A stretch of 64,000 nt of DNA, from sequence record NZ_CP014126.2; one strand, written 5' to 3'. The notes under the pieces are model-generated. The model was not told where the DNA came from. It was given only the letters and a program-made list of their open reading frames with translations, and did no database searches. This document shows, piece by piece, positions 1 through 64,000 of this stretch; position 1 is the first letter of the stretch, and each line of letters opens with the position of its first letter. The position numbers were made by a program, and so were the translations under genes. The stretch comes from a plasmid.

Positions 1-835
1 CTTGTTTATCGAATTCTGTCGCAGCAAATATAAAAAGTGTTCGTCCAACATTCTTGAGGGATATAACTGATTTACATTTAGCTATGAATGGTTGAACTTG
101 AGTTAATGATACTTTTACTCCAAGTAAAACATCACATGCAAAAAAACCAGGTTTTGCTGCATCAGCTACTTTAGTGATCAGTGGCGAAAGATAAGAAGGA
201 GCTGTAATATCAAACTGATAGGTAGAAATAGTAGGTGTATCATTTATTCTGGTTTTGACAGAGTCATGGCTTACTAAATTTAAGTTTTGGGCCCACTGAA
301 CAATCGCTGAGACAAAGACTGACTCACTAATCAATCGTGCATTTACCAGTCTTGCCACACGGCCAAAACGTTCGTTTTCCCGTTCTGTAAGCACAAGACA
401 CGTACCGATTTCAGGTAAAGATAGCTTCTTACACAAACCTAAACTGACTAGATTTTCCATGACGGTATTGAAAGAAAGTTTTTTCTTCATTGCCAAGGGA
501 GAGCCACTGGCAGCACCAAAATGGTGTATAGGTACTATCCCCCCCCTGGCCATCATCGCCGTCAATGCCAGACCATATGCAGATCCAGTTCTAACCAGCT
601 CTTCAGTGAATATCCGCCAAAACTTTTCACTCCCATAAGCTTCTTTTGTGTACAAAAAATGCTCACGCTTAGGGAACATGTTTTTTAGACTGTTTATCTC
701 CCCCGACTGCACCGATCTCGAAATTAACTTCCGAGCGTTTTCAGCAGTTATACCACGGTCACTTATGATGAGTTCTGCCAATTTTGAGCTTAGGCAGGGG
801 CCCTGTTTTTGGAGTAGATTAGAAATCGGTGTCAT
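1..835 (-). CDS. hypothetical protein; 3' end runs past the window edge
   Basis: Continuous minus-strand reading frame from ATG (rc of 833-835) to position 1, more than 278 codons (MTPISNLLQKQGPCLSSKLAELIISDRG...). An in-frame TAG lies immediately upstream of the ATG. It is absent from the ORF track because no stop occurs inside the window. AT-rich. Confidence 0.45.
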   Translation of the reverse strand, partial: MTPISNLLQKQGPCLSSKLAELIISDRGITAENARKLISRSVQSGEINSLKNMFPKREHFLYTKEAYGSEKFWRIFTEELVRTGSAYGLALTAMMARGGIVPIHHFGAASGSPLAMKKKLSFNTVMENLVSLGLCKKLSLPEIGTCLVLTERENERFGRVARLVNARLISESVFVSAIVQWAQNLNLVSHDSVKTRINDTPTISTYQFDITAPSYLSPLITKVADAAKPGFFACDVLLGVKVSLTQVQPFIAKCKSVISLKNVGRTLFIFAATEFDKQ

Positions 836-1058
836 AGATTTTGTCACACTGCGCTATTAATAATTACAAACAAACAGAGATTTCGTGCTTAAAAAAAGAG
901 ATGAGCTTACTATATGATTAATATGGGTTTTTAATGAGCTTAATGATGGCTAGATGATTATGTGCCGCGATGTTGCTTTTTTAGATATATTCACTGCCAA
1001 CGTTTATATATATAAATCCTTTATCTCGCGTTCAGACAACACGCTTTACAGTTAAAAT

Positions 1059-1155
1059 CTTGCAGCAATATAAAAGCATGCTGCAATGTTGCTGCAAACG
1101 TGTTGAGCGCAGCAATTTTTTACTATAGATTGTCTTGCAGCAAGATTGCTGCTTG
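1059..1155. promoter_or_regulatory. parA promoter/operator region with about 5 copies of TGCAGCAA / TTGCTGCA in both orientations
   Basis: cttgcagcaa...tgctgcaatgttgctgcaa...gcgcagcaat...cttgcagcaagattgctgc lies directly upstream of parA. The same octamer is iterated downstream of the partition genes. Confidence 0.5.
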
Positions 1156-1168
1156 ATAGAGAGGGTGT

Positions 1169-1807
1169 ATGGCTTGGATTGTTGGATTCATTTCCCAAAA
1201 AGGTGGTGTTGGTAAGAGCACAATGTCTCGTGCTTTTGGTCGTGAGGCGAACGCTGGCGGCATTACTACAAAAATAGCTGACCTTGATACTGAACAAGCT
1301 ACGACGACTGACTGGCATCGTAGACGCCTTTCGAATGGACTTCCCCCTGCATGTTCAGTAGAGGTGTTTAAAACAGCTTCTCAAGCTCTGTCCGTTGCAG
1401 ATAACGTTGATCTTCTTATTCTTGATGGCCCTGCTCGTGCAAGTAAGGGGACAGCAGAAATTGCTAAAGTAGCTGATCTCGTTGTGCAGCCGACCGGCGC
1501 CTCTCTTGATGATTTGATTCCCGCTATAAAAGTTTTTCACGCGCTTGTTAAAGAGGGTATTCCACGAAACAAGCTCATATTCTCGTTAAGTAGAGTTGGG
1601 ACAGATGCTGAAGAGGCTGATGCTCGTGCCTATATATTAGAAGCTGGCTACGAGGTGCTTGATGGCTGCCTTTTCGAAAAACCTGCATATCGCAAAGCTA
1701 TGAATGCTGGACTTGCGGTAACTGAAACTCGATACAAAGGGCTTAATGAAAGAGCTGATGAACTGATTCAGGCCCTCATCAACAAAGTGGGAGAACAAAA
1801 TGGCTGA
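1169..1807 (+). CDS. parA: ParA-family partition ATPase, small type Ib (212 aa)
   Basis: Deviant Walker A motif KGGVGKST at the N-terminus. Size and layout match small ParA proteins. Followed by an overlapping small RHH gene. Confidence 0.85.
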   Translation: MAWIVGFISQKGGVGKSTMSRAFGREANAGGITTKIADLDTEQATTTDWHRRRLSNGLPPACSVEVFKTASQALSVADNVDLLILDGPARASKGTAEIAKVADLVVQPTGASLDDLIPAIKVFHALVKEGIPRNKLIFSLSRVGTDAEEADARAYILEAGYEVLDGCLFEKPAYRKAMNAGLAVTETRYKGLNERADELIQALINKVGEQNG

Positions 1808-2168
1808 TGTTTCTGCATTGAAAAATAAATTCAAAGCCAAATCCAAAGGATTAGGAACGCCTCCTGGACCTGATGATTATGCAACTAGTTTGAATTCTCC
1901 AGAAGTTGCTCCAGCCCCTGACACTTCTGCAGAAATAAAAGAATCCCCTGCAGTCGTGGCACTGCCGGAGCAGCCAACTCACGAACTTTATTTCAAACGT
2001 GATGGCAGAAGTATGCGAAAAACCAATCGCACTATTCCTTTTGCTACTCGTGTTTCAGCCGAGTTTGACCAACGTTTCAGGGATATAGCCTATCAAGAAG
2101 ACCTTAAGATAGTTGAGCTGCTTGAAAAAGCTCTGGAAGCTTATGCGGAAAAGCAAGGTTACAAGTAG
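1800..2168 (+). CDS. parG: Centromere-binding partner of ParA (ParG / type Ib ParB-like, ribbon-helix-helix C-terminus)
   Basis: Start overlaps the parA stop (ATGGCTGATG). The C-terminal segment TIPFATRVSAEFDQRFRDIAYQEDLKIVELLEKALEAY has a beta-strand then helix-helix RHH pattern. The N-terminal half is Pro/Ala-rich and unstructured-looking. Confidence 0.6.
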   Translation: MADVSALKNKFKAKSKGLGTPPGPDDYATSLNSPEVAPAPDTSAEIKESPAVVALPEQPTHELYFKRDGRSMRKTNRTIPFATRVSAEFDQRFRDIAYQEDLKIVELLEKALEAYAEKQGYK

Positions 2169-2570
2169 CTGCAAGATTGCTGCAATCTTGCAGTAATCAT
2201 TTGAATCTTTCCTGATCTTCCTTCTGTACTATCATTCAGCATCTAAGTTTGCTGCTATCTATCTGCAAGATAGCAGCAAACTTGCTTAGGCTGGTTTGCC
2301 CAATTTTCGACTCATGATGTGTTGCATCTTTCTGCAATCTTGCAGCTATCTTAATTGTGAGCTTCATAATGTTCACACTAAAAGATTGCTGCAAGAATGC
2401 AGCAATCATGCTGATGGTTTTCATCCCTTGTTACCTACGATTTTATGCAAAATACTTGCAGCAAGCTTGCTGCTATCTTTCAGGCTTTCATCATCTACTA
2501 AACAGCTATCCACTCCAGTATTTACAGGATGACTGCAATCTTACAGCAATCTTGCAGCAATCTTGCTATA
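2166..2570. repeat. Centromere-like iteron array: at least 6 palindromic units TGCAGCAA-N3-4-TTGCTGCA between parG and parM
   Basis: Examples: ctgcaagattgctgcaatcttgcag, ttgctgctatctatctgcaagatagcagcaaacttgc, gattgctgcaagaatgcagcaatcatgctg, acttgcagcaagcttgctgctatc, gactgcaatcttacagcaatcttgcagcaatcttgct. The ORFs called inside this region (2236-2424 -, 2296-2532 +, 2357-2602 +) are low-complexity artefacts. Confidence 0.55.
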
Positions 2571-2699
2571 AGTTTGCCGTAGCTACTATGAGTTTTAAGT
2601 GAGATAAATATGAGATATTTTAGTTGCTGATATGTTTCTTTTACCAGTGATCGTGTATATTTGTCTCATATAGTTCTCAAATAAAGGGTGTTAAGAGAT

Positions 2700-3656
2700 A
2701 TGAAAATGTTCATCGATGATGGTTCTACAAACGTTAAACTCGCCTGGCATGACAAGGATTGTGTGAAGACACATTTGAGCCCTAATAGCTTCAAGCGTGA
2801 ATGGTCAGTAGCCTTTGGTGACAAACCTGTGTTCAATTACACCATGAACGGCGAGCAGTACTCTTATGATCCGATTGCACCTGAAGCAGTGAAAACAACG
2901 AATATTGCGTGGCAGTACAGTGACGTGAACGTAGTTGCTGTGCACCATGCGCTTCTGCAGACTGGCCTCAAACCCTGCGAAGTGGACATTACGGTCACAC
3001 TGCCACTGACTGAGTTTTATGATCACAATAACCAGCCAGCTGCAGCGAGCATCGAAAAGAAAAAAGCGAGTCTGCTGCGTCCGGTTTCACTGAACGGTGG
3101 TGAAAGCTTTAAAATCCGCAGTGTCTCGGTAATGCCCGAATCTATTCCTGCCGGATTTGAACTACTGAGCGAGCTGGACCTGCTCGATTCACTTCTCATT
3201 GTTGATTTGGGGGGGACGACGCTCGATATTTCACAGGTACGCGGTCGCATGAGTGGTATTACACGTATTCATGGCGATGCAACGATCGGGGTATCTCTGG
3301 TCACAACTGCAGTAGCTGACGCGCTTCGTGTTGCAGGAACGCGGGGTAGCAGCTATCTTGCCGATGATATTATTGTCCATCGCAATGATGATGCTTACCT
3401 TGAGCGCCGTATAAACGATCTCTCCCGCGTGAGTCTGGTCAAAAACACCATTACTGAATCACTCGAACGTCTGACTCAGCGTGTTCTAAGCGCCATGGCG
3501 GCGTTTGAAGGTTATACCCATGTAATGGTTATTGGCGGTGGTGCTGAAATTATTGCCGAAGCCGTTCGTACGCACTGTGGTGTGAGGGCAGAGCGCTTTT
3601 ATAAAACCGACTCATCCCAGTTTGATTTGGTCAGAGGGATGATTGCTATCGGATAA
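2700..3656 (+). CDS. parM: ParM/StbA actin-like plasmid segregation ATPase
   Basis: [18 protein letters not shown]...[32 protein letters not shown]...[19 protein letters not shown] is the R1 ParM/StbA N-terminal signature. The first ATG is at 2700; the track starts at an upstream GTG at 2688. Confidence 0.85.
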
Positions 3657-3660
3657 CGTC

Positions 3661-4026
3661 ATGGATACGCGCAGAAAAATCCAGTTTTACATTAATCCTA
3701 AGAGCAGCCTCGGTGAGGCTTATGCTGACAGTCACACCGATGAAACACCGCAGGGGGAACGCGGTCGACTCTGGAAGGCCGCGATGCTGAGCGGGTTTGC
3801 ACTTGAGCGTATCGATCCACGCCTCCCGTTTTTACTGTCTGAACTGCTGAGTGAAAACACGACAGCTGAAGAAGTGATTCAGGTTATCCGGGCGGTCTGT
3901 CCTAAAAAAATGACAGCCCAGTCTATGGCTGAGGCGGAAAATGAGATAGAACCCGTTGATGCTGCCAAAAATGACACTGTGGACGAAACACGCAGCAATG
4001 CGAAAGGTATGTTTGGTGTCAGTTAA
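3661..4026 (+). CDS. parR: ParR/StbB centromere-binding adaptor for ParM
   Basis: MDTRRKIQFYINPKS...PQGERGRLWKAAMLSGFALERIDPRLPFLLSELLSENTT resembles R1 ParR. ATG at 3661 lies 5 nt after the parM stop; the track starts at an upstream TTG at 3643. Confidence 0.75.
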   Translation: MDTRRKIQFYINPKSSLGEAYADSHTDETPQGERGRLWKAAMLSGFALERIDPRLPFLLSELLSENTTAEEVIQVIRAVCPKKMTAQSMAEAENEIEPVDAAKNDTVDETRSNAKGMFGVS

Positions 4027-4041
4027 CTTTATGAGGGTGCT

Positions 4042-4284
4042 ATGAACAGGGTGTTTATACTGGGAGCGGGATTCCTGGGATTCAGAAAGCTAACTGGTAA
4101 AGACAGGAAGAGTGCAGGGGAATGGGGCTTCCTAATCAGCATGCTATTTATCGTTCCACTGCTGTTCTGGGAAAGCCCCTCTGTCATAATATCTGTAGTT
4201 CTTCAGTTGATGTGGGGGGCAACAGCAACTCGATCAGCTTTTTTGGCTAATGAAACATGGAAAAAAAATAAACAGCAGCGATGA
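4042..4284 (+). CDS. small hydrophobic hypothetical protein
   Basis: 80-aa ORF with two predicted transmembrane segments downstream of parR; no recognisable family. Confidence 0.3.
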   Translation: MNRVFILGAGFLGFRKLTGKDRKSAGEWGFLISMLFIVPLLFWESPSVIISVVLQLMWGATATRSAFLANETWKKNKQQR

Positions 4285-4302
4285 ATTATTTTTAAAGAAT
4301 GT

Positions 4303-4336
4303 GGCCTGTCTGTTTAACTCAGGTGACAGACAGGCC
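4303..4336. terminator. Perfect 11-bp-stem hairpin (ggcctgtctgt...acagacaggcc) between convergent genes
   Basis: Inverted repeat read directly from the sequence. It lies 3' of the minus-strand umuC fragment and 3' of the plus-strand small ORF. Confidence 0.5.
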
Positions 4337-4374
4337 GAATGACGTATGTAGTAAAACTCGTTCAGCGCGCTGAC

Positions 4375-5412
4375 TCAGATTACCCTAGCGACCGGAATAT
4401 CGCTCCAGCGCGTTGTCCATGCCGGTGACAGCATATCTCGTTTCATCTTCCACTCCGTATTCACGCCCTGACCGGCAAACCACACACTGCCGAGCCCGGA
4501 TTGATTGATCCCGTCCAGAACCTTCATCAACTGTGCGCTATTTGCACGTGGCTTATCTTCATCGAACAGGTTGAGCTGACTGACGCCGTTCGGCGTAAAG
4601 TCATCGAGCATTATCCCGGCCTTCATGTAACGTCGCCCTTCAAGCCAGATGCGATCAAGAGATCGCATGGCCACTTCAATCACGTCCCGCGTGTCTTGGG
4701 TAGGAATTGTGAGACTCTCACCGGCGCTATTGCCATAAAATATCTCACCCTGCGCATGCGGTGAGGTGCGGATAAAGACGCTGATGCGCCGGCAGAACTG
4801 CCGTTCCTTTCTGAGCTTCTCCGCAGCCCGGGTTGCGTACTGACACAGCGCCTCCTGCATCAGCACCTTCGCCGTAATTCTCTCGCCAAAGGATCGGCTG
4901 CAGACAATCTGCTGTTTAGCAGGCACAAACTCTTCAAGGGGAATACAGGATTCTCCGTTAAGTTCCCGGACAGTACGCTCCAGCACGACGCTGAAGTTTT
5001 TACGGATAAGGGCAGGGTGGGCGCGCGACAGCTGCTGGGCGTTTTCAATCCCCATCAGATTAAGTCGCTTACCGATGCGCCGGCCAACGCCCCAGATTTC
5101 CTCCACGGGCTGGTTCGCCAGCAGGGCTGCGGTGCGCTTAGGATTACCCGGCGTCAGCGCCAATACACCGCGGAACTGTGGCCACTCTTTGCTGGCCCAC
5201 TGAGCTGATTTGGCCAGAGTTTTTGTCGGCCCCATTCCAACACCGACAGTAAGGCCAGTCGTAGCCAGCACGTGCACTCGCAGGCGCCGGCCGAAATGTT
5301 CAAAGTCTTCGCAGAAATCAATACCAGTCAGGTCCAGGAACATCTCATCAATGGAATACTGCTCAACGCGGGGTGTTATCTCTTCCAGCGCGGTCATGAC
5401 GCGCTGAGACAT
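4375..5412 (-). pseudogene. umuC: umuC 3' fragment (C-terminal ~345 codons of the polymerase V catalytic subunit), severed by an insertion
   Basis: The translation aligns with residues ~78-420 of the intact UmuC at 18707-19969 (SIDEMFLDLTG vs SIDESFLDVTG; GVGFGPTKTLAKLANH vs GVGMGPTKTLAKSAQW). Only a non-coding AT-rich stretch lies upstream. The missing N-terminus is found at 16365-16607. Confidence 0.85.
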
Positions 5413-5661
5413 GCTGTGGTTTATGTGGAATGCAATTTAAACAAAAAAATAAGTTACCATTCCTCTGAAGTTTATTTTCTGAACAGGAATTATTCAGCCT
5501 TGAACCACTTCGGTATGCTTACTGGCAGGGAGGAAAGTTGACGGGTGGTAAGACATAGCCGGAAAATCGATTTCCCCGCCGGGATTTAATCTGCCATGCT
5601 TATTCTGAAGCCCTCAATCGGGCAATGCGCTTTTATCTTTCACTTTATGCAGGAAGAAATA

Positions 5662-6660
5662 ATGATAAAAAATTACAGAATCCCGGGACTGACCGCGGTG
5701 GCATTTCTCCTCATAAGTACCATCGCAGGTGCTGCAGAAGCGCGCTGGACGTTTGACGGCGATATCCACAACAATTCCCTTGCTGTCAGTCCCGATGAAA
5801 AAACGGCGGTGGCGTCCTACAGTGAGCGCTCAGACGTGGTGGTCTATGATCTGGCTGCCGGGAAAGTCAGAAAGGTGATGAAGGGCTACGTCACCCCCCG
5901 TAATGCACTTTTCTCTCCGGACGGTAAGGCCATATTTCTTTCTGACAGCAGTCTCGGCGTAGTCAAAAAAATCAGCACCGGGACGCTTGACGTGGCGGCC
6001 ACGCTGCCGCTGGGGCCCGGGGCATTCGGCACGGCCATAAGTCGTGACGGTCAGCGACTGTATGTGAATAACGAGGCCGCCAGCACGCTCTCGGTGTATG
6101 ACCTTACACATGACCGGCCCATTGCAGTTGTGACGGGTTTTGCCCAGCCCCGTCAGGGCATTAAAATCAGCCCGGACGGCAAAACCGTCTACGTCACCAA
6201 CTTTAAGGGCGATAAAATTACCCTGGTTGATGCCGTGACGGGCGACATTCGCGGCGAGATAACCGGCTTCAGCAAGCTGCGCGCCATTTCTGTCAGCGCA
6301 GACGGCCGCACACTGTACGCGGCTAACAGCGGCAGCAACACAATCGCCGTGGTTGACACGCAAAAGCACGTCATTACGGCAACCATTCCCGTGGGTCAGG
6401 ACCCTTACGGTGCCGCGCTGACGCCGGATAACCGCTATGTTTACAGCGGCAACCTTGGCGACAACAGCCTCTCCGTTATTGATACCGCCGCCGGTAAGGT
6501 GGTGTCCACCGTCACCGGACTGGATGCGCCCCGTCAGGCGATTGTCTTCAACAAGGACGGTACCCGCGCGTGGGTGCTGAATAAAGACCTCAGCATTGCG
6601 GTGGTTGACCTGAAAAAGAACCGTGTCATGGCCACGATTAAAAGCCCGCCGCAGACCTGA
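5662..6660 (+). CDS. secreted YVTN-family beta-propeller repeat protein
   Basis: Signal peptide MIKNYRIPGLTAVAFLLISTIAGAAEA. Repeated S/TxDG(K/R)xxYV(T/A)N blades: SPDGKAIFLSD, SRDGQRLYVNN, SPDGKTVYVTN, SADGRTLYAAN, TPDNRYVYSGN, NKDGTRAWVLN. An RBS-spaced ATG is at 5662; the track ORF starts at 5596. Confidence 0.75.
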   Translation: MIKNYRIPGLTAVAFLLISTIAGAAEARWTFDGDIHNNSLAVSPDEKTAVASYSERSDVVVYDLAAGKVRKVMKGYVTPRNALFSPDGKAIFLSDSSLGVVKKISTGTLDVAATLPLGPGAFGTAISRDGQRLYVNNEAASTLSVYDLTHDRPIAVVTGFAQPRQGIKISPDGKTVYVTNFKGDKITLVDAVTGDIRGEITGFSKLRAISVSADGRTLYAANSGSNTIAVVDTQKHVITATIPVGQDPYGAALTPDNRYVYSGNLGDNSLSVIDTAAGKVVSTVTGLDAPRQAIVFNKDGTRAWVLNKDLSIAVVDLKKNRVMATIKSPPQT

Positions 6661-6810
6661 CGCGAAACCTCCCTTACTCCAGCGCAGTGACGATCCTTCG
6701 CAAAGTGGGGTGGTTAATCACTTTTATAGATTTATTTTAGCTAAATAACCTGTTTTAAAGATTTACTCTGACATGCCTATAATCTTTCTGTCTACTCAGG
6801 AGATTCCGGC

Positions 6811-7971
6811 ATGAACGATAAAATATTCACCCTGCATAACGGTGCGCGTCCGCTGAGCGCGCTGAGCAGCCCGAAAGAGGCCATACGACAGTTCACGCCT
6901 AACTGGTTCGCCGCGACCATGGGGACCGGCATCCTGTCGCTGTCTCTGGCGCAGTTCCCCTGGCAGGTTCCGGGATTGCGCCTTGTCGCCGAGGGGCTCT
7001 GGATGTTTAACATCCTCCTGTTCAGCGTCTTTGCCGTGATGTATCTGGCCCGCTGGGTGATGTACTTCGGAGAGGCAAAGCGCATTTTCGGCCATTCAAC
7101 CGTGTCCATGTTCTTCGGCACCATCCCGATGGGCATGGCGACCATCATCAATGGCCTGCTGGCGTTCGGTCTTCCGCGCTGGGGCGCAGACGTTATTCAG
7201 GTGGCACACGCCCTGTGGTGGCTGGACGTGGCGATGTCGCTGCTGTGCGGCGTGTGCATTCCCTACATGATGTTTACCCGGCAGCAGCACAGTATTGACC
7301 AGATGACTGCCGTCTGGTTACTGCCGGTCGTGGCAGCCGAGGTCGCGGCGGTCAGCGGCGGCCTGCTGGCGCCGCACATTGCTGCCCCACACGCGCAGCT
7401 CGGCATCATTATTACCAGCTACGTGCTGTGGGCGTACTCCGTGCCGGTGGCGCTGAGCATCCTCGCCATTCTGCTGCTGCGTATGGCGCTGCACAAGCTA
7501 CCGCACGAAAGCATGGCGGCCTCAAGCTGGCTGGCGCTGGGTCCGATTGGCACCGGCTCGCTCGGCATGCTGGTCATCGGCGGAGATGCGCCCGGGGTGT
7601 TTGCCGCGGCGGGCATGCCGGAAATCGGTCACATCGCGCAGGGCGTGGGGTTCGTTGCCGGCATTCTCTTCTGGGGCTGCGGCCTGTGGTGGATGCTGCT
7701 GGCCACGCTGATAACCGTGCGATACTTCCGTGAAGGCATCCCGTTCAACCTTGGATGGTGGGGCTTTACCTTCCCGCTGGGCGTGTACACCGTGGCCACG
7801 CTCAAGCTGTCTACCCTGATTGACCTCGCATTCTTTAAAGGCTTCGGTGCGCTTCTTGTCGTCATACTGGCGGCCATGTGGCTGCTTGTCGCGGTGAAAA
7901 CAGTGCGTGGGGCATGGAGCGGTAAACTGTTTGTTTCTCCCTGTCTGGCAGGCCTGGATCGGAAGCCGTGA
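6811..7971 (+). CDS. TDT-family (TehA / C4-dicarboxylate / malate / Ssu1-type) anion transporter
   Basis: 386-aa polytopic membrane protein. Hydrophobicity pattern of 10 transmembrane segments; the N-terminal region PNWFAATMGTGILSLSL is typical of TehA-like proteins. Confidence 0.6.
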   Translation: MNDKIFTLHNGARPLSALSSPKEAIRQFTPNWFAATMGTGILSLSLAQFPWQVPGLRLVAEGLWMFNILLFSVFAVMYLARWVMYFGEAKRIFGHSTVSMFFGTIPMGMATIINGLLAFGLPRWGADVIQVAHALWWLDVAMSLLCGVCIPYMMFTRQQHSIDQMTAVWLLPVVAAEVAAVSGGLLAPHIAAPHAQLGIIITSYVLWAYSVPVALSILAILLLRMALHKLPHESMAASSWLALGPIGTGSLGMLVIGGDAPGVFAAAGMPEIGHIAQGVGFVAGILFWGCGLWWMLLATLITVRYFREGIPFNLGWWGFTFPLGVYTVATLKLSTLIDLAFFKGFGALLVVILAAMWLLVAVKTVRGAWSGKLFVSPCLAGLDRKP

Positions 7972-8567
7972 GTGAAACCAGCACATCGATGCAGGACTCG
8001 TTTTTACGCGAGGAATGCCTCGCGGCAGTCACCGCGCCGCATGTGGCCGCGCTGAATCGCTGGGTCAGCGGCCAGCGTCAGGCCGGTGCAGAACTGCCGT
8101 GGTTTGATCCGGCTGACGGCGGGGTTAGGGCCGGACTGCTCGTCCTGCTGCAGTCGCCGGCGCGCAGCAGCCCGTCACCGCGGTTTGTGTCGCGTGATAA
8201 CCCGGGGCCGGCCCAGCAGAACCTTGGGCGGTTTCTGGCGGAAGCCGGTATTTCGCGTCAGGACAGCGTGCTGTGGAATACGGTGCCCTGGGTCAGTCAC
8301 GGGCTGCAGAAACGGCCGTCAGCGGCGGACATCCGCAGAGGCTGCGCCTTGCTTGAGGACGTGCTGGCGTATCTGCCCGCGCTGCGCGTGGTGGTGCTGG
8401 CCGGTGCCGTAGCGGCTCAGGCCCGCGGGACGGTCAATCATCTGTACCCCGGCGTCCCCGTGTTGACGATGCCGCACCCCAGTCCGCTTTCGCTCTGCAC
8501 GAGTCCGGCGGTGACGGAAAACATTCGCCGGGTACTCTGCGAGGCACGGGCTGCGCTGGCAGGCTGA
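7968..8567 (+). CDS. uracil-DNA-glycosylase-superfamily fold protein with divergent active-site motifs
   Basis: Architecture matches family-4 UDG: motif-B-like MPHPSPLS near the C-terminus and a G-x-FLxxAGI...V(L)WNTVPW block. The canonical GE(A/G)PG motif A is replaced by LQSPA. The start GTG overlaps the stop of the transporter gene. Confidence 0.45.
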   Translation: MSETSTSMQDSFLREECLAAVTAPHVAALNRWVSGQRQAGAELPWFDPADGGVRAGLLVLLQSPARSSPSPRFVSRDNPGPAQQNLGRFLAEAGISRQDSVLWNTVPWVSHGLQKRPSAADIRRGCALLEDVLAYLPALRVVVLAGAVAAQARGTVNHLYPGVPVLTMPHPSPLSLCTSPAVTENIRRVLCEARAALAG

Positions 8568-8586
8568 GGGCGCCAGCAGAATAATA

Positions 8587-8615
8587 CTGACAGGTTTTGC
8601 AACCGGCTCTATACT
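8587..8615 (+). promoter_or_regulatory. sigma70-like promoter (CTGACA-17 nt-TATACT) driving the riboswitch-led operon
   Basis: Hexamers with 17-nt spacing sit ~10 nt upstream of the riboswitch aptamer. Confidence 0.45.
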
Positions 8616-8625
8616 CATATGACAA

Positions 8626-8680
8626 GGTGATGGCGTTCCACCTTTCCCAACCGCTCCGTTCCGGAGCTGATGACGCCTGA
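8626..8680 (+). ncRNA. fluoride riboswitch (crcB RNA motif) aptamer
   Basis: GGUGAUGGCGUUCCACC-uuuCCCAACC-GCUCCguuccGGAGC-UGAUGACGCCU matches the conserved GGnGAUGGnGUUCnnCC...AAC...stem...UGAUGAC(U/G)CCU layout. The loop GGCGU can pseudoknot with ACGCC. It sits 85 nt upstream of ppaC. Confidence 0.8.
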
Positions 8681-8764
8681 TGCGACTCTTGATTTTCAGG
8701 AGGTGCGTCAGGCCGTCCTTACTTTCTTCCCGGCCTGCGTACTTCCCTCTTCGGGGAGAGACCT

Positions 8765-9673
8765 GTGATACACGTTTTTGGCCACATCAATCCTGACAGC
8801 GACGCCATCTGCACGGCCTTCGTCACCGCGCACTGGCTGACCGGGCGCGGCATGGACGCCCGCGCATGGCGTCTTGGCGAAGCTAACCGCGAAACCCATT
8901 TTATCTTTGACACCGCCGGACTCACGCTGCCGCCACGGCTTGATATTCCGCTACAGGATGAACGGGTCTGGCTGGTCGATTTCACCGAGCCGGCGCAGGG
9001 ACCTGACGACCTGCTCCGGAGCAACATCGTGGGGATCACTGACCACCACCGGCTGGGCGGACTGATAACGCAACTGCCGCCGGAGGTACACATACGCCCG
9101 CTTGGCAGCAGCGCCACGCTGCTGTGGCTGCTTATGAACGCTGAAGCGCGACGCACGCTGCCCCCGACGCTTGCCATTCTTCTGCTGGGTGCACTCCTGA
9201 GCGACACCGTGAATCTTCGCTCGCCCACCACGACCGAAGACGATATCCGTTCGGCTACCGAGCTGGGCGTACTGTCCGGCGTAAACCGCAGAGCCTTCGC
9301 CCGTGACCTCCTTACGGCAAAAACTGACGTCAGCGGCCTCAGCGCACAGCTGCTGCTGGACAGGGACCTCAAGGCCTTCGTCATTGCCGGCACTGACGTG
9401 CGCATCGCCCAGATTGAGGTCAGCTCCCCGTCACAGGTTGCCACCGTGATGGACGACCTGCTCGCTGCCCTGGCGTATCTGGCAGACCAGTCGGGTGCTG
9501 GTTTGGCGGTGCTGATGCTGACCGACATCCGGGCCGGGTTTTCAACGCTTTATTTCGCCGGGCGGGAGAGCGTTAACGCGGCCTCCTGCTCCGTACCGGG
9601 TATGCTCAGCCGCAAAAAACAGCTTCTGCCGTGGCTTGAGTCCCGCCTCAACCAGAACGGGAGTTCATTATGA
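8765..9673 (+). CDS. ppaC: DHH-family, family II (Mn-dependent) inorganic pyrophosphatase
   Basis: N-terminus (M)IHVFGHINPDSDAIC is DHH motif I. DHH motif: GITDHHRLG. The C-terminus SRKKQLLPWL matches the PpaC C-terminal signature. GTG start follows a GGGGAGAG RBS. Confidence 0.8.
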   Translation: MIHVFGHINPDSDAICTAFVTAHWLTGRGMDARAWRLGEANRETHFIFDTAGLTLPPRLDIPLQDERVWLVDFTEPAQGPDDLLRSNIVGITDHHRLGGLITQLPPEVHIRPLGSSATLLWLLMNAEARRTLPPTLAILLLGALLSDTVNLRSPTTTEDDIRSATELGVLSGVNRRAFARDLLTAKTDVSGLSAQLLLDRDLKAFVIAGTDVRIAQIEVSSPSQVATVMDDLLAALAYLADQSGAGLAVLMLTDIRAGFSTLYFAGRESVNAASCSVPGMLSRKKQLLPWLESRLNQNGSSL

Positions 9674-10095
9674 CCTGCTACACCCATGCATTGATACTTG
9701 TGAACGATAAAGACGACGGCACCCTCCTGCTGAAGCGGGCGGTCGCGCTGGCGCAGCCGCTCGGCATGAAAATCACCCTGGCCCACATCAGCGACGACTA
9801 CCGGGAAATGAACTACGTGTCCGACAGCCTGATGGACGACGTCGTGTCGGAAGAGGTGCTGAAATCCAAAGCGTTTATGAGCGAGCTGGCGGCCTCCGTG
9901 CCTGAGACGGTAGACATGCGGGAGCTGGTGACCATGCGCCGCTTTGAGGACGTGGAGAAGTGCATCGCTGAGCTGGGCGTGGACCTCGTGCTTGCCGGGC
10001 ACCGAAACCGCTTTATGGGAATGCTGACGTCCCGCTCGGCGGAATACATTAACCACCTCACGGTGGATGTGCTTATCACTCACCTGAATGACTGA
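9670..10095 (+). CDS. universal stress protein (UspA family)
   Basis: 141 aa. HAL(I)LVNDKDDG...LAHISDD...GVDLVLAGHRNRF...VDVLITH resembles the Usp ATP-binding fold pattern. Overlaps the ppaC stop. Confidence 0.7.
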   Translation: MTCYTHALILVNDKDDGTLLLKRAVALAQPLGMKITLAHISDDYREMNYVSDSLMDDVVSEEVLKSKAFMSELAASVPETVDMRELVTMRRFEDVEKCIAELGVDLVLAGHRNRFMGMLTSRSAEYINHLTVDVLITHLND

Positions 10096-10110
10096 ACCGG
10101 GAGAAACTCT

Positions 10111-11400
10111 ATGCGCTTTACACTGGATAACGTGACCGCCCGTGAAATTCTTGACTCTCGCGGCAACCCCACCGTTGAAGTCGAAGCCCGGACCGTGGAC
10201 GGAATGATGGCGCGGGCCTCGGTGCCTTCCGGGGCCAGCACCGGCTCGCGCGAGGCCGCTGAGCGCCGCGACGGCGACGTACACCGTTTTGGCGGTAAAG
10301 GCGTACTGGATGCTGTCAGGACGGTTAATACGGAAATCTGCGAAGCCTTGCGCGGCAGGGACGTGCGCGAGCAGCGTCAGCTGGATAACATCATGCTGGC
10401 GCTGGACGGTACGCAGAGCAAGAGTCGGCTGGGTGCCAATGCCATTCTGGGCGTGTCGCTGGCGGTTGCCCGGCTGGCGGCACAGGCCTCGCACGAGCCG
10501 CTCTGGCGCTACCTGGGGGGCCTGCAGGCGAACCTGCTGCCCGTACCGTGCATGAACATTATCAACGGCGGCGTGCACGCCCGCGGTCAGGGCGCGGACT
10601 TTCAGGAGTTCATGATAGCGCCACACGGGGCACCCACGCTGCGCGAGGCCGTGCGTCAGGGCAGCGAGGTCTACCAGGCGCTGCGCCAGATCCTGCTGGA
10701 CAAGAACCTGTCCGCGGCAGTCGGCGACGAAGGCGGTTTTGCGCCCGCCGTATCGTCGAACCGCGACCCGCTGGCGTTTATCGTGCAGGCCATTGAGAAG
10801 GCGGGGTACAGGCCCGGAGAAGACATCAGCATCTGCATGGACCCTGCCTCAAGTGAGTTTTTCGCAGACGGAAAATATCATCTGCGCACGGAGGGCAGTG
10901 CGCTGAGCGCGGCGGAAATGACGGCGTACTACGGCGAGCTGATGGACCAGTTTCCCGTCATTCTGCTGGAAGACGGCCTGGCAGAAGATGACTGGTCGGG
11001 CTGGAAGCATCTGCACCAGCAGCTTGCGGGCAGGGCCGAGCTGGTTGGTGACGACCTGTTTGTCACCAACGTGAAGTACATCCAGCGCGGCATTGACGAA
11101 AACCTCGCCAGCGCCGCATTGATTAAACTCAATCAGATAGGCTCGCTTAGCGAAACGCTGGACGCCGTGGCGCTCTGCCAGCGGCACGGGTGGGGCGCGT
11201 TCATGTCCCACCGCAGTGGGGAAACGACGGACACATTTCTTGCCGACCTCACGGTAGCCCTGCGCGCGGGACACCTGAAAACCGGTGCGCCGTGCCGCGG
11301 CGAACGCGTGGAAAAGTACAACCAGCTGATGCGCATTGAGCAGGCGCTGGGTGAGGACGCTCACTATGCGGGGCTTCATGCGTTTGTGCGCCGCACGTAA
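10111..11400 (+). CDS. eno: enolase (phosphopyruvate hydratase)
   Basis: 429 aa. N-terminus (V)TAREILDSRGNPTVEVEARTVDG; SHRSGETTDTFLADL catalytic region; IKLNQIGSLSETLDAV signature. Confidence 0.9.
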   Translation: MRFTLDNVTAREILDSRGNPTVEVEARTVDGMMARASVPSGASTGSREAAERRDGDVHRFGGKGVLDAVRTVNTEICEALRGRDVREQRQLDNIMLALDGTQSKSRLGANAILGVSLAVARLAAQASHEPLWRYLGGLQANLLPVPCMNIINGGVHARGQGADFQEFMIAPHGAPTLREAVRQGSEVYQALRQILLDKNLSAAVGDEGGFAPAVSSNRDPLAFIVQAIEKAGYRPGEDISICMDPASSEFFADGKYHLRTEGSALSAAEMTAYYGELMDQFPVILLEDGLAEDDWSGWKHLHQQLAGRAELVGDDLFVTNVKYIQRGIDENLASAALIKLNQIGSLSETLDAVALCQRHGWGAFMSHRSGETTDTFLADLTVALRAGHLKTGAPCRGERVEKYNQLMRIEQALGEDAHYAGLHAFVRRT

Positions 11401-11443
11401 CAGATCCACCGGACGGCCAGCGGCCGGCACAGGAGCACAGTCT

Positions 11444-12145
11444 TTGGCACCTTCAACGCTGATTCTCCTGCGCCATGGCGAAAGCCAGTGGAACCGGGAA
11501 AACCGTTTTACCGGATGGACAGACGTGCCGCTGACGGACCGGGGGCGGCAGGAGGCTGACCGGGCCGGTGACGTGCTGCGGGACGCGGGCCTGCTGCCCG
11601 ATCGGGTCTTCACCTCGGTGATGACGCGCTGTGTTCACACGGTCTGGCGGGTGCTGGACCGTCTTGGCCGCAGCTGGACGCCCGTGGACAAACACTGGCG
11701 GCTGAACGAGCGGCACTACGGTGCGCTGCAGGGGCTGAACAAGGAAGCGGCTGCCCGGATGATGGGTGCAGAGACCGTCCGGCTCTGGCGCAAAAGCTTC
11801 AGCGGCATTCCCCCCGCGGACGCAGGGGCTCCGGCGCAGCTGCGTCGGGACCCGCGCTACAGCCGCGTTGCGCTGGCCGACCTGCCTGCGACGGAAAGCC
11901 TGGAAATGACGCTGCGTCGCGTCATGCCCTACTGGCAGCACGCCGTGATGCCGCAGATACTCTGCGGAAGTACCGTTCTGGTCGTGGCGCACGGCAACAC
12001 GCTGCGCGCCCTGGCCGCCTTCCTGGACGGCATGCCACACGACAGCTTGGCACAGTTGCATATCCCGACCGGCGTGCCGGCCGTATACCAGATGGATGCG
12101 GCCGCACAGGTCGTTTCCCGTTATGTTCTGAATATAAAAAAATAA
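11444..12145 (+). CDS. gpmA: 2,3-bisphosphoglycerate-dependent phosphoglycerate mutase
   Basis: LILLRHGESQWNRENRFTGWTDVPLT is the histidine-phosphatase RHGE motif. The probable start is TTG at 11444, 8 nt after AGGAG. The track ORF (from 11336) overlaps the eno 3' end and is probably over-extended. Confidence 0.75.
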   Translation: MAPSTLILLRHGESQWNRENRFTGWTDVPLTDRGRQEADRAGDVLRDAGLLPDRVFTSVMTRCVHTVWRVLDRLGRSWTPVDKHWRLNERHYGALQGLNKEAAARMMGAETVRLWRKSFSGIPPADAGAPAQLRRDPRYSRVALADLPATESLEMTLRRVMPYWQHAVMPQILCGSTVLVVAHGNTLRALAAFLDGMPHDSLAQLHIPTGVPAVYQMDAAAQVVSRYVLNIKK

Positions 12146-12150
12146 AAGGA

Positions 12151-12531
12151 GTGAACGTGAATCAGCTTTTTGCTGTCATCACCGGCGGTGCTTTAGGGTG
12201 TGTTATCCGCTGGCAGCTGGGCGCGCGCCTGAACGCGCTTTTTCCGGACCTGCCGCCGGGGACGCTGCTGGTCAACCTGCTGGGAGGGTTTATCATCGGA
12301 GCGGCGCTGGCGTATTTTCTGCGCCATCCCGGCCTCGATCCGGCCTGGCGGCTGCTCATTACCACCGGGCTGTGTGGCGGAATGACGACCTTCTCCACGT
12401 TCTCGGCTGAGGTTTTTGCCCTGCTGCAGTCCGGCAGCTATGCCTGGGCAGCCGCCTCGGTGCTGATACACGTGCTGGGTTCGCTGGCCATGACGGCGGC
12501 CGGATTTTATATCATGACGCTGTGTGGTTAA
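12151..12531 (+). CDS. crcB: CrcB/Fluc fluoride ion channel
   Basis: 126 aa with four transmembrane segments and the GGxTTFSTF signature (CGGMTTFSTFSAE). GTG start follows AGGAG. Confidence 0.85.
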   Translation: MNVNQLFAVITGGALGCVIRWQLGARLNALFPDLPPGTLLVNLLGGFIIGAALAYFLRHPGLDPAWRLLITTGLCGGMTTFSTFSAEVFALLQSGSYAWAAASVLIHVLGSLAMTAAGFYIMTLCG

Positions 12532-12546
12532 CCCGAGGGAGACCTT

Positions 12547-12566
12547 AGTGCAGTGACCGCTGCACT
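12547..12566 (+). terminator. stem-loop (agtgcag-N6-ctgcact) immediately 3' of crcB
   Basis: 7-bp inverted repeat 16 nt after the crcB stop. Confidence 0.4.
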
Positions 12567-12664
12567 GAGGTATATTGTTCAGAAGCGCTCTCTGCAGGCC
12601 AGACCTGACAGGGTTTACGCTTGTAATGCTTCCCGTACACCTGAGGCGCTGCTGTGAAAGAATT

Positions 12665-13078
12665 TCAGGCCTGCCTGTTCTGGTAAAGGTCCCAGCGATT
12701 GCCGTAGATGTCCTCAAATACGACAACCATTCCGTATTCTTCCTCCCGTGGCTCCTGAAAGAAGTGGACGCCTTTTGCCTTCATAGCATTGTAGTCGCGC
12801 CAGAAGTCGTCGGTCTGCAGGAACAGAAAAACCCGTCCGCCGCACTGATTGCCGATAAAGCCTTCCTGCCGGTCGTTCGACGCGCGGGCAAGAAGAATAG
12901 CACAGTCGCTGTCAGGGGCCGGCGTCACCACGACCCAGCGCTTACCCGGCTGCGGCGTGTCTTCAATGAGGGTAAAGCCCAGCTTATCGGTGTAGTACTC
13001 AATTGCACGATCGTAGTCATCGACCACGACCGCCACGTATCCCATACATCGCTTCTGTTTTCTCATCTGCTGCTCCAT
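12665..13078 (-). CDS. VOC-family (glyoxalase / bleomycin-resistance fold) protein
   Basis: MGYVAVVVDDYDRAIEYYTDKLGFTLIED...ILLARA...GRVFLFLQTDDFWRDYNAMKAKGVHF is typical of a paired betaalphabetabetabeta module. Confidence 0.65.
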   Translation of the reverse strand: MEQQMRKQKRCMGYVAVVVDDYDRAIEYYTDKLGFTLIEDTPQPGKRWVVVTPAPDSDCAILLARASNDRQEGFIGNQCGGRVFLFLQTDDFWRDYNAMKAKGVHFFQEPREEEYGMVVVFEDIYGNRWDLYQNRQA

Positions 13079-13191
13079 CAGTTACGGCATTACGCCCGTT
13101 ATAATCAGCTTTATATCAAATACGGCGTTCAGTTATCTGTACTGATTCTGCACTGATACCCTCAGACCTGACATTGTAAGCATCTGAGCAG

Positions 13192-15363
13192 TCAGGATTG
13201 TGGGCCCAATCTTGTAAGAGCCTGCTCAACCTTTTCAGCATCCTGCTCCAGTATGGCTCTCTCATCGGGAGTGAGCGGGACCTCTTCGAGGTAACGCCGG
13301 ATGGATGCTTTACTCTCCAGTATCAGCCCGCGCGCGCTATCCTTCAGCAGGTTAAAATCGCAGCCGATGCAGGCCATCCGGTGCGGGCAACTGCTCCAGA
13401 AGGGGTTCGTACAGTATGAGTCGCCCAGATCGTAGTAGGTCGCGGGCCCGGACAGGCTGGCGGCTTCAGGATCGTGGTCAACCAGCACGCTTATCATATG
13501 AGCGACCCTGTCGGCTTTGACGAACGAGGCAGCCAGCTGAGTCGGGCGGATGCGAAGATAGTGCATTGTAGACTGGGGCGTTGAATGGCCCGTCCACTGC
13601 ATCAGTTCGTACAGCGACATGCCCTGCGGTACGCTCGCCAGCGCGGTCACGGCTGAGGCCCGCCCCCGGTGGCTGGTTATCATTCCGCCACTGTCTTCAC
13701 AAGGCACGCCCGCTCTTGCGCATAGCATCGGTATCACGGTGCGGTTGAGGATAGCGCTGCCGGCAGGCTTACCCCGGTACTGAAACAGAAGCCGGACTTT
13801 CTCACCGGTTCGCTCGTCAGCGAGCAAAGCCTGTTCTGCCGGACGCTCATCCAGCCATATGTCGACGTATTTTTTCACCACGGCCGCCACCGGTTTAACA
13901 AAGGCTTTTGAGGTTTTTCCGGCAGGGATATGCAGGTAACACAGGGTTCCTGCCGGGATGATACTTCCGTCGTCCTTCACGATATCGTCCGCCTGCGGCG
14001 CGATGCACCCGGTTGTCAGGCGGAGCAGTTCGTTCTTTCTTACCCCCGCATGGGTCCAGATGACGGCCATTGCCTGCAGCATGGCCAGTGGATAATGTAT
14101 TTCAGTGAGCAGATCTTCCTGACGCAGATTGAGGCTGGCCCAGATGAGCTTCAGCCAGACCGGATCGTCAATAACACGGGGATTGACGCCGCGACGGAAC
14201 AGCGGCGTATCCGGTGTGGAAAGATGGCGGGCAGGGCTGAAGTGCAGGCGCCCCCAGCCCCAGTTTTCGTAATCAATCATAAAACGGCGCAGAGAATAGA
14301 TAAAATGCGCCCTGGAATGCGGCATCATGGGCTCGCCGGAGCGCACCGATTTGCCGGTGCCCCTTTCCGTGCCCAGCTGAAGCTCATCCACGTTCATCCG
14401 GCCTACCGCCGCAATGAAGCTGGCGCAGGTTTCCATTGTCCAGTCTGCCGGTTCCCGAACCTCCGGATGCTCCTTTTTCAGCCAGAGGCCGCAGCGCAGA
14501 ATAAAGCTGTACTGGCTTTCACGGGTGCGCGGCCTGAGCACCGACGTTTCCCGCCAGCGCCGGCACCAGTGCACCCAGGCCGGATCGACGCCTTCGACCG
14601 GCTTTTCGTACCATTTTTTATAGTTTCGCATCCTCACCGGGGCGCTGATAATCCCCAGTGCGGCAAGTGCATGTGAAACGCGGCCGACGTAACGGGATAT
14701 TCCCTTGTCTGTCCCGCTCTGGGCGCGCCAGAGGAGTTCAGGCGTAAACGTTTCAAGCCGGGGATCCCTGTTCATGATCATCAGTGTTGCCAGTATACCC
14801 GAGACATGATTTTTCTGGCTGGTCGGGGCATAACCCAGCGACGTCAGCGTATCAGTCAGCCGGTCCAGCTCCTGGTGATAAAAAGCCTGGCCGAAGATGG
14901 CAGAAGCATAGAGCGCGGGTTTACGTATATCAGGCAGGCTGAGCGGGTCATGCAAATCAGCCAGATGCCAGGCAAAAGCGGCCATTAACGGACGGCCCTC
15001 CCTGACTTCCCGGCACAGCGTCAGCCAGCGTTCCTGCGGCCAGCACCAGCAGGGCATGCCGTCTGCATGCATTTCGCGCAGCAATCCGGCTATCACCAGC
15101 CCCGTGATTTTGCTGCCGCATCCGCTTCCGGCGGCAATGTCCATCAGCGGCCTGATGAGGTCCGGCACCGGCTTCGTTCGCAGCATACGGGACCGGCTGT
15201 GAGCGCTGCTCAGTGCCGTCCGTTCAGCGAGGGTCAGTGACGCCTCAAGCCGGTATTCAGTCATGTCGAACGGATGCCGGCTGTTTTCAATCGGTGTGTG
15301 TGGGCTCATGTTATTTCTCTGTTCTGAAAATGAGGTTCGCCATCCTGATATCTGCCGTTTCAA
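13192..15363 (-). CDS. large tyrosine recombinase (723 aa) with a long N-terminal extension
   Basis: The C-terminus carries ...ITSHRGRASAVTALA... (HxxR) and ...GHSTPQSTMHYLRI (H...Y nucleophile). It overlaps the upstream small recombinase gene by 53 nt, which suggests an operon. Confidence 0.7.
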   Translation of the reverse strand: MKRQISGWRTSFSEQRNNMSPHTPIENSRHPFDMTEYRLEASLTLAERTALSSAHSRSRMLRTKPVPDLIRPLMDIAAGSGCGSKITGLVIAGLLREMHADGMPCWCWPQERWLTLCREVREGRPLMAAFAWHLADLHDPLSLPDIRKPALYASAIFGQAFYHQELDRLTDTLTSLGYAPTSQKNHVSGILATLMIMNRDPRLETFTPELLWRAQSGTDKGISRYVGRVSHALAALGIISAPVRMRNYKKWYEKPVEGVDPAWVHWCRRWRETSVLRPRTRESQYSFILRCGLWLKKEHPEVREPADWTMETCASFIAAVGRMNVDELQLGTERGTGKSVRSGEPMMPHSRAHFIYSLRRFMIDYENWGWGRLHFSPARHLSTPDTPLFRRGVNPRVIDDPVWLKLIWASLNLRQEDLLTEIHYPLAMLQAMAVIWTHAGVRKNELLRLTTGCIAPQADDIVKDDGSIIPAGTLCYLHIPAGKTSKAFVKPVAAVVKKYVDIWLDERPAEQALLADERTGEKVRLLFQYRGKPAGSAILNRTVIPMLCARAGVPCEDSGGMITSHRGRASAVTALASVPQGMSLYELMQWTGHSTPQSTMHYLRIRPTQLAASFVKADRVAHMISVLVDHDPEAASLSGPATYYDLGDSYCTNPFWSSCPHRMACIGCDFNLLKDSARGLILESKASIRRYLEEVPLTPDERAILEQDAEKVEQALTRLGPQS

Positions 15364-16312
15364 TCGCGCCAGCCATCCGGGCAGCCAGGTCCCTGCCAGA
15401 AAGATGAATATAAATCTGTGTTGTGGTCAGGTCGCGGTGTCCTGCATAGGTGGCAAGTTCGTGCAACTTCCAGCCCGCGCGGGCAAGGTGTGTGAGTCGC
15501 AGGTGCCGGAAGGTATGGGTTGAGATGTCCGGCATCCCAGACTCAAGCGCCCATTTCCGTACCGTTTTGCTCCAGGTCCAGAATGAAAGCGGCCCGCCCT
15601 GATTACGATCGGACTCAGAACGGAACAGGGCACCTCTTACGATTCCGGTCCGCTTCATCTGCATAAGGTGCGCGGCCAGCACTGGCACTACTGCCGGGCT
15701 GTAACAGACAATTCGTTCACGCCGGCTCTTGGTGGTTTCTGCCCGGATGCGGATGAGCCGGTGAGCAAAGTCGAAGTCGTCAATACTTAGCGAGGTAATT
15801 TCAGACCGACGCAGCGCGCCGTAATAGGTTAATGCCAGCATCAGGCGGTCACGCAGTGGGGAAGCGGCGGCATGATAAAGAAAACACTGCCACTGCGCAT
15901 CGTCAGGAATGCGCGGCAGCTTTACAACGCGGGGAACCAGTCCCCGGCCGGAACTCAGCATGCCGGGCGTGCCGGATCGGGGCAGCGGATTGACCGTGCA
16001 AAGATCCAGGTACATGAGAAAGTCATACCAGAGGCGGATCGCCGACAGGCGAAGCTGGAGCGTGGCGCTGGCCGCGGAAAAAGGCATCCCGGGTAACTGA
16101 GGACTAATATAGGCAGCCAGGTCTTCAAACCGCGCCTTTTCAGGTTTAATTCCGTTCTGGCTGCAGAACGCAAAGTAATGACGGAGGGCATTGCGGTAGG
16201 CTGTTAGCGTGGCCTGCGCCCGCCCCAGATCGGATAACAGTTGCAGCCAGCGCTCTGCCAGCAACAGAACGTGTTCACTCGGTGGAATCAGCATTGCATT
16301 CTCCTCTGACAA
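15311..16312 (-). CDS. tyrosine recombinase, XerD-like (333 aa)
   Basis: C-terminus HTFRHLRLTHLARAG...LATYAGHRDLTTTQIYIHL gives the complete R..HxxR..H/Y catalytic set. It is the first gene inside the right end of the element. Confidence 0.8.
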   Translation of the reverse strand: MSEENAMLIPPSEHVLLLAERWLQLLSDLGRAQATLTAYRNALRHYFAFCSQNGIKPEKARFEDLAAYISPQLPGMPFSAASATLQLRLSAIRLWYDFLMYLDLCTVNPLPRSGTPGMLSSGRGLVPRVVKLPRIPDDAQWQCFLYHAAASPLRDRLMLALTYYGALRRSEITSLSIDDFDFAHRLIRIRAETTKSRRERIVCYSPAVVPVLAAHLMQMKRTGIVRGALFRSESDRNQGGPLSFWTWSKTVRKWALESGMPDISTHTFRHLRLTHLARAGWKLHELATYAGHRDLTTTQIYIHLSGRDLAARMAGAIETADIRMANLIFRTEK

Positions 16313-16364
16313 CAGCTTTGCTGTTCAAAGTTTACTCAATCAATGTTGCATTCCACGTAACTTA

Positions 16365-16607
16365 CTAGAGCGCGTAGTTTGAACTAAAGACGTGCACACG
16401 CTCGGCAAAATCCTGATTTTTTATCTGGAACCACGGCGCGCCCATTTTAATGCCCAGCTTTTTTGCGCCGGCGCTGCGCGCGATGATGCAGCCGTCATTG
16501 TTCGACAGGACGACAACGGGCTTACCGCGCAGATCAGGGCGAAACAGTGCTTCGCAGCTGGCATAAAACGAATTGACGTCGGCCAGGCCAAACATTGGCA
16601 TGATCAC
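16365..16607 (-). pseudogene. umuC: umuC 5' fragment (first ~78 codons), fused to element-derived codons
   Basis: MFGLADVNSFYASCEALFRPDLRGKPVVVLSNNDGCIIARSAGAKKLGIKMGAPWF...HVFSSNY aligns with the N-terminus of the intact UmuC (MFALADANNFYASCETVFRPDLRGKPIVVVSNNDGCVIARSAEAKRLGVKMAAPLF...HVFSSNYEL), then ends in AL-stop. It overlaps the umuD stop. Confidence 0.85.
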
Positions 16608-17053
16608 CTCCGGCGGGCTCGGGTACTGTTGAAGAACCAGGTAACCACACCGAGCAGCTGCAGCTCCTCCGGATAAATTACCGGATAGGCCGGGTTCATC
16701 GGCAGCAGTGCGAGCCTGGGCTGCAGCTGCAGACGCTTGACCGTAAATTCGCCGTTAACCTCAGCGATCACTATGTCGCCGTGAGCCGCCTCTTCTGCCC
16801 GGTCAACCACCATGACATCACCATCGCAGAGACCGAGATCCCGCATACTGTTTCCACTGGCGCGCACGAAAAAAGTTGAGGCGCGCCGGCGAATGCAGAG
16901 CTCATTCAGATCGAGTTCTTTCTCAACGTAATCCTGAGCGGGGGAAGGGAAGCCGGCGGCGCAAGGATCAGCATACAGCGGCACCCGGACACGGGGCGTA
17001 AATATGGGTGGCCAGAGCAACGTCAGCCCGGGAGTATAGTTACCCGGATTCAT
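16604..17053 (-). CDS. umuD: UmuD, SOS mutagenesis protein (canonical, self-cleaving type)
   Basis: Cleavage-site region PCAAGFPSPAQDYVE; catalytic Ser in ASGNSM and Lys in EFTVKRLQL, matching UmuD/LexA S24 peptidases. Confidence 0.85.
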   Translation of the reverse strand: MNPGNYTPGLTLLWPPIFTPRVRVPLYADPCAAGFPSPAQDYVEKELDLNELCIRRRASTFFVRASGNSMRDLGLCDGDVMVVDRAEEAAHGDIVIAEVNGEFTVKRLQLQPRLALLPMNPAYPVIYPEELQLLGVVTWFFNSTRARRR

Positions 17054-17131
17054 GACCTGATGCCCAGGCCATACTGCAGCAGTACTGCGGAAACTTTGTT
17101 GAAATTGCGCATAAAATTCCTCCTCTTATTT

Positions 17132-17151
17132 TACTGTTTATATGTACAGTA
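17132..17151. promoter_or_regulatory. LexA (SOS) box TACTGTTTATATGTACAGTA
   Basis: Perfect CTGT-N8-ACAG palindrome 80 nt upstream of minus-strand umuD. Confidence 0.85.
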
Positions 17152-17350
17152 TTATTGAGGTGAATTAATCTGGCAAGAGGGAGCGAAGCGGCCATGTATA
17201 AAAGCGAAGCCATCTGTCTGACAGAATAGGAAATTTTATGAAGGTCAGCCCGGCACTAAGTGGCCCGGCAGCTTTAACAGTAATGCAGAATGTATGTTTG
17301 GTGTGTAAGCAGTTCATGCCGGCATCGGTGAAATGACGCTTCCTCGCCAC

Positions 17351-17389
17351 GGCTGTTCGTTCCTCGCTGCGCTGCGGTACGCCTCAGCC
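17351..17389. repeat. dispersed 39-bp repeat GGCTGTTCGTTCCTCGC..CGCTGCGGTACGCCTCAGCC (copy 1)
   Basis: Near-identical (37/39) to 53807-53845, which lies inside the tra operon. Confidence 0.5.
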
Positions 17390-17508
17390 GGGCCTGCGGC
17401 GAGCGTTACAATTGCACGTTCAGGGAAAGAAATATGCAGCCCTGTTACTCTTCCGGCTTACCTATTCCGGCAACAATACCCAGCTGAGAGATGCGAACCA
17501 TAAAAGCG

Positions 17509-18189
17509 TTAATCCTTATCTGCCGGTGAGGCCTCGATAAGCTCACTACCCTGGTGATGAATATTGCCAACTTTTTTGCTGACAGGATGCCAGGTAAATG
17601 CTTTTTCCGGAACGGCTGCATCGCGGGCAATTTCTTCTGCACGCGCTGGAGACGTTTCGTCACTGAGCCATTCACGAACAGCATCAGGCGTAATCACCAG
17701 CGGCCGCCTGTCATGTATATCGACCATGCCCTGATTGCTGGCTGACGTGACAATCACGAAGCCCTCTTTGCCGTGATCCTGCCCGTACGGCTGCCTGCCG
17801 ATGGCGGCGAAGAAAAGTGGCTCCTTTTTTTTGTGAAAGATGAAGAATGGCTGCTTCTCACCACCTTCTTTCTGCCATTCGAACCAGCCGTCAGCAGGCA
17901 CGATAGCGCGGCCATGATTCCAGAGAGGCTTAAACATGCGGCCGCTCGCAGCCGTCTCACCGCGCGCGTTGATAAGTGGCTGCTTATCCCACCATTCCGG
18001 TCCGTAGCCCCAATATACCGGATCGAGGCGCAACGAATCTTCCTGTTCGTGTAGCAGTAACACTTTAGTGCCTGGTGCTACGTTAAAGCGCCCGAGAGGT
18101 TCCGGATCGAATGTGATTTCGTCCGGTGTCAGGCCGAGTGAGTCAAAATAATCGTCGCGGCTGCTGTACTGCGCAAATCTTCCACACAT
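17509..18189 (-). CDS. SOS-response-associated peptidase (SRAP / YedK-like, DUF159)
   Basis: N-terminal MCGRF with catalytic Cys2; 226 aa; conserved WNHGRAIVPADGWFEW. It lies between two umuDC operons. Confidence 0.8.
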   Translation of the reverse strand: MCGRFAQYSSRDDYFDSLGLTPDEITFDPEPLGRFNVAPGTKVLLLHEQEDSLRLDPVYWGYGPEWWDKQPLINARGETAASGRMFKPLWNHGRAIVPADGWFEWQKEGGEKQPFFIFHKKKEPLFFAAIGRQPYGQDHGKEGFVIVTSASNQGMVDIHDRRPLVITPDAVREWLSDETSPARAEEIARDAAVPEKAFTWHPVSKKVGNIHHQGSELIEASPADKD

Positions 18190-18314
18190 AGTTACCTCCT
18201 GCTGTTGATGTAAGGATAGCGACGTATACTGATATCAGGAGTATTAAATGCGCCTGTATGACGGACACCCGGTCGTTATCAGGTTCACCTCACAAGGCTG
18301 AAAAGCTGTAAATA

Positions 18315-18707
18315 ATGGAGATATTCATGGCCTTTCAGAGCCCGGCCCAGAACTACACCGAAACGCGCCTGAGTCTGGGCGATCTGGTGCATCTTTCCCC
18401 TTACTCTACCTATCTGATGCGCAGCGAAAGCGACTGTCCAGATGCTGGTATTATTAAAGGGTCCGTGCTGGCAATCGATCGCGCGCTGACACCGGCACAC
18501 GGTCAGTTAATCGTTGCCGAGCTCGAGGGAGAACTGACGCTGAGGCGGCTGCTGCTTAATCCGGTTCCTGCCCTGCAGGCGCTGGACGCGGACGAAACTG
18601 TTACGCTGCTTGATGTAAGCCATGTGCTGCCAGTGTGGGGTGTGGTTGCCTATGCCCTCACCGATGTAGCCGGAGTGGGATTTAACGGACTGGCAGGAGA
18701 TGAGTAA
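18315..18707 (+). CDS. UmuD'-like protein: begins at the post-cleavage position and has a degenerate Ser/Lys dyad
   Basis: It aligns with UmuD from GFPSPAADYV onward (AFQSPAQNYTE...). The ~24-residue arm and Cys-Gly cleavage site are absent; an in-frame TAA lies 2 codons upstream. Catalytic GDSM becomes SDCP (Ser->Cys) and VKKL becomes LRRL (Lys->Arg). Confidence 0.7.
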   Translation: MEIFMAFQSPAQNYTETRLSLGDLVHLSPYSTYLMRSESDCPDAGIIKGSVLAIDRALTPAHGQLIVAELEGELTLRRLLLNPVPALQALDADETVTLLDVSHVLPVWGVVAYALTDVAGVGFNGLAGDE

Positions 18708-19969
18708 TGTTTGCGCTGGCCGATGCCAACAATTTTTACGCCTCATGCGAAACCGTATTCAGGCCCGATCTGCGTGGTAAACCGATTGTCGTCGTGTCGA
18801 ACAACGACGGATGCGTTATCGCACGATCGGCCGAGGCAAAGCGTTTAGGGGTTAAAATGGCCGCCCCGCTGTTCCAGAATGAGCGTTATTTCAGGCAGAA
18901 CGGTGTGCACGTGTTCAGCTCAAACTACGAGCTATACGGCGACATATCTGCACGCATGATGGCCATACTGGGCGAGATGGCCGCGGGACAGGAAGTCTAT
19001 TCCATCGATGAGTCATTTCTGGACGTTACCGGGATTGATAACCTTATCCCGCTTGAGGCATTCGGGCAGCAGATGCGCGAGCGTATCCGGAAGGAAACCG
19101 GGCTGATAATCGGCGTGGGGTTCGGGCCGACCAAAACCCTGGCCAAACTTGCTAACCATGCATCTAAAAAGTGGACGCAGACGAATGGCGTCGTAGATCT
19201 GTCAGACAGAAGCCGACAACGAAAACTCCTTCATCTGACTGATGTCAGTGATATCTGGGGCATTGGCCGGCGGATCAGCCTGCGCATGAACCAGCTGGGA
19301 ATCACCACGGCACTGCAGCTCGCTGACAGCAATGTCAGCATGATACGTAAGAACTTCGACGTTATCGTCGAGCGCACCGCGCGTGAACTCAATGGTGAGT
19401 CTTGCCTGGCACTTGAAGACGCACCTCCGCCTAAGCAGCAGATAGTGAACTCACGTTCTTTTGGCCAGCGCGTTACACAGTTAGAAGATATGCAGCAGGC
19501 GCTCGTGCTTTATGCCACGCGTGCTGCGGAAAAGCTCAGGCAGCAGAATTCACGCTGCCGCCATATAAGCGTCTCGATCGCCACCGGTCGCCACGGTGAT
19601 GAACCGCAGTATTCAAATACGGCCTCACGCATATGCGATTATCCGACGAACGACACGCGGGACATTATTGAATCAGCACTTCGAGGCCTCAGCACTATCT
19701 GGCAGGAGGGTTACCGGTATGCGAAAGCCGGCGTAATGCTGGGTGATTTTTACCAGTCAGGCGTGGCACAGTTCGACATGTTCAGTGAGCAGCAGCCGCG
19801 TGCAAATGCAGATGCATTAATGGCAGCGCTGGACGGCATCAATCGCGCAGGCAAAGGAAAGGTCTGGTTCGCGGGTCAGGGAAATCGCGACAGTTCATGG
19901 CAGATGAAGCGTGAAATGCTGTCGCCGCGCTATACCACGCGCATAAAAGATATTCCGCGAATTAAATAA
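18707..19969 (+). CDS. umuC: UmuC, Y-family DNA polymerase V catalytic subunit (intact, 420 aa)
   Basis: MFALADANNFYASCETVFRPDLRGKPIVVVSNNDGCVIARS...SIDESFLDVTG...full length. Start overlaps the upstream stop (TAATG). Confidence 0.9.
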   Translation: MFALADANNFYASCETVFRPDLRGKPIVVVSNNDGCVIARSAEAKRLGVKMAAPLFQNERYFRQNGVHVFSSNYELYGDISARMMAILGEMAAGQEVYSIDESFLDVTGIDNLIPLEAFGQQMRERIRKETGLIIGVGFGPTKTLAKLANHASKKWTQTNGVVDLSDRSRQRKLLHLTDVSDIWGIGRRISLRMNQLGITTALQLADSNVSMIRKNFDVIVERTARELNGESCLALEDAPPPKQQIVNSRSFGQRVTQLEDMQQALVLYATRAAEKLRQQNSRCRHISVSIATGRHGDEPQYSNTASRICDYPTNDTRDIIESALRGLSTIWQEGYRYAKAGVMLGDFYQSGVAQFDMFSEQQPRANADALMAALDGINRAGKGKVWFAGQGNRDSSWQMKREMLSPRYTTRIKDIPRIK

Positions 19970-20043
19970 CTTTAAGTTATAAAGCTAGGTGAATCTGTTC
20001 ATGCAATTCACTTCACCCTAGCGCTATTTTATGAATAATGCTG

Positions 20044-20838
20044 TTAAGGTTGATTGTTTTTCATTTTTGTAGTTGTCATTAATATTTCTTCTATTTTATC
20101 TATGGAAGTAAAGTCTACAAGGCTCACTTGATTGATATGCGCATCAAGCTCTTTCGAATTAAAGAGGCCTCGAAGATGTTTTAACCAATCGTCAGCAAGA
20201 GATCTTTCTTGTTGGCTGAATAGATTAAATAGTTCTGTCGCTTTAATTGATCTCTCGTCGATGTCTCCATCATTATCATAAAACACACTATAATCGTTGA
20301 TGAATCTATTTGTTCTAAGTGCCAGCGCTAATATTTTAAGATTTTGAGCACTAATTGATGCTTTAAGATCATAGCTTTTACTTTGCAGATCAGTTATCTC
20401 AGTTGCAAGGGCCTTTTTTTCGGCTTCCAAGGTTTCAATTTTAGCATCAATTTCTTTTTTCTTGTTTTCTCTAATTTTTTTTGCGATCTCCTCTCTATCT
20501 ATAGCCTTTTCGTCAGCATAATGAATTTTCGCTTTGAAGTATGCAGTAAAATTGGAAATCAAAGCATTAAGTCCAGGCATAGTGATTGAAAGAGCGATGC
20601 CAGTCAAGACAGGAAGAACAAGGTAGTTATAATATAAGTTATCTTGACCATATATTGCAGTTATTCTTTTTTCAACAGGTGCTTTTGACATGAATAAAAA
20701 AATAATATTTGACCAGTTATAAGCGAGCCAGGATGTTGTTATATAAGCCGCACAAGGACCAGCAAACCGCCCAGCTAATCCTTTAAAGAACTCCGCGCTT
20801 CCTTCTTTTACGCCGTCAGTTTCTTCACTCATTATCAA
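20044..20838 (-). CDS. hypothetical membrane-anchored coiled-coil protein, AT-rich orphan
   Basis: 264 aa. Two to three N-terminal transmembrane segments, a central Lys/Glu-rich heptad region (EEIAKKIRENKKKEIDAKIETLEAEKKALATEITDLQSK) and an acidic C-terminus. The ~35% GC region is flanked by ~60% GC DNA. Confidence 0.4.
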   Translation of the reverse strand: MIMSEETDGVKEGSAEFFKGLAGRFAGPCAAYITTSWLAYNWSNIIFLFMSKAPVEKRITAIYGQDNLYYNYLVLPVLTGIALSITMPGLNALISNFTAYFKAKIHYADEKAIDREEIAKKIRENKKKEIDAKIETLEAEKKALATEITDLQSKSYDLKASISAQNLKILALALRTNRFINDYSVFYDNDGDIDERSIKATELFNLFSQQERSLADDWLKHLRGLFNSKELDAHINQVSLVDFTSIDKIEEILMTTTKMKNNQP

Positions 20839-21443
20839 TGCCTATTCTAAAATTCAGTAGGAAAACTCTTCCCGGTTTATAAAATCTTATCGCTTAATAA
20901 ATTAACTTTGTCCCCGCAACTAGGAACATCGTGATACCCACACTTCACGTAGTTGAATCAGTGGTCAGTGTCAGTAGGTTCGCATTACAAGGTATAGAAC
21001 CAACTACCATAACCGCTAAACAGCTGAATCAGACAGTACCTAAAATAATAACAACGGATGTCATTTTTTAACAGCTTCTTGCCATCTCATGAGTAACAGT
21101 GCTGCTGCTCTTTCGAGCATAGATTTACAAACTAGATATGCACATGTGTTCTGGGCAAGAAGACATAAGGAAGTCGCTTCGCTCTGCTTCTTTTGCCGCT
21201 CCCCGTCCTGCGGCCGGAAACCGGCAGAGGTAAAGTGCCGTGCCCTTACTGTAGCCGGGCGGCTTCCCAAACAAGCGAAGCTGTCGCCGGCCTTCTCACC
21301 CGTTCCCCGCCGTGCGCGGGACATTCAGTCCGCTCCGGCGGCGCGTGCGGCTTCGCGTCCGCCCTTGTTTGCTCAGCTGTTCGCCCGTCTGCGTGTTGGT
21401 CACGGCACCATAGGGGTGCCCCCTGACATTAAGGAGCATAACT

Positions 21444-22088
21444 ATGTCCCGATTCATGCGTGGCGACAGCGTACAGATCATGGCCGGCTTTCCGGATAAC
21501 AGCATCGACTTCATTCTGACCGATCCCCCGTACCTCGTCGGCTTTAAGGACCGGTCCGGCCGTTCGATCGCGGGCGACGTGAGCGACGAGTGGGTACTGC
21601 CGGCCAGCCGTGAAATGTTCCGCGTGCTCAAAAACAACAGCCTGGCGGTAAGCTTCTACGGCTGGAACCGCGTGGACGTCTTTATGCAGGCGTGGAAATC
21701 CGCGGGCTTCCGCGTCGTCGGGCACCTCGTCTTCACCAAAACCTACGCTTCGAAATCGGCGTTTGTCGGGTATCAGCATGAAAGCGCCTACCTGCTGGCC
21801 AAAGGGCGCCCGCCGCTGCCTGCAAAGCCCTTACCTGACGTGATGCCCTGGAAGTACACGGGCAACCGGCACCATCCGACCGAAAAGCCGGTGAGCGTAT
21901 TGCAGCCGCTTATCGAAACCTTCACGAAGCCCGGGGATTTAATTCTGGACCCGTTTGCCGGTTCAGGTTCGACCTGCGTCGCCGCGGACCAGTGCGGCCG
22001 CCGCTGGATAGGGATCGAACTACTTGAGGAGTACCACGCCGCCGGCCTGCGCCGCCTGGGTGAACTGCGCGCCGCCCGTGCCGCATAA
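21444..22088 (+). CDS. orphan DNA methyltransferase (beta-class N6A/N4C, DPPY motif)
   Basis: Motif IV ILTDPPYL precedes motif I DPFAGSGST (circularly permuted beta-class order). 214 aa; typical of leading-region methylases. Confidence 0.75.
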   Translation: MSRFMRGDSVQIMAGFPDNSIDFILTDPPYLVGFKDRSGRSIAGDVSDEWVLPASREMFRVLKNNSLAVSFYGWNRVDVFMQAWKSAGFRVVGHLVFTKTYASKSAFVGYQHESAYLLAKGRPPLPAKPLPDVMPWKYTGNRHHPTEKPVSVLQPLIETFTKPGDLILDPFAGSGSTCVAADQCGRRWIGIELLEEYHAAGLRRLGELRAARAA

Positions 22089-22123
22089 CGCATATTCTCT
22101 GACCACGCCATAAGGACAGCACC

Positions 22124-22354
22124 ATGACAGACCAGACACTGACGACCGAAATCACGCAGCTTACCGACGACATTAACGACCTGGAGGAATCGCTTTACGA
22201 GTTTCACCTTCGATTGCGGAACATGACAAAGCGGCATCTTTACCGCGGCGCGGCGCCGGCGCAGAAAATGGCCGGGATGCTGATCGAGCAGATAGATACA
22301 GAACTGGTGGCGCTGTACCGGCGGGCTGCCGAAATGCGCAATCACCTGAAGTAA
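22124..22354 (+). CDS. hypothetical small protein
   Basis: 76-aa ORF with its own RBS-like spacing after the methylase gene; acidic N-terminus, basic C-terminus. Confidence 0.35.
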   Translation: MTDQTLTTEITQLTDDINDLEESLYEFHLRLRNMTKRHLYRGAAPAQKMAGMLIEQIDTELVALYRRAAEMRNHLK

Positions 22355-22804
22355 CGGGCAGGCGGTCATTTTATGACCGCCTGCTGTCTGTGCGCTGATT
22401 CAGCCGCCGCTGCGCTTTTGTCCACAGGGTTATAGCCAGGCTATGCACCCGGATTGTGGACAAATGGACATAAGGAAGTTGCTGCGCGCCGCTTTATTCC
22501 GCCATTCGGCGGGACAGGGCAGAAAACCCGGTCCGTGCGTGCTGCGGCCGGTGCCGTGACTTCACTGTAGCCCGATCGCCTTGTGGTCAAGCGCGCCTCC
22601 TTCGCCCGTTCGCACTCCCTCCACCGCACTTACTTCCGTCGCGCTTCCGCTCAGTCTTCGCGTCAGCGCCGTGCGTAAGCACGTCTCCGCTCGCTTGCGC
22701 TGCGGCCTCCTCGTCACGCTTGACCACTGCGTCTCTCCGTCGGGCTGTCATTCAGTCACGGCACAGGCCGGAACTGAGACAACTTTGACTGCGGAGGATT
22801 TCTT

Positions 22805-23305
22805 ATGACATTTAGCGGACCAGCGGTATACGTCGGGACTTACCATAAATATAACTGCGGCAGTATTTTCGGGAAGTGGTTTGATCTTACTGACTTTGAG
22901 GAAAAAACCGAGTTTCACAACGCGTGTCGCGAGCTCCATGCCTCTGAAGAAGATCCTGAATTTATGTTTCAGGACTGGGAGGGCATTCCGTCTAAATTCG
23001 TGTCTGAATCCTTTATCGACTGGGATTTCATCGCGGCGTGGAAGCAGGCGAAAGAAGAGGGCAGGGAAGACGCCTTTGTTGCATGGGCGGATTATTCCGG
23101 CGGGTGCGATTTCGACGCATTTGATGATGCGTACAGGGGGAAGGCGGAAAGTGAGGAAGATTATGCGTATGAGCATATTGAAGACTGCGGCCTGCTGAAT
23201 GACGTTCCGGAGCCGCTGCGCTCTTATTTCGACTATGAAGCCTATGCCCGTGACCTGTTCAGCAGCGGATATGTGCTGCACGACGGCTTTGTATTCAGCA
23301 ACTGA
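22805..23305 (+). CDS. ardA: ArdA anti-restriction protein (DNA mimic)
   Basis: MTFSGPAVYVGTYHKYNCGSIFGKWFDLTDFEE...PEFMFQDWEGIP is the ArdA N-terminal signature; strongly acidic overall. Confidence 0.85.
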   Translation: MTFSGPAVYVGTYHKYNCGSIFGKWFDLTDFEEKTEFHNACRELHASEEDPEFMFQDWEGIPSKFVSESFIDWDFIAAWKQAKEEGREDAFVAWADYSGGCDFDAFDDAYRGKAESEEDYAYEHIEDCGLLNDVPEPLRSYFDYEAYARDLFSSGYVLHDGFVFSN

Positions 23306-23532
23306 TGATGCCGGCAGGGGAAGCCCTGCCGAAAAGGAAAAAAATGAAACTGTCACCGCAAACCCGCAACATCCTGCGTCAGTATAAAACCCTTGTGAAT
23401 GCGCAGCGTCGATCCAACGACCTGAGAGAGCTGAGGACGGAGGAGCTCATTGATGAAATCTGTTATTTCATGACCTGTCAGAGTGCCGTTTACATCGGCG
23501 GTCACTTTATTAAGCAAGGCGGGAAAGGGTAA
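23305..23532 (+). CDS. hypothetical protein downstream of ardA
   Basis: 75-aa ORF overlapping the ardA stop; basic. Confidence 0.3.
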   Translation: MMPAGEALPKRKKMKLSPQTRNILRQYKTLVNAQRRSNDLRELRTEELIDEICYFMTCQSAVYIGGHFIKQGGKG

Positions 23533-23661
23533 TCAGCACAGTGAGGCGGTTCCGGCCGCCTTTTAGCCCGCGAAAACCGCGCCTGCGGCGGCAGAAAGAA
23601 AAGAGGCGCGCCTGACGGCGCGACTCCCGTCTTTCGGCCTGTAAGGGCAGCGAGATTTATA

Positions 23662-24003
23662 TCATGGAAAGTAGAACCACGCAGTGGATATAAGGTCATT
23701 TGTAATTTCGAAAACGGCAATGCTTTCGAGGGGGGCGGGTGACAGGCCATGGATGAATTCGTGATCAAACACTTTGTTACCCAGCACAGTCCTGGAAATG
23801 AGTTCTGCCCTGAGTTCCGGATTATTAAAACGATTACTTATGTAAAACTCACGCAGCGCTGATTTGCCGATTGTTGAGGGCGTTTCAGCGGGCATACGAT
23901 AGCCTCTGAAATCCTCAGAAAAGCAATTAATAAAGGCATTAATATCGTGTTTATTGTAAGCCTCAAACTGAGCGGCGACGGGACGTGTTACTGACATGTT
24001 CAA
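23662..24003 (-). CDS. SnoaL/NTF2-like small protein
   Basis: 113 aa. FEAYNKHDINAFINCFSEDF...G..E.R.FY pattern typical of NTF2-like (DUF4440/SnoaL) folds. Confidence 0.4.
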   Translation of the reverse strand: MNMSVTRPVAAQFEAYNKHDINAFINCFSEDFRGYRMPAETPSTIGKSALREFYISNRFNNPELRAELISRTVLGNKVFDHEFIHGLSPAPLESIAVFEITNDLISTAWFYFP

Positions 24004-24668
24004 CCCTCTGATTTTGTTTATTTATGCTACTTATTAGCATAAATATTCATTCATTTGAAGGTTTCTGAAATCCTTTCTTCGATGTATCGCCGATTAATCA
24101 TAAAAAGCCCGTTATCCCGGGCGTCCTGTCGGCTGTCATGCTTCGCACAGAGCCGGCAGGCCGTCTCTGCCCGGCCCCGTTCCGGGGCAGCGGGTTTCCA
24201 TCCTGACGCAACACCTTCCGCTCACAGCAGCCGTTCCGGCTGCGCCGCTCAGTCACGCCGTAAACGGCGCTCCATGCATCCCGCCACCACACACGGCGGG
24301 ATGTAAGGGGCAACGCTGTTTCGCGCCCGCGCGTCACACCGTTGCGGCGGGTTCCTGCTTTCCTCATGGGTTGTTTCGCCCGTCTGAGTCCTTTCGCCGG
24401 GGCTGAGACAAGCACAAACCGCCTGGCTGTCCAGGGACGGCTGAAGCCTCTCGCCGGAAAATTTTTTATGTAGCCAAAAATTTTTCCGCTCGCTCCCGGA
24501 CACCTGCGCCGGCCCGTGCTCGTTGCGCCCTTTGCGGCGAACGGCTCTCAAACGGGTGAAGGTTACAACCAGGGGAGCAAGCAGCAGTTCCCCGCAAAAC
24601 GTCAAGACCGCGGCCCCGGCAACTCAACGGGTGATGGTTTTAAGGGCAAACACAATCAGGAGATTTCA

Positions 24669-24902
24669 GTGGAACAGTCAGCAGTGGTGCGCTTACCGGA
24701 GGATACCTTTACGCGTGAGGAAGCGAACGCGGTCGCAGCGCAGTACACCAACGTCGCCATTGAGGACGATCAGGGTACGCACTTTCGCCTGGTCGTACGC
24801 AAGGACGGCGATTTGGTCTGGAGAGCATGGAATTTTGAATCAAACGCGGGTTACTGGCTGAACCGTTATATCGGTGATTACGGTATTCGCAAAGCGCAGT
24901 AA
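24669..24902 (+). CDS. hypothetical small protein
   Basis: GTG at 24669 lies 6 nt after AGGAG. The longer track ORFs 24516-24902 and 24523-24861 overlap in two frames and are probably over-extensions. Confidence 0.35.
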
Positions 24903-24975
24903 GCAGTTAAAAGGTGCCCTGCGGAGCAGCAACTCTGCAGGGCGAGACAGTCATTAATCTAAAGAGGTATCAACG

Positions 24976-27012
24976 ATGTCAGTAGCCAATGTTAAAGCAA
25001 AAGCCCCTAAAAAAACCAGCGTTAAAAAAGTGACCGAAGCCGAGCAGGCGGAGGTCAAAGCGGCGCTTGAAGCCGCGCCGGTTGAACACGCGCCCCTGTC
25101 AGTGTTTGTCATGTCATTACTGAATGCCCGGACCATCCCATACTCCACTGAAAGCGTTGAGAGCATGGCGGCAACCATTAAGTCGGTCGGCCTGTTGCAG
25201 AATCTGGTTGCCCACGAACTGCCGGACGGTGAACTGGCGGTGGCTGCAGGTGGCAAACGCCTTACTGCCCTGAATTTGCTGCTCTCACAGCAGTTTCTGA
25301 CTCCTGATTATCAGGTACCTTTCAAGCGCGTCTCCCCGGAAATGGCCGCGCTGGTTTCCTACATCGAGAATGCGCAGCGCAGCGATATGCATGCGGCAGA
25401 ACAAATTGCCAGCTTCGGTACCCTGGCTTATCAGGGAAAAACCCCCGAGCAGATTGGTGCAGAGCTGGGCTACAGCACCCGTCACGTTCAGCGCATGCTG
25501 AAACTTGCAAACCTCGCGCCGTCACTGCTTAAGCTGCTGGCAGACGATCAGCTGACAGTTGAGCAGTGCCAGGCGCTCTGCCTCGAAGATGATCAGGCCC
25601 GTCAGGTGCGTGTTTATGAAGAGGTGAAAGCCTCCTGGCATAACCTGCCCGTCACCATGTTAAGAAAACTCATTACCGATAAAGAAATCTCGATCACTGA
25701 CAAGCGCTTTCTTTTCGTGGGACGTGAGACGTATGAGGCAGCAGGCGGTGTCGTGCGCGAAGACCTGTTCAGCCAGCAGGAAGGTGAGGGAACGGCTGAC
25801 GTGGTTCTGCTGGAAACCCTGACTGTGCAGAAGCTGACTGCTATGGCGCAGGACATTCAGGAAAGTGAAGGATGGGTGTGGAGCCTGGGCCAGCTGAGTT
25901 CGCTTTATCCGCACCGGGATGTGCTGACGTATCAGCTGACTGACGAGCCTGAACCGGTGTACATCGGTGACGAAGAAAGCCGCATCGATGACCTGTACCA
26001 GGTGGCTGACGAATGCGAGCAGAACTCTGACGACGAAGGCTACAGCGCCGCCAGCGATGAAATTGAAATCATCGAAAAAGCTGCACTGGTTCGCGCCTGG
26101 ACCCCGGAAATTCGCGCCAGGTCGGGCGTGGTGGTCGGGTTCGATCAATACGGTGATCTCTGTGTGCAGCGCGGCGTTGTGCGGATTGCCGATCTGAAGG
26201 CTGATGATAGCAGCGAAACAGAGCAGGGCGCACAGTCTGCCGCCCCTGAAGTCAGCCCGATTCGGATGGATAAAAGGCCGGATGCGGCTGAGGGTATCAG
26301 TCTGCCGCTTCTCACCAAAATGTCGTCTGAGCGCACCCTTGCCGTGCAGGCTGCGCTGATGCAGCAGCAGAAAAAGGCTGTTTCCCTGCTGGTCTGGCAG
26401 CTTTGCAATAACGTATTCGCCTCCGGCTCACAGTATGGCAACCCGTTCGGCATCCGCCTGACCGTACCACACTACAGCCTGACGCAGGATGCCCCGTCCG
26501 GCGACAAAGGCCCGGGCTTTACGGTCCTGATGCAGGAAAAAGCCCGTCTTGAATCCCTGCTGCCGCAGGGATGGGATAAAGACTTCACCACATTCTTCGA
26601 TCTGAGCGGTGAAACGCTTATGTCACTGATGGCGTTCTGCGTCGCCAGTTCAGTTGATGGGGTGCAGACGCGTGAATATCAGCGCACCACTGACAGCCGC
26701 CTGGACACACTGGAAAATGCGATAGGCTTCCACATGCGTGACTGGTGGCAACCTACAAAGGCGAACTTCTTCGCTGACCTCAAGCATACACAGATTATCG
26801 ATGCGCTGACTGAGGCCGGATTTACAGGCGCGGCCGCTGACGCGGCGAAAATGAAGAAAGGCGATGCTGCTGAACTGGCAGAGGGAAAAATGCGGGATAC
26901 GCGCTGGGTGCCAGCCTGGATGAAAGCGCCGGAGCCTGAAACGATTGACGCGGCCGGGTCTGCTGAGGCTGGCAGTGACACTGACAACAACGACTCCGCT
27001 CACGCGGCCTGA
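24976..27012 (+). CDS. ParB/Srx-fold nuclease-domain protein of the plasmid leading region (678 aa)
   Basis: The N-terminal ~150 aa carries a ParB-like block (PLSVFVMSLLNARTIPYSTESVESMAATIKSVGLLQNLVAHEL..GELAVAAGGKRLTAL) followed by an HTH-like segment (PEQIGAELGYSTRHVQRMLKL). Long acidic C-terminal tail. Confidence 0.65.
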   Translation: MSVANVKAKAPKKTSVKKVTEAEQAEVKAALEAAPVEHAPLSVFVMSLLNARTIPYSTESVESMAATIKSVGLLQNLVAHELPDGELAVAAGGKRLTALNLLLSQQFLTPDYQVPFKRVSPEMAALVSYIENAQRSDMHAAEQIASFGTLAYQGKTPEQIGAELGYSTRHVQRMLKLANLAPSLLKLLADDQLTVEQCQALCLEDDQARQVRVYEEVKASWHNLPVTMLRKLITDKEISITDKRFLFVGRETYEAAGGVVREDLFSQQEGEGTADVVLLETLTVQKLTAMAQDIQESEGWVWSLGQLSSLYPHRDVLTYQLTDEPEPVYIGDEESRIDDLYQVADECEQNSDDEGYSAASDEIEIIEKAALVRAWTPEIRARSGVVVGFDQYGDLCVQRGVVRIADLKADDSSETEQGAQSAAPEVSPIRMDKRPDAAEGISLPLLTKMSSERTLAVQAALMQQQKKAVSLLVWQLCNNVFASGSQYGNPFGIRLTVPHYSLTQDAPSGDKGPGFTVLMQEKARLESLLPQGWDKDFTTFFDLSGETLMSLMAFCVASSVDGVQTREYQRTTDSRLDTLENAIGFHMRDWWQPTKANFFADLKHTQIIDALTEAGFTGAAADAAKMKKGDAAELAEGKMRDTRWVPAWMKAPEPETIDAAGSAEAGSDTDNNDSAHAA

Positions 27013-27038
27013 TAAGGAGCGCCGCCCTTCGGGGCGGC

Positions 27039-27488
27039 ATGGAGACAAACATGAAAAATAACAATGCTCTGAATCTGACCGTGCTGACCGGAATGCACCC
27101 CTGCGAATTTGAGGAGTGGCGCGAAAGAGGCGAGAACGATCGCCATATTCTGACCAGCGCTGTCGCGCAGCTGCTGCACGTGCCAGCGGGCTGGAATGTC
27201 AACGGGGAATACCGTGGCGAATTTGGCGGATTCTTTCCGGTTCAGCTGCGCTACACGCCGCCCGGAGAGGCGTTCAGTCTCTGCGTATGCAGTCCGGGAG
27301 ACGTGTCCGGGGAGTGGCTGATTGTACTCGTGTCAGCTGACGGTAACTGCGTGCGCGAGGTACTTAGGCTGACGCCGTTCGACCCGCAGCGTATCAGCGA
27401 CCTGATCGCCGCAGCGGCGCAGGCATCACTGCTGGAACACTGCGCAGCCGGCATGGCGGAATATCTGGCAGAAGGAGAGTTCGCATGA
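27039..27488 (+). CDS. psiB: PsiB, plasmid SOS-inhibition protein B
   Basis: [44 protein letters not shown] matches F PsiB ([44 protein letters not shown]). Confidence 0.85.
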   Translation: [149 protein letters not shown]

Positions 27489-28216
27489 TCCCTGTCAGCC
27501 GTTCACTGGTTCCGCTTTCACCTGCACGCCGTGCAGCGATGCAGGCCATCGCGTTCGTTGAAAACAGGCATGAACGTAACGTGTACTGTGCAGACTATCC
27601 GTATGCACACGCCTTTTTTCGCCTGCTCAGGGGTAGCAGGCGAGTGACGCTGAAAGAAATCCGCTTTTTCCGTCCCTCGATGCTTGAGGCCGAATTCAGG
27701 GGTAACAGACAGTCATGGCTGGCAGCGATTGACCGGATGATTGCCAGTGCCGGTGAGGACTGTCCGCATCCGCTGAGCAGTTATGATGTTCACGATCTGT
27801 TTCCGGGATGGCGATTTCAGGGCACCGAGCGGCAGCGGCGAAAAACGGAGCTGCGCGATGAGAAGTATTCCCGCCAGTATCGCCGTGAGAGGGAGGAGAA
27901 AACGCGCACTCATCAGGCGATAAAAGGACAGGCTGAGATTGACCTGGCATTCCACACGCCAGCCAGTGTCAGCAGCTGGATATCACGCTGGTCTGACTCG
28001 CAGCTGCATCATACCGAGCTGGAGATCATGTTTTATCGGTGGAGTGAGAGATTCCCTTCACTGGAATCTCTGGATCGCTGGGAAATGGCAGGCCAGCCGT
28101 TATGGAGACTGGGGGCTGAGGCCGGGTTCCTGTCAGAGGAATCGACAGGGATGACGCAGGCGCTGGAACGCTGGATGGTACCCAACAAGTTGATGTTCAG
28201 GCCGGTGGCGGTATGA
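27485..28216 (+). CDS. psiA: PsiA
   Basis: Overlaps the psiB stop. LVPLS...EYPYAHAFFRLLRGS is a conserved PsiA block. 243 aa. Confidence 0.8.
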   Translation: MIPVSRSLVPLSPARRAAMQAIAFVENRHERNVYCADYPYAHAFFRLLRGSRRVTLKEIRFFRPSMLEAEFRGNRQSWLAAIDRMIASAGEDCPHPLSSYDVHDLFPGWRFQGTERQRRKTELRDEKYSRQYRREREEKTRTHQAIKGQAEIDLAFHTPASVSSWISRWSDSQLHHTELEIMFYRWSERFPSLESLDRWEMAGQPLWRLGAEAGFLSEESTGMTQALERWMVPNKLMFRPVAV

Positions 28217-28437
28217 GCCGGGGCGATTACAGCACTGAACTTAAAACGGCGCGGAGTCAGCGCCGCAGGCTGGTAACCATGAAGGAAAAACTCTGCGCAA
28301 TGTCGGGTGAGTGGGAGGGACTTTCAGGGGCGCAGGAGACTGAAACAGAGCGTCTGGCAGAGGCCGTTAGTGAGCAGATAAGGCGGCTGGACGATGACAT
28401 TGCCTGGTGGCGGGCCGGTGGAGGCAAAGAGAGCTGA
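28213..28437 (+). CDS. hypothetical small protein downstream of psiA
   Basis: 74-aa ORF overlapping the psiA stop (ATGA). Confidence 0.3.
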   Translation: MSRGDYSTELKTARSQRRRLVTMKEKLCAMSGEWEGLSGAQETETERLAEAVSEQIRRLDDDIAWWRAGGGKES

Positions 28438-28542
28438 TGCTGAATGGTGACGTAATACGCAGACAGCAGCGATATTAAAGCGCTCAGCATGATCCCGGCA
28501 CCGGCAGAGTTTGTGCGGCAGTTTTTCAGACAACCGACTGCC

Positions 28543-29010
28543 GGACATGGCCCCCTTCGGCTCCCCGGCGTTGCCGGGTCGTCAGTCCCACTCCGCTAAC
28601 CGGCAAAGCCGGTAAGCTCCGCCGAACCCCTTCGGGTTTCGGACATAGGGCCTGATGGCTCAGGTCAAAGGCTGCAACCGGCTTTCGCCGGTGCTTCAAC
28701 CGGGCGCGCTGCGCCCTTTAAAGGCGTCACGCCGTTCCGTCGTGACGACTGTGTTCATGCTCATCCCTGTGCTGTCACCCTTTTCCGGCTGGTACGGAGC
28801 GGAGGGCTTTTCGTAGCACAGTCATCCGTTCGCCCACTAGGGGTACGCTTCGCCGTTCCTCGCCCGTTCGCACTCGCCACAAAGACGGCTCGCTTGCGCT
28901 GCGGCCTGCGGTGACGCCCCGTGTTCGCCCGTCTGCCGGTGCTACTTATGCCCTTCGCCGCTCCATACCAACCGAAACAGGGTTTTAGTAACCATCAGAG
29001 GAAAACCAGC
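28543..29010 (+). repeat. leading-region ~0.5 kb repeat, copy A (candidate ssDNA promoter / Frpo-ssi-like element) with the fused 5' end of the downstream gene
   Basis: >95% identical to 31477-31942 and 33466-33937. The identity continues through the first 17 codons (MNTQNVKTAATKTTETW) of the downstream ORF. The sequence is GC-rich with many short inverted repeats. Confidence 0.6.
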
Positions 29011-29418
29011 ATGAACACACAGAACGTCAAAACCGCCGCAACCAAAACCACCGAAACCTGGGCTGAAGGTCAAAACACTAATTACTACCTGGGAGATCGT
29101 TTTACCAGCGCAGAGGGGTACGCCGAAGAAGTGCGGAATTACTGGCTGAATCGTGAGGCGGCGGCGGTAAAAGCGCCTGCGGAGATCGACGTACACCGCT
29201 TTCACGATGCGCTGGGGACACTCTATCCGCTGAACTGGGCATCCAGTGATAGCGGGAACTGTGAAACGTTCATGTTCGCAGAAATGTATTGCGGTGAGGT
29301 AACGGACATCTACGCCCGTATCGGGGTGCGTTACTTCCGGCTGCGTAATTATAACCACATGACCCACGCTCAAATCCTAACGAGCGTTAAGGAGGCATTT
29401 GAACTGAACCAGAAATGA
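29011..29418 (+). CDS. leading-region hypothetical protein, paralogue A (shared N-terminus MNTQNVKTAATKTTETW)
   Basis: ATG at 29011 is preceded by AGAGGA. The N-terminal 17 aa are identical to the ORFs at 31943 and 33938, then the sequences diverge. Confidence 0.55.
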   Translation: MNTQNVKTAATKTTETWAEGQNTNYYLGDRFTSAEGYAEEVRNYWLNREAAAVKAPAEIDVHRFHDALGTLYPLNWASSDSGNCETFMFAEMYCGEVTDIYARIGVRYFRLRNYNHMTHAQILTSVKEAFELNQK

Positions 29419-29507
29419 AAAAAGCAGGCATAAGCCTGCTCATTCACCGCCGGAACCACGCGACCAACGAACGTTCCGGCGCTGTCAAACTTAACGGAGA
29501 TAAACCC

Positions 29508-29654
29508 ATGCAATTCGACCCGCAAATCGTGTCACACGCACAGGCATTTGTAAATGCCCTTCGCAAAGGGAAGCGCGCGCGCGTCCCGGCTATTCGCCTG
29601 GAGCACTGGCAGCAGTTTATGACGCTGGTTTATGCCGGACTCGGCCTCGCGTGA
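29508..29654 (+). CDS. small protein, paralogue of 34431-34568 (MxFDxQIV...)
   Basis: GGAGA RBS then ATG; 48 aa. The paralogue sits in the equivalent position after copy C. Confidence 0.35.
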   Translation: MQFDPQIVSHAQAFVNALRKGKRARVPAIRLEHWQQFMTLVYAGLGLA

Positions 29655-29702
29655 TGTGAAAAAGCCGCCCCTGATCGGGGCGGCTGTAAAAGGAATCGAT
29701 TC

Positions 29703-30521
29703 ATGTCACAGATAAGTTTTGCGGAATTTTTTGACCAGGTACAGGACGCGGCACCGGTTGTTCAGCATCCTTTACCTGCGCTGCCGGTAAAACTGCCTGC
29801 GGTTTCCCCACCCGTGTTAAGCCTTGCAGCGGCGAGAAGACAGTTTATCAGCGTCTTCCATGAGACAGCGTATAACCTGCGCCGCTGGGAGGTGTTCAGC
29901 GATTTCATTATCCTGGCGGCCAGTGAACTGGATATCGCCCGGATCAGAACGCCGGAAAGCATTGAACGCTGCCGGAAAATCAGCGAACGCTACAGCGCCG
30001 CCGACATGCGCAATATGCACGAACTGTTCGCGCTGATGGTATGTGCGCTTCAGGCTCAGTTTCATGATTTTCTGGGCGCTGTTTTTATGGAGCTGGAGCT
30101 GGGCGACGATCGCCAGGGGCAATATTTTACGCCTTACAATGTCCAGTCAATGATGGCACGCCTGCTGATGCCCGGCGTGATTGATACCATCCGGCGGGAA
30201 GGGATGTTTACCTTGTCAGAGCCGACCTGCGGAGCCGGGGGAATGGTTATCGCTTACGCAGAGTGCCTGATTGAAGCTGGGCTTAACCCTTCCGTTCAGA
30301 TGTTCGTCAGTTGTATCGATATTGATCCTGTCGCGGCGGATATGGCGTTTATACAGCTTTCCCTGCTGGGCATTGCCGCTGAGGTTGTCACCGGTAATAC
30401 ACTGACGCTGGAGTTTAACCGGGTACGCTATACACCGGCTTACTATCTCAACGATTTCGAAGAACGCCTTGAAAGTCAGCGCCGGATCAAGGCTATGCTG
30501 GCTTTTATCAGGGCAATGTAG
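29703..30521 (+). CDS. N6-adenine-methylase-like protein with a degenerate catalytic motif (likely non-catalytic)
   Basis: GQYFTP (motif X) and EPTCGAGGM (motif I, AdoMet loop) are present. Where gamma-class enzymes carry (N/D)PP(F/Y), the sequence is VVTGNTLTLEF. No target-recognition domain. Confidence 0.5.
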   Translation: MSQISFAEFFDQVQDAAPVVQHPLPALPVKLPAVSPPVLSLAAARRQFISVFHETAYNLRRWEVFSDFIILAASELDIARIRTPESIERCRKISERYSAADMRNMHELFALMVCALQAQFHDFLGAVFMELELGDDRQGQYFTPYNVQSMMARLLMPGVIDTIRREGMFTLSEPTCGAGGMVIAYAECLIEAGLNPSVQMFVSCIDIDPVAADMAFIQLSLLGIAAEVVTGNTLTLEFNRVRYTPAYYLNDFEERLESQRRIKAMLAFIRAM

Positions 30522-30636
30522 GCCCGGACAAAACAGCAGGGAACAGAAAGGCAGGGAAGCCGCAATTACGGGTTTGTATGGGGTGCATGAGTCATGCAGA
30601 AATTGCACAATATACGGAATTTCGTATAATGAGGAG

Positions 30637-30972
30637 ATGATGCGTAAGAAAATCAGTTTTATTGACAGCAGTCTTGAGGATTTACGAGCTTTCCCGGAAG
30701 AGGCCCGCACCGCGTCAGGGTATCAGCTTGACCTGGTGCAGCAGGGACTGGAACCGGACGACTGGAAGCCATTTGCTTCAGTCGGTCAGGGAGCACGTGA
30801 AATACGCATCCGGGGTAATGACGGCATTTTCCGGGTCATGTATGTCGCCAAATTTGAAGAGGCCGTGTATGTGCTGCACTGCTTCCAGAAAAAGACACAG
30901 AAGACCAGCCAGAGTGACGTGGAACTTGCCCGGAATCGTTATCGCAGACTGGCAGAGGAGCGTAAAAAATGA
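30637..30972 (+). CDS. HigB/RelE-superfamily toxin-like protein (toxin-first operon)
   Basis: ~110 aa. FIDSSLEDLRAFPEEAR...IRIRGNDGIFRVMYV...VYVLHCFQKKTQKT is typical of HigB-2/Gp49-like toxins. It overlaps a downstream HTH gene. Confidence 0.55.
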   Translation: MMRKKISFIDSSLEDLRAFPEEARTASGYQLDLVQQGLEPDDWKPFASVGQGAREIRIRGNDGIFRVMYVAKFEEAVYVLHCFQKKTQKTSQSDVELARNRYRRLAEERKK

Positions 30973-31259
30973 ATATTCAGACTTTTGATAATGTGTGGGA
31001 CGCGATCAGCGAAACGCCAGAGCAGGCGGAAAATATGAAACTTCGCGCCGAGTTAGTGAGCCGCCTGAATAGCTGGATTAAACGTAATGGCCTGAATCAG
31101 GCCACTGCCGCCGCTGCGCTGGGCGTTTCACAGCCAAGAGTGTCAGAGCTGGCAGGAGGCAAAATTAACTGCTTCTCGATTGATAAGCTGGTCAGCATGA
31201 TGGCGCATGCCGGACTGCACATAACCAGTATTGAGATAAGCGAACCAGAGGCAGCTTGA
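30969..31259 (+). CDS. HTH XRE-family antitoxin-like protein (HigA-like)
   Basis: NGLNQATAAAALGVSQPRVSELAGGKINCFSIDKLVSMMAHAG is an HTH_XRE pattern. Start overlaps the upstream stop (AAATGA). Confidence 0.6.
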   Translation: MNIQTFDNVWDAISETPEQAENMKLRAELVSRLNSWIKRNGLNQATAAAALGVSQPRVSELAGGKINCFSIDKLVSMMAHAGLHITSIEISEPEAA

Positions 31260-31417
31260 GCTGCCTTTTTGCCCCGCGCAAACTGCCAGGGCGGTAGCCC
31301 CTGCGGGGCAGGATAAACCCGGTGCTGACGCACCGGCTATACCCTTTCACCTGACCGTCTTCATCCCTTCCCATCTGATGCTGATAGCTTGCCGTTTCTG
31401 ATAACCGGGCTGATTCT

Positions 31418-31474
31418 GCCACTGCCACTGCCACTGCCACTGCCACTGCCACTGCCACTGCCACTGCCACTGCC
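31418..31474. repeat. hexanucleotide microsatellite (GCCACT)x9.5
   Basis: Perfect tandem array read directly from the sequence. It replaces the spacer present upstream of repeat copies C and D. Confidence 0.9.
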
Positions 31475-31476
31475 GG

Positions 31477-31942
31477 GACATGGCCACCTTCGGCTCCCCG
31501 GCGTTGCCGGGTCGTCAGTCCCACTCCGCTAAGCGGCAAGCCGCTAAGCTCCGCCGAACCCCTCCGGGTTTCGGACATAGGGCCTGATGGCTGAGGTCAA
31601 AGGCTGCAACCGGCTATCGCCGGTGCTTCAACCGGGCGCGCTGCGCCCTTTAAAGGCGTCACGCCGTTCCGTCGTGACGACTGTGTTCATGCTCATCCCT
31701 GTGCTGTCACCCTTTTCCGGCTGGTACGGAGCGGAGGGCTTTTCGTAGCACAGTCATCCGTTCGCCCACTAGGGGTACGCTTCGCCGTTCCTCGCCCGTT
31801 CGCACTCGCCACAAAGACGGCTCGCTTGCGCTGCGGCCTGCGGTGACGCCCCGTGTTCGCCCGTCTGCCGGTGCTACTTCTGCCCTTCGCCGCTCCATAC
31901 CAACCGAAACAGGGTTTTAGTAACCATCAGAGGAGAACCAGC
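31477..31942 (+). repeat. leading-region ~0.5 kb repeat, copy B
   Basis: See copy A. Confidence 0.6.
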
Positions 31943-32875
31943 ATGAACACACAGAACGTCAAAACCGCCGCAACCAAAACCACCGAAACCTGGGTAAAAC
32001 AAAACTTCGACGTGCATCTGTCGATGCGCACAAATCGCCGGGTTAGTCTGGCGAAGCTGGAAGGCGATCTGATGAAGCACCGTGCCATGCAGAAACTGGG
32101 CGTTGATACTGAAGAGCTTTTCGATGACCTGCAGCTGGCAGTTGCGTGCATAACCACAATGATTGACAGGGGTGACATCGTCACACCGTCCGGATATGAG
32201 CTGGCGTCATCCGTGCGGTCTCTGGCTATCGAACTGTATCCTGAAGCGTGGGAGGCCGTGGATGGTCCTGATCTGCCGGAACTGGCATGGCTGCAGGCCG
32301 ATGCTCCCGGATGTCGTGAGGCTGAGCGTCAGTTATATATTGAGAATGCCCGTCCTTTTGGCGTCACCGTATACGGCTGCATGGAGTTCCATGAGGATGA
32401 TCGAAATCTTGGCACGTACTGGCAGGATGGGGCAGTTTGCCTGGGCCGTGCTGATTCCATCACGGAGGCAATGGAGTTGCTGGTTCAGGCTGATCTGAAC
32501 AATGACTGGCAACTGTGCGACTACGATGCACTAAGCTTTCAGCCGAAGGTCGTCACGATCACCGACCTTGCACATCGAGTTGTGCTGCGCGGCAATGCCA
32601 GTAAGCTGGAATGGACTGTACCTGAAACCGATCCGGCGGAACTTGAACGGATCGCTGAACAGAAAGCGGCACTGCTGAGCCAGGCTGCATTCGAGTCAGG
32701 CTGGGATAACTTTGAGACTGCCCGCATATTACGTAGCGAGGCTAACTTGTTGGAACTGGGCACCGTTCACGCCGTATGGCTGAACGATCCGAAAGTGGCA
32801 AAAGCCTTAAGAGAATACCGGCATCCGTCAAAACGCCTTGATGAAACAGAACTCATGGAAAATCTGGAGTTTTAG
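31943..32875 (+). CDS. leading-region hypothetical protein, paralogue B (310 aa; shared 17-aa N-terminus)
   Basis: ATG at 31943. Diverges after MNTQNVKTAATKTTETW. Acidic. Confidence 0.55.
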   Translation: MNTQNVKTAATKTTETWVKQNFDVHLSMRTNRRVSLAKLEGDLMKHRAMQKLGVDTEELFDDLQLAVACITTMIDRGDIVTPSGYELASSVRSLAIELYPEAWEAVDGPDLPELAWLQADAPGCREAERQLYIENARPFGVTVYGCMEFHEDDRNLGTYWQDGAVCLGRADSITEAMELLVQADLNNDWQLCDYDALSFQPKVVTITDLAHRVVLRGNASKLEWTVPETDPAELERIAEQKAALLSQAAFESGWDNFETARILRSEANLLELGTVHAVWLNDPKVAKALREYRHPSKRLDETELMENLEF

Positions 32876-32945
32876 ACCGTTGCATGACTCGTGCTGCCTG
32901 GAATGCACTGAGCACCAGGTGGCGCGAAGGTAACAGGAGCTACCC

Positions 32946-33266
32946 ATGGTAAATAACACTGCACCCGATGTAAGACTGCCTGCGGCATTTTCGCAGCCTG
33001 AATCATTGAAAATCGCTGACATCGGTTGTCTGGCCAGTCTCATCCAGCAGCAGGATAGCTACGATGGTGCAGCCATCGAATCTGCCGCAGCGGCCGTTAA
33101 CATGTTCGCCAGCTGCACGGGACTGGACAGTGAAAATGACCTGGCTGCAACAGCGATTACCGATTTGCTCACAAACCTCATGCACCTATGTGAAGTGATT
33201 GATCTGCCGTTCTGTGAGTTTCTGAGTCGCGCCGGTGAACATTTCGAAAATGAAACCGGCAGCTGA
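32946..33266 (+). CDS. hypothetical acidic small protein
   Basis: 106-aa ORF preceded by GGAG. Confidence 0.3.
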   Translation: MVNNTAPDVRLPAAFSQPESLKIADIGCLASLIQQQDSYDGAAIESAAAAVNMFASCTGLDSENDLAATAITDLLTNLMHLCEVIDLPFCEFLSRAGEHFENETGS

Positions 33267-33295
33267 ATCCGTGCCGTGCAGGGCACAAAGCCTGC

Positions 33296-33465
33296 AGGCC
33301 TTTCAGGCCAGGCAAAACCCGGTGCTGACGCACCGGCTCTCCCCCTCCGCGTTCTCTGTAGTCTGCCAGTGATGCCGGGTGTTTCACTGCTGTCCGGATG
33401 GTGTCGCCGGTTATGCAGGCTCAGATGCAATTGCTGCCTTTACTGACTAAACATCAACTTCAGGG
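33296..33465. repeat. second leading-region repeat family (~170 bp), copy 1; contains a perfect hairpin CCGGTGC-TGAC-GCACCGG
   Basis: Near-identical to 35205-35380. A partial copy at 31311-31345 shares aacccggtgctgacgcaccggct. Confidence 0.6.
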
Positions 33466-33937
33466 GCCGGGACATGGCCACCTTCGGCTCCCCGGCGTTG
33501 CCGGGTCGTCAGTCCCACTCCGCTAACCGGCAAAGCCGGTAAGCTCCGCCGAACCCCTCCGGGTTTCGGACATAGGGCCTGATGGCTGAGGTCAAAGGCT
33601 GCAACCGGCTATCGCCGGTGCTTCAACCGGGCGCGCTGCGCCCTTTAAGGGCGTCACGCCGTTCCGTCGTGACGACTGTGTTCATGCTCATCCCTGTGCT
33701 GTCACCCTTTTCCGGCTGGTACGGAGCGGAGGGCTTTTCGTAGCACAGTCATCCGTTCGCCCACTAGGGGTACGCTTCGCCGTTCCTCGCCCGTTCGCAC
33801 TCGCCACAAAGACGGCTCGCTTGCGCTGCGGCCTGCGGTGACGCCCCGTGTTCGCCCGTCTGCCGGTGCTACTTCTGCCCTTCGCCGCTCCATACCAACC
33901 GAAACAGGGTTTTAGTAACCATCAGAGGAGAACCAGC
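33466..33937 (+). repeat. leading-region ~0.5 kb repeat, copy C
   Basis: See copy A. Confidence 0.6.
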
Positions 33938-34327
33938 ATGAACACACAGAACGTCAAAACCGCCGCAACCAAAACCACCGAAACCTGGGCTGAAGGGCAA
34001 AACATCAACGGCTTGGATCCGGCACTGGCTCAGAGCCTGGATTATCTCAGGTTATTGAAGTCGGAGAGCATGACCGAGGAAGAACGTTTTGAACTTCTCA
34101 CAGGCACTCTGATGAATATGGCTGAAGAGGTTTGCAAGACGGTTACTGACTGGTCGCGCCCGCGCCCGATGATCCCGCTGGCATCATTTAAAGCGTGGAT
34201 TGCAGCGGCACACATTGCGCACGGCTATCCAGACGGAATAGGCGATGCAGCATGGGGATACGCAAGCAGTGAACTGGCTTTGATTCTCAAAGCCGGATAC
34301 GCCATGCATAAAGCGGATATTGCCTGA
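33938..34327 (+). CDS. leading-region hypothetical protein, paralogue C (shared 17-aa N-terminus)
   Basis: ATG at 33938; same fused N-terminus as the other two paralogues. Confidence 0.55.
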   Translation: MNTQNVKTAATKTTETWAEGQNINGLDPALAQSLDYLRLLKSESMTEEERFELLTGTLMNMAEEVCKTVTDWSRPRPMIPLASFKAWIAAAHIAHGYPDGIGDAAWGYASSELALILKAGYAMHKADIA

Positions 34328-34430
34328 TGAGAGAAGTGCAGATGTAAAAAAAGCAGAGTTTCCTCTGCTTTCTTCACCGCCGGTATTTACGAGATACCGG
34401 CAACATCAAAACCAGAATCTGGAGAGATAT

Positions 34431-34568
34431 ATGATTTTTGACATGCAAATCGTCGCACATGCCATCGCGGTTGTAAACGCAATGCGCAGCGGCCAGCTGG
34501 CACATTTAGCGGCAATGGTGTTTTCACAGTGGATGCAGGTAGCGCGTAAGGTGGAGAAGCAGCCATGA
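34431..34568 (+). CDS. small protein, paralogue of 29508-29654
   Basis: GGAGAG RBS. MIFDMQIVAHAIAVVNAMRSGQ vs MQFDPQIVSHAQAFVNALRKGK. Confidence 0.35.
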   Translation: MIFDMQIVAHAIAVVNAMRSGQLAHLAAMVFSQWMQVARKVEKQP

Positions 34569-35134
34569 GCCAGATTATTAAGCATCCACATTCCACAGCA
34601 TTCACCAGCCTGATTCAGCAGGACGATATCACCAGAGTGATGGGCAAATACTGCCTTATTCGCCTGGATAATGGTGCAGAGTCCTTCTGGCACAATGGCC
34701 ATTATGTCTGCGAGGCAAACGGTGCATACGGTGAAACGGGTGTGTCAGACATTGCCAGGCTGACCGCACGGGCGGGTGGTCATTCGTTACGGTGCATCGA
34801 GCTGCCGGTGCCTGATGGAGAGTGGTGCTGGGGTGATATAGCGGAAACACTGGCTCGCAGTGCCCTGAGTGAAACGGTACGGGCCTCCTGCATCGTGACG
34901 GGCTGCATAACAGCGCAGGGCAGGGGGGTTCACTTCTGCAATCATCCGCTGCTGAGCGGCGACAACTCGAATCTGTGGTTTCCAATTGGCAACAATGAAG
35001 ACTGGTTTGCGGCTGTGGAACGGATTCTGATCATGAACGGTTTAGCCGAAAATCTCACCAGTCTTTCACCGCTTCGTGACGGACCAGATTACATGGACTG
35101 GAAAGCGACCTATAACAGGAAGGTCATAATCTAG
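34565..35134 (+). CDS. hypothetical protein (Cys/His-containing, 189 aa)
   Basis: ORF overlapping the upstream stop; no recognisable family. Confidence 0.4.
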   Translation: MSQIIKHPHSTAFTSLIQQDDITRVMGKYCLIRLDNGAESFWHNGHYVCEANGAYGETGVSDIARLTARAGGHSLRCIELPVPDGEWCWGDIAETLARSALSETVRASCIVTGCITAQGRGVHFCNHPLLSGDNSNLWFPIGNNEDWFAAVERILIMNGLAENLTSLSPLRDGPDYMDWKATYNRKVII

Positions 35135-35204
35135 GGAGCTAAGGCCGGTTTACACCGGCCATTCTGTCCATGAGCGGGGTGCTGAACCGCGAAAAAAACC
35201 AGCA

Positions 35205-35380
35205 GGCCTTACAGGCCAGGCAAAACCCGGTGCTGACGCACCGGCTCTCCCCCTCCGCGTTCTCTGTAGTCTGCCAGTGATGCCGGGTGTTTCACTGCTG
35301 TCCGGATGGTGTCGCCGGTTATGCAGGCTCAGATGCAATTGCTGCCTTTACTGACTAAACATCAACTTCAGGGGCCGGGA
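35205..35380. repeat. second leading-region repeat family, copy 2
   Basis: See 33296-33465. Confidence 0.6.
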
Positions 35381-35520
35381 CATGGCCACCTTCGGCTCCC
35401 CGGCGTTGCCGGGTCGTCAGTCCCACTCCGCTAACCGGCAAAGCCGGTAAGCTCCGCCGAACCCCTTCGGGTTTCGGACATAGGGCCTGATGGCTGAGGT
35501 CAAGGGCTGCAACCGGCTGT
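35381..35520 (+). repeat. 5' ~140 bp of the 0.5 kb leading-region repeat (copy D, diverges afterwards)
   Basis: Identical to the first ~140 bp of copies A-C, then unrelated GC-rich sequence up to the next gene. Confidence 0.5.
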
Positions 35521-35825
35521 CGCCGGTGCGTTCACTGGCCCCGAAATCGGGGCCGCTGAGGACCGGACCGGCAAAGGGCCGCCGTCCGGTGCTGTGTCCT
35601 GTTCATCTCCCGCGTTCTGTTTCGTTTCCTGAATTCCTCGCCGTGCAGAAATTTGGCACACGGGCGCCTTCGCACAAGGGACGCAAGCTAAACGGCTGCA
35701 CCCGGTCCCTTCGGGCTGCGGCTTTGCCGTTTCCCTCTGCGCTCAGCCTGATCCCCGTGCGCCCGTTCTGCCCTCACGGCGAGGAACTCAGAGAAACATC
35801 GAATAAACCACACGGGAGACACAAC

Positions 35826-36404
35826 ATGTCAAAGCTGAACGTCAACACCCCGGCTTCAGAATCTAAAGAATCATCTTTTTTAACGGCAAAACCATCAGAA
35901 GAAATCAGCTACGAAGCTATCCGTCGTGCATTACGTCGCAGTCTATTTTTCAAGGATCATCCGCAGTTCAATGTGAACACCGCGGCGCTGCGTAGCGATT
36001 TTGCTATGAATCTGGAGTATCTGACGGCGGCAACCTTTACGCGCGAAGAGGCAGATTTTAATACGGGAAAATTCCGCTCAGGAATCGAGATGCTGCTGAT
36101 TAACGCGCATGAAAAACTGCAGATCACGGTTTTTGTTTATGCTCCAGCGGCAGGCTCTGCACCGGAAATCTATGAAACCCGGATCGTGCATTCAGCTAAT
36201 CCGATTGGTGAAGAAGAATATGCGGAAAATACCGAATACCAGACTACTAACGTTTACAAAGCCACAGGTGAGCTGAATGTTGCGGCGCTTGATCTGTTCT
36301 GGTCTGAGCATGAAGGGCTGATTAAATATGCGAAGCAAAACCTGCCCCGGACTAACGAATACAGCCCATTCTGCCACTGGCAATTTTCGCACCTGAGAGG
36401 ATGA
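35826..36404 (+). CDS. hypothetical leading-region protein (192 aa)
   Basis: ATG at 35826 after GGGAGA. The upstream part of track ORF 35490-36404 lies in the repeat and is unlikely to be coding. Confidence 0.45.
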   Translation: MSKLNVNTPASESKESSFLTAKPSEEISYEAIRRALRRSLFFKDHPQFNVNTAALRSDFAMNLEYLTAATFTREEADFNTGKFRSGIEMLLINAHEKLQITVFVYAPAAGSAPEIYETRIVHSANPIGEEEYAENTEYQTTNVYKATGELNVAALDLFWSEHEGLIKYAKQNLPRTNEYSPFCHWQFSHLRG

Positions 36405-36525
36405 AAAAACACTCCCCTGCAGCGTTCTGCAGGGAAATGAGATATCTGATATTCAGCAAATCGCTGGCCACTAGATAAGTTTTTTATTTGACAGCTGACA
36501 CTATTTCTTTATGAGGTTATTAATT

Positions 36526-37347
36526 ATGGTCCGTTTTTCTTCCCGCTATGCAGCCCCGACTGCTATCCGTAAAAACAGCCCGCTCAATAATGATGAGCTG
36601 ATGCGCATTGTTCCGAGCGCATTTTCCGCCGAAAAGCATGATTCACGCTCTGAGCGTTATACCTATATTCCTACCATTACCCTGCTGGATAAACTGCGTG
36701 AAGAAGGGTTCGAACCTTTTTATGCCAGCCAGTCGCGCGTCCGCGATCCGGAAAGACGTGAGTTTACCAAACACATGATCCGCCTGCGCCGGGGAAATAA
36801 TAACAGCGGCGAAGAGGTGCCGGAAATCGTATTACTGAACAGCCATGACGGCTCCAGCAGTTATAAAATGATCCCCGGTATTTTCCGGCAGGTCTGCACG
36901 AATGGCCTGGTGTGCTGGAAATCGTTTGGTGAAATCAGCGTGCCACACAAGGGGGATATTGTATCGCAGGTTATTGAAGGCGCTTATGAGGTGCTGGGCG
37001 TATTCGATAAGGTGGAAAATAATATCAGCATGATGAAATCCATTCAGGTTAACAGTGAAGAACGCCGCCTGCTGGGCCAGCTGGCGCTGGAATATAAATA
37101 TGACGGCAAAGAGCCGCCGGTGTCAGCTGAGCGTATTATTAAGCCGCGTGCCTGGTATGACAAAGGCACCGACCTGTGGACCGCGTTTAATATCGTGCAG
37201 GAGAACCTGATTAAGGGGGGGATGCCCGGCAGAACGGCAAAGGGAAAAAGAACTACGACACGACCGGTAACGGGCATCGACGGCGATATAAAGCTGAATC
37301 AGGCGCTGTGGAAGATGGCGGAGGAGTTCGCAAAACTCAAATCATGA
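36526..37347 (+). CDS. DUF932-like plasmid/phage protein (YfjQ-type)
   Basis: ~270 aa; the conserved central block NSHDGSSSYKMIPGIFRQVCTNGLV is characteristic of this leading-region family (recollection, not searched). Confidence 0.45.
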   Translation: MVRFSSRYAAPTAIRKNSPLNNDELMRIVPSAFSAEKHDSRSERYTYIPTITLLDKLREEGFEPFYASQSRVRDPERREFTKHMIRLRRGNNNSGEEVPEIVLLNSHDGSSSYKMIPGIFRQVCTNGLVCWKSFGEISVPHKGDIVSQVIEGAYEVLGVFDKVENNISMMKSIQVNSEERRLLGQLALEYKYDGKEPPVSAERIIKPRAWYDKGTDLWTAFNIVQENLIKGGMPGRTAKGKRTTTRPVTGIDGDIKLNQALWKMAEEFAKLKS

Positions 37348-37380
37348 AAATAACCCCGGCATGCCGGGGTTATTTTTTGT
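37347..37380. terminator. bidirectional rho-independent terminator (aaccccggc-atg-ccggggtt followed by a T-run)
   Basis: GC hairpin flanked by A-run and T-run between convergent genes. Confidence 0.75.
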
Positions 37381-37903
37381 CAGGCATTACGTCCGCAGCT
37401 AAGAAATTTTCAGGCGCGGGCGTTTTTTTATTCTGCTTCGCCATTGCGGTGTAAACCTCATCCCGTGCAATGAGCACGCGGTAAATACTCTTGATGATTG
37501 CAGCATATTCACGACGCTGTTTGATCAGCTTCGGACTCGGGCCGGTGTTGTACATCCCGACGCTGTCCCAGTTTCTGCCATACTGTCTGAAATTTCGCGC
37601 CTCGATCCACGCACCGGTATAAATGCAGATGCACGGATCTTTCAGCAGCCTTTCCCGCGTAATATCAAACTTTTTCAGCTGATTAAAGTGAGAGCTGTTT
37701 ATCTGCATATTGCAGACATCATGCGTGCCGCCGCTGCTTTTCGTATTCAGCGCATTATTACGCATGCGTGATTCCTGAATGGAATGCGCCATCAGGAGAC
37801 GCGGATCAATACCGAAATCCTGCCCGGCTTTTGTGAAACACATTTCCGGCGCAGCCTGCGCGCTGAATACAGCGGCAAGCGCGAGAGCAGCAAATATTTT
37901 CAT
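37370..37903 (-). CDS. lytic transglycosylase, SLT domain (F orf169 / R1 P19-like)
   Basis: Signal peptide MKIFAALALAAVFSAQA. Catalytic-Glu region LLMAHSIQESRMRNNA. 177 aa. Confidence 0.75.
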   Translation of the reverse strand: MKIFAALALAAVFSAQAAPEMCFTKAGQDFGIDPRLLMAHSIQESRMRNNALNTKSSGGTHDVCNMQINSSHFNQLKKFDITRERLLKDPCICIYTGAWIEARNFRQYGRNWDSVGMYNTGPSPKLIKQRREYAAIIKSIYRVLIARDEVYTAMAKQNKKTPAPENFLAADVMPDKK

Positions 37904-37989
37904 TCTGATAATCTCACGTACGTGCGCGTAAAGCGCCAGGCGGGTTCGTGTGGAAAATACCCGCTCAGATCATTGCTTGCAAGATAATT

Positions 37990-38740
37990 CGTTACAGACG
38001 CGCACGTTGCGCTGACCGGCTGGTGACGAACCTTGTCAGGGATATAAAGAATTCAGCAGGATAGCTTTATTTATCAAGCCGCTCTCCGGGTGTAAGATTT
38101 CATCACACCCCACGCAAGATTTCATCTTGCAGTTTTTTTATTTTAAAACATAGAGTTATCCTGTTTTTAATGGAGTTTTTTGTTTATATAAAATTAAAAG
38201 TGTGCTAATTAACACACTTTACAGTGCCGTATTGTGTGTCATGATGGTGCCTTATTGTGTGTTGTTATGGTGCTGGATTGTGTGTTGTGACAGTGCCGCC
38301 TTGTGTGGTAATTAGGCACTGCAAAAGGCACTGTAGGGTGTGCTAATTATCGCTAGTCATTAAAATCAATAACCTAGATATATGCTACGCCATGCTAGTG
38401 CCTGATTAACACACATCAAAACAGCCCACAGTGCCGGATTGGCACACCTAAAATAGAGTAGTAATGCCTGCTCACCACATCTTAGTTACTCAGGTTTTAT
38501 CATTTCTTATGGCCTGGAAAGCTATATAGTGCTGAATTAACACACATTTTTGATGCGTCGCCTGCTATATCAGATCTCATGAAAAAATAATTACCTAGTG
38601 CTGGATTGACACACACTCATTCAAAGAGAAATAATTAAAACAGCTGAGCTACACCTTCTACATATTTCTCCAGAAAAGATGCTCTGGTTTCTTATTCGCT
38701 TAAATTTTTCAGAATGCGATCTTATTTTCGCCGCTACGGA
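37990..38740. promoter_or_regulatory. oriT: oriT region: F-type nic sequence plus arrays of putative relaxosome-protein binding sites
   Basis: The minus strand reads TTGCGTGGGGTGTGATGA at 38101-38118 (compare F nic GCGTGGGGTGT|GGTG). A-tract bend at 38133-38150. Palindrome GTGTGCTAATTAACACAC at 38200-38217. Four tandem 23-bp repeats (gtgccNNattgtgtgt...) at 38223-38312. Further AGTGCYNGATTRACACAC copies at ~38388, 38425, 38529 and 38597. traM lies immediately downstream. Confidence 0.7.
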
Positions 38741-38751
38741 GTGACAGCAAA

Positions 38752-39138
38752 ATGGCCCGAAGGAATATTTATTTTAAAGAGAAAACTGAAAGGGAAGTCC
38801 TTGAGCTTGTACAGATTGAGCTTCAGAACGGAGCCACACACGGCGAGATAAACTTTTCCTCTGTTGTGAATGAGCTCGTCGGTATTGGTTTGATGGTAAA
38901 AAAACATCAGGGTGAAGGTAGCAAGTTTGATGCTGAGGGATTCAATCGAGATCTGATACGCAAAGTTTCGGGAACCCGTGAAGGAACCAGCATTATGATT
39001 GCAATGCTTACAGAAATGTACCTGCATGTCAGAGGAGAGAACAATGCACACGCTCTGGAGGAGCTGATTGACCGTAACCTGACGGGGATAAGTGCGGCAG
39101 AGGATAGGGCTGAAAATAAGCATTTTATCCAGGAATAA
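38752..39138 (+). CDS. traM: TraM relaxosome accessory protein
   Basis: 127-aa protein. N-terminal RHH-like segment (RRNIYFKEKTEREVLELVQIE) and C-terminal tetramerisation-like helix. It is positioned right after oriT, as in F. Confidence 0.7.
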   Translation: MARRNIYFKEKTEREVLELVQIELQNGATHGEINFSSVVNELVGIGLMVKKHQGEGSKFDAEGFNRDLIRKVSGTREGTSIMIAMLTEMYLHVRGENNAHALEELIDRNLTGISAAEDRAENKHFIQE

Positions 39139-39142
39139 CGAA

Positions 39143-39172
39143 GCCGGGCGTTTGCCCGGCAATTTTTAATTT
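39143..39172. terminator. bidirectional terminator gccgggcg-tt-tgcccggc plus T-run
   Basis: Hairpin between convergent traM and the histidine kinase gene. Confidence 0.65.
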
Positions 39173-40431
39173 ACGCGCGAAACAGGGATTCTCAGCGTGA
39201 ACGTAGTACCCTTTCCGATTTCAGAGTGTGCCTTTATTGAACCGCTCATGGTTTTTATATAACTGTTCACAATAGTAAGTCCGAGTCCAAGACCTTGCCT
39301 GGTTTCTGATTCAGCACCTTGATTAAAAGGCTTGTAGAGGAACTTTAACTTACGCATGTCAAAGCCACATCCATTATCACTTACTCTTATCATTAAAATT
39401 CTATCGGTCAGTCTGAGTCTTACATCTATTAATCCATTACTGGTGTTTTTATTGGAATTATCTATCAGGTTGTGAATAATCGATATGAGCTTTTGCTTAT
39501 CAGTTCGAATCAGTGTTTCAGGCAGGTTTACATGAAACTCTAATGTGTTTGTTGTTTCATTGAAGAGTGACATGCTTGATTCGATTATTTCATTGAGCCT
39601 GAAAGTTGTCACATTTAAACCAACGTTTCCGATTTCAATCTTCGAGAACTCAAGGATCTCTTTTGTTTGCTGGAAGAGTTTATTTGAGTGTAATGAGATT
39701 TTTGCAAGATATTTCTGAGTTGCGAGCATGCCCTCTTGGGGATCTATCATATCGCATGCGAGTTGAATTTTTTGGATTGAACCAGACATTTCGTGATAAA
39801 TTGCCGAGATAAAGATATTCTTACCTTTTATGGCTGCTTTAAGTTTGGAGATGTGCATCCATAATACGATCATTAGAAGAAAAAGAAGGAATATACTTGC
39901 GAGCGCAGTTGTTTCTGCACTCATTGAGTTATCGCTTATTATCTTTTTAACTCTCTCAAAGTTTTTAATCTGAATACGATAGATGATTTGTTGGAGGTCA
40001 ATCAAAGCCGGTTGCATTTCATCCATTTTACTTAGCAGCATTGCTTTTGTTGATGAAGGGTTTTCCGGATTATAGAGTGCGCCTAAATCAGCGCTTTGTT
40101 TTTCAATATTACTTAGAGCTGATATGAAATCTGGCTCGTAATAAAACGTGCCGCTATAATTATATTTATTGCGAAGGATTAGTAGTTTTGAGTCAAAGAC
40201 GGATTTACTGATCAGGAAAGCATTCGGATTTTCAGTTTTATAAACTGCAGTTCTGGTACGTTCGAAAGCAAGAAATAATATTTCTGCAGTAGAATAGTTA
40301 TCAAGAGTAGGAGCTATACTTCTGTACTGATTTTTTACTTCATTGAACTTCATAACAGTTAGATAGACGGAACCTCCAAAAAGCAGAGTCAGTACCAGGC
40401 CAAAAAATACCGCTGTTTTTTTACCTTTCAT
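39166..40431 (-). CDS. sensor histidine kinase with a ~160-aa periplasmic domain
   Basis: TM1 VFFGLVLTLLFGGSVYLTV; TM2 ALASIFLLFLLMIVLWM. H-box ISAIYHEMSGSIQKI; N-box IHNLIDNSNKNT; G1 DNGCGFD; G2 GLGLGLTI. AT-rich. Confidence 0.8.
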   Translation of the reverse strand: MKGKKTAVFFGLVLTLLFGGSVYLTVMKFNEVKNQYRSIAPTLDNYSTAEILFLAFERTRTAVYKTENPNAFLISKSVFDSKLLILRNKYNYSGTFYYEPDFISALSNIEKQSADLGALYNPENPSSTKAMLLSKMDEMQPALIDLQQIIYRIQIKNFERVKKIISDNSMSAETTALASIFLLFLLMIVLWMHISKLKAAIKGKNIFISAIYHEMSGSIQKIQLACDMIDPQEGMLATQKYLAKISLHSNKLFQQTKEILEFSKIEIGNVGLNVTTFRLNEIIESSMSLFNETTNTLEFHVNLPETLIRTDKQKLISIIHNLIDNSNKNTSNGLIDVRLRLTDRILMIRVSDNGCGFDMRKLKFLYKPFNQGAESETRQGLGLGLTIVNSYIKTMSGSIKAHSEIGKGTTFTLRIPVSRVN

Positions 40432-40882
40432 CTACCGCCTCAATTCTGTTTATCTGCCAGACAGTGCGAGCATTTACTTCAAGATTATTCAACTCTGGAT
40501 GCTGGTCCCTGGGATAAATGACAGCAAAAGGACCGAGATCTGAGACGGGTATCTGTTTTCCGTTTTTCTTGTAGGCAAGGATGACTCCATACTTGTCCAG
40601 TTCGGCTACGGGGAGGGTATAGCTGTAGTCATCAAGAGCAAAGATTCGCAACTGAGAGGCCTGAACACCGTACGATTTCAGGAGCGTAGTAAAAGTTACA
40701 CCTTCGAATGTTGCTTCAGGGGTGAAATTAGTAGAGGTTTTAATAGTTGATAAAGCCAGATGTGACAGGTCTTCTGTAGTGATCGTTCTAGTCGTTTTAC
40801 CAAAAACTAACTGAAGCGTGTCTGCCAGCACCACAGGTGCTGACGTCATGGAGAGACACAATATACATGCCCTTATTATCAT
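40421..40882 (-). CDS. secreted small protein, possibly with a sulfite-oxidase/YedY-like fold lacking Mo ligands; putative co-sensor
   Basis: Signal peptide; GVTFTTLLKSYG...ALDDYSYTL...GPFAVIYPRDQHPELNNLEVNARTVWQINRIEAV loosely follows the Moco-oxidoreductase domain consensus. Overlaps the kinase gene start. Confidence 0.35.
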   Translation of the reverse strand: MIIRACILCLSMTSAPVVLADTLQLVFGKTTRTITTEDLSHLALSTIKTSTNFTPEATFEGVTFTTLLKSYGVQASQLRIFALDDYSYTLPVAELDKYGVILAYKKNGKQIPVSDLGPFAVIYPRDQHPELNNLEVNARTVWQINRIEAVDER

Positions 40883-41322
40883 TTTTGTTTCCTTTTTCGC
40901 ATGATCAGTTGGCCAAATTCATCGTCACCTTGCGGCACCCAACCTCGGGCTGCATAAAATCCTGCCGCAGAAGACCCTTTATCGGTGGTCAGTTCAATCT
41001 GGTCATCACTTCCGCTAAAGAACCAGTCTGTGATCCTTTCGAGTATCTCACTCCCAATACCTCGCCCGTGATACTCCGGTCTGACAAACAGGCCGCCAAT
41101 GAGGGCATGGGGAATGTGTATACCCAGTCCGTAACCCACAAACTCGTCATTAATACTGCAGATCCATCCACCCCCCTGGCTGATGTCTTCAATTACCTGT
41201 TCTCTCTGCAGATATTGTATCTGGTGAGCATGAACCATGTTTTCCTTTACAGAAAAACGGATGTCGTAAACTTCCTTGATGTGTCTTGGTTCAAGTTTCA
41301 GGAATTCCATTTTTAGTACCAT
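40879..41322 (-). CDS. GNAT-family N-acetyltransferase
   Basis: Acetyl-CoA motif A: FVRPEYHGRGIGSEILERI. 147 aa. Confidence 0.75.
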   Translation of the reverse strand: MVLKMEFLKLEPRHIKEVYDIRFSVKENMVHAHQIQYLQREQVIEDISQGGGWICSINDEFVGYGLGIHIPHALIGGLFVRPEYHGRGIGSEILERITDWFFSGSDDQIELTTDKGSSAAGFYAARGWVPQGDDEFGQLIMRKRKQK

Positions 41323-41325
41323 TAT

Positions 41326-42096
41326 TTAATAGAAAATGTTTGCCAGAAGAATTGAGGATAAAATAAACACCCGCGTCGGTTTCTCGACAAGTTCAACACC
41401 ATACTTGACGATGGTTTCACCGATTTCCTGTTCATGCTGATTTAACTGTCCTGTTAACAAGATAATCGGAACTTTCTCATCTGTACTGCGAATTTTCTTA
41501 ATGACTTCCTCTGAGTTTTGATCATAGTCAAGTAGCCAGTCAATAACATACCCATCATAAGATTCGCTATCAATAGCTTCACTGAGAGAGGCCGCAGTCT
41601 GAAAGGCCTGCCCGTCTATGCCGTACCTATTGGATACAGACTGCATTAACTCCAGGATTTCATTGTCATTATCAAGTATCGCTATTTTTGGGGCAGGCAA
41701 AAGGTCCATTTTCTTTACTTTCTTCATATCTTTGTGAATTTTTGAAGAAGTCGGGTTTATAATATAGAAGTTCTTACTTTTATATGCATAGTTAATACCA
41801 GGTTCTTTAACCTCTACATCTTCATTACTTACTTCAACATTACATCGGATATGAATGTCGTTTACTATAAATAAGCCATTATAGTTACGCCTATCATCTA
41901 ATGATTCATTGAAGAAAGAAAAAATACGTTTTACTTCCTGATAAGTTATGCCACGTTTTTCGTCTAGTTTTTGTTTGGCGCTCTTATATTGAATGTCTAG
42001 TATTTCAGCAATAGTAGATGCCTGCTTTCTTTTTCCTATTCCCTTCCGTTCCAACAGGTTCAGGACTTTTTCAAGATTTAGCTTTGGTCTTTCCAA
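41326..42096 (-). CDS. atypical response regulator: N-terminal HTH, C-terminal receiver domain
   Basis: C-terminal REC pattern (KIAILDNDNE...DGYVIDWLLD...VPIILLTGQ...VEKP). N-terminus has an HTH-like stretch (KRKQASTIAEILDIQYKSAKQKL). It occupies the traJ position, on the opposite strand. Confidence 0.6.
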   Translation of the reverse strand: MERPKLNLEKVLNLLERKGIGKRKQASTIAEILDIQYKSAKQKLDEKRGITYQEVKRIFSFFNESLDDRRNYNGLFIVNDIHIRCNVEVSNEDVEVKEPGINYAYKSKNFYIINPTSSKIHKDMKKVKKMDLLPAPKIAILDNDNEILELMQSVSNRYGIDGQAFQTAASLSEAIDSESYDGYVIDWLLDYDQNSEEVIKKIRSTDEKVPIILLTGQLNQHEQEIGETIVKYGVELVEKPTRVFILSSILLANIFY

Positions 42097-42798
42097 TTGA
42101 ACACCCGGCTGTATTGAATAGATTTAATAGTTTGCGTTTTTGCATTTCAATTTGGGTTAACTCAAAGATGATACACGACTGACGAACTTTTGAAGATAAT
42201 TTTATGCTGTCAACTTATTGATATATATAGAGTTATTGTAAGTCCTCGCAATGGAATCAGAAAAATCCTCAAAAAATACTCAGCAAGGGGTTCACTTAGG
42301 GAGCGGTTATCTAGTAAAGTAGTGTAAGTGCCTTACATACATGTGCTCGCAGCGTAACGCCAAAGCTGTCGTGCTGTGTAAGGTGAGGCTCAATGTCAGT
42401 TTAAAAAAATATGAACTCATGCTACGCCATAGCCTCACTGAATTTATTCTTGAATGGGGTCTAACTGCTACTGATGAGCTCATATATAAAATAATACATA
42501 CATAAACCTATGCCGAAGTGTTCTCCACAAACATCTTTGCATAGCTGCGTTCAATCAGCCCCTCTCCTGTTCAGCATGTCTGGTGAGGGGCAGTTGATCG
42601 TTTTACAGATACTTTCCAGATAGGTTTCCAACACCAGGGTTTTTTCTTCTTCTTTTCATTAACTAAGAGTTTTCTTTTCTCAGGAGGTGTGAGGTATCTA
42701 AAAGCCAAATTTCATTATCAATACTAGTCCCCGTTAATTAATGCATACGCTTTATGCGCGTATGAACTCAGTGTTTTTTTTAAACTGGATATTCACAA

Positions 42799-43221
42799 AT
42801 GAAAATTACCCACTCCGTTACCGGTTTACCGGTGAACGTGGCGGTAGCATTGCCTGATGAGGTTAAGACTCACACAGGCAATGTATTCAGCCGCACCGCC
42901 AACCGTTTCCATTCTGCTTCTTCTCTGTTCTTAACCTCCCTGAAATCCTCCCCCTCATTTCGCCACAGCCTAATGCTGTGCGCGTTGATGCTGGTTGTTG
43001 TGGCTTTTCCACATATTGCTAATGCCACTGACCTGCTGAAGACGCAGCAGCAGGATGCCAGTGACACGTTTGGCCTGCAAAGCTCCGTTATGCGCTGGAT
43101 TTATTTCGCAGAGATCATCATTTCAGTTGTGGGGTTCATTAAGACCCGAAATCCTCTGGTTTTTGTCGGCCTTATTGTGGTCCTGCTCGTAACCCGTGCT
43201 TTCTACGGTATGGTCGGGTGA
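42799..43221 (+). CDS. traA: TraA propilin (F-type pilin)
   Basis: The C-terminal 65 aa (TDLLKTQQQDASDTFGLQSSVMRWIYFAEIIISVVGFIKTRNPLVFVGLIVVLLVTRAFYGMVG) match the F pilin architecture. Long leader peptide. Confidence 0.75.
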   Translation: MKITHSVTGLPVNVAVALPDEVKTHTGNVFSRTANRFHSASSLFLTSLKSSPSFRHSLMLCALMLVVVAFPHIANATDLLKTQQQDASDTFGLQSSVMRWIYFAEIIISVVGFIKTRNPLVFVGLIVVLLVTRAFYGMVG

Positions 43222-43224
43222 TAT

Positions 43225-43530
43225 ATGGAAGACAGGGAATCGCGAAGGTATTACTTCCCGGAAACCCTAAACAACCAAAAGCGTTGGTTTGGTCTGCCAC
43301 CTGAAGAGGCGGTTATTCTCATTGGTTGTGGCGGACTGGGGTTCTGGATTGACATGTTTGTCATCATGCTCATTACCGGCGGTGCGCTCTGGCTTCTTAT
43401 ACGTCACCTTAAGAAGGGGCAGGGGTCCTGGTGGCTTCTGAACCTTCTTTATTGGTATCTGCCCACCACGCTTTTCCGGACGCAGCTGCGGCGTGTTCCG
43501 GATTCCGGCAACCGTCACTGGATGCAGTAG
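43225..43530 (+). CDS. traL: TraL
   Basis: RRYYFPETLNNQKRWFGLPPEE...SWWLLNLLYWYLP...DSGNRHW matches F TraL (YRFPDTLNQPWR...SANREW). Confidence 0.8.
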   Translation: MEDRESRRYYFPETLNNQKRWFGLPPEEAVILIGCGGLGFWIDMFVIMLITGGALWLLIRHLKKGQGSWWLLNLLYWYLPTTLFRTQLRRVPDSGNRHWMQ

Positions 43531-43581
43531 CCCTTCTGCCGCCTTTCGGGGCGGCACATTTCCCTGAAAATGGGAGGACTC

Positions 43582-44190
43582 ATGAAACTTCAGATAAAAG
43601 AAACGCGCCACCGCGTGGTGGTATACACGCTCACGGGACTCGTCGCCCTCGTCTTTCTTCTTGCTGTTGCCTGTGGCATTACCGGTGCAATGGCTTGGTA
43701 TTTTGCTCACACGCAGAAAACCATCACCACTCCGATGACATTCGACAGACCATTTGTCTCCGATGTAACAGCCGGAGACGCAGCGCTGAATAGCATGCTT
43801 GTACGATCACTCGTTAACCTGCGTCTCAACGTCACGCCAGAAACGGTCGATCGCCAGCACGAGCTTCTTCTGAGTTTTGTAACTCCTGAAGCACGCTCTG
43901 AAATGAAAAAGGTGTTGGCTACCGAATCCGCATATGTGAAAAAAAATGGTATTGCCAGTGTGTATAGCATTGAGCAGGAGGCCACTGACCCTAAGACCGG
44001 CGATATCACGGTCGGAGGGACACTTCGAGCCAGTACTACAAACGGCAGCGTCAGCGTTGATCTGCCTGTTGCCAGGCAGGCCTGGCGGCTTCGTCTCCAC
44101 TACGTAAATGGCCTAATCCGACTTGAAGCCTTTCCCGAAGTGTCCTGGTCCGCCTCTTTCAACGCAGATAGCTCTGGAAAATCATTATGA
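43582..44190 (+). CDS. traE: TraE
   Basis: N-terminal transmembrane segment; TPMTFDRPF..LRLNVTPETVD matches F TraE (TPMAFNAPF...LRLNVSSETVD). ATG at 43582 after GGAGGA. Confidence 0.8.
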   Translation: MKLQIKETRHRVVVYTLTGLVALVFLLAVACGITGAMAWYFAHTQKTITTPMTFDRPFVSDVTAGDAALNSMLVRSLVNLRLNVTPETVDRQHELLLSFVTPEARSEMKKVLATESAYVKKNGIASVYSIEQEATDPKTGDITVGGTLRASTTNGSVSVDLPVARQAWRLRLHYVNGLIRLEAFPEVSWSASFNADSSGKSL

Positions 44191-44918
44191 AAGCACAACT
44201 GATTGCCGCGTTCATCGCCGGTGTCATCCTGACTGGTCCGGTCAGCGCTACCGTACCCGGACCGGCTGGTACTGTATTTGAAAATAATGCGCATCTTAAA
44301 GCGATGATGAGTAATACCAGTCCAAATAAAATTGTTATCGATGGTGAATTGATCACTGGTATTACCGGCCCTGATAACGCCTATAAAAAAGCAAATACTG
44401 CCGATGGCGCACTGCTGATAACGCCTCTTACGGGGCAGGATTTCACAATCTTCCTTGAAACTGCCAGCGGCGTAGGCGTCTCAATTGATGTATCACCGAA
44501 ACCGGGAAACGGGCGCACTCTGCACCTTATTCCGGCAGATGCACCGGTGAAACCTAACCCTGACGCTAAATCATGGGAAGAAAGTCAGCCGTTCCAGAAA
44601 ATACTGGTGAGCATTGCTCGCACCGTAGCGAATGGCGAGGTACCTGAAAACTATACCGAGATTAAGGCTTCGCGCGGTCCTGCTTATACCCCCCCCGCTG
44701 GCGTGCAGCTGACACCTGAACGTCAGTTGGCAGGTTCGCATCTGCGGGTGATGCGTTATCGCATAAAAAATACAGGCTATGTGACCCGGATGCTTAGCGA
44801 GAAACAGTTCTGGCAGAAGGACGTGCGTGCAGTAATGCTCTCAACACAAACGCTTTATGCGAACGGTGAAGGCTTTGTATGGGTGATCTTCTCAACTGAT
44901 CCGGAGGGCGGAGCATGA
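44187..44918 (+). CDS. traK: TraK (secretin-like)
   Basis: Signal peptide; position and size (243 aa) fit TraK. Confidence 0.75.
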   Translation: MKAQLIAAFIAGVILTGPVSATVPGPAGTVFENNAHLKAMMSNTSPNKIVIDGELITGITGPDNAYKKANTADGALLITPLTGQDFTIFLETASGVGVSIDVSPKPGNGRTLHLIPADAPVKPNPDAKSWEESQPFQKILVSIARTVANGEVPENYTEIKASRGPAYTPPAGVQLTPERQLAGSHLRVMRYRIKNTGYVTRMLSEKQFWQKDVRAVMLSTQTLYANGEGFVWVIFSTDPEGGA

Positions 44919-46303
44919 GCAATATCAATACCGCAACGCGTCGCCGGCAGTGGGTAATCACCGGTGTGGCCGTCGCGGTTATGCTGGCTGTGGGCGCGGG
45001 TATATGGGGGTATTCAGAGCATCTTGCGGCACTGAAAAATCCTCCTCCGGCTCCAACCGCAGATCTGACAGGAGCAGGACTCGTCAGCAGTAGTTTTACC
45101 GCTGCAGTGTCAGAGTCCGTACTGACGCAGCAGCAGAACAAGACTGCCTCCCTTGAAAAGGACCTATCTACGCTGTCCAATAATGTCAGTTCACAGAACG
45201 AAGCGCTGACGCGCAAACTCGAACAGATAAGCTCGGCACTGGATAAGCTGCAGAGTCAGACGGACAAACCGCCATCGCAGAACGGGCCTGTCACTTCACA
45301 AACCGGACCAGGGACAACCGCTACTGGTCCAGCCTCGCTGGGACAGTCTGGTCCGGCACAATGGCGCGTAACTAACCCCGGTAACGGTCCGGGAGCAGGG
45401 CAGGGGAGTCAATTCTATCCTGCACAGAGTCATAGTTTTTATCCCGGTAACGGTACTGTGCGCCCGGGTGGTCTGAGTCGAGATACTTTTACCTACGCTG
45501 CGCTCGCAGAGAAAAAGACAAAGCTTCCCTGGATTCCATCAGGATCGTTTTCAGAAGCGGTAATGATTGAAGGCGCAGATGCCAATGCCAGTGTTACTGG
45601 CCAGCAAAATACCTCTCCAGTAGTCATTACTTTGTTGGGTGACGTTTCTATGCCCAACGGTAAAACATACAACATGGATCAGTGTCGCGTAACTGGAGAA
45701 ATTTTCGGTGATATTTCCAGCGAACGTGGCGAGGTCCGAACCAAAAACATCAGCTGCATACTGAAAAATGGCAAGCACATCGATATGGCTTTCGACGGTC
45801 ATGTGTCTTATCAGGGCAAGCAGGGTATTCGCGGCAAGCCTGTCATGCGTAATGGTGCAGTACTCGCTAACGCCGGATTTGCAGGGTTGCTATCGGGACT
45901 GGGTGAAGGTGTTCAGGCTGGCTCCACTACTACCGTCGGCATCGGTGCCACAGCTTCGCCAGCTGCAGGTGACATCTTAAGACAGGGACTAGGCGGCGGT
46001 GCCAGCAAAGCAGCAGATACGCTGAGTCAGTACTACATCAAACGCGCCGAGCAGTATCACCCTGTTATTGATATTGGTGCTGGCAACTCCGTGACAGTCG
46101 TATTCCAGCAGGGATTCAGGCTCGAAACCATTGAGGATGCTGAGGCGGAGAAAGCGCTAAAAGACGCGCCACAGGCCACTGTTCAGCAGGCTGCAGCAGT
46201 GGTGCCTGCCAGCGTCAATACAGGTAGTGCACCGGTTCTAAATCCTGATGAAGTACTGCGTCAGGCCAGTCAGTTACGTCTCGGTGATACGATCCCTCAA
46301 TGA
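44915..46303 (+). CDS. traB: TraB (VirB10-like)
   Basis: N-terminal transmembrane segment, Pro/Gln-rich linker and C-terminal beta-domain. 462 aa. Confidence 0.8.
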   Translation: MSNINTATRRRQWVITGVAVAVMLAVGAGIWGYSEHLAALKNPPPAPTADLTGAGLVSSSFTAAVSESVLTQQQNKTASLEKDLSTLSNNVSSQNEALTRKLEQISSALDKLQSQTDKPPSQNGPVTSQTGPGTTATGPASLGQSGPAQWRVTNPGNGPGAGQGSQFYPAQSHSFYPGNGTVRPGGLSRDTFTYAALAEKKTKLPWIPSGSFSEAVMIEGADANASVTGQQNTSPVVITLLGDVSMPNGKTYNMDQCRVTGEIFGDISSERGEVRTKNISCILKNGKHIDMAFDGHVSYQGKQGIRGKPVMRNGAVLANAGFAGLLSGLGEGVQAGSTTTVGIGATASPAAGDILRQGLGGGASKAADTLSQYYIKRAEQYHPVIDIGAGNSVTVVFQQGFRLETIEDAEAEKALKDAPQATVQQAAAVVPASVNTGSAPVLNPDEVLRQASQLRLGDTIPQ

Positions 46304-46314
46304 AGGAGTTTTCA

Positions 46315-46848
46315 ATGAAACAGTGGTATGTGCTGCAAACGCTTTTTGCACAGGAGAAAAGGGCTGAGGCACATCTTATTAATCAGGGAGTTGAATGTTA
46401 CCTACCATTTTTCACCTGTCAGTTACTGGCTGACGGGAAAGTGAAGCCGGTTAAAGCACAACCCCTTTTTCCTGGATATTTGTTTGCAAGGTTTGATCCG
46501 GAAGACATTCACACAACCACTATAAAATCTACACGAGGCGTATCCACGATTGTTCGGTTCGGAAACCGCATTGCTGTTATGTCTGATGAAGAAATGAATC
46601 GCTTAAGGCATGGTGCGGACTCGGCAGCGAAGGCTGACATGCAGTCTCCTGCGCATGGTGACAAAGTGTTGATTGCAGGCGGCGTTTTCGGAAACCTCGA
46701 AGCTATCTGGCATGAGCCTAATGGTGCAAAACGGGCAATATTATTGCTGAATTTTATGGGCCGCCTTATTGAGTTGGATTTGAAAAAGGCCCGATCTGAG
46801 GGAATGCAGATTAAAAGACTGACAGGCAGTAACCAGGCTGCGGCCTGA
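46315..46848 (+). CDS. RfaH/NusG-family paralogue (NGN domain plus KOW-like C-terminus)
   Basis: KQWYVLQTLFAQEKRAEAHLINQGVECYLPF...PLFPGYLFARFDPEDIHTTTIKSTRGVSTIVRFG...GDKVLIAGGVFGNLEAIWHEPNGAKRAILLLNFMG is colinear with E. coli RfaH. ATG at 46315 follows AAGGAG. Confidence 0.75.
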   Translation: MKQWYVLQTLFAQEKRAEAHLINQGVECYLPFFTCQLLADGKVKPVKAQPLFPGYLFARFDPEDIHTTTIKSTRGVSTIVRFGNRIAVMSDEEMNRLRHGADSAAKADMQSPAHGDKVLIAGGVFGNLEAIWHEPNGAKRAILLLNFMGRLIELDLKKARSEGMQIKRLTGSNQAAA

Positions 46849-46875
46849 GTGGTTTGACTCTTGAATATTTGAAAT

Positions 46876-47319
46876 TTGCAGAATATGGAGCATCGTATGA
46901 GACACTCATTCGTTAAAAGAATCATTAAAAATAATAAGTTACTAGTTAGCCTGACTATTACTGTCCTGACTTTCAATATGGTCACGTTGTTTTGGCTCAG
47001 GCACAGCGGATATCTGACATGGGAATCATTAAACTGGTCAGTTTTGAGGGTGATTGCTCTGGTCTCAGCATTAATGGCCGCTTTAAATCTTTACCTGCTC
47101 TTGAAACGCGACGAACTGAGCTCCGTCTACCTTTTACCTGCTTCGGTTCCCTGGCTAATGGCGATGCTTTGGTACGTTTGCAAGAGTGTTTGGTATTGGT
47201 CGCTTCCTTCCTCTCCGGTTCAATATTTAATTTTTGGTGCGCTGGGAAGTTTCTTCTTCACTCTGGCTGTTGTAGCTGCAATGGCTAACCAACATGAAAG
47301 TATGGATAAACGGATTTAG
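46876..47319 (+). CDS. inner-membrane protein (TraP-like position)
   Basis: 147 aa, four hydrophobic segments; located between traB and traV where traP sits in F. Confidence 0.4.
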   Translation: MQNMEHRMRHSFVKRIIKNNKLLVSLTITVLTFNMVTLFWLRHSGYLTWESLNWSVLRVIALVSALMAALNLYLLLKRDELSSVYLLPASVPWLMAMLWYVCKSVWYWSLPSSPVQYLIFGALGSFFFTLAVVAAMANQHESMDKRI

Positions 47320-47363
47320 TGCAACGCAACAAGCGATTATGAACGGTCAGATACCGCGTTACT

Positions 47364-47393
47364 CCGGGTTTTACTCAGCTGAGTAAAACCCGG
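47364..47393. repeat. 30-bp perfect palindrome CCGGGTTTTACTCAG|CTGAGTAAAACCCGG
   Basis: Read directly from the sequence; lies in the gap upstream of traV. Confidence 0.9.
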
Positions 47394-47511
47394 AAGTTAT
47401 AGAAAAACGTCATATTGCAACCTTCACCTGCTCTTTTACTGCTCGTTCAGTTTAATCCCAACGCACCACTCCCTTATCAACTGCGGCCCTTCCGTATCTG
47501 AGGAAACTACT

Positions 47512-48060
47512 ATGCAAAAATTATTTGCGTGCGCACTGTTGTGCGCTGCGCTGACCGGCTGCGCCGGTATGAACTCTGATTTTGACTGCAACAAAACTGC
47601 GACCGATCAGTGTCTGTCGATGTCCGATGCCAGCAAACTGGCATCGAAGCATAAAAGCCTGGACGATCTGAGCGCAGAGAAGGAGGCCGGCCCAAAGCCT
47701 GCCGCTGAGGCGCTGGCGACGCCCGGCAATGCGAAATCCGCCATCAACCCTTACCGCTCTGTTAGCGTGGCCTCTCTGTCACCGCGCCCCATATCCGGAC
47801 AGATTGCTAATTCCGGGGACATCCGGGCATCAACACTGCCGGTCCACTCCGCATCACTGTCCGGAACCTCAGTCGCTGCAGCCGATGCCAACGGGCCCGG
47901 ACATGCAGACGCACGTCGTATTCCTGACGCCACTCAGAGATTGTGGATTGCGCCTTGGGTGGATGAGCAGGACAGCTTCCATCAACCCGCTGTGGTTGAA
48001 TTTGTTAAGCAGAAATCCCGCTGGGATGAAGACTTTCGCGTGATTAGCGAGGGAGAGTAA
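47512..48060 (+). CDS. traV: TraV outer-membrane lipoprotein
   Basis: Lipobox LTGCAG; ...RLWIAPWVDEQDSFHQPAVVEFV matches F TraV (ALWIAPYIDNQDVYHQPSSVFFV). Confidence 0.85.
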   Translation: MQKLFACALLCAALTGCAGMNSDFDCNKTATDQCLSMSDASKLASKHKSLDDLSAEKEAGPKPAAEALATPGNAKSAINPYRSVSVASLSPRPISGQIANSGDIRASTLPVHSASLSGTSVAAADANGPGHADARRIPDATQRLWIAPWVDEQDSFHQPAVVEFVKQKSRWDEDFRVISEGE

Positions 48061-48153
48061 TGAATAAACATTTTCCCTTCAAATCACGACATGAAACGTT
48101 CTCGCCCGACGCAGCCGGTGCTGCTCGGGGAGCGATAAAATCTGGAGAATGGC

Positions 48154-50799
48154 ATGCTCAATAACGTTATCGATCATCTTGCCGGCATTCTCAGCAGCGG
48201 GCGAGGTGAGGGCGGGGCAAAAGAAGCTGCCGCCATGCTACGTCAGAACTTCAATTATCCGTCTCTGAGTGGTCTGTTCCCCTGGCGCGCTTATGACGAT
48301 ACAACCGAACTCTACGTCAATAGCCGTTCCATTGGATTCGTTATGGAAGTGGCACCGCTGGCAGGTGCAAATCAGCAGGTGGTGCAGGCACTGGATGATC
48401 TGCTGCGCAAAACATTACCCCGCAAAACTCCCGTCACAGTGTTGATGGTCGCCAGTAAGTGTGTTGGAGATCTGCTGGATGAGGGGCTTAGTCGAGATAT
48501 GTGGAAAGGCAATATGGCTCCACAACTCAATGCGATTACTAAGGCTTTTTGGGAGCGCTCAGCACTCAAGGGGTTGGCGAATAATCGCGATTATCCGCTG
48601 TACCTTCGTAACTACCGCGTTTTTCTGGTGTACGCACAGGCCGGACGTGGTGGTATTCGGGCTATGGAAGAGGCAGTTCAGATGGGTAAAACGCTGCGCG
48701 TTTCGTTGCAGGCAGCCCATATGGATACCCGCCGCGTCGGGCCAGAAGAGTTTCTTTCTGTGGTTCGTGAGCAGCTCAACTACCGGCCGGGGCAGGTCAC
48801 TACGAGTAATAAACAGTGGAACAGTGATCAAGAGCTGCACCGCCAGTGTGTTGACCCCAGCACAGAGCTTGAAGTGCATCCCGGTTTTCTTCGGCTAACC
48901 ACGGCTCTTCAGCCGGAAGATCGAACCCTCGATAAAAGCGAAACTGATGGTGTCGCTCGTACACGCATTGTCAGTCTGCAGCTGACCCGAACACCCGCGA
49001 AGTTTGCGCTGTGGCAGGCTTCAGACAACCTGCAGAATATGCGTTTCCCGGATCTTGGTATTCCCTGCCCGTTTATTCTGAGCTGGACGGTATGCGTTGA
49101 AGATCAGGTAAAAAGTCAGAACTCTGCATTCAGCAAAGAGCAGGACCTGGGTAAGAAAGCAGGAACCTCTTATGCGAAGCTGTTTCCTGGTACCGAACGT
49201 GCTTATCAGGAGTGGCGCGGACTGCGTCAGGAACTGGCCAACAATGAAATCGCCATGTGCGATATGTCACTGAATCTCACACTCTTTACACCGGATGATG
49301 CGAGCGAGCAGAAAAAATGTGAGCTGGCAGCCATCAATGTGTTCCGTAAAAACGAGCTTGAAATAGCAGCACCGCGCTTTCAGCAGTTACGCAACTGGCT
49401 TACCACTTTGCCGTTTATGATGCAGGAGGGTTTATGGGACGATATGCGTCAAATGGGAGCGACACTCCGCTGTAAAACGTTTAATGCAGTCAATCTTATG
49501 CCCGTAGTTGCCGAACGGCAGATGTCGCCGCGCGGTATTCCGCTGGCCACTTATCGCAACCAGTTGGCCTTTTTCGACATGTTCAGCAAGCACAACGGAG
49601 CCAGTAACTTTAACTGTGCCGTGACGGGCACGTCAGGTGCGGGCAAGAGTTTCCTTATCCAGGGAATCCTGCGAGAGGTACTGAATACCGGGGGCTTTGG
49701 CTGGGTAATAGACATGGGGGGTAGCTACAGGAACTTCTGCCGTCAGGCGGGTGGGGCATATCTTGATGGGGAAACGTTGCGCTTTAATCCGTTTGCCAAT
49801 GTCACAGACATCAGCGAGTCATCCGAGGGCATAACTGGTCTGATGGCCGTTCTGGCAAGTCCGCAGGGAAATCTGGATGAGATCAGTGAGGCTATTCTGC
49901 AGAAAGGAGTGGTCGCGGCCTATGAAGCGAAGCAGAACAAGGCGCGTATTGACGACGTAGTCCATTATCTTGAATCGTCAGATGTGACTGAAAAATATGC
50001 CAGCCAGCCAACCATAATGAGTCGAATCAACGAACTGGTACTGCTGCTGGATCAATGGTGTACCTGGGGAGCCAACGGCGAATATTTTAACTCAGATGAA
50101 CCTACTCTTGACGGTGAAACACGGTTTACTGTGCTGGAGCTGCAGGGACTGGAGAAACGACCGAATCTTTTGTCCGCGGTGCTGTATTCGCTCATTTTGG
50201 CGATCCAGGAAAAGATGTACCACTCACCTCGTAGTCTGAAAAAAGTGGCCATTATCGATGAGGCCTGGCGTCTGTTCAGTGGACAGAACCCACATGCAGC
50301 ACGCTTTATCGAAAAAGGCTATCGCACGGTTCGCCGCCATCGAGGCGCATTTATCACCATCACCCAGGGCATGAAAGACTTTACCGGATTACCGGGAGAG
50401 CCTGCTCCTTCCGCCGCCGCCGCCGCGTGGGACAACAGCGGAACAAAAATCACGCTACTGCAGGAGGCGAAAGCGCTGAAAACCTACCTCAATGCTAACC
50501 CCGATCAGTTCAGTGAGATGGAAACGGAAATTATTCGTGGATTCCAGAAGGCAATTCTTACGGGATACAGCTCCGCAATGATTTCAATGGGAGAGCAGAG
50601 TTCATTTTACCGCGTGTTTGTTGACCCGCTTACGCGAGCCCTCTTCAGCACCACGGGAGAGGACTATGAATACATGACGGAGGCACAGAATGCAGGAGCG
50701 ACCAGCGAGGAAGCTGCGTGGCTTCTGGCCTGTGAACCACACATGTATCAGGCCGAAATGCAGGAACTGCAGTTATGGGCTGGCCTGACTGTAACCTGA
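48154..50799 (+). CDS. traC: TraC, VirB4-family ATPase
   Basis: 881 aa. Walker A GTSGAGKS; Walker B region VAIIDEAW. Confidence 0.9.
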   Translation: MLNNVIDHLAGILSSGRGEGGAKEAAAMLRQNFNYPSLSGLFPWRAYDDTTELYVNSRSIGFVMEVAPLAGANQQVVQALDDLLRKTLPRKTPVTVLMVASKCVGDLLDEGLSRDMWKGNMAPQLNAITKAFWERSALKGLANNRDYPLYLRNYRVFLVYAQAGRGGIRAMEEAVQMGKTLRVSLQAAHMDTRRVGPEEFLSVVREQLNYRPGQVTTSNKQWNSDQELHRQCVDPSTELEVHPGFLRLTTALQPEDRTLDKSETDGVARTRIVSLQLTRTPAKFALWQASDNLQNMRFPDLGIPCPFILSWTVCVEDQVKSQNSAFSKEQDLGKKAGTSYAKLFPGTERAYQEWRGLRQELANNEIAMCDMSLNLTLFTPDDASEQKKCELAAINVFRKNELEIAAPRFQQLRNWLTTLPFMMQEGLWDDMRQMGATLRCKTFNAVNLMPVVAERQMSPRGIPLATYRNQLAFFDMFSKHNGASNFNCAVTGTSGAGKSFLIQGILREVLNTGGFGWVIDMGGSYRNFCRQAGGAYLDGETLRFNPFANVTDISESSEGITGLMAVLASPQGNLDEISEAILQKGVVAAYEAKQNKARIDDVVHYLESSDVTEKYASQPTIMSRINELVLLLDQWCTWGANGEYFNSDEPTLDGETRFTVLELQGLEKRPNLLSAVLYSLILAIQEKMYHSPRSLKKVAIIDEAWRLFSGQNPHAARFIEKGYRTVRRHRGAFITITQGMKDFTGLPGEPAPSAAAAAWDNSGTKITLLQEAKALKTYLNANPDQFSEMETEIIRGFQKAILTGYSSAMISMGEQSSFYRVFVDPLTRALFSTTGEDYEYMTEAQNAGATSEEAAWLLACEPHMYQAEMQELQLWAGLTVT

Positions 50800-50814
50800 T
50801 CCGGAGAAATAATT

Positions 50815-51261
50815 ATGCATGAAGAAAAAATGTCATCTGCCCGTGCAGATGAGGAAGGCGGTAACGGCCACGTCGCGACGGGTAGCGTCAGAGCAAAAAC
50901 GTGGTCTCGGCTGCTTTACAGCCGGAGGTGCAGAACTGCTGTGGCAGGCGCACTGTTAGTAGTGATGAGCGGTGGTGTCAGCGCACTAGTTTCGCAAGCG
51001 CTACAGCCAGCATACGTTGTGTTTGACATGAAAGGCACTATCGACACTTTTCGCCAGCAAACCGCGCAGCGGCCGATGGAAAAAGATGTGCTTGAGACCC
51101 TGACGAAGCGCTTTGGTGCAGCGCTGGATTCAAGCCTGACGGCCTGGCAGGAAAAACATAATGGCATCGTTCTGGTAAAGGGTGCGGTTGTTGGTGGTGC
51201 TCGCGACATCACGCCTGACATTCAGGCGGACATTGCGCGTCAGATGCAGGGGACGCAATGA
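50815..51261 (+). CDS. trbI: TrbI
   Basis: Single transmembrane segment, ~130-150 aa, in the F gene-order position after traC. Confidence 0.55.
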   Translation: MHEEKMSSARADEEGGNGHVATGSVRAKTWSRLLYSRRCRTAVAGALLVVMSGGVSALVSQALQPAYVVFDMKGTIDTFRQQTAQRPMEKDVLETLTKRFGAALDSSLTAWQEKHNGIVLVKGAVVGGARDITPDIQADIARQMQGTQ

Positions 51262-51899
51262 ATAGACGCCCGATAGCCAGGCTTCTTGCCACAGTGGTTT
51301 TTTTACTCGCTACAGCGGTTTCACTGACCGCAGGGGCGAAAGATCTTGGAACCATCGGGCATCTGTTTCCGATCGCCGAGCCGGACCTGCTGACCTTTAT
51401 CGGCCAGCGACTGCAGGGCATGAAAGACAGCGGCGAGATGGACAGGCTGCAGCGCGAGGCCGAAGCGCGTGTAAAGGAGCACGCAGTACGCCCGGCACCA
51501 GTGGCTGGGCTGACGTCGGCGAAGAAAAATAAAACTTTCATGTACGACCCGACATTTACAGTGCGTGAAACTATCCGGGATATGCGTGGAAATATCATTG
51601 CCCGGGCCGGCGATAAGGTTAATCCGCTGGATAAAGTGCCTTATAGCGAAACACTTTACTTCGTTGACGGAGACAACCCTGCGCAAATGGACTGGGTTAA
51701 ACCACAGCTTAAGGAAAAGCAAAACTTCAAGGTCATTCTGGTTAAAGGCAATGTGCACGACAGCAGCATCGCTCTGGACGAGCCTGTCTACTTTGATCAG
51801 TACGGCACGCTAACAACAAAATTTGGCTTTGAGCACACGCCTGTACGTATCACACGTGACGGGCGCATGCTCAAAGTAGAGGAGGTGGCGCTGAAATGA
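51258..51899 (+). CDS. traW: TraW
   Basis: Signal peptide; AKDLGTIGHLFPIAEPDLLTFI matches F TraW (AEDLGTWGDLWPVKEPDMLTVI). Confidence 0.8.
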   Translation: MNRRPIARLLATVVFLLATAVSLTAGAKDLGTIGHLFPIAEPDLLTFIGQRLQGMKDSGEMDRLQREAEARVKEHAVRPAPVAGLTSAKKNKTFMYDPTFTVRETIRDMRGNIIARAGDKVNPLDKVPYSETLYFVDGDNPAQMDWVKPQLKEKQNFKVILVKGNVHDSSIALDEPVYFDQYGTLTTKFGFEHTPVRITRDGRMLKVEEVALK

Positions 51900-52186
51900 G
51901 TCACAAAATGCGAGGACGTAAAGCTCCGGAAACTGTAAAAATTCACGCGGCTACTGTGCGTATGGATGATGCTGATAAAGCAAGACTGAGGCAGATGACC
52001 AGTGAGCACCCACTGTACACAGAATCGGTAATAATCCGAGCTGCATTACAGGCTTTTCTTGCGTATGGCGTCCCGATGCGAACTGAAATTGTACTGGCCT
52101 CACTGAATGAAGGTGATGTAAGCGAACTCATGCGCCGCCACGGCATGCTGCCCACATCCGAGAGTGAGGGAACGCATGCAGTATAA
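51896..52186 (+). CDS. ribbon-helix-helix small DNA-binding protein inside the tra operon
   Basis: VKIHAATVRMDDADKARLRQMTSEH...SVIIRAALQAFL follows the beta-alpha-alpha RHH pattern. Confidence 0.5.
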   Translation: MSHKMRGRKAPETVKIHAATVRMDDADKARLRQMTSEHPLYTESVIIRAALQAFLAYGVPMRTEIVLASLNEGDVSELMRRHGMLPTSESEGTHAV

Positions 52187-52856
52187 CCTTGTCCAGAAGG
52201 TGATAGATGACTGGCAGAAAACTGAGTCATCATCGGCATCCGTGGCTGCACCGGTTCAGCTGCACCCTGAGCCGGTAATGCAACCGGTATGGACGGCTCC
52301 TATCCCGCCTGCCTGCCGAGCTGAAATTTCACTGGCACCGGAGAGCATCAGTGCATTTACGTCAGGCTTACCGGCTGTGGGTAGTTTCATTGTTCTGATA
52401 GCGATGGCCATTGTCATCGTCCGTGTAGGAAGGAGAATGACTCCCGAGAGGCCGGACACCATGCGCGTTGTATATGGATCGTCACCTCCGGCCCCCCTTG
52501 GCAGTCGTAAGATGGCTGACCTGGCAGCCGCTGAGGCAAACAGCCATTACTGGCAATGCATGCTGGCGGCATTTGGCGGCGCGCTGGAGGCCGAAGGCTT
52601 TGCGCTTCGTGCTGAGCCTCGGGCAAAGATCCTGCTGCCTTATGCTGTCCGGGCCCGCGTGGGTATCGCCATCGTAAAAGCGCGTTACCGCTACCTGAAC
52701 CCGCGCCAGAGCGACGAAGCTGCAGAGGCGATGCTGCGTGATGCCGAAGAGGATGACTACACCGGCAGCTGGACCGATTGCTGTCAGCGGGGAGCCGAGG
52801 CGGCCGGCTGGTATGTAGTAAGCCGGGGTGATGTCGGTCCACTAAATATGCAATGA
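52164..52856 (+). CDS. hypothetical protein with one transmembrane segment
   Basis: ORF with hydrophobic segment GSFIVLIAMAIVIVRV; overlaps the upstream stop. Confidence 0.4.
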   Translation: MRERMQYNLVQKVIDDWQKTESSSASVAAPVQLHPEPVMQPVWTAPIPPACRAEISLAPESISAFTSGLPAVGSFIVLIAMAIVIVRVGRRMTPERPDTMRVVYGSSPPAPLGSRKMADLAAAEANSHYWQCMLAAFGGALEAEGFALRAEPRAKILLPYAVRARVGIAIVKARYRYLNPRQSDEAAEAMLRDAEEDDYTGSWTDCCQRGAEAAGWYVVSRGDVGPLNMQ

Positions 52857-52878
52857 CCTTCCTACAGGTATAAAAATT

Positions 52879-53271
52879 ATGAGAAATAAAAATCGCGAAC
52901 CGGGCCTTATTCGGGTGATGACGTCACTGGATAACGTTGGTCTGGGTGAGCGACAGAAAACTATTTCGGACCTGCTACACAGCGCGCGGTTCGCCATACA
53001 GGAAGGGGATTACTTTACCGCACAGCAGCACATTACTGAGACTCTCGGCCAGTTGCGTAAAGCGCGACACAGCCTGCAGGTCTCTGGCGCAGATGAGCTG
53101 GAAATTAGTCTGCTTAATAATGCGATTGCCAGGCTGCTTGCTGTGCAGAAAGAAGGTGGTGCGGACTGGCGTGCTTATTTTTTTGTGTATTTACGTGAGA
53201 GCCGATATCCGCTGTTATTCCTGTTTTTTGTTGCAATATTAGCAATCGTATTCGTAAGGATTACTAGCTGA
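52879..53271 (+). CDS. hypothetical C-terminally membrane-anchored protein
   Basis: 130 aa; hydrophobic tail LLFLFFVAILAIVFV. Confidence 0.4.
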   Translation: MRNKNREPGLIRVMTSLDNVGLGERQKTISDLLHSARFAIQEGDYFTAQQHITETLGQLRKARHSLQVSGADELEISLLNNAIARLLAVQKEGGADWRAYFFVYLRESRYPLLFLFFVAILAIVFVRITS

Positions 53272-53371
53272 CAGGTCATCTGCCAGAATTTTGTAACAGG
53301 AGGAGGGCCCGCAGTGGATATCAGCTGGTCTAAAATCTGCGCATGAGTTATCACTTAAAGGAAAACCGGCA

Positions 53372-53752
53372 ATGAAAAAAACGACGCTCAGCCTTCTGTT
53401 GTTTGCTGCTGGCCATGCCTCAGCTGCGCCGTCGCTCATGCAGGCCTGGCCGTCATGCGACATAAAAGCTCAGCATGACGCGAAGGGCGTAACCGGCGGA
53501 AGCATCAGAGACCCGCTTCAGGCGCATATTTCAGTGCGCGTTAACGTACTGCAGGCCGATATCAGCAACGCCCGCAAGGCGCGTCATTTAACAGAATCTC
53601 AATCCGAACAGCTATGGCGTCATGCAGACCGCATCAGAAAAGATACTGATGGTTATGTGAAGCAGCAGGGATTTCTGAGCGCGGCAGAGCGCGCAAGCTA
53701 CGACCGTGAACTTGACGACATCACCGGCAAACTGTGCCGCGCAGTGAAGTAA
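53372..53752 (+). CDS. hypothetical secreted protein
   Basis: Signal peptide MKKTTLSLLLFAAGHASA; 126 aa. Confidence 0.45.
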   Translation: MKKTTLSLLLFAAGHASAAPSLMQAWPSCDIKAQHDAKGVTGGSIRDPLQAHISVRVNVLQADISNARKARHLTESQSEQLWRHADRIRKDTDGYVKQQGFLSAAERASYDRELDDITGKLCRAVK

Positions 53753-53806
53753 CATCTACCCGGGTGGCTCTGGCCACCTGAATGCCTTTTCTGCCCACGA
53801 TGCGCA

Positions 53807-53845
53807 GGCTGTTCGTTCCTCGCGCCGCTGCGGTACGCCTCAGCC
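53807..53845. repeat. dispersed 39-bp repeat, copy 2
   Basis: See 17351-17389. It follows a hairpin ggtggctctggccacc at 53765-53780. Confidence 0.5.
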
Positions 53846-53918
53846 TGCACCCCGCAGGCAGGCCCGATTAACGTCTGACTCCGGCAGTTCCGCTGCCGTC
53901 ATTACGGAACCTCACCCT

Positions 53919-54260
53919 ATGACATACCCCGCTGAAATATCGGCTCAGCCGGTCGTGCGCGATCGCTGGGGCGGCTGGACGCATCCTGACTTCTTTGTGC
54001 CCGCTGATGGTAATGAATATCCGCAGCCCGGCGAGTTTGAGGCCTGGCTTACCGCGCATAGTCTGGCGGCCGCCTTCACCTGGATGGAAAACGATGCGCC
54101 GGACTGGATCCGTGATCGCTTCCAGAAAACAGGTGACTGTAGCAGCTGGCAGCCCTCCGGGCCTGGCGGAGAGGGCTGGTTTATAGGCAGCATCCACGAC
54201 ACTGATGACGGCCCAGTGTGCGTCTGGCTTCGTCAAAAGCAGGAGGTGCGGAACGCATGA
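53919..54260 (+). CDS. hypothetical protein
   Basis: 113-aa ORF immediately upstream of traU. Confidence 0.4.
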   Translation: MTYPAEISAQPVVRDRWGGWTHPDFFVPADGNEYPQPGEFEAWLTAHSLAAAFTWMENDAPDWIRDRFQKTGDCSSWQPSGPGGEGWFIGSIHDTDDGPVCVWLRQKQEVRNA

Positions 54261-55249
54261 AACGCGCACTCTTCATTTTATGCCTTCTTGTGACGGCAAT
54301 TATTGCCAGGCCGGTGATGGCGGCAACCAGTAATGCCGGCGACGGTCGGTGGGTGAACCCCATCAGTGACGTCTGCTGGAAGTGTCTTTTTCCGATGTCA
54401 CTTGGCAGTATCCAGCTGGCATCAGGCGCACACCCGGATACGCCTAACCCTGCCTCACCCATTCAGCTCTGCTCTTACGGTATTTTCTATCGTCTCGGGC
54501 TGGCGATCGGCTTTTGGGAACCGCTGGCGCTGACCGATGTGACCCGTGAGCCTGGCGTGATGGTGAATATGGGGGGATTTAAGATTAACCTCGGCCGCAC
54601 CGGCACCGGACGCGGTGGGCAAAGTGACTCACCCTCGCCTGGAAGCTTTTACCATGTGCACTGGTATAAGTATCCGCTGATTTTCTGGCTAAATATTATC
54701 ACCAGCGAAGGCTGTATGCAGACCGGTGATATGGATATTGCCTACCTGTCTGAAGTAGACCCACTCTGGAACGACAGCACGCTGGCCATGATCCTGAACC
54801 CCGAAGTGGCGCTGTTTAATAACCTGCTGGCGCAGGGCGCCTGTGCGGCGGACTCGATTGCCTCCACGGCCGGCGTGCCACTGGATCCACTTTTCTGGTG
54901 CGCCGGTGCACAGGGCTCGATGTATCCGTTTACAGGCTTTACCAGTAATGAGTTTTCGCCACTTGAAGCCTCCCTGCTCGTCAGTGAACGCATGGCCTTC
55001 AAGCTGCATCGGGAGGGGCTGGTCATGGAGACTATCGGGGCGGATGTTGCTGTCTGCTATGAATATCCGTCCCCGATCATCCCCAAATCACGCTGGCGTT
55101 ATCAGATGGTGAATATGTACCCCGAACCAAACGACTGCCATCCATTCGGCACAACAACCCAGCTCTGGGGCTCTGTACACAACTCACCGGCTACGAAAAA
55201 GAACTTCGGCTACCTCATGTGGCGAAAGCGTAACTGCGTTTATCTGTAA
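54257..55249 (+). CDS. traU: TraU
   Basis: ATG at 54257 after AGGAGG. Signal peptide. DVCWKCLFPMSLG matches the conserved TraU CWxCLFP motif. Confidence 0.85.
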   Translation: MKRALFILCLLVTAIIARPVMAATSNAGDGRWVNPISDVCWKCLFPMSLGSIQLASGAHPDTPNPASPIQLCSYGIFYRLGLAIGFWEPLALTDVTREPGVMVNMGGFKINLGRTGTGRGGQSDSPSPGSFYHVHWYKYPLIFWLNIITSEGCMQTGDMDIAYLSEVDPLWNDSTLAMILNPEVALFNNLLAQGACAADSIASTAGVPLDPLFWCAGAQGSMYPFTGFTSNEFSPLEASLLVSERMAFKLHREGLVMETIGADVAVCYEYPSPIIPKSRWRYQMVNMYPEPNDCHPFGTTTQLWGSVHNSPATKKNFGYLMWRKRNCVYL

Positions 55250-55258
55250 GGACTCACC

Positions 55259-55888
55259 ATGAAACAACCTCTGATTACGGCGCTGCTCGCGGGCGCCGCG
55301 CTGCTGTGCGCAGGAATTGGGAATGCCGCTGAGCAGCCGTCCGTATCAGGTAACGATATGGCGTATATGAAACAGCAGCAGCGCGACCTGGAATTGTTCA
55401 AAAGCCAGCTGAAGGGCATGAATATCACGCTGCCGGATGCGCAGCAGGGACGAGTCTCGCAGCTGCAGAACGAAATTGCCGCCGCACAGGCGGATCAGAA
55501 CAGCGCCGCGCGCCCTACGCCGCGGGCCGTTTACTTCGTCAGTCTGGGCATCCCGGAGGAAGGGCTGCTGCCGATGCTTGCGGACGCACGCCGCTTCGGC
55601 ATACCTGCCACGCTGCGCGGCCTGCTGAACAACGACTTCCGTCAGACGGCTGAGATGATGTTTGAACTGTCCAAAAAAGATAAGCAGGCAGGGGTGCAGA
55701 TCGACCCGACCCTGTACGAGAAGTACAACATAAAGGCCGTGCCAGCGCTGGTCGTCACCTGTGGCAGTCAGTCTGATGTGATCTACGGCAGCCTGCCAGT
55801 GAAGCAGGCGCTCGAAGAAATTAAGCAGCGCGGCGACTGTGGCAGTACGGCTGCGCAGCTACTGCAGGACGCGGAGGGTGCGAAATGA
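55259..55888 (+). CDS. trbC: TrbC
   Basis: Signal peptide; size and position as in F after traU. Confidence 0.65.
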   Translation: MKQPLITALLAGAALLCAGIGNAAEQPSVSGNDMAYMKQQQRDLELFKSQLKGMNITLPDAQQGRVSQLQNEIAAAQADQNSAARPTPRAVYFVSLGIPEEGLLPMLADARRFGIPATLRGLLNNDFRQTAEMMFELSKKDKQAGVQIDPTLYEKYNIKAVPALVVTCGSQSDVIYGSLPVKQALEEIKQRGDCGSTAAQLLQDAEGAK

Positions 55889-57735
55889 AGCGTGCCCTGC
55901 TGCTTTCTTTATGTCTGATGGCGTCCGGCGCATTCGCAGATGCGGTAAGCGACGCTTACAACGCGGGTGCAGGTTATGCCGGATCGAATAAGGGACAGGG
56001 AACCTCTGCTGCGAAGGGGACTGACCCGGCGTCAGTCATTCCGGGCTACACAGCCAATCCCCCGCAGGGCGGCTATTACGGCGGCGTACAGGGTGGCGAC
56101 GGTGGCATAGCGGATAAAGGGCAGACCCAGATCGGAAGTAACGAAGCGGGACAGGCAGTCACGGATTCTTCAACGAAGAACCCGCCTGTAACCATCGATC
56201 CCAACGCTGACTTTATCCAGAACGGCAAGAACGCAGAAGCCAACAGCGGCTCTATCGTGGACGGTACCAACAGCCAGTGCACCACGAAAGTTGTTTCAAA
56301 GTCGGTATTCGAAAACTTCACGTGCGACAGGGACGTAGCGCAGGTCCAGACCTGTGCCCGAACCGGCAGCGTTATCGTCACGGGCTCAAGCCATACGGAA
56401 ACCCGGACGATGAATATGCTGCTCAAAAACGCACGCCGCTCGGGCAAACAGGTAATAGTGGATTTCACGTTCCCTGAAACGGCTACGCTCGTCAGCGGCA
56501 CCACGCAGCTTGTTTACACGCCGGCCCCGTCCTATAACTCCGGGGTTAATTACGTCACGTCGATTCTAAACAATAACGTTACGCTCCGTTACGGTAAGAA
56601 GGCAGCGGACAACCTGGGTATCGCAGGGCTGCAGGTTAATGCAGGTCAGGTTTACTCTGCCGTGATTACCCCTGATGGCTCACGTATTGATGCCACCATC
56701 AATACGCTTATTAAGTACATTAATGACGGCACTACCCTGTTCCACCTCGACGTGACGTTTAACGTGACGGTTTCCGATAAAAAGGCCGACACAACCTGGT
56801 CTGAAAGCTGCAGCTTTGACAAATCCCAGGCTACCGCCAGCACCGGCAGTGTTTGCACCGATCCGGGCGGCTCCCGCTCGGTTACCTCTGACGGCCAGAC
56901 CTTTACCCAGACGCAGGGCTGCTGGCAGTACCAGGACAGCTACATCGTGCCTGTTAATTCCACCGGTAACTGCGCCCAGCTGATGTCTGACAGAAACTGC
57001 ACTATCGCTGCACGCGGCTGTACCGAGGCTGAAGGCGGAACGTGCATGCATGAGCAGGATACATACCAGTGTCAGACCACTTTCACCTCTCAGGGACTGC
57101 TGTGCGGCGGACAATATCTTTGTCAGAGCGGCGATTGTGACGGCACTGACGGTGCCGGCGATAGCGGCTTTGATACCGCCGTGGCCAAACTTGCCGGTCT
57201 TGCCTCCGCTGGTGATGACGTTAAAAACGGCGATCAGATAGACATCAAGGCCTTTACCGGACAGGCGCTCTACTGCCGCAAGGCGATGGCGGGCTTCTCA
57301 AACTGCTGCGTTGATACCGGCTGGGGAAACAGCTCGGGGCTGGCCAACTGCAACAGTGACGAAATGGCTATCGGCAAAGCGAAAGCTAAAAAGGTCACGG
57401 TTCTGGTCGGTGAAGCCTGCAATAAGGCTGTGCTTGGGGTGTGCGTACAGAAGAAGCAGGCTTACTGCGTGTTCGGCGGCAAACTTGCCCGCATCATTCA
57501 GGAGCAGGGCCGCCGCGATCAGCTGCACGTCAGCTTTGGCAGCGGAGACTCCCCGAACTGTCGTGGCATCACGGTTCCTGAACTGCAGGCCATTAACTTT
57601 GATCTGATTAACTTCCAGGACTTCTACAGCGACCTGATGGCCAACCAGAAAATCCCTGACTCAGCGACGATGGTTCAGCAGGCTAAGGACCGCATTGCCG
57701 CGCAGGTTAATGCGCAGACAGGAGGTAAAAAATGA
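55885..57735 (+). CDS. traN: TraN, Cys-rich outer-membrane mating-pair stabilisation protein
   Basis: 616 aa; signal peptide; C-terminal third has ~20 Cys in the conserved TraN spacing (CxxC...CQSGDCDG...CC). Confidence 0.85.
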   Translation: MKRALLLSLCLMASGAFADAVSDAYNAGAGYAGSNKGQGTSAAKGTDPASVIPGYTANPPQGGYYGGVQGGDGGIADKGQTQIGSNEAGQAVTDSSTKNPPVTIDPNADFIQNGKNAEANSGSIVDGTNSQCTTKVVSKSVFENFTCDRDVAQVQTCARTGSVIVTGSSHTETRTMNMLLKNARRSGKQVIVDFTFPETATLVSGTTQLVYTPAPSYNSGVNYVTSILNNNVTLRYGKKAADNLGIAGLQVNAGQVYSAVITPDGSRIDATINTLIKYINDGTTLFHLDVTFNVTVSDKKADTTWSESCSFDKSQATASTGSVCTDPGGSRSVTSDGQTFTQTQGCWQYQDSYIVPVNSTGNCAQLMSDRNCTIAARGCTEAEGGTCMHEQDTYQCQTTFTSQGLLCGGQYLCQSGDCDGTDGAGDSGFDTAVAKLAGLASAGDDVKNGDQIDIKAFTGQALYCRKAMAGFSNCCVDTGWGNSSGLANCNSDEMAIGKAKAKKVTVLVGEACNKAVLGVCVQKKQAYCVFGGKLARIIQEQGRRDQLHVSFGSGDSPNCRGITVPELQAINFDLINFQDFYSDLMANQKIPDSATMVQQAKDRIAAQVNAQTGGKK

Positions 57736-58529
57736 AACCACTGCTGATAGCCCTGCTGCTGATGGCATGTACGGGGCAGGCCGTGGCGGACGATGCGCCG
57801 CCCGCTGACGGGGTGGTGACGCCGGCCGACCCGTTTACCGGTTGGCACTGGTACAACGAGCCGAAGAAAAAGCCGGAACCGCCTGCACCAAAAGCGCAGC
57901 CCGCGCCGCAGGTGCCGGACTTCAGCAGGCTGTCACCGTCAGAGCAGGCGGACGTTCTGAAAGCGTACACAAAGGAGGCGCTGAACAACGCCATACTCCA
58001 TCCGTCCGCAGAGCATACCGCCACGTTCCTGCGCTGGCAGAAGTTCTGGACCGACCGGGCCTCGATGTTCAGCCAGTCATTCGCGGTGGCGCAGCTTGAC
58101 CATCCTGATCTCGACTACAACCTTGACCATCCGCACTACAACAGCACCGCGCCGCTGCAGCAGGCACGGGACCAGCAGGAACAGACGCAGGCCATCAGCC
58201 AGCTTTCCGGGCAGTACGGGCTGTTCTACTTCTACCGCGGCAGTGACCCGATTGATGCGCAGATGGCGGGCGTGGTGGCGGACTTCGCCCGCCTGCGTCA
58301 CATTTCGCTGATACCGGTGAGTGTGGACGGCACGGTGTCCCCGCAGGTGCCCGACAGCCGGCCGGACGCCGGTCAGAGCGCGCGCATGGGCATCAGCCAC
58401 TATCCGGCGCTGTTCCTGGTTGACCCGAAGTCAAAAAGCTTCCGTCCGCTCGCCTACGGTTTTATGACGCAGGACGACCTGGCGAAGCGCTTTCTTAACG
58501 TGGCCACCGGCTTTAAGCCTAACTTCTGA
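57732..58529 (+). CDS. traF: TraF (thioredoxin-fold, no CxxC)
   Basis: GWHWYNEPK...; C-terminus SFRPLAYGFMTQDDLAKRFLNVATGFKPNF almost matches F TraF (SVRPLSYGFISQDDLAKQFLNVSEDFKPNF). Confidence 0.9.
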   Translation: MKPLLIALLLMACTGQAVADDAPPADGVVTPADPFTGWHWYNEPKKKPEPPAPKAQPAPQVPDFSRLSPSEQADVLKAYTKEALNNAILHPSAEHTATFLRWQKFWTDRASMFSQSFAVAQLDHPDLDYNLDHPHYNSTAPLQQARDQQEQTQAISQLSGQYGLFYFYRGSDPIDAQMAGVVADFARLRHISLIPVSVDGTVSPQVPDSRPDAGQSARMGISHYPALFLVDPKSKSFRPLAYGFMTQDDLAKRFLNVATGFKPNF

Positions 58530-58539
58530 GGACCTGATT

Positions 58540-59010
58540 ATGCTGACACTCTCACCTGTCTGGCACGGGCGGCTGCGCGCTGCGCGGCTGGTACAAAACC
58601 TCCTGCTGCAGACGCTCGTTATCCATCCGGCGCTTCTGTTCTTTCTGCTGTTCCTGCTCAGTGCACACGGCGCCGGTGGTGCCGGGCAGATGCTTGTGAA
58701 CGAGGCCGAAAGGATGGTGCGCGACGCGCCGGCGGGAGAAGTGTGGGGCTGCGTATCGCAGGCCATGCCCGTGGAGAGCTGGCCGTTAGTTCCTGATACT
58801 TCACGGGATAAGGCCGCACCGGTCAGCAGTGATATCAAGCCTGCACCACCGGCAGCAATGTGCGTAAAGGCGGCGGTGAGCCGCGATGCGTGGGCGGCGC
58901 AGACTAATGACACGCTGCTGTTCCTCTATAAGGCTGGCGTGGTGCTTTCCGTCATATCAAGCCTGGCGGTGAGACATTTCCGCCGCCGGGCAATTGGAGA
59001 AAACGTATGA
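58540..59010 (+). CDS. membrane protein in the TrbA position
   Basis: 156 aa with 2-3 hydrophobic segments; between traF and traQ, as trbA is in F. Confidence 0.35.
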   Translation: MLTLSPVWHGRLRAARLVQNLLLQTLVIHPALLFFLLFLLSAHGAGGAGQMLVNEAERMVRDAPAGEVWGCVSQAMPVESWPLVPDTSRDKAAPVSSDIKPAPPAAMCVKAAVSRDAWAAQTNDTLLFLYKAGVVLSVISSLAVRHFRRRAIGENV

Positions 59011-59219
59011 ACAGACTTCCCCTCATCATTACGCTGTTTATGGCGGGCATCATTTTTAACTGCCTGCGACAGTTGCTGGCATGGTCTGCCAGCTTCACGT
59101 ATGACGTACTTGCCGGCGCTTCATTAGCCTGTCTGGTGCTGGTTGCGATGGGCCTCATTGCGGAACTGATTGCCTGGCGAAGGTCGCGCGGCGGCCGGGG
59201 AGGCCATCATGAAGCTTAA
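59007..59219 (+). CDS. traQ: TraQ-like pilin chaperone (small inner-membrane protein)
   Basis: 70 aa, two transmembrane segments; in the F gene-order position. Confidence 0.45.
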   Translation: MNRLPLIITLFMAGIIFNCLRQLLAWSASFTYDVLAGASLACLVLVAMGLIAELIAWRRSRGGRGGHHEA

Positions 59220-59832
59220 TGTGCTGATGACGGTATTGCTGATACTGCCTGTATTCGTACAGGCGTCGGTGGCTTCGGATATTGCAGCGCTGGAGCAGAC
59301 GAAGTTACAGCGCGGTGCGCAGCTGCCGGATTTCGGATTACCCGGGGCCAGCCTGGTGCGGGCGGCGCCCGTAAAACCACCCCGGATGATGGCCCTTTCA
59401 GACGGGCGGCAGGTGAACCTGAATGACTATGCGGTGGTGGTTTTTATGCAGCGCGGCTGTCAGTACAGCGCGAAGTTCGATCCGCTGCTGAAGTCCTGGG
59501 CTGATGAGGAAGGAATAAAGGTGTACCCCTACACACTTGACGGCTACGGGGACGCGGCCTTTCCGGTGGCGCTTATCCCGCGTAAAGCGGGACCGAACGA
59601 GCCGATTGCCGGTGAAATTCTGACGTTCTTCGGTAATGGCCTGCCCATCGCCACGCCGACCACGTTTATGGTCAACGTTAACACCAACGTGGCCTACCCG
59701 CTTTTTCAGGGAGAGACGGATATGGGAACGATGAGCCAGCGCCTGGCACAGATGATCGAAGCCGATATCGATAACCTTCCACCGGACACGCTGGGTCCGG
59801 TACCAAGCAGCGCCTCACTGACTCCGCAGTAA
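59209..59832 (+). CDS. trbB: TrbB (periplasmic thioredoxin-like disulfide isomerase)
   Basis: Signal peptide MKLNVLMTVLLILPVFVQASV; FMQRGCQYSAKF CxxS/C-type motif. In the F position. Confidence 0.6.
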   Translation: MKLNVLMTVLLILPVFVQASVASDIAALEQTKLQRGAQLPDFGLPGASLVRAAPVKPPRMMALSDGRQVNLNDYAVVVFMQRGCQYSAKFDPLLKSWADEEGIKVYPYTLDGYGDAAFPVALIPRKAGPNEPIAGEILTFFGNGLPIATPTTFMVNVNTNVAYPLFQGETDMGTMSQRLAQMIEADIDNLPPDTLGPVPSSASLTPQ

Positions 59833-59863
59833 TGAAGGCAGCTTTACCGCTCACGGAACACCT

Positions 59864-60142
59864 ATGACTGAAAAAACTTTAACGCTCTCGCGACTTGAGA
59901 CTGCGCTGTTGATTGTCTGCGCCTCGCTGCTGGCTGCAGCCTGCCTTTACGCCTGGCTCGTCTGCGACCTTGCTGGCCCGATAAACGGCATGTCTTACGG
60001 TTCGGATGCGCTGGTCCTCAGCGGCCTGCAACTCTACCCGTTACTTTTCCTTTTTTCCCTTGCCGGAGGCTTAGGCTTCGGCGCACTGACCAGCATCACA
60101 CTGCGCCGGCACGGATTTATGGCTGACCGGAGTTTTCAATGA
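59864..60142 (+). CDS. TrbJ-like small membrane protein
   Basis: 92 aa, two transmembrane segments; in the F position before traH. Confidence 0.4.
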   Translation: MTEKTLTLSRLETALLIVCASLLAAACLYAWLVCDLAGPINGMSYGSDALVLSGLQLYPLLFLFSLAGGLGFGALTSITLRRHGFMADRSFQ

Positions 60143-60176
60143 CAGAACGTATACATTTACAGACGGGGAAAACACC

Positions 60177-61544
60177 ATGAATCTGCGTCAGTTCCTCACA
60201 GGCGCTCTGGCTGCCCTTACCCTGAGTATGCCGGCCTTTGCCGATGTGCAGGGTGACCTGAACGGCTACTTTGGCAGCCTCGGCTTTGACGGCAACGTGT
60301 CAAAGGCGCAGGCATGGCAGGGTCAGGCCGCAGGCTATGTCACCGGCGGCTCAATTTATCTGCGTAACCCGGTCAAACAGGTGCAGCTCATCTCGATGCA
60401 GGTGCCGTCACTCAACGCCGGCTGCGGCGGCATTGACTCCTATCTGGGTGCCTTTTCCTATATCAACGGGGCAGAGCTGCAGCGCTTCGTTAAGCAAATC
60501 ATGAGCAATGCCGCCGGATATGCTTTTGATCTCGCACTGCAAACGATGGTGCCGGAGCTCAAACAGGCTAAGGATTTCCTGCAGAAGCTGGCCTCTGATG
60601 TGAACTCAGCCAACATGAGTTCGTGCCAGGCAGCGCAGGGCATTATTGGAGGTCTGTGGCCGGTATCTCAGGTGTCAAACCAGAAAATCTGCCAGGACAT
60701 TGCTGGCGAGAGCAATATTTTCTCCGACTGGGCGGCGTCGCGTCAGGGCTGCACAGTAGGTGGTCAGGGTGACAGCGTCACCGGAAGGGCTGCTGACAAC
60801 ATGAAGGACCAGGTGCTGAAGAACAAGAATCTCATCTGGGATGCGCTGGGTCGCAATCACCTGTTTGACGGTAACCGCCAACTGAAGGAGCTGGTAATGA
60901 GCGTGGTGGGCTCCATCATTTTCAATAAAGCCGGCCAGGTCACCGTCCTTACGCCACTGGTTGATAACCGCGACATCATCACCGTGCTGATGCGCGGCGG
61001 CACCGCGAAAATGTACGGCTGCGACGAACAGGATCTTTGTCTCGGCCCCACGGTAACAAACGTCACAGTCAGTAGTGACGTCGCCCTGGTTACGCAGGTA
61101 CGTAATCTGATGATCTCTATCGACAGTAAGCTTACTGCTGATACCGGTCTGTCAGACAGGGAGAAGGGCTTTATTAATACCACTTCAGTTCCGGTGCTTA
61201 AGTATCTGACCAACTCACGCAGCATGGGCATGAGTCCGACCTACCTGATACAGGTAGCCGATTTTATCGCTCAGGACATGATGATCCAGTATCTGCAGGA
61301 ACTGGTAAAGCAAGCCAGTCAGTCGCTGGCAGGTAAAAACTTCCCCGAGCAGGCGGCAGGCGAGCTTCGTAACAACGTTCTGGCTGCAACCTCGCTACTG
61401 GCACAGATGAAACTGCAGTCTACAGCCGATCAAAATGCGCTGGACGGCATTGATCGCAATATGCAGTACCTGCAGCAGCAGGTGTCGACCATTATCTCAA
61501 CGTCTTATCAGGGCAACTATAAATGGGGAACTGGCCATGACTGA
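60177..61544 (+). CDS. traH: TraH
   Basis: 455 aa, signal peptide; conserved NAGCGGIDSYLGAFSYING block and C-terminal coiled-coil region. Confidence 0.85.
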   Translation: MNLRQFLTGALAALTLSMPAFADVQGDLNGYFGSLGFDGNVSKAQAWQGQAAGYVTGGSIYLRNPVKQVQLISMQVPSLNAGCGGIDSYLGAFSYINGAELQRFVKQIMSNAAGYAFDLALQTMVPELKQAKDFLQKLASDVNSANMSSCQAAQGIIGGLWPVSQVSNQKICQDIAGESNIFSDWAASRQGCTVGGQGDSVTGRAADNMKDQVLKNKNLIWDALGRNHLFDGNRQLKELVMSVVGSIIFNKAGQVTVLTPLVDNRDIITVLMRGGTAKMYGCDEQDLCLGPTVTNVTVSSDVALVTQVRNLMISIDSKLTADTGLSDREKGFINTTSVPVLKYLTNSRSMGMSPTYLIQVADFIAQDMMIQYLQELVKQASQSLAGKNFPEQAAGELRNNVLAATSLLAQMKLQSTADQNALDGIDRNMQYLQQQVSTIISTSYQGNYKWGTGHD

Positions 61545-64000
61545 AATCTGGACCATATACGGCGGGGACATGTGGCGACAGGTGTTCAACGGCGTTGTTA
61601 CCGTTCTTGGCGCTGATACCTTTACCACTCTGTTACGCATCGTCAGCATGTTCGGAGTGCTGGGTGTAGCCGTAACATTCGTTAAAACCAGAAACCCCTT
61701 GGTTTTCCTTCATTATCTGGCGGTATTCATGCTTATCACCTCTGCGCTACTGGTTCCCAAGCGCAGCGTGCAGATACATGACATTACCGATCCGGCGGCA
61801 GTTTATCAGGTTGATAACGTGCCGGTGGGACTGGCCATGATTGCCGGGCTTTCCACAGGTGCAGGTTATGGCGTGGCACAGCTGTATGACTACGTTTTTG
61901 CGCGGCCTGACTCGCTGACTTACACGAAGACGGGCATGCTGTTCGGATCTCAGGTCATTGCGCAGACGACAGACTTTCGTACGCAGAACCCGGAGCTTTC
62001 GCAGATGCTTACGGATTACGTAGAGAACTGTGTGGTAGGTGACATCCTGCTTAATAACAAATACACCATAGCGCAACTGCTTAATAGTACTGACCCACTG
62101 ACTCTTATCACGAACAACCCGAGCCCATTACGCGGACTTTATCAGGATGCCGGAGGAGGAAGACAATTTATCACCTGTCAGCAGGCGGCTGCAGTGATAA
62201 AGAACCTTATCGGGGCGGATGTACGGATCGGCGGAACCACCTGGCATCAGCTTGCTACGCGAGTATTTGGTAATCGGGTCAATGCCGATGCGCTTCTGGG
62301 TAATGCGATGGATGAAAGTTATAACTTTTTCTATGCAGGCGGCCTGAGTGCTGCACAGATTATGCGAAATAATATTACCAATGCGGCCGTACGTGACGGC
62401 TGGAAAGGATTCGCGGCACGCTCTTCAGACACGGCCAACCTGGTTAACCTGGCGACGGAGTCCAGTATGACCAAGCAGCGCCTGAGCTGGGCCTCATTCG
62501 GAAGCATCATGGGTCGAATGCTTCCGATGTTTCAGTCGTTGCTAATGCTCATCCTGATCGCACTGTTCCCGTTAATGATTGCGCTGGCGCTGACCAACCA
62601 CACCATATTTGGACTTAATACGCTGAAAATATATGCTGGCGGCTTTCTGTACTTCCAGATGTGGCCTGTGATGTATGCGATCCTTAACTCACTGGCAAAC
62701 TTTTATTTACAGTCGAAAACCGGTACCACGGCGCTGGTATTATCTAATCAGGATCAGGTGGCATTGCAGCACTCAGATGCAGCCAATATCGCAGGATATC
62801 TGAGTGCATCTATTCCGGCGCTGTCGTTCTATCTGACAAAGGGGGCTGGGGCTATTGCTTCACAGGTGGCGGGCAGCGTCATCAGTTCGGCAGCATTCTC
62901 GACGGGTGGACAGGCATCGACTACGGCGGACGGCAACTGGTCGTTTAACAACATGTCGATGGATAACGTTAATGCAAACAAGTTCGACACAAATATGATG
63001 CATCGCTCCGGTTCGCAGTCACTCCAGACCGGTAATGGCGCAATGCATACGCAGACTGCAGACGGACATAATGTCTACGATACCAGCGGAGCGGTATCAA
63101 CCCTGCCAGTGAATATGCGTCTCAGTGCGCTGGCCAGCAGCGGATACTCCGAACAGGCGCGACAGGCCCAGCAACAGGCACAAAGCTCGCTGGATGGCTA
63201 TAACCATAGCGTCACCAGCGGGTTCCAGCAGTTGCATCAGCTGACAACTCAGACTGGCAACAGCGATAGCGTGACGCAGGGTAGCGATAGCAGTGTGGCA
63301 ACCAACGTCAGCCGTGGCGCCAGCAAAATGCAGTCGGCTGTTGAGAGCTATGCGAAGTCTCATAATGTCTCTGAGCAGCAGGCATATAACAAGCTCATGG
63401 ATATAAGCAATCAGGGCAGTGCAGGCACCGGTATCAGGGGACAGGTTAAATTTGACTCTGGTGACCAGCTGGCAGGTAAACTTGGTAAGTGGGCTACTGG
63501 TGTCAGCGCCGGTGGTGAGGCCAGTGTAAACGCTGACTGGCGTCACTCTTCTGGCAGTTCGCACGGCACACAGGATACAAATGCTGAGGGACGAGATCAT
63601 CGCCAGGACCAAAGCAGTCAGGAGGCACGCGACTTCCGTGAGGGTATGGACATGATCACTTCCACCCGCCTCAGCGAGTCGGGGAATCACACCGACAACC
63701 AGTCAAACTCTCAGGTTCAGCAGTTTGCAGCTACGCTTAACGACGCTAAGAGCCAGTACCATCAGTACACCGAAAGCAGCACACGCAGCCAGGAACTCAG
63801 CCGTATGGCCACTCTGTCACAGACACAGAGTGCAAGCCTGGACGCAAACTACAATCAGGAGTTTGTGGACTGGACTACCGCAAAATATGGCAGCGACGCG
63901 CAGAACATTCTGACCAATGTGAAAGGTGCAGAGGGTGCAGCGATGGAGTTCATGCACGAGCGGCTTGAACCGCAGATTATGAAAAACTATGTTGACCGTA
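61537..64000 (+). CDS. traG: TraG (VirB6-like N-terminal membrane domain plus mating-pair stabilisation domain); 3' end beyond the window
   Basis: ATG at 61537 overlaps the traH stop. Open frame to the window end (>820 codons). MTEIWTIYGGDMWRQVFNGV...polytopic N-terminus typical of TraG. Not in the ORF track because no stop occurs inside the window. Confidence 0.8.
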   Translation, partial: MTEIWTIYGGDMWRQVFNGVVTVLGADTFTTLLRIVSMFGVLGVAVTFVKTRNPLVFLHYLAVFMLITSALLVPKRSVQIHDITDPAAVYQVDNVPVGLAMIAGLSTGAGYGVAQLYDYVFARPDSLTYTKTGMLFGSQVIAQTTDFRTQNPELSQMLTDYVENCVVGDILLNNKYTIAQLLNSTDPLTLITNNPSPLRGLYQDAGGGRQFITCQQAAAVIKNLIGADVRIGGTTWHQLATRVFGNRVNADALLGNAMDESYNFFYAGGLSAAQIMRNNITNAAVRDGWKGFAARSSDTANLVNLATESSMTKQRLSWASFGSIMGRMLPMFQSLLMLILIALFPLMIALALTNHTIFGLNTLKIYAGGFLYFQMWPVMYAILNSLANFYLQSKTGTTALVLSNQDQVALQHSDAANIAGYLSASIPALSFYLTKGAGAIASQVAGSVISSAAFSTGGQASTTADGNWSFNNMSMDNVNANKFDTNMMHRSGSQSLQTGNGAMHTQTADGHNVYDTSGAVSTLPVNMRLSALASSGYSEQARQAQQQAQSSLDGYNHSVTSGFQQLHQLTTQTGNSDSVTQGSDSSVATNVSRGASKMQSAVESYAKSHNVSEQQAYNKLMDISNQGSAGTGIRGQVKFDSGDQLAGKLGKWATGVSAGGEASVNADWRHSSGSSHGTQDTNAEGRDHRQDQSSQEARDFREGMDMITSTRLSESGNHTDNQSNSQVQQFAATLNDAKSQYHQYTESSTRSQELSRMATLSQTQSASLDANYNQEFVDWTTAKYGSDAQNILTNVKGAEGAAMEFMHERLEPQIMKNYVDR

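Follow-up and report, generated by a model that had tools for sequence, protein, structure and literature searches.

A leader that resembles a fluoride riboswitch stands before five closely packed genes on a conjugative plasmid, and it raises two questions: does it belong to that class and govern the genes behind it, and how would the binding of fluoride be relayed to their expression? The stretch of DNA analysed, referred to here as the window, is 64,000 nucleotides long and positions are counted from its first letter. To the first question the answer is almost certainly yes, the element being a fluoride riboswitch that controls a ppaC-usp-eno-gpmA-crcB operon. The overall explanation, an ON riboswitch of the RF01734 class at the 5′ end of a sigma-70-type transcript that carries the five genes, is very probably right. 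The second question turns on the sequence between the aptamer and the first start codon, where two conserved helices compete for one strand.

Fluoride aptamer and promoter

The elements at the upstream end of the leader are as follows.

8587 to 8615, plus strand: sigma-70-like promoter, with the -35 element CTGACA at 8587-8592, a 17-nt spacer and the -10 element TATACT at 8610-8615
8617 to 8686, plus strand: aptamer of a fluoride riboswitch (RF01734), assigned by covariance model, second-stem covariation and pseudoknot pairing

The preliminary description of this DNA had proposed a fluoride riboswitch here, and an Rfam covariance-model scan bears it out with an RF01734 match of 51.3 bits at 8617-8686 on the plus strand (E = 2.6e-11), which extends over model positions 1-64 of 64 and lies 17 bits above the gathering score of 34 bits; it is the sole gathering-level Rfam match in the 64-kb window. 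The parts of the crcB motif named in that description are all present. P1 is formed by GGUG (8626-8629) with CACC (8639-8642), a conserved AAC-containing linker joins it to the second stem, GCUCC (8653-8657) with GGAGC (8663-8667), and the loop sequence GGCGU (8632-8636) is complementary to ACGCC (8673-8677) for a pseudoknot of 5 bp. Where the RF01734 consensus has GGaGU/ACuCC for this pseudoknot the window copy has GGCGU/ACGCC, and is thus a compensated pair; there is otherwise no difference at the level of the aptamer. The likeness to the crcB RNA motif takes in P1, the second stem, the pseudoknot, the core nucleotides and a place in the leader 5′ of genes related to fluoride, and it further includes a competing hairpin that extends over the motif's 3′ portion. 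The motif and its identity as a fluoride riboswitch reportedly go back to work by Weinberg and colleagues in 2010 and by Baker and colleagues in 2012.

For comparison, relatives were gathered by a protein search with PpaC, taking one genome per species, and as the protein was the query the leaders were selected independently of their own sequence. In every PpaC relative of at least ~64% identity an aptamer lies 79-87 nt ahead of the start codon, the window copy being 79 nt upstream of ppaC with usp, eno, gpmA and crcB following. Six more distant relatives also have an aptamer, four recognized by a pattern search (L044, L048, L051 and L052) and two by the Rfam scan (L034 and L053). No RF01734 match was found within 5 kb in ten scanned homologues from Citrobacter, Buttiauxella and Superficieibacter (~60% identity), nor within that distance in the Ewingella homologue L050 (46% identity). 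A metagenome scan, for which the query was an invariant 17-mer of the aptamer and only those of the 119 matches with a complete aptamer were used, added 16 distinct leaders, 9 of which directly precede crcB and not ppaC; most of the 119 are chance matches inside G+C-rich coding regions.

Across 36 leaders the second stem covaries (CG 21 and UA 14; CG 23 and UA 10). The pseudoknot pairs at all 5 positions in 36/36 (100% of cells) with a single change from C-G to U-G, and P1 is invariant and so uninformative for covariation. A promoter just upstream of the aptamer had also been proposed from the letters, and this holds: CTGACA-17-TATACT matches 10 of 12 consensus positions in a consensus scan, and divergent leaders with other spacer sequences again have a -35/-10 pair equally far from P1. 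From this recurrent distance the start of transcription is likely to be around 8622-8624, 2-4 nt before P1.

The operon

Downstream of the leader the reading frames and the end of the transcription unit were assigned as listed here.

8765 to 9673, plus strand: ppaC, family II inorganic pyrophosphatase (DHH/DHHA2, Mn-dependent type) with a GTG start; Pfam, alignment and the RefSeq annotation of pEB102
9670 to 10095, plus strand: usp, universal stress protein family; Pfam and NCBIfam
10111 to 11400, plus strand: eno, enolase (phosphopyruvate hydratase); TIGR01060, 581.5 bits against a cutoff of 300
11444 to 12145, plus strand: gpmA, dPGM-type phosphoglycerate mutase with a TTG start; NCBIfam and RefSeq, with AGGAG 7 nt upstream
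12157 to 12531, plus strand: crcB, fluoride efflux channel; NF010792, 177.8 bits against a cutoff of 125
12542 to 12571, plus strand: 13-bp hairpin between crcB and a convergent VOC-family gene, the probable operon end

Pfam and NCBIfam confirm the five-gene set as it had been read at the outset. For ppaC the GTG start at 8765 agrees with RefSeq, which begins the gene there in the identical segment of pEB102, and the TTG start of gpmA is likewise RefSeq's choice. The genes are tightly spaced, usp overlapping the ppaC stop by 4 nt and the later intergenic gaps being 15, 43 and 11 nt. In PpaC both Pfam domains (DHH and DHHA2) pass, and its alignment with family II pyrophosphatases of known structure runs from one end to the other (E = 3e-43), the DHH and SRKKQ motifs being intact; the RefSeq label ‘DHHA2 domain-containing protein’ is due to an NCBIfam equivalog score of 269 bits, just under the cutoff of 283. 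CrcB passes TIGR00494 (107.9 against a cutoff of 80.45) as well as NF010792. Next after crcB is the VOC-family gene, at 12665-13066 on the opposite strand, and with the hairpin in front of it the operon here is one of five genes. A 193-aa ORF on the plus strand at 12575-13156, a candidate for a sixth gene, was judged spurious, as it is without a family match and overlaps the VOC gene.

Enolase and family I pyrophosphatase are the classic targets of fluoride, and enterobacteria normally depend on a pyrophosphatase of family I. Because the usual enzymes are fluoride targets, the blocked reactions would be circumvented or backed up by an induced family II pyrophosphatase and a further enolase. 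In the mechanism proposed CrcB would export fluoride, and the family II pyrophosphatase, the second enolase and the phosphoglycerate mutase would together replace or supplement fluoride-sensitive steps.

The architecture of the riboswitch-bearing loci varies. All five genes are present in Erwinia and Pantoea; the Kosakonia type comprises ppaC-usp-eno-crcB, a single Klebsiella locus ppaC-usp-crcB, and several loci only ppaC. Given this variation within the group gpmA is a clade-specific addition. It had been called an unusual one, which is true within the clade, where loci of the Kosakonia type are without it; its inclusion in such an operon is already published (PMC5533749, PMC5971314).

A published module on mobile DNA

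A strain tolerant of 4,000 mg/L fluoride, Enterobacter cloacae FRM, was isolated by Liu et al. (2017, PMC5533749), and the resistance was traced to a genomic-island operon, ppaC-uspA-eno-gpmA-crcB-orf5249, with RF01734 upstream of ppaC by Rfam scan (PMC5533749). On exposure to fluoride ppaC, uspA and eno were induced ~100-fold and gpmA and crcB ~10-fold; co-transcription was established by RT-PCR, two transcripts were reported, and deletion led to loss of the resistance, the operon being necessary for resistance at a high level (PMC5533749). Compared by published description, the window has the same order of five genes, RF01734 upstream of ppaC and a setting in mobile DNA of an enterobacterium. 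In FRM the operon is chromosomal with transposases on either side, and a further small ORF, its sixth, is co-transcribed; in the window a conjugative plasmid carries it, within a cassette flanked by tyrosine recombinases, and the convergent VOC gene lies beyond its hairpin. By analogy with this fluoride-induced orthologous operon, the operon in the window would be expected to respond to fluoride. As a source of the two FRM transcripts a hairpin after eno was considered and rejected, being weak in the window (z = -0.08); at the same place in homologues the hairpin is strong, with 7-14 bp.

In 2018 the same gene set was described on R4′, a mobile fragment of the Pantoea vagans plasmid pPV989-94 (PMC5971314). 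The features in common with the window are gloA/VOC, crcB, gpmA, eno, uspA, ppaC, ung, a mae1/TDT transporter, a lactonase-like gene, an integrase and a recombinase (PMC5971314). The window copy (segment 8500-13200) is instead 100% identical to Erwinia billingiae pEB102, to an Erwinia persicina plasmid and to several plasmids of Pantoea agglomerans, with 92-93% identity to other Pantoea plasmids; the identity to a 93,831-bp plasmid from a blood isolate of Pantoea vagans is 92.2%. Similarity to pEB102 spans ~4405-16981 at 97%, and this span includes a lactonase-like gene, a transporter of the TDT/SLAC1 family, a gene of the uracil-DNA glycosylase family, the operon, the VOC gene and two tyrosine recombinases. 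The operon lies within a cassette of ~12.6 kb that is flanked by recombinases and carried by a conjugative Pantoea/Erwinia plasmid; positions 40000-64000 are an F-type transfer region with 99.7% identity to a Pantoea agglomerans plasmid. A megablast search of 5,426 complete E. coli genomes did not find the operon, and what it did find was a fragment of the VOC gene on one plasmid.

Since the gene order with RF01734 was shown in FRM (PMC5533749) and the cassette on a Pantoea plasmid (PMC5971314), the operon and its switch are not new. The searched literature yielded nothing beyond these two reports that combines a fluoride riboswitch with enolase, pyrophosphatase and phosphoglycerate mutase. 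The expression platform is not described in PMC5533749, and neither PMC5533749 nor PMC5971314 analyses riboswitch control of expression.

Two competing helices in the expression platform

Between the aptamer and the GTG start the leader has the following features.

8668 to 8721, plus strand: OFF-state compound hairpin, 8668-8683 pairing with 8705-8721 around an internal hairpin (8686-8692/8696-8702); predicted dG -29.4 kcal/mol
8703 to 8742, plus strand: ON-state hairpin, 8703-8715 pairing with 8731-8742, with U8708 bulged; predicted dG -16.3 kcal/mol
8718 to 8732, plus strand: pyrimidine-rich tract CUUACUUUCUUCCCG, directly 3′ of the OFF-state hairpin and a possible weak intrinsic termination site
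8742 to 8758, plus strand: Shine-Dalgarno hairpin, CUUCCC (8742-8747) pairing with GGGGAG (8753-8758); predicted dG -7.2 kcal/mol

The OFF-state helix came from unconstrained folding of the leader, and its 5′ arm includes the pseudoknot strand ACGCC. Because both use 8705-8715, the OFF-state and ON-state hairpins are mutually exclusive. A possible hairpin with the arms caggccg and cggcctg had been pointed out between the aptamer and the GTG start, and it is real, with arms at 8709-8715 and 8731-8737 and not at 8709-8733 as first given; nor is it isolated, as it is the inner part of the 8703-8742 hairpin, one arm of a proposed two-state switch.

The ON-state hairpin is supported by comparison. 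Among 22 distinct leaders 6 of its 11 pairs have changed on both sides with 93.8% of cells paired, and with 36 leaders the figures are 7 of 11 and 91.1%, against 30-50% pairing in a control in which the partners were slid by 1-3 columns. The core of the OFF-state helix, 8 pairs, is paired in 36/36 leaders; substitutions occur at 5 positions, 2 of which changed on both sides, and its covariation comprises few independent events. Positions 8705 and 8706 covary with both of their partners, as expected of a switching strand. That strand, segment B, is common to both helices and has an invariant UCAGG that matches an invariant CCUGA 3′ of the pseudoknot, a sequence outside the Rfam consensus. The same two helices are present in leaders of the crcB type. 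Two designed conformers are 5.4 kcal/mol apart before the energies of pseudoknot and ligand are counted, and in such models, which disregard the pseudoknot, the ligand and co-transcriptional kinetics, this gap appears reasonable for a switch.

At the position of the Shine-Dalgarno hairpin other leaders have complementary sequences that differ from those in the window, CUCCCU/AGGGAG in L017, UUCCUGA/UCAGGAA in L048 and CCUCUG/CAGAGG in L098. The minimum-energy fold further contains an 11-bp helix between the distal pyrimidines at 8723-8733 and the Shine-Dalgarno region; with only 52-68% of cells paired it is poorly conserved, and for that reason it was set aside and is not relied on here.

Ribosome-binding site and termination

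Between the modelled states the unpaired probability of the Shine-Dalgarno sequence rises from 0.00 to 0.11 only, the local hairpin keeping it mostly paired, and since the two values are so nearly equal a measure of opening energy was used instead. By this measure the cost of opening the ribosome-binding site in the window drops by 5.7-7.0 kcal/mol when the 3′ strand of the pseudoknot is blocked. In the control the 5′ aptamer was blocked in both states, so that what was withheld was just the 10-nt pseudoknot strand, ~90 nt upstream, and the cost then falls from 14.4 to 8.6 kcal/mol. When the stretch in between was shuffled 100 times, no shuffle gave as large a difference as that in the window, and across the comparative set the effect exceeds 0.5 kcal/mol in 32/36 leaders, with a median of 2.7.

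For the crcB motif generally, predicted terminators often overlap its 3′ part. In the window the tract after the strong hairpin (-29.4 kcal/mol), CUUACUUUCUU, is interrupted and has 5 U in its first 8-9 nt. A consensus terminator scan of the leader reported nothing, and as it allows only loops of 3-8 nt it is blind to the compound hairpin there. Among relatives the U content at the tract position ranges from 2 to 8 of 9: the homologues L034, L053 and L147 have canonical U-runs (7-8 of 9), and leaders of the Kosakonia/Klebsiella type keep both helices with the U-tract absent (2 of 9), from which it follows that intrinsic termination is not the clade-wide mechanism. In the window copy it is plausible, but probably weak. 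A trade-off between the quality of the U-tract and the translational relay, which seemed plausible on 23 leaders, was rejected once the set had grown to 36 (Spearman rho 0.09, p = 0.61). The segment 8716-8751 is C-rich and G-poor, with C 15 and G 4.

Proposed mechanism and its alternatives

The mechanism favoured, which sequence, covariation and energy models make likely, is an ON switch that combines weak termination with partial opening of the ribosome-binding site. Transcription from the sigma-70-type promoter would begin at ~8622 and place the riboswitch at the 5′ end of the transcript. Without fluoride the pseudoknot would be unlocked, and 8668-8683 would pair with 8705-8721 to give the compound hairpin of about -29 kcal/mol; the interrupted U-rich tract after it would favour premature termination, and the downstream pyrimidine-rich segment, being free, would sequester the ribosome-binding site more tightly. 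With fluoride present the pseudoknot would retain ACGCC and 8703-8715 would switch to 8731-8742, so that the terminator-like hairpin would be blocked and the modelled cost of opening the ribosome-binding site would be lower by about 6-7 kcal/mol. That both layers, termination and translation, operate in the window copy is put forward tentatively, at somewhat less than an even chance.

The alternative that survives best is a switch acting on translation only, without intrinsic termination in the leader: with fluoride absent the ribosome-binding site would be kept closed, and the effects on mRNA would come from Rho, which would terminate in the untranslated C-rich, G-poor leader (8716-8751) and early ppaC, or from decay of the message by RNases. 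It is unlikely, and yet draws on several of the observations above: the U-tract is interrupted here and absent from Kosakonia-type leaders that have both helices, the modelled opening cost falls in 32/36 leaders, and a segment with C 15 against G 4 (8716-8751) precedes the start codon. Translation-coupled Rho control is, moreover, common among enterobacterial riboswitches. The Rho control of enterobacterial riboswitches is said to have been treated by Bastet and colleagues in 2017. The large changes in mRNA reported for the FRM operon are also in keeping with this alternative. Against it stand the Shine-Dalgarno sequence, largely paired in both of the modelled states, and L034, L053 and L147, which carry the same helices together with canonical U-run terminators.

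Less probable again is control by intrinsic termination only, in the style of the crcB riboswitch of Bacillus cereus, with the 8703-8742 and Shine-Dalgarno hairpins constitutive and serving, for example, stability. The 5′ arm of the OFF hairpin is the 3′ strand of the pseudoknot, the classic layout, and there are 5 U in the first 8 nt past the stem. The 3′ arm of the 8703-8742 hairpin would be transcribed past the putative termination point, and because it would be made so late that hairpin could not act as a kinetic antiterminator. Against these points, the U-tract is poor here and is lost in close relatives that retain the helices, and the strong covariation of the 8703-8742 hairpin, together with its use of nucleotides that also belong to the OFF helix, is hard to explain if that hairpin does not switch. 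Finally, that the aptamer is a decayed relic, with the operon constitutive or under another regulator, is very improbable indeed, in view of the full-length and high-scoring RF01734 match, the intact state of every pseudoknot and stem pair, the 100% identity of the segment across several plasmids with conservation across genera, and the induction of the orthologous operon by fluoride.

Relation to other fluoride riboswitches

The transcriptional crcB riboswitch of Bacillus cereus is an ON switch in which the 3′ strand of the pseudoknot is at the same time the 5′ arm of the competing hairpin, and in both respects the window copy is like it. The differences are that the hairpin in the window is compound, with an internal hairpin, that its U-tract is interrupted, and that a second conserved hairpin competes for its 3′ arm and is followed by a Shine-Dalgarno hairpin. 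The fluoride riboswitches of Pseudomonas syringae eriC-F and of Burkholderia pseudomallei, proteobacterial as is the one in the window, gave no termination in vitro and are treated as translational.

It is possible, at only a little under an even chance, that enterobacterial fluoride riboswitches, whether of ppaC operons or of crcB alone, share this platform of two mutually exclusive helices, in which the 3′ strand of the pseudoknot pairs with segment B or segment B pairs with a third segment, C, followed by a Shine-Dalgarno hairpin, the module being used with or without a U-tract. The conserved two-helix relay, common to enterobacterial leaders of the ppaC and crcB types, is the modestly new item in this analysis; the searched literature yielded no account of this relay.

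Implications

As to its genes, the window adds a further annotated example of a fluoride-resistance module already in the literature, and conjugative plasmids carry this module between species of Erwinia and of Pantoea at an identity of 100%. As to its regulation, the platform model, which can be tested by mutation, offers an account of how a proteobacterial fluoride riboswitch may relay ligand binding to expression, a matter left open in 2017, and it is relevant to biosensors based on fluoride riboswitches in Gram-negative hosts. Should the sharing of the platform among enterobacteria prove true, the same arrangement of helices could underlie intrinsic termination in one lineage, translational control in another, and the two together in a third.

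Fluoride riboswitches with and without ppaC

In metagenomes there are also fluoride riboswitches that lie directly upstream of crcB rather than of ppaC, at nine of the compared loci (L098, L109, L117, L135, L137, L147, L177, L180 and L197). The invariant 5′ half of their aptamers is identical to that of the ppaC-type leaders and, as in those leaders, both of the competing downstream helices are present. Conversely, there are ppaC homologues that are free of the riboswitch. No fluoride riboswitch is present within 5 kb of ten chromosomal homologues of approximately 60% identity from Citrobacter, Buttiauxella and Superficieibacter (L020, L021, L024, L026, L027, L029, L031, L037, L042 and L049), or within 5 kb of the more distant Ewingella homologue, L050 (46% identity), and none of the remaining operon genes adjoins any of these homologues. 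Fluoride regulation of the family II pyrophosphatase of these enterobacteria is therefore not universal. Just upstream of the Ewingella homologue (L050 4573-4800, minus strand) there is a C4 antisense RNA with its a1/b1 target, of the P1/P7-phage type (Rfam RF01695 and RF03163), which has no relation to the fluoride riboswitch finding.

Hairpins 3′ of eno and crcB

Immediately 3′ of the eno stop codon, most of the homologous operons examined have a G+C-rich hairpin (the loci concerned are L002-L004, L007, L009, L010, L018, L051 and window 11401-11443). Its stem is 12-14 bp in the four-gene Kosakonia-type loci, which lack gpmA, and 7-9 bp in most other five-gene loci examined, while the window's own version (11414-11426) is degraded to CGGCC/GGCCG (z = -0.08). 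In Enterobacter cloacae FRM the ppaC-usp-eno transcript was reported to be the more abundant one (PMC5533749), and the hairpin could be its 3′ end.

The convergent crcB and VOC genes are separated by a perfect 13-bp hairpin, ACCTTAGTGCAGT...GCTGCACTGAGGT (12542-12571). No clear U-run accompanies it on the plus strand, and it may either terminate transcription in both directions or serve as a processing site. The 193-amino-acid open reading frame 3′ of crcB (12575-13156, plus strand) has no family match, overlaps with the VOC gene annotated on the opposite strand and is probably not a gene.

The cassette and its plasmid

Window 40000-64000 encodes conjugative transfer functions of the F type (traC, traG, traN, traB, traH, traU and others) and shares 99.7% identity with Pantoea agglomerans plasmid NZ_CP134722.1, so the source of the window is a conjugative Pantoea-type plasmid. 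A segment of about 12.6 kb (~4405-16981) is also present in Erwinia billingiae pEB102, with 97% identity overall and 100% over 8500-13200. Together with the operon it contains:

Genes accompanying the fluoride operon in the cassette
lactonase-like gene
6811-7971, anion transporter of the TDT/SLAC1 family
7968-8567, uracil-DNA glycosylase family gene
12665-13066, convergent to the operon, VOC/glyoxalase-family gene
13192-15363, minus strand, first of two tyrosine recombinases
15311-16312, minus strand, second tyrosine recombinase

This cassette is the vehicle in which the fluoride operon travels.

Follow-up and report, generated by a model that had tools for sequence, protein, structure and literature searches.

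Transposons of the Tn554 family (Tn554, Tn558, Tn559, Tn6674 and Tn7130) occur in Bacillota, encode TnpA, TnpB and TnpC, carry a small and then a large recombinase gene at one end, with catalytic residues in both, and insert without target duplication in a site- and orientation-specific manner, leaving a 6-7-bp copy of the donor flank at the junction. Tn554-like transposons of Listeria target the Y-family polymerase gene uvrX (PMC8508797). [quoted passage not shown] GInts and RIT elements are likewise multi-recombinase, site-specific, non-conjugative islands with three recombinase-like genes, to which GInts, common in Pantoea, add ginD. Finally, an island of ~11 kb and ~60% G+C that contains eno, ppaC, uspA, gpmA and crcB, and two recombinases beside a 5' umuC fragment, has been mentioned twice (PMC4458695, PMC5971314): as the 'umuDC island' of ICEPan, pEb102, pEI70 and P. 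vagans C9-1 (De Maayer 2015, PMC4458695), where it was assigned to XerC/XerD orthologues and the term integron was used, and as fragment R4' of pPV989-94 (2018, PMC5971314), where it was described as 'mediated by phage integrase'.

We analysed a 64,000-nucleotide stretch of plasmid record NZ_CP014126.2 (hereafter, the window), in which this same element, a 10,946-bp insertion at positions 5421..16366, divides the plasmid's umuC gene in two. Its limits are set by P. agglomerans plasmid pCFSAN047153_4, which is 100% identical over exactly that span and has different flanks; family-wide junction alignments give the same limits, and joining the two flanks regains the umuC open reading frame. In our view, 5421..16366 is probably a site-specific transposon of a widespread family, still mobile or mobile until recently, with a core consisting of an operon for two tyrosine recombinases, one small and Xer-like, the other large and TnpB-like, and with movement that would proceed by single-strand exchange and perhaps be SOS-induced. 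The family appears to be without a name so far, and its termini, exact crossover, two-gene composition, wider distribution, relationship to Tn554 and mechanism are new with respect to the two island papers. The element and its surroundings are arranged as follows:

5421..16366, minus strand: whole mobile element, 10,946 bp, with the recombinase genes and element sense on this strand
16367..16607, minus strand: umuC 5' fragment, 80 codons plus the T of a Tyr codon (Pfam IMS positions 2-69)
4375..5420, minus strand: umuC 3' fragment, beginning with the AC of the Tyr codon (Pfam IMS, IMS_HHH, IMS_C and DUF4113; in-frame reconstruction)
16604..17053, minus strand: umuD of the disrupted operon (Peptidase_S24)
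17134..17176, minus strand: LexA-box-like CTGTTTATATGTACAG overlapping a sigma-70-like promoter upstream of umuD (promoter-like site 17176..17148)
17509..18189, minus strand: SRAP gene, 1.1 kb beyond the element end

Within the umuC motif SSNYxL|Y, the element is inserted after the T of the Tyr codon and before its A, without duplication or loss of target sequence; the corresponding target DNA is AAyTAyGCnCTnT|AyGGnG (protein SSNYxL|YGD). An earlier note, made from the window alone, had hypothesised that the element is site-specific and prefers a site within umuC, and this is strongly supported: when recombinase-side junctions are compared across genomes of different species, 47 of the 55 distinct ones fall at this umuC codon, all oriented alike. 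Another four are in the motif GDDxQxI|Y of a UvrD-like helicase, the target of one deep clade, and at three of the remaining four the same DNA motif is present and encodes N-Y-A-L. Relatives whose large recombinases are 39-95% identical share the umuC codon in Gamma- and Alphaproteobacteria and in Acidobacteria. When flanks are joined, the reading frame is restored in all umuC and all UvrD-like cases, and the open reading frame is regained in 30 of 31 distinct flank pairs (umuC, UvrD-like and pKP91 sites). Natural empty sites exist as well: pPagL15_3 (L096) has a contiguous umuC site, and the intact umuC of pHNAH8I-1 matches the site occupied by the sister element of pKP91. The 100%-identical 10,946-bp copy in pCFSAN047153_4 (L001) occupies, in the opposite orientation, another umuC allele, whose protein-level identity is only ~85-87% (tblastn), which points to recent mobility, and the rare reverse insertions are displaced by exactly 6 bp (three of three: L001, L117 and L184). 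The survey turned up neither homologous elements at unrelated targets without common end motifs nor tRNA targeting of the phage-integrase kind. The SRAP gene, located by the earlier note where we also find it, is an unrelated neighbour, with a homologue within 10 kb in only four other loci.

The termini of the element are defined by these features:

16361..16366, minus strand: terminal hexamer AGTAAG of the recombinase end, constant across the family
16346..16360, no strand assigned: recombinase-side inverted-repeat arm, TTACGTGGAATGCAA as read on the minus strand (family consensus TTAnGTGGAAT)
5421..5435, no strand assigned: cargo-side inverted-repeat arm, TTATGTGGAATGCAA as read on the plus strand (ending ...ATTCCACATAA 3' in element sense)
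5450..5457, plus strand: subterminal TAAGTTAC, which repeats part of the sequence of the recombinase end

In element sense, the ends thus read AGTAAG-TTAnGTGGAAT ... ATTCCACATAA, i.e., inverted arms of 11-15 bp plus a constant hexamer at the recombinase end. Among 35 unique cargo ends, ATTCCACATAA hardly varies, and the hexamer is AGTAAG throughout the family apart from the clade variants ATTAAG, TATAAG, AATAAG and AGTTAG. The recombinase end invariably carries the element hexamer, and the cargo end the target hexamer, which equals the local target sequence in every case. The umuC arms around the crossover bear no obvious likeness to the element arms. The inverted motifs that the earlier note had seen at both ends are present: GTGGAATGCAA occurs exactly twice in the 64 kb, at 5425-5435(+) and 16346-16356(-), and TAAGTTAC at 5450-5457(+), 16357-16364(-) and one unrelated site (~0.9 matches being expected in the window). 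Their supposedly rearranged order and spacing proved to be something else: what makes the ends asymmetric is that the recombinase end is extended by a constant 6 nt, AGTAAG. A related motif pair further in can indeed be read in the sequence (TTCTGAACAG at 5478-5487 and CTGTTCAAA at 16322-16330), but is not conserved beyond the Pantoea clade. A motif similar to the subterminal TAAGTTAC also appears in the cargo ends of another clade.

The recombinase genes lie just inside the hexamer-bearing end:

13192..15309, minus strand: large tyrosine recombinase, 705 aa (marginal Pfam match, invariant residues, AF2 model, hhalign)
15311..16294, minus strand: small Xer-like tyrosine recombinase, 327 aa (Pfam Phage_integrase, 2e-29, and a SAM-like N domain)

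Both were first listed as open reading frames from TTG, at 13192..15363(-) with 723 aa and at 15311..16312(-) with 333 aa; these are present as listed, and both match Pfam Phage_integrase. The 53-nt gene overlap that they imply is not real, having arisen because the first possible start codon (TTG) was taken: the RefSeq annotation of L001 has ATG starts, with which the N-termini of homologues concur and which leave a gap of 1 nt. Because the genes are separated by a single nucleotide here and overlap by 4 nt in the Pseudomonas clade, the tight, operon-like spacing that had suggested co-transcription stands. In the small recombinase, R162/R163, K189, H260, R263, H286 and Y295 are invariant across 60 unique homologues, as are R424, K465, H547, R550, H575, Y584 and a Cys motif across 37 sequences of the large recombinase; to judge from these alignments, the catalytic residues are retained by both proteins. 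The large protein combines a helical domain at its N-terminus with core-binding and catalytic domains and, at its C-terminus, a C-x7-CPH-x3-C-x2-C motif. Its catalytic part has fold matches to XerA/IntI (AF2 model), and its N-terminal 240 residues had no match in fold and profile comparisons.

These two genes are the only ones conserved in the family, the cargo being unrelated among relatives. The smallest elements measure 3.4 to 4.1 kb, and members of 3.4-3.6 kb hold the two recombinase genes alone. The element in the window carries the following cargo:

5596..8567, plus strand: beta-propeller protein, TDT-family transporter and a protein annotated as uracil-DNA glycosylase (NCBIfam; RefSeq annotation of the identical copy)
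8617..8686, plus strand: fluoride riboswitch at the head of the cargo operon (Rfam RF01734, 51.3 bits, E 9.8e-12)
8765..12531, plus strand: fluoride-response cluster (NCBIfam; RefSeq annotation of the identical copy)
12665..13078, minus strand: VOC/glyoxalase-family gene (NCBIfam; RefSeq annotation of the identical copy)

The cluster at 8765..12531 comprises genes for a Mn-dependent pyrophosphatase-like DHH protein, a universal stress protein, enolase, phosphoglycerate mutase and CrcB, and as annotated this cargo is a fluoride-resistance cluster under riboswitch control. The VOC/glyoxalase-family gene is not part of the core and is missing from relatives with other cargo. Cargo found among relatives includes fluoride resistance, nickel/cobalt resistance, a restriction-modification system, chlorite dismutase and a YopJ-type effector. 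A tblastn search with the large recombinase produced matches in ~600 plasmid records, including those of clinical Enterobacter, Citrobacter, Klebsiella, Serratia and Pseudomonas aeruginosa.

The likeness to Tn554 that the earlier note had seen in this small-plus-large pair holds up as remote homology. The profile of the large recombinase matches that of the Tn554 TnpB family (hhalign 92.6%, E 4.6e-7, 346 columns including the C-terminal Cys motif), with negative-control comparisons being much weaker, and the small recombinase matches Tn554-family TnpA (BLASTP E 2e-24). The large protein and TnpB have in common core-binding and catalytic domains and a YC-x7/8-CPH-x2-AC-x2-C motif. These matches, the gene order at one end and the duplication-free, site- and orientation-specific insertion into a DNA-repair gene, as in the uvrX transposons of Listeria, would all be expected of an ordinary Tn554-family member that transposes by means of TnpA, TnpB and TnpC and carries along a 6-7-bp donor core. 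We nevertheless think this unlikely: identity to TnpB is ~20% and confined to the C-terminal two thirds (core-binding and catalytic domains and Cys motif), the N-terminal third being unrelated; the terminal sequences differ; the junction hexamer is constant whatever the target, unlike the donor-flank copy of Tn554; and the hosts belong to Proteobacteria and Acidobacteria, not to Bacillota. Moreover, tblastn searches of the window and 91 loci detected no homologues of TnpC (DUF6262; none at E<=1), for which the 3.4-kb members leave no space, nor any of Srap or Tfp. The lack of the latter two bears on the proposition that the element is a multi-recombinase island of the SE or GInt type, some of which (the tmexCD-toprJ units) are in umuC too. 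Its two recombinases of unequal size, its short inverted repeats, its few preferred targets, its lack of mobilisation genes and its uniform junctions, which would be compatible with the use of one specific strand as in SEs, all recall those systems. However, the tmexCD1 unit of pHNAH8I-1, from which our SE reference genes were taken, has four core genes (429, 576, 679 and 140 aa) that are unlike the pair here (hhalign 0.1% for IntB and 0.6% for Tfp; BLASTP E 0.2 for IntA), whereas the smallest elements of this family are complete with two genes, and the 6-bp footprint of SEs changes with each move, in contrast to the constant hexamer here. Because the reported SE footprints TATCGA/CATCGA are unlike the crossover here, SEs likely use another position in umuC, perhaps the SIDE motif. 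GInts, which require ginABCD and leave imperfect direct repeats (PMC5385486), are set apart by gene count and repeats, with neither a ginA-ginB-ginC-ginD operon nor flanking repeats present at this locus. An origin of the SE or GInt type is thus highly improbable.

Nor does the element behave like a conventional phage- or ICE-type island, in which one integrase would act on identical attP/attB cores and the second recombinase would be accessory or unrelated. The earlier descriptions in terms of a phage integrase (PMC5971314) or XerC/XerD orthologues (PMC4458695) and the XerA/IntI-like fold would suit such an island, but direct repeats are absent, with at most 1 nt common to the two junctions; the target is an internal umuC codon, whose gene is inactivated, and neither a tRNA gene nor a gene 3' end; there is no conserved excisionase-like gene; and both recombinases are co-conserved across 33% to 95% identity with catalytic residues intact, all of which makes this very unlikely. 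The term integron does not fit either: NCBIfam integron-integrase models score 59 bits against a cut-off of 265, and the cargo genes form an ordinary operon preceded by a riboswitch rather than attC-bounded cassettes. Finally, the element might be an immobile relic, i.e., an old umuC insertion passed on by vertical descent or by homologous recombination of the flanking umuDC DNA. Many copies are alike in orientation and position, a circular form has not been seen to date, and IS elements or frameshifts have damaged some copies, as such a relic would predict. Yet the occurrence of the identical element, reversed, in a diverged umuC allele, the DNA motif common to non-umuC sites, the different target gene of one clade, the empty sites in close relatives and the differing cargo of homologous recombinase pairs leave this scarcely credible.

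For the site-specific transposon that we favour, the fixed insertions suggest how movement might occur. With ends of the kind described, a circular form would carry two inverted 11-15-bp arms flanking the 6-bp spacer AGTAAG, with the predicted circle junction ...ATTCCACATAA|AGTAAGTTA... The target would be cut with a 6-bp stagger, like a classical tyrosine-recombinase core, and in every fixed product one and the same strand of the element would have been exchanged, at the 5' edge of the spacer. A single strand pair would be exchanged and the Holliday junction resolved by replication, as is thought to happen with integron cassettes, CTX phage and SE elements, so that there would be a single crossover point and the element would regain its own spacer at each move. 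Integron cassettes and CTX phage follow similar logic with folded single-stranded substrates and IntI or host XerCD, whereas two element-encoded recombinases would act here. The uniform junction type is compatible with such strand bias, but the uniform product could in part reflect selection or repair bias instead of single-strand exchange. In the dominant orientation, AGTAAG and the preceding T of umuC form the stop codons TAG TAA, and the umuDC promoter with its LexA box is then upstream of the recombinase genes, into which it might send SOS-controlled read-through; CTGTTTATATGTACAG is the sole CTGT-N8-ACAG in the window. Recombinase expression, and hence movement, may be SOS-induced, as gene orientation and this one LexA-box match suggest. 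A putative promoter at the junction, TTGAnn-N16/17-TAAGTT, is a poor match: no copy agrees at more than 8 of 12 positions, and the one in the window agrees at 7 of 12.

Cumulatively, these results turn an island known from passing mentions into a family of mobile elements with two genes, ends of ~20 bp and one crossover dinucleotide, which carries adaptive genes, including in clinical hosts, and which forms an evolutionary bridge between the Gram-positive Tn554 and the multi-recombinase islands of Gram-negative bacteria. Being small, base-precise and duplication-free, with a definable DNA motif, these elements offer a tractable model for asymmetric tyrosine-recombinase transposition and might serve as a site-specific insertion tool. 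They perhaps also explain in part why umuC is an insertion hotspot, in that several unrelated recombinase systems target it. Somewhat tentatively, we suggest that the element in the window is the first to be recognised of a widespread, unnamed and minimal class of tyrosine-recombinase transposons: TnpC-less, distant cousins of Tn554 in Proteobacteria and Acidobacteria that target DNA for invariant motifs in the catalytic regions of DNA-repair enzymes (UmuC SSNYxL|Y and UvrD-like GDDxQxI|Y), exchange a single defined strand at a core with a 6-bp stagger and capture an SOS promoter. If true, at least four recombinase lineages (these elements, the SEs, a 33%-identical sister family and the Listeria Tn554-like elements) would have converged on Y-family polymerase genes, and DNA damage would set off the spread of the element by way of the promoter of the very gene it destroyed. 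For the host, each insertion costs an error-prone polymerase, and plasmid-borne SOS mutagenesis may change as a result.

A high-G+C block of about 11 kb interrupts umuC in the window, with two recombinase genes at its right end. Both reading frames proposed in the earlier note exist and encode tyrosine recombinases, but the 53-nt overlap claimed between them is not real: both genes start at ATG, judging by how RefSeq annotates an identical copy and by the N-termini of 37 homologues, which leaves 1 nt between them (in the Pseudomonas clade they overlap by 4 nt).

Features of the element (window 5421..16366, 10,946 bp) and of the umuDC locus that it splits
4375..5420, minus strand: umuC 3' fragment, the remaining 348 codons
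8617..8686, plus strand: fluoride riboswitch (RF01734, 51 bits), heading the cargo operon
8765..12531: cargo operon, encoding a pyrophosphatase-like DHH protein, Usp, enolase, phosphoglycerate mutase and CrcB
13192..15309, minus strand: large recombinase, 705 aa from its ATG start
15311..16294, minus strand: small recombinase, 327 aa from its ATG start
16367..16607, minus strand: umuC 5' fragment, 80 codons
16604..17053, minus strand: umuD, preceding the 5' umuC fragment

With this riboswitch-headed cargo operon, the element is a mobile fluoride-tolerance cassette. Many plasmids of Klebsiella and Citrobacter have segments homologous to its eno, DHH and usp genes (~74% identity). At a distance of 2 kb from the disrupted umuD-umuC operon is another that is intact (18315..19969, plus strand); its UmuC is 57% identical and offers the same SSNYELY/GD site (AACTATGAACTTTATGGC-type; here and below a slash marks the junction), unoccupied. 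Between the two operons sits an SRAP gene (17509..18189), which we rejected as part of the transposition system, a homologue being found within 10 kb in only four other loci. Just past the intact umuC, G+C falls sharply to 36% (20000..21000), and this stretch holds a 264-aa ORF (20044..20838, minus strand) with coiled-coil-like, low-complexity sequence.

An exact counterpart of window 5421..16366, 100% identical and with the same limits, was found by megablast in Pantoea agglomerans plasmid pCFSAN047153_4, placed in another umuC allele (fragments at 85-87% protein identity by tblastn) and in the opposite orientation relative to umuD. This copy fixes the limits of the element and is evidence of its mobility. 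In pAR24_C, a recombinase pair ~90% identical occupies the same umuC position but is accompanied by cargo of another kind (LysR, SDR, amidohydrolase), unrelated to that of the window. Joining the window flanks yields an uninterrupted UmuC reading ...FSSNYALYHSMSQRVM..., and the empty site occurs naturally and contiguously in pPagL15_3 (AACTACGCGCTTT/ACCACAGTATG; 93.6% identical): The insertion in umuC is without duplication and without loss.

Full-length relatives of the large recombinase, 48-92% identical among the matches listed, come from Pantoea, Erwinia, Salmonella, Serratia, Providencia, Pseudomonas, Methylomonas and Falsirhodobacter, and tblastn matched 601 plasmid records. A scan of one genome per species gave 80 loci, in which recombinases and umuC fragments were placed by tblastn and the junctions then read. 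The recombinase-side junction is nearly invariant (...AAyTAyGCnCTnT/AGTAAGTTAnGTGGAAT...), and the cargo-side junction reads ...ATTCCACATAA/AyGGnGAyATG.... The preferred site that the earlier note had supposed to lie inside umuC was borne out, since 47 of 55 distinct recombinase-side junctions fall at the same umuC codon with the recombinase genes co-directional with umuC. Four more, from Acetobacteraceae and Terracidiphilus (39-44% identity), lie in a UvrD-like helicase gene at GDDxQ(S/A)I/Y, and three of the remaining four in other genes that chance to encode N-Y-A-L with the same DNA motif.

Flank joining for 31 distinct complete elements reopened the frame in all umuC and UvrD-like cases, with the crossover between T and A of a Tyr codon, and also in a sister case on pKP91; no open frame resulted for L007 (a prophage portal gene) or L062 (another site), with the frame assumed. 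The shortest elements, with just the two genes, measure 3.4 kb and the longest 12.5 kb. Relatives carry as cargo chlorite dismutase and a cupin (element in umuC of P. aeruginosa), a YopJ-family acetyltransferase (element in the P. coronafaciens prophage portal gene), a restriction-modification system or nickel/cobalt resistance. Given the two-gene members and the differing cargo, the two recombinases, which keep all catalytic residues, are therefore the only core genes.

Several loci add to this picture. The helicase-targeting deep clade (L078, L081, L085-L089 and L091; Acetobacter, Komagataeibacter, Terracidiphilus) has the same ends and uses the T/A of the Tyr codon in GDDxQ(S/A)IYxWRG, most copies measuring 5,580 bp and one 3.6 kb. 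The P. coronafaciens member (L007/L008, 4900..9559; 4.66 kb), with the YopJ/HopZ-family gene as sole cargo, occupies a site, GCGGCGCATAT/AG, with only a loose likeness to the umuC motif. Many plasmids from Klebsiella, E. coli and Salmonella carry a sister family with a 33%-identical large recombinase and the ends TATATGTTATTTGGAAT ... ATTCCACATAA; as seen in pKP91 (L011, 7834..16137), it inserts precisely, in reverse orientation, at another umuC position (~codon 50, ...AEAKRLG...), for which pHNAH8I-1 provides the exact empty site (L094, 33059). Complete umuC 3' fragments (aa 78-428) form tandem arrays in two loci (L002 at 8972 and 10059; L014 at 19801, 20888 and 21989), with another cargo-end sequence (...ATTCCACATAA) ~30 bp past each stop codon. 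Such an arrangement suggests that the terminal cargo of some elements is umuDC, the very locus they target, and such arrays could accrete via nested insertions followed by deletions; a uvrX copy is likewise carried by Listeria Tn554-like transposons (PMC8508797). Finally, in an Acidobacteriaceae MAG (L055, 5583..8772) and a Sphingomonas MAG (L061) the first recombinase pair faces another, divergent pair head to head, and GATTCCACATAACTTAG, which looks like an inverted element end, lies ~100 bp upstream of the umuC junction; two family members may have inserted there, one within or beside the other.

Both ends of the element share an inverted arm, TTAnGTGGAAT, extending to 15 bp in the window copy. 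The inverted GTGGAATGCAA noticed earlier indeed occurs solely at the two ends, and TAAGTTAC lies where it had been described; the subterminal TTTGAACAG and TTCTGAACAG are present as well, with conservation confined to the Pantoea clade. Outside the arm, the recombinase end has six extra bases, AGTAAG (CTTACT on the plus strand). [quoted passage not shown] The six bases past the cargo arm are always local target sequence. With arms at both ends and the hexamer at one, circularisation would place AGTAAG between the two arms, which would be a classical tyrosine-recombinase core.

Reverse insertions bear on which strand is used. The metagenome pattern scan for them was too degenerate (120 hits, mostly chance), and filtering for SSNYxL context left two informative reverse and two forward recombinase-end junctions. 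All three fully readable reverse insertions (the pCFSAN047153_4 copy and metagenomic L117 and L184) are displaced by exactly 6 bp, the junction reading ...CTnT AyGGnG/TTATGTGGAAT..., and a fourth, L045, is compatible with this displacement. The two target strands are thus used at positions 6 bp apart, and in both orientations the product appears to be set by one and the same strand of the element, which is cut where AGTAAG begins at its 5' edge. A conventional double exchange between non-identical spacers would create a heteroduplex and so, after replication, two product types in equal numbers. Because only a single type appears among ~60 independent insertions, we infer from these fixed events that one strand pair is exchanged and replication resolves the product, or that an equivalent strand-biased route is taken. 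Exchange of one strand pair would also explain why the element's spacer never changes.

The resemblance to Tn554 TnpA and TnpB raised in the earlier note held up in sequence and profile comparisons, for which reference TnpA, TnpB and TnpC were taken from Listeria pLIS48; TnpB of its Tn7130 shares 71% identity with a Staphylococcus aureus protein (3,025 member sequences) that at 630 aa has the size of Tn554 TnpB. A profile of 20 TnpB-type proteins matched that of 37 large recombinases at 92.6% probability (E 4.6e-7, 346 columns), and the two share a C-terminal motif (YCtNPFWSSCPHRMACiGC against YCxLPVvAGxCPHANACLtC). The controls stayed far below this: with SE IntB, the large-recombinase profile gave 0.1% and the TnpB profile 1.2%, and the element's own small recombinase reached 15%. 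TnpA and the small recombinase can be aligned over their full length (E 2e-24); no TnpC homologue was found. In an AlphaFold model of the large recombinase (pLDDT 72.5), a confident, all-helical N-terminal domain has no PDB counterpart by Foldseek, the C-terminal two thirds match only Xer/IntI-type proteins (the core-binding and catalytic part being most like XerA and integron integrase), the Cys-rich segment is poorly modelled and the C-terminus forms a helical hairpin; a PDB sequence search with the large-recombinase profile gave no match. By these comparisons the element is distantly related to Tn554 and appears to work like it, although it lacks two defining features of that family, tnpC and the donor-derived hexamer.

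Among other multi-recombinase systems, GInts depend on four genes, and their insertions are marked by imperfect direct repeats (PMC5385486). Membership of the family was considered for the 'int-int-hp-hp' unit with tmexCD1 that is reported in umuC on pHNAH8I-1 (PMC8547460), and rejected: It is a four-gene SE without similarity to the recombinase pair of the window. Homologues of the SE proteins Tfp and Srap were absent from all the loci.

tmexCD1-toprJ1 unit
L095 (pHNAH8I-1) 11569..17062: genes of 429, 576, 679 and 140 aa, corresponding to SE intA, tfp, intB and srap

Codons of the SIDE motif of the polymerase would agree with TATCGA/CATCGA, the footprints published for SEs, in which case umuC would be hit at at least three different positions by unrelated recombinase systems.

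Insertion in the forward orientation turns the Tyr codon into TAG, followed by TAA, and the small recombinase gene begins ~70 nt past these stops, an interval in which a consensus scan found no promoter-like site. The only such site in 16200-17300 (17176..17148) lies upstream of umuD and overlaps the sole CTGT-N8-ACAG LexA-type box of the window (17134..17149), making SOS-driven read-through into the recombinase operon plausible, as De Maayer et al. also suggested (PMC4458695). More speculatively, the circle junction could form a candidate promoter, TTGAnn-N16/17-TAAGTT, from a conserved TTGA of the cargo end (21 nt from that end in 14 of 35 unique ends) and TAAGTT of the other, albeit a weak one (7-8 of 12 positions). 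In the Pantoea clade only, a 16-nt direct repeat (AATCAGCATTGCATTC and AATCAATGTTGCATTC, 16286..16301 and 16338..16353) has one copy that forms the inner part of the terminal arm and another over the small recombinase start codon; the latter may therefore bind an autoregulator.

Two papers have described the element before. In ICEPan, pEb102, pEI70 and P. vagans C9-1 it is a 'non-conserved island integrated into the umuDC locus', where XerC/XerD orthologues adjoin the 5' umuC fragment (PMC4458695), and in pPV989-94 it is fragment R4' (PMC5971314); neither defines termini, crossover, family or relatives. A full-text literature search, with most subscription journals outside its coverage, returned no family-level description. 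The original observation is thus confirmed and its interpretation supported. What is new, and backed by consistent comparative evidence, is how the element is defined: a Tn554 relative that has two genes and lacks TnpC, keeps its spacer constant, targets conserved DNA-repair motifs with base precision and shows a 6-bp-staggered insertion pattern that appears to be strand-specific.

Follow-up and report, generated by a model that had tools for sequence, protein, structure and literature searches.

A plasmid gene for a ready-cut UmuD' homologue coupled to an intact umuC, beside an ordinary LexA-controlled umuD

The window analysed here is a stretch of 64,000 nucleotides of plasmid DNA (sequence record NZ_CP014126.2). 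It holds two divergent umu loci with a SRAP gene in between, an arrangement that had been proposed from the letters alone (hereafter the sequence-only reading) and that is borne out by the coordinates and by Pfam. The features of the region are the following:

4378..5419, minus strand: distal part of the left umuC (codons about 77-424), located with the uninterrupted umuC of relative L002 as tblastn query
about 5420..16365: 10.9-kb island, interrupting the left umuC at codon 77
16366..16595, minus strand: proximal fragment of the left umuC (codons 1-76/77), ending in a TAG made by the junction
16604..17053, minus strand: canonical full-length umuD, 149 aa
17132..17151: LexA (SOS) box TACTGTTTATATGTACAGTA, upstream of the left umuD
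17509..18189, minus strand: gene of the SRAP/YedK family, 226 aa, N-terminal MCGRF
18190..18326: divergent intergenic region, without a LexA box, with a candidate -10 element and a ribosome-binding site
18327..18707, plus strand: ready-cut UmuD' homologue, HumD-like, 126 aa, without the arm and without the Ser/Lys dyad
18707..19969, plus strand: intact umuC, 420 aa

The small gene of the left locus has all the marks of a canonical umuD. Its product scored above the curated cut-off of the NCBIfam UmuD family (NF007621, 145.9 bits; cut-off 110) and reached 91.9 bits with Pfam Peptidase_S24, and it keeps both the catalytic dyad (Ser69 in GNSM, Lys106 in VKRL) and the cleavage site (Ala33-Gly34; CAAG, FPSP). 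The LexA box TACTGTTTATATGTACAGTA fits CTG-N10-CAG with an AT-rich spacer and, with a weight matrix of 19 E. coli sites, scored 24.8 bits, by far the best value in the 64 kb, the next being 11.8. The accompanying umuC is in two pieces: residues 1-76 (87% identical to the UmuC of L002 by tblastn; Pfam IMS, 60 bits) are encoded next to umuD, and residues 74-424 (88% identical by tblastn; Pfam IMS, IMS_C and DUF4113) beyond the island, where an internal ATG at 5412 opens an ORF of 345 aa. The claim of a self-cleaving UmuD behind a perfect LexA box, with its umuC split by an island, is upheld by these data. The product of the SRAP/YedK-family gene combines the SRAP domain (Pfam PF02586, 176.3 bits) with an N-terminal Cys2, and scored 338.9 bits on NCBIfam PRK09951, slightly below the cut-off of 349.

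The two umuC fragments, at 4378-5419 and 16366-16595, place the island at about 5420-16365, with the insertion point after nucleotide 230 of umuC. An imperfect terminal inverted repeat, GTGGAATGCAA, is present at its junctions, and its GC content is about 57-65% over most of its length (6-16 kb), compared with about 52-54% in both umu loci. The end nearer to umuD encodes two tyrosine recombinases of 333 and 723 aa (Pfam Phage_integrase twice); Pfam showed no TetR gene in the island. The cargo is fluoride resistance (Pfam CrcB, enolase, DHH pyrophosphatase and others), with a fluoride riboswitch at 8617-8686. At least 10 related loci are likewise broken at codon about 76. The island resembles the integron-like elements (ILEs) that target rulB in Pseudomonas (Rhodes et al. 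2014, PMC4542609) in its site-specific insertion in a umuC/rulB homologue with umuD/rulA left intact, in having a recombinase gene a few tens of nucleotides past the truncated 5' fragment and on the same strand, in carrying variable 'fitness' cargo at the far end, and in opening the residual 345-aa ORF in the distal fragment. It differs from them in having two recombinases rather than the conserved module of three plus tetR, in its terminal sequences, in its fluoride-riboswitch operon as cargo, and in its host, which belongs to the Erwiniaceae. The left locus amounts to an ordinary umuDC operon under LexA control, into whose umuC a site-specific island has integrated. It is not merely broken: a recombinase gene, with its ATG at 16312, 53 nt from the junction and on the same strand, sits downstream of the LexA-controlled umuD promoter, a placement that the sequence-only reading had passed over.

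At the right locus, the S24 protein encoded by the small gene starts at the ATG at 18327 and not at 18315, because a GGAG ribosome-binding site (18317-18320) precedes the former with a 6-nt spacer, because RefSeq places the start there in relatives, and because all homologues begin with MAFQ. The protein is therefore 126 aa long, and not 130 aa as originally given. The in-frame TAA reported upstream lies at 18309-18311. In the alignment, its MAFQSPA is in register with GFPSPA of UmuD', and its residue 2 pairs with residue 1 of the UmuD' structures (phmmer; 1i4v, E = 1.8e-16). The position of Ser60 is occupied by Cys37 in the HMMER alignment (an alternative alignment gives Asp36), and that of Lys97 by Arg73 in the alignment with UmuD. 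The protein narrowly passed the Pfam Peptidase_S24 threshold (PF00717, 24.8 bits; cut-off 23.3) and stayed below the NCBIfam cut-offs for UmuD (NF007621, 72.4 bits, against 145.9 for the left UmuD) and for the HumD equivalog (NF051876, 89.5 bits; cut-off 120), HumD being its top-scoring NCBIfam family, with residues 1-119 aligned to profile positions 1-123. When an AlphaFold single-chain model (mean pLDDT 81.7, core near 90) was compared with the PDB by Foldseek, the top matches were the UmuD' structures 1umu and 1ay9 (TM 0.74); sequence and fold both assign the protein to the peptidase S24/LexA-UmuD fold. A short ORF at 18248-18301, previously suggested to be a decayed remnant of the arm, has no similarity to UmuD arms, and even close relatives do not share its ATG; we regard it as noise.

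The small gene ends in a stop codon that overlaps the umuC start by one base (TAATG, 18705-18709). The umuC product has every mark of the family: it exceeded the NCBIfam cut-off (NF002955, 632.9 bits; cut-off 431), is 57% identical to E. coli UmuC, retains in the alignment with that protein the catalytic D6, D101 and E102 and the steric-gate Y11, shows QFDMF where the clamp motif QLNLF stands, and keeps the C-terminal DUF4113 (73.6 bits). The earlier description of the right locus, as an intact umuC with a small partner that opens where UmuD' does and no longer has the Ser/Lys dyad, was thus correct.

A trait that had gone unremarked is that the right operon is without a LexA box. CTG-N10-CAG is absent from 18190-18326, the top weight-matrix score in the 400 nt upstream of the small gene was -1.7 bits, and no box was found within 400 nt upstream in 28 relatives. 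Nor did we find a convincing sigma-70 promoter upstream of the small gene; TATACT at 18225-18230, a candidate -10 element of the intergenic region, is conserved and has a poor -35. The sole block of the intergenic region conserved among eight related loci is TATACTGA. The lack of a canonical LexA box is not proof of constitutive expression, as another regulator may act there.

A search for the same truncated form in relatives, as the sequence-only reading had advised, yielded about 150 homologues from Pantoea, Erwinia, Mixta, Cronobacter and Chimaeribacter, nearly all of about 125 aa (123-126). Every one of them opens with MAFQ[SN]PA, and this N-terminal motif is the most conserved portion of the protein; the family also has a conserved C-terminal tail, TDxAGxGF, that is absent from UmuD. 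Where UmuD has the catalytic Ser, members of the family have Cys, Phe, Tyr or Ser; Arg almost always stands in place of the Lys. Over 116 pairs of homologues the median dN/dS was 0.10, with dS saturated between subgroups. All 29 complete copies examined have a umuC of the right-locus type, or its first 76 codons, directly 3' of the small gene (1-nt overlap, 5 nt, or 60-100 nt apart), and a GGAG-type ribosome-binding site lies 5' of most of them. In many relatives the partner umuC is broken at codon about 76, so that the small protein is there without its cognate polymerase. In-frame stops lie 0-104 codons upstream at the related loci, and the upstream sequences are unrelated between subgroups. 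A frameshifted full-length umuD, which the sequence-only reading had named as the sign of a simple pseudogene, was found at none of the 29 related loci. The description of both loci as compromised consequently holds for the left umuC and not for the right locus, which is a conserved design under strong purifying selection. Overall, what that reading observed was confirmed almost in full, and its interpretation is partly supported. Ready-cut forms of UmuD' occur widely. Some of those in unrelated lineages likewise have a umuC partner, in an operon (L041, L044) or divergently oriented (L042); wherever the second residue could be read among the ready-cut forms examined, it was Gly, Ala, Ser or Thr.

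The closest known system is HumD of phage P1, a natural UmuD' that the sequence-only reading had not mentioned. This precedent dates from 1999, when HumD was described as complementing UmuD' (McLenigan et al. 1999, J Bacteriol 181:7005), and the P1 humD record is annotated 'functionally complements E. coli UmuD''. The HumD group (P1 HumD, N15 gp26, phiKO2 gp23 and the UmuD-like proteins of HK639, HK140, D6 and Hafnia phages) and the small protein of the window are alike in being short UmuD homologues of 125-129 aa that open with Met-Gly/Ala-Phe-x-Ser-Pro-Ala at the UmuD' N-terminus and that bear a short C-terminal extension past UmuD with a Gly-x-Phe motif. Identity is only 31-32% with P1 HumD and 38-40% with the Hafnia phage protein. 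Moreover, the phage humD genes stand alone without umuC, whereas the window gene overlaps a cognate umuC; P1 humD lies under an annotated LexA site, whereas the window gene and every relative lack a LexA box; and the dyad positions of P1 HumD still hold Ser and Lys in the alignment, both of which the window family has lost. With E. coli UmuD'-UmuC (Pol V), MucAB, ImpAB and RumAB, the small protein has the S24 fold in common (1i4v, 1umu, 1ay9), and in these systems, too, a small gene precedes umuC with stop and start overlapping. It is distinguished from the UmuD/MucA type by the absence of the N-terminal arm, the Cys/Ala-Gly cleavage site, the Ser-Lys dyad and the LexA operator, in addition to its score below the UmuD cut-off. 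Its N-terminus reads AFQSP where UmuD' has GFPSP, a difference that counts against its reading as a UmuD', as do its scores below both curated cut-offs and the conserved C-terminal tail that UmuD does not have.

The explanation that we favour, with a probability of about 0.7, is that a complete translesion polymerase of the Pol V type is encoded at the right locus, with an accessory subunit that is made directly in the UmuD' form. The initiator methionine would be removed before Ala, and the resulting N-terminus would line up exactly with the Gly25-Phe-Pro-Ser-Pro-Ala end of E. coli UmuD'; the second residue, like that of a HumD-type start, is small and permits this removal, given the known specificity of methionine aminopeptidase. 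A dimer of the small protein would then bind the co-translated UmuC, with one N-terminal arm beside the polymerase active site as in the Pol V model, where the N-terminal end of UmuD' lies near the UmuC active site (PMC11791011); armless UmuD' is defective in mutagenesis (PMC11791011). The Ser-Lys dyad may have decayed in this family because a ready-cut form has nothing to cleave. Starting at the UmuD' N-terminus and having lost the dyad, the small protein can neither need nor perform RecA-mediated self-cleavage, and the right locus is most likely a Pol V-like enzyme that skips the RecA*-stimulated autocleavage step. As the relatives, too, have no LexA operator upstream, it probably escapes LexA repression as well, and its transcription might be constitutive. 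The controls remaining on its predicted mutagenic activity would be RecA/ATP loading onto UmuC, for which binding of the complex to RecA is presumed, and proteolysis.

Three other explanations have to be weighed against a polymerase subunit made ready-cut. One of them sees in the small gene a decayed umuD pseudogene, truncated at its 5' end, and in the right locus a crippled umuDC. It would fit a product shorter than UmuD, devoid of the catalytic Ser and Lys and barely above the Pfam S24 threshold; we consider it very improbable, as length and MAFQ start are conserved in the roughly 150 homologues over five genera, conservation extends to the ribosome-binding site and to the coupling with umuC, none of the 29 loci has an arm-coding relic upstream, and the selection analysis contradicts it, the median dN/dS being this low although dS is saturated between subgroups. 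There is hardly any likelihood, in turn, that the protein is a protease or self-processing enzyme with Cys37 as nucleophile, or a LexA-like repressor. The HMMER alignment, where this Cys falls on the catalytic Ser, and the RefSeq product names 'phage repressor protein' and 'S24 family peptidase' in some records speak for it, but the Ser position varies across the family, the general-base Lys is replaced by Arg and there is no cleavage-site arm, while a repressor is contradicted by the make-up of the 126 residues, which by Pfam and by the model are an S24 beta-domain plus short tails, with no DNA-binding domain.

A regulatory or decoy role, rather than that of a polymerase subunit, is also unlikely in our judgement, though less so than the other two. 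The small protein would then be a UmuD' mimic titrating host UmuD, UmuC or RecA filaments; it might damp or redirect the SOS mutagenesis of the recipient after plasmid entry, or might be switched off by forming a heterodimer with the neighbouring UmuD. Such a role would be in keeping with the ArdA and orphan-methylase block adjoining the right locus, typical of plasmid leading regions, with the frequent flanking of anti-defence islands by umu operons (PMC11541004), with the full-length LexA-controlled UmuD encoded 1.3 kb away, with the many genomes in which the small gene is intact and umuC interrupted, and with the phage homologues, which are stand-alone genes working through host proteins. 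Against it, the small gene is tightly and universally linked to one co-evolving type of umuC, with translational overlap in the window; the window umuC is intact with all its catalytic residues; and the protein is most conserved in its N-terminal motif, on which Pol V function depends.

Next to a umuD under ordinary SOS control, this Pantoea-type plasmid has a conserved gene whose product, a polymerase accessory protein, is made in pre-cut form. In contrast to HumD, the ready-cut UmuD' gene is here joined to its own polymerase gene, without a LexA operator.

The right umu locus lies on the plus strand and consists of a short gene, coding for a 126-aa homologue of UmuD' that is ready-cut (it begins at the UmuD' N-terminus, without the arm), and of its own umuC.

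Features of the right umu locus
18327-18707, plus strand, short gene for the ready-cut UmuD' homologue
18707-19969, plus strand, intact umuC (632.9 bits against a cut-off of 431; 57% identity to E. coli UmuC)

The true start of the short gene is the ATG at 18327, as indicated by GGAG at 18317-18320, by the 381-nt length given by RefSeq in relatives and by conservation of the start, and the TAATG at its end overlaps the umuC start codon. Residue 2 of the protein aligns with residue 1 of the solved UmuD' structures (1i4v, E = 1.8e-16). The AlphaFold model used, built on an 87-sequence alignment (mean pLDDT 81.7, against 39.7 with a shallow family-only alignment), has a confident beta-core, with the first ~25 residues predicted flexible and the last 10 disordered; its best PDB matches in Foldseek are the UmuD' entries 1umu and 1ay9 (TM 0.74), LexA and lambda cI ranking lower. 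The position of the catalytic Ser is occupied by Cys37, or by Asp36 in the MAFFT alignment, and that of the Lys by Arg73. Among the rival readings of this protein, those of a repressor and of an active protease were rejected; genes of this kind are wrongly labelled 'S24 family peptidase', 'phage repressor' or 'autoproteolytic subunit'. The right UmuC keeps D6, Y11, D101 and E102 as well as the DUF4113 C-terminal domain, and has QFDMF at the position of the clamp-binding motif.

Among 5.8 billion proteins searched, the short protein has about 150 homologues, from Pantoea, Erwinia, Mixta, Duffyella, Winslowiella, Cronobacter and Chimaeribacter; their length is 123-126 aa in nearly all cases, and every one starts MAFQ(S/N)PA. 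In 29 loci with a complete copy, the gene is directly followed in every case by the right-type umuC or its first 76 codons, and most have a GGAG-type ribosome-binding site upstream. In-frame stops occur 0-104 codons upstream in these loci, and from one subgroup to the next the upstream sequences show no relationship. The median pairwise dN/dS of the short gene is 0.10 (116 pairs, limited to 0.1 < dS < 1.5). The Ser-Lys dyad is gone family-wide, the Ser equivalent being Cys, Phe, Tyr or Ser and the Lys equivalent Arg, with rare exceptions. Given the ~150 homologues, the conserved length and start, the linkage to umuC and the dN/dS, the short gene was rejected as a pseudogene. A frameshifted full-length umuD in relatives, which the sequence-only reading had named as the sign of a simple pseudogene, was sought in the 29 loci and none was found. 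Comparison by tblastn of 12 different arms with the 300 nt upstream of these loci gave noise only. An arm remnant in 18190-18326 was likewise rejected, since three-frame translations of this stretch, aligned to UmuD arms, gave a best score of 26 against 20.5 ± 3.7 for shuffled sequences, 56 of 500 shuffles equalling it; the ORF at 18248-18301, which had been suggested to be a decayed arm, scored 11-12 against UmuD arms and is no relic. In three related genome loci (L012, L014 and L015) an insertion, about 200 nt upstream of the short gene, separates it from a yedK remnant. Within the insertion is a small ORF (MNYYQKLSQP...), possibly PerC-like, that is merged with the short gene by some gene callers, giving for instance the 206-aa homologue P0068.

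The best curated family match of the short protein is the NCBIfam 'HumD family' (89.5 bits, below the cut-off of 120). HumD of phage P1, for which McLenigan et al. (1999) is cited, is a UmuD' homologue that is short by nature; according to its GenBank record it 'functionally complements E. coli UmuD'', and the record has a LexA site upstream of the gene. Similar stand-alone genes are present in N15, phiKO2, HK639, HK140, D6 and Hafnia phages. A UmuD' made as such from its own gene is therefore an idea with a precedent, of which the sequence-only reading was unaware. New here are the cognate umuC and its translational coupling, the lack of a LexA site, a dyad that has fully decayed, and the location on a plasmid. 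In a literature search limited to open-access papers, a HumD-like/umuC operon was nowhere described, an absence that is weak evidence. Pairwise identity of the short protein is 31-32% with P1 HumD and 38-40% with the Hafnia phage protein; for E. coli UmuD and the left UmuD it lies at 30-34%. Like the phage HumD-type proteins, and in contrast to UmuD, the short protein is extended at its C-terminus by a short tail that contains a Gly-x-Phe motif. In the short-protein family this tail, predicted to be disordered, is conserved as TDxAGxGF (18660-18704; residues about 112-126) and resembles the ...SGEFDD tail of the phage proteins.

The short gene and the SRAP gene diverge from a region of 137 nt. 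No LexA box was detected upstream of the short gene, either with the weight matrix (best score within 400 nt, -1.7 bits) or in a scan for CTG-N10-CAG, nor was one detected with the matrix in 28 relatives (best score 9.0 bits, 343 nt upstream), and LexA control of the right operon was rejected on these grounds. The sole block conserved among eight related upstream regions, TATACTGA (18225-18232), is plausibly a -10 element. A promoter scan upstream of the short gene returned one weak match, overlapping the ribosome-binding site and no better than shuffles, and no convincing -35 element or other operator was identified there. A perfect 10-bp palindrome, CTGATATCAG (18229-18238), overlaps the conserved TATACT of the divergent region and is kept in most relatives, being broken in L008 and L013; it was rejected as a LexA-type site, not being of that type, and may be an operator for some regulator. 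The absence of a LexA box is therefore a result; that the right operon is expressed constitutively is an inference.

The left locus, on the minus strand, carries a textbook umuD, as judged from its sequence, and a umuC that is split by an island.

Features of the left umu locus and the island
17132-17151, palindromic SOS box TACTGTTTATATGTACAGTA (24.8 bits, LexA weight matrix)
16604-17053, minus strand, umuD, 149 aa (NCBIfam UmuD, 145.9 bits; cut-off 110)
16366-16595, left umuC, codons 1-76/77
4378-5419, left umuC, codons 77-424
about 5420-16365, island, splitting the left umuC at the junction 16366/5419
15311-16312, minus strand, tyrosine recombinase, umuD-proximal end of the island
13192-15363, minus strand, tyrosine recombinase, umuD-proximal end of the island
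12151-12531, CrcB
11336-12145, GpmA-like phosphatase
10111-11400, enolase
8765-9673, family-II pyrophosphatase, after the riboswitch
8617-8686, fluoride riboswitch (Rfam RF01734, 51 bits)
6811-7971, SLAC1/TehA-like channel

The left UmuD has its cleavage site at Ala33/Gly34, Ser69 in GNSM and Lys106 in VKRL, and its SOS box ranks first in the 64 kb by the LexA weight matrix, 13 bits ahead. Joining the flanks of the split umuC (CTC TA/C CAC AGC) would restore an in-frame ...ALYHS.... The distal fragment retains a 345-aa ORF from an internal ATG (4375-5412, minus strand), equal in size to the 'rulB(2)' ORF left after insertion of an integron-like element (ILE) in pWW0 (PMC4542609). The observation of two umu loci, with a split umuC on the left and a ready-cut UmuD' beside an intact umuC on the right, was confirmed; as to its interpretation, the sequence-only reading was right that the UmuD' on the right is cleavage-independent, but wrong in calling that locus compromised.

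The island is bounded by imperfect terminal inverted repeats (GTGGAATGCAA). Its cargo, which also includes a UDG-like gene and a glyoxalase-family gene, is of higher GC, and the island looks like a fluoride-resistance element. The ATG of the first recombinase (16312) lies 53 nt past the junction on the same strand as umuD, and therefore downstream of the LexA-controlled promoter; both recombinases read out from the LexA-controlled umuD side. This arrangement is that of the Pseudomonas ILEs that target rulB, in which the recombinase gene is similarly placed past the junction (PMC4542609), except that the Erwiniaceae elements have two recombinases and the rulB ILEs three. The umuC of at least 10 of 34 related genome loci (L007, L008, L010, L013, L018, L021, L028, L031, L032 and L038) and of several plasmids (matches H5-H8, H11 and H21, and the E. 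coli plasmid match H56) is interrupted at this same site, codon about 76 in the motif FSSNY(E/A)LY, and both umuC types are affected. The codon is therefore a site-specific hot spot, and this points to a family of site-specific umuC-targeting elements in the Erwiniaceae, analogous to the rulB ILEs.

Nearest relatives of the region are Pantoea agglomerans plasmids, the top match showing 94% identity across 97% of 16300-20000. The truncated form, which had been proposed as something to look for in related plasmids, was found in PLSDB: four plasmids have the whole module in the same order, namely umuC and umuD (minus strand), SRAP (minus strand), and the short 'S24 peptidase' and second umuC (plus strand). 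An association of SRAP genes with UmuC-type polymerases has been described previously (PMC12926913; PMC3765255). Two further genes lie just downstream of the right umuC.

Genes downstream of the right umuC
21444-22088, orphan N6/N4 DNA methylase
22805-23305, ArdA antirestriction gene

Often umu operons border the anti-defence islands of plasmid leading regions (PMC11541004), and this setting is typical of such a block, with umu genes at its edge.

Searched with a profile, 1.84 billion cluster representatives yielded 3749 matches at E ≤ 0.001; the top matches, with reference sequences, were aligned to E. coli UmuD. Both Ser and Lys are kept in 3 of 54 armless sequences (three residues or fewer before the Gly25 position) and in 61 of 81 armed ones (arm of at least 10 residues), a trend that is indicative only, the sample being ranked by similarity to the short-protein family and containing fragments and non-independent members. 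The second residue of the ready-cut forms, where readable, is Gly, Ala, Ser or Thr, so that removal of the initiator Met would be allowed by the specificity of methionine aminopeptidase. Three unrelated ready-cut forms could be placed on contigs, two directly upstream of umuC (one of them with a 1-nt overlap and a SRAP gene downstream) and one divergent from it.

Ready-cut S24 genes beside umuC in lineages unrelated to Pantoea (products of 114-134 aa that begin M[GA]FPSPA)
L041, 3001-5913, the pair being followed by an unknown 165-aa gene and then a SRAP gene
L044, 714-2368
L042, 1543-3405

The pairing is therefore not restricted to the Erwiniaceae. A tblastn search of PLSDB with two unrelated ready-cut proteins (P0229 and P0185) returned distant full-length UmuDs only. 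Other architectures were also seen. P0122, P0128, P0130 and P0136, which lie outside the window, have about 250-285 aa and two tandem UmuD-like domains; in those read, an arm and an (A/C)G-(F/W)PSP site are present in copy 1 and the arm motif is missing from copy 2, some have lost a dyad residue in one copy, and they may be single-chain UmuD-UmuD' fusions. Armed homologues without the dyad (P0212, P0213, P0216, P0260 and P0187, for example) appeared in the same representative search, and would be non-cleavable full-length forms; among the 81 armed sequences, Arg stands at the Lys position in 15 and Ala at the Ser position in 7.

We propose that the HumD-like protein and its partner would form a (HumD-like)2-UmuC complex without RecA*-stimulated cleavage and probably without LexA de-repression. 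RecA/ATP loading would still be needed, because the C-terminal domain of UmuC is conserved. The strong conservation of the N-terminal MAFQSPA agrees with a recent model of Pol V (PMC11791011) in which the N-terminal end of one UmuD' is placed next to the UmuC active site, UmuD' without its arm being defective in mutagenesis. That the motif persists where nothing is cleaved argues that polymerase function, and not cleavage alone, keeps it conserved.

A "born-activated" Pol V would be a recurrent unrecognised design and not a phage oddity, a tentative reading to which we give about three chances in ten. In such an enzyme a UmuD' already cut at the level of its gene would share an operon with its own UmuC, free of both LexA control and RecA-dependent cleavage. 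The reading holds that RecA loading would be the only damage checkpoint left, that the design apparently arose or spread in several bacterial lineages, and that once the arm is lost the Ser-Lys dyad regularly decays, Arg taking the place of Lys. Within the same reading, the operon lies on Erwiniaceae plasmids at the border of the anti-defence block of the leading region, so that an incoming plasmid could gain immediate lesion-bypass or mutator capacity in its new host, whatever the SOS state of that host, and the neighbouring LexA-controlled full-length UmuD might, through a heterodimer, act as the off-switch of the HumD-like protein.

Textbooks present Pol V as a dangerous enzyme behind several locks, namely LexA repression, a slow cleavage of UmuD that depends on RecA*, proteolysis, and loading of RecA/ATP. 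Here is a conserved and selected plasmid operon from which the cleavage lock has been genetically removed and in which no LexA operator is seen. It raises the questions of how much of Pol V regulation is dispensable in nature, and whether such plasmids make mutators, constitutive or quick to act, of the Erwiniaceae found on plants and in the clinic. It is also a natural experiment in two respects: persistence of the GFPSPA motif without cleavage supports a role of the N-terminus in UmuC function, and the dyad decays after cleavage becomes obsolete.
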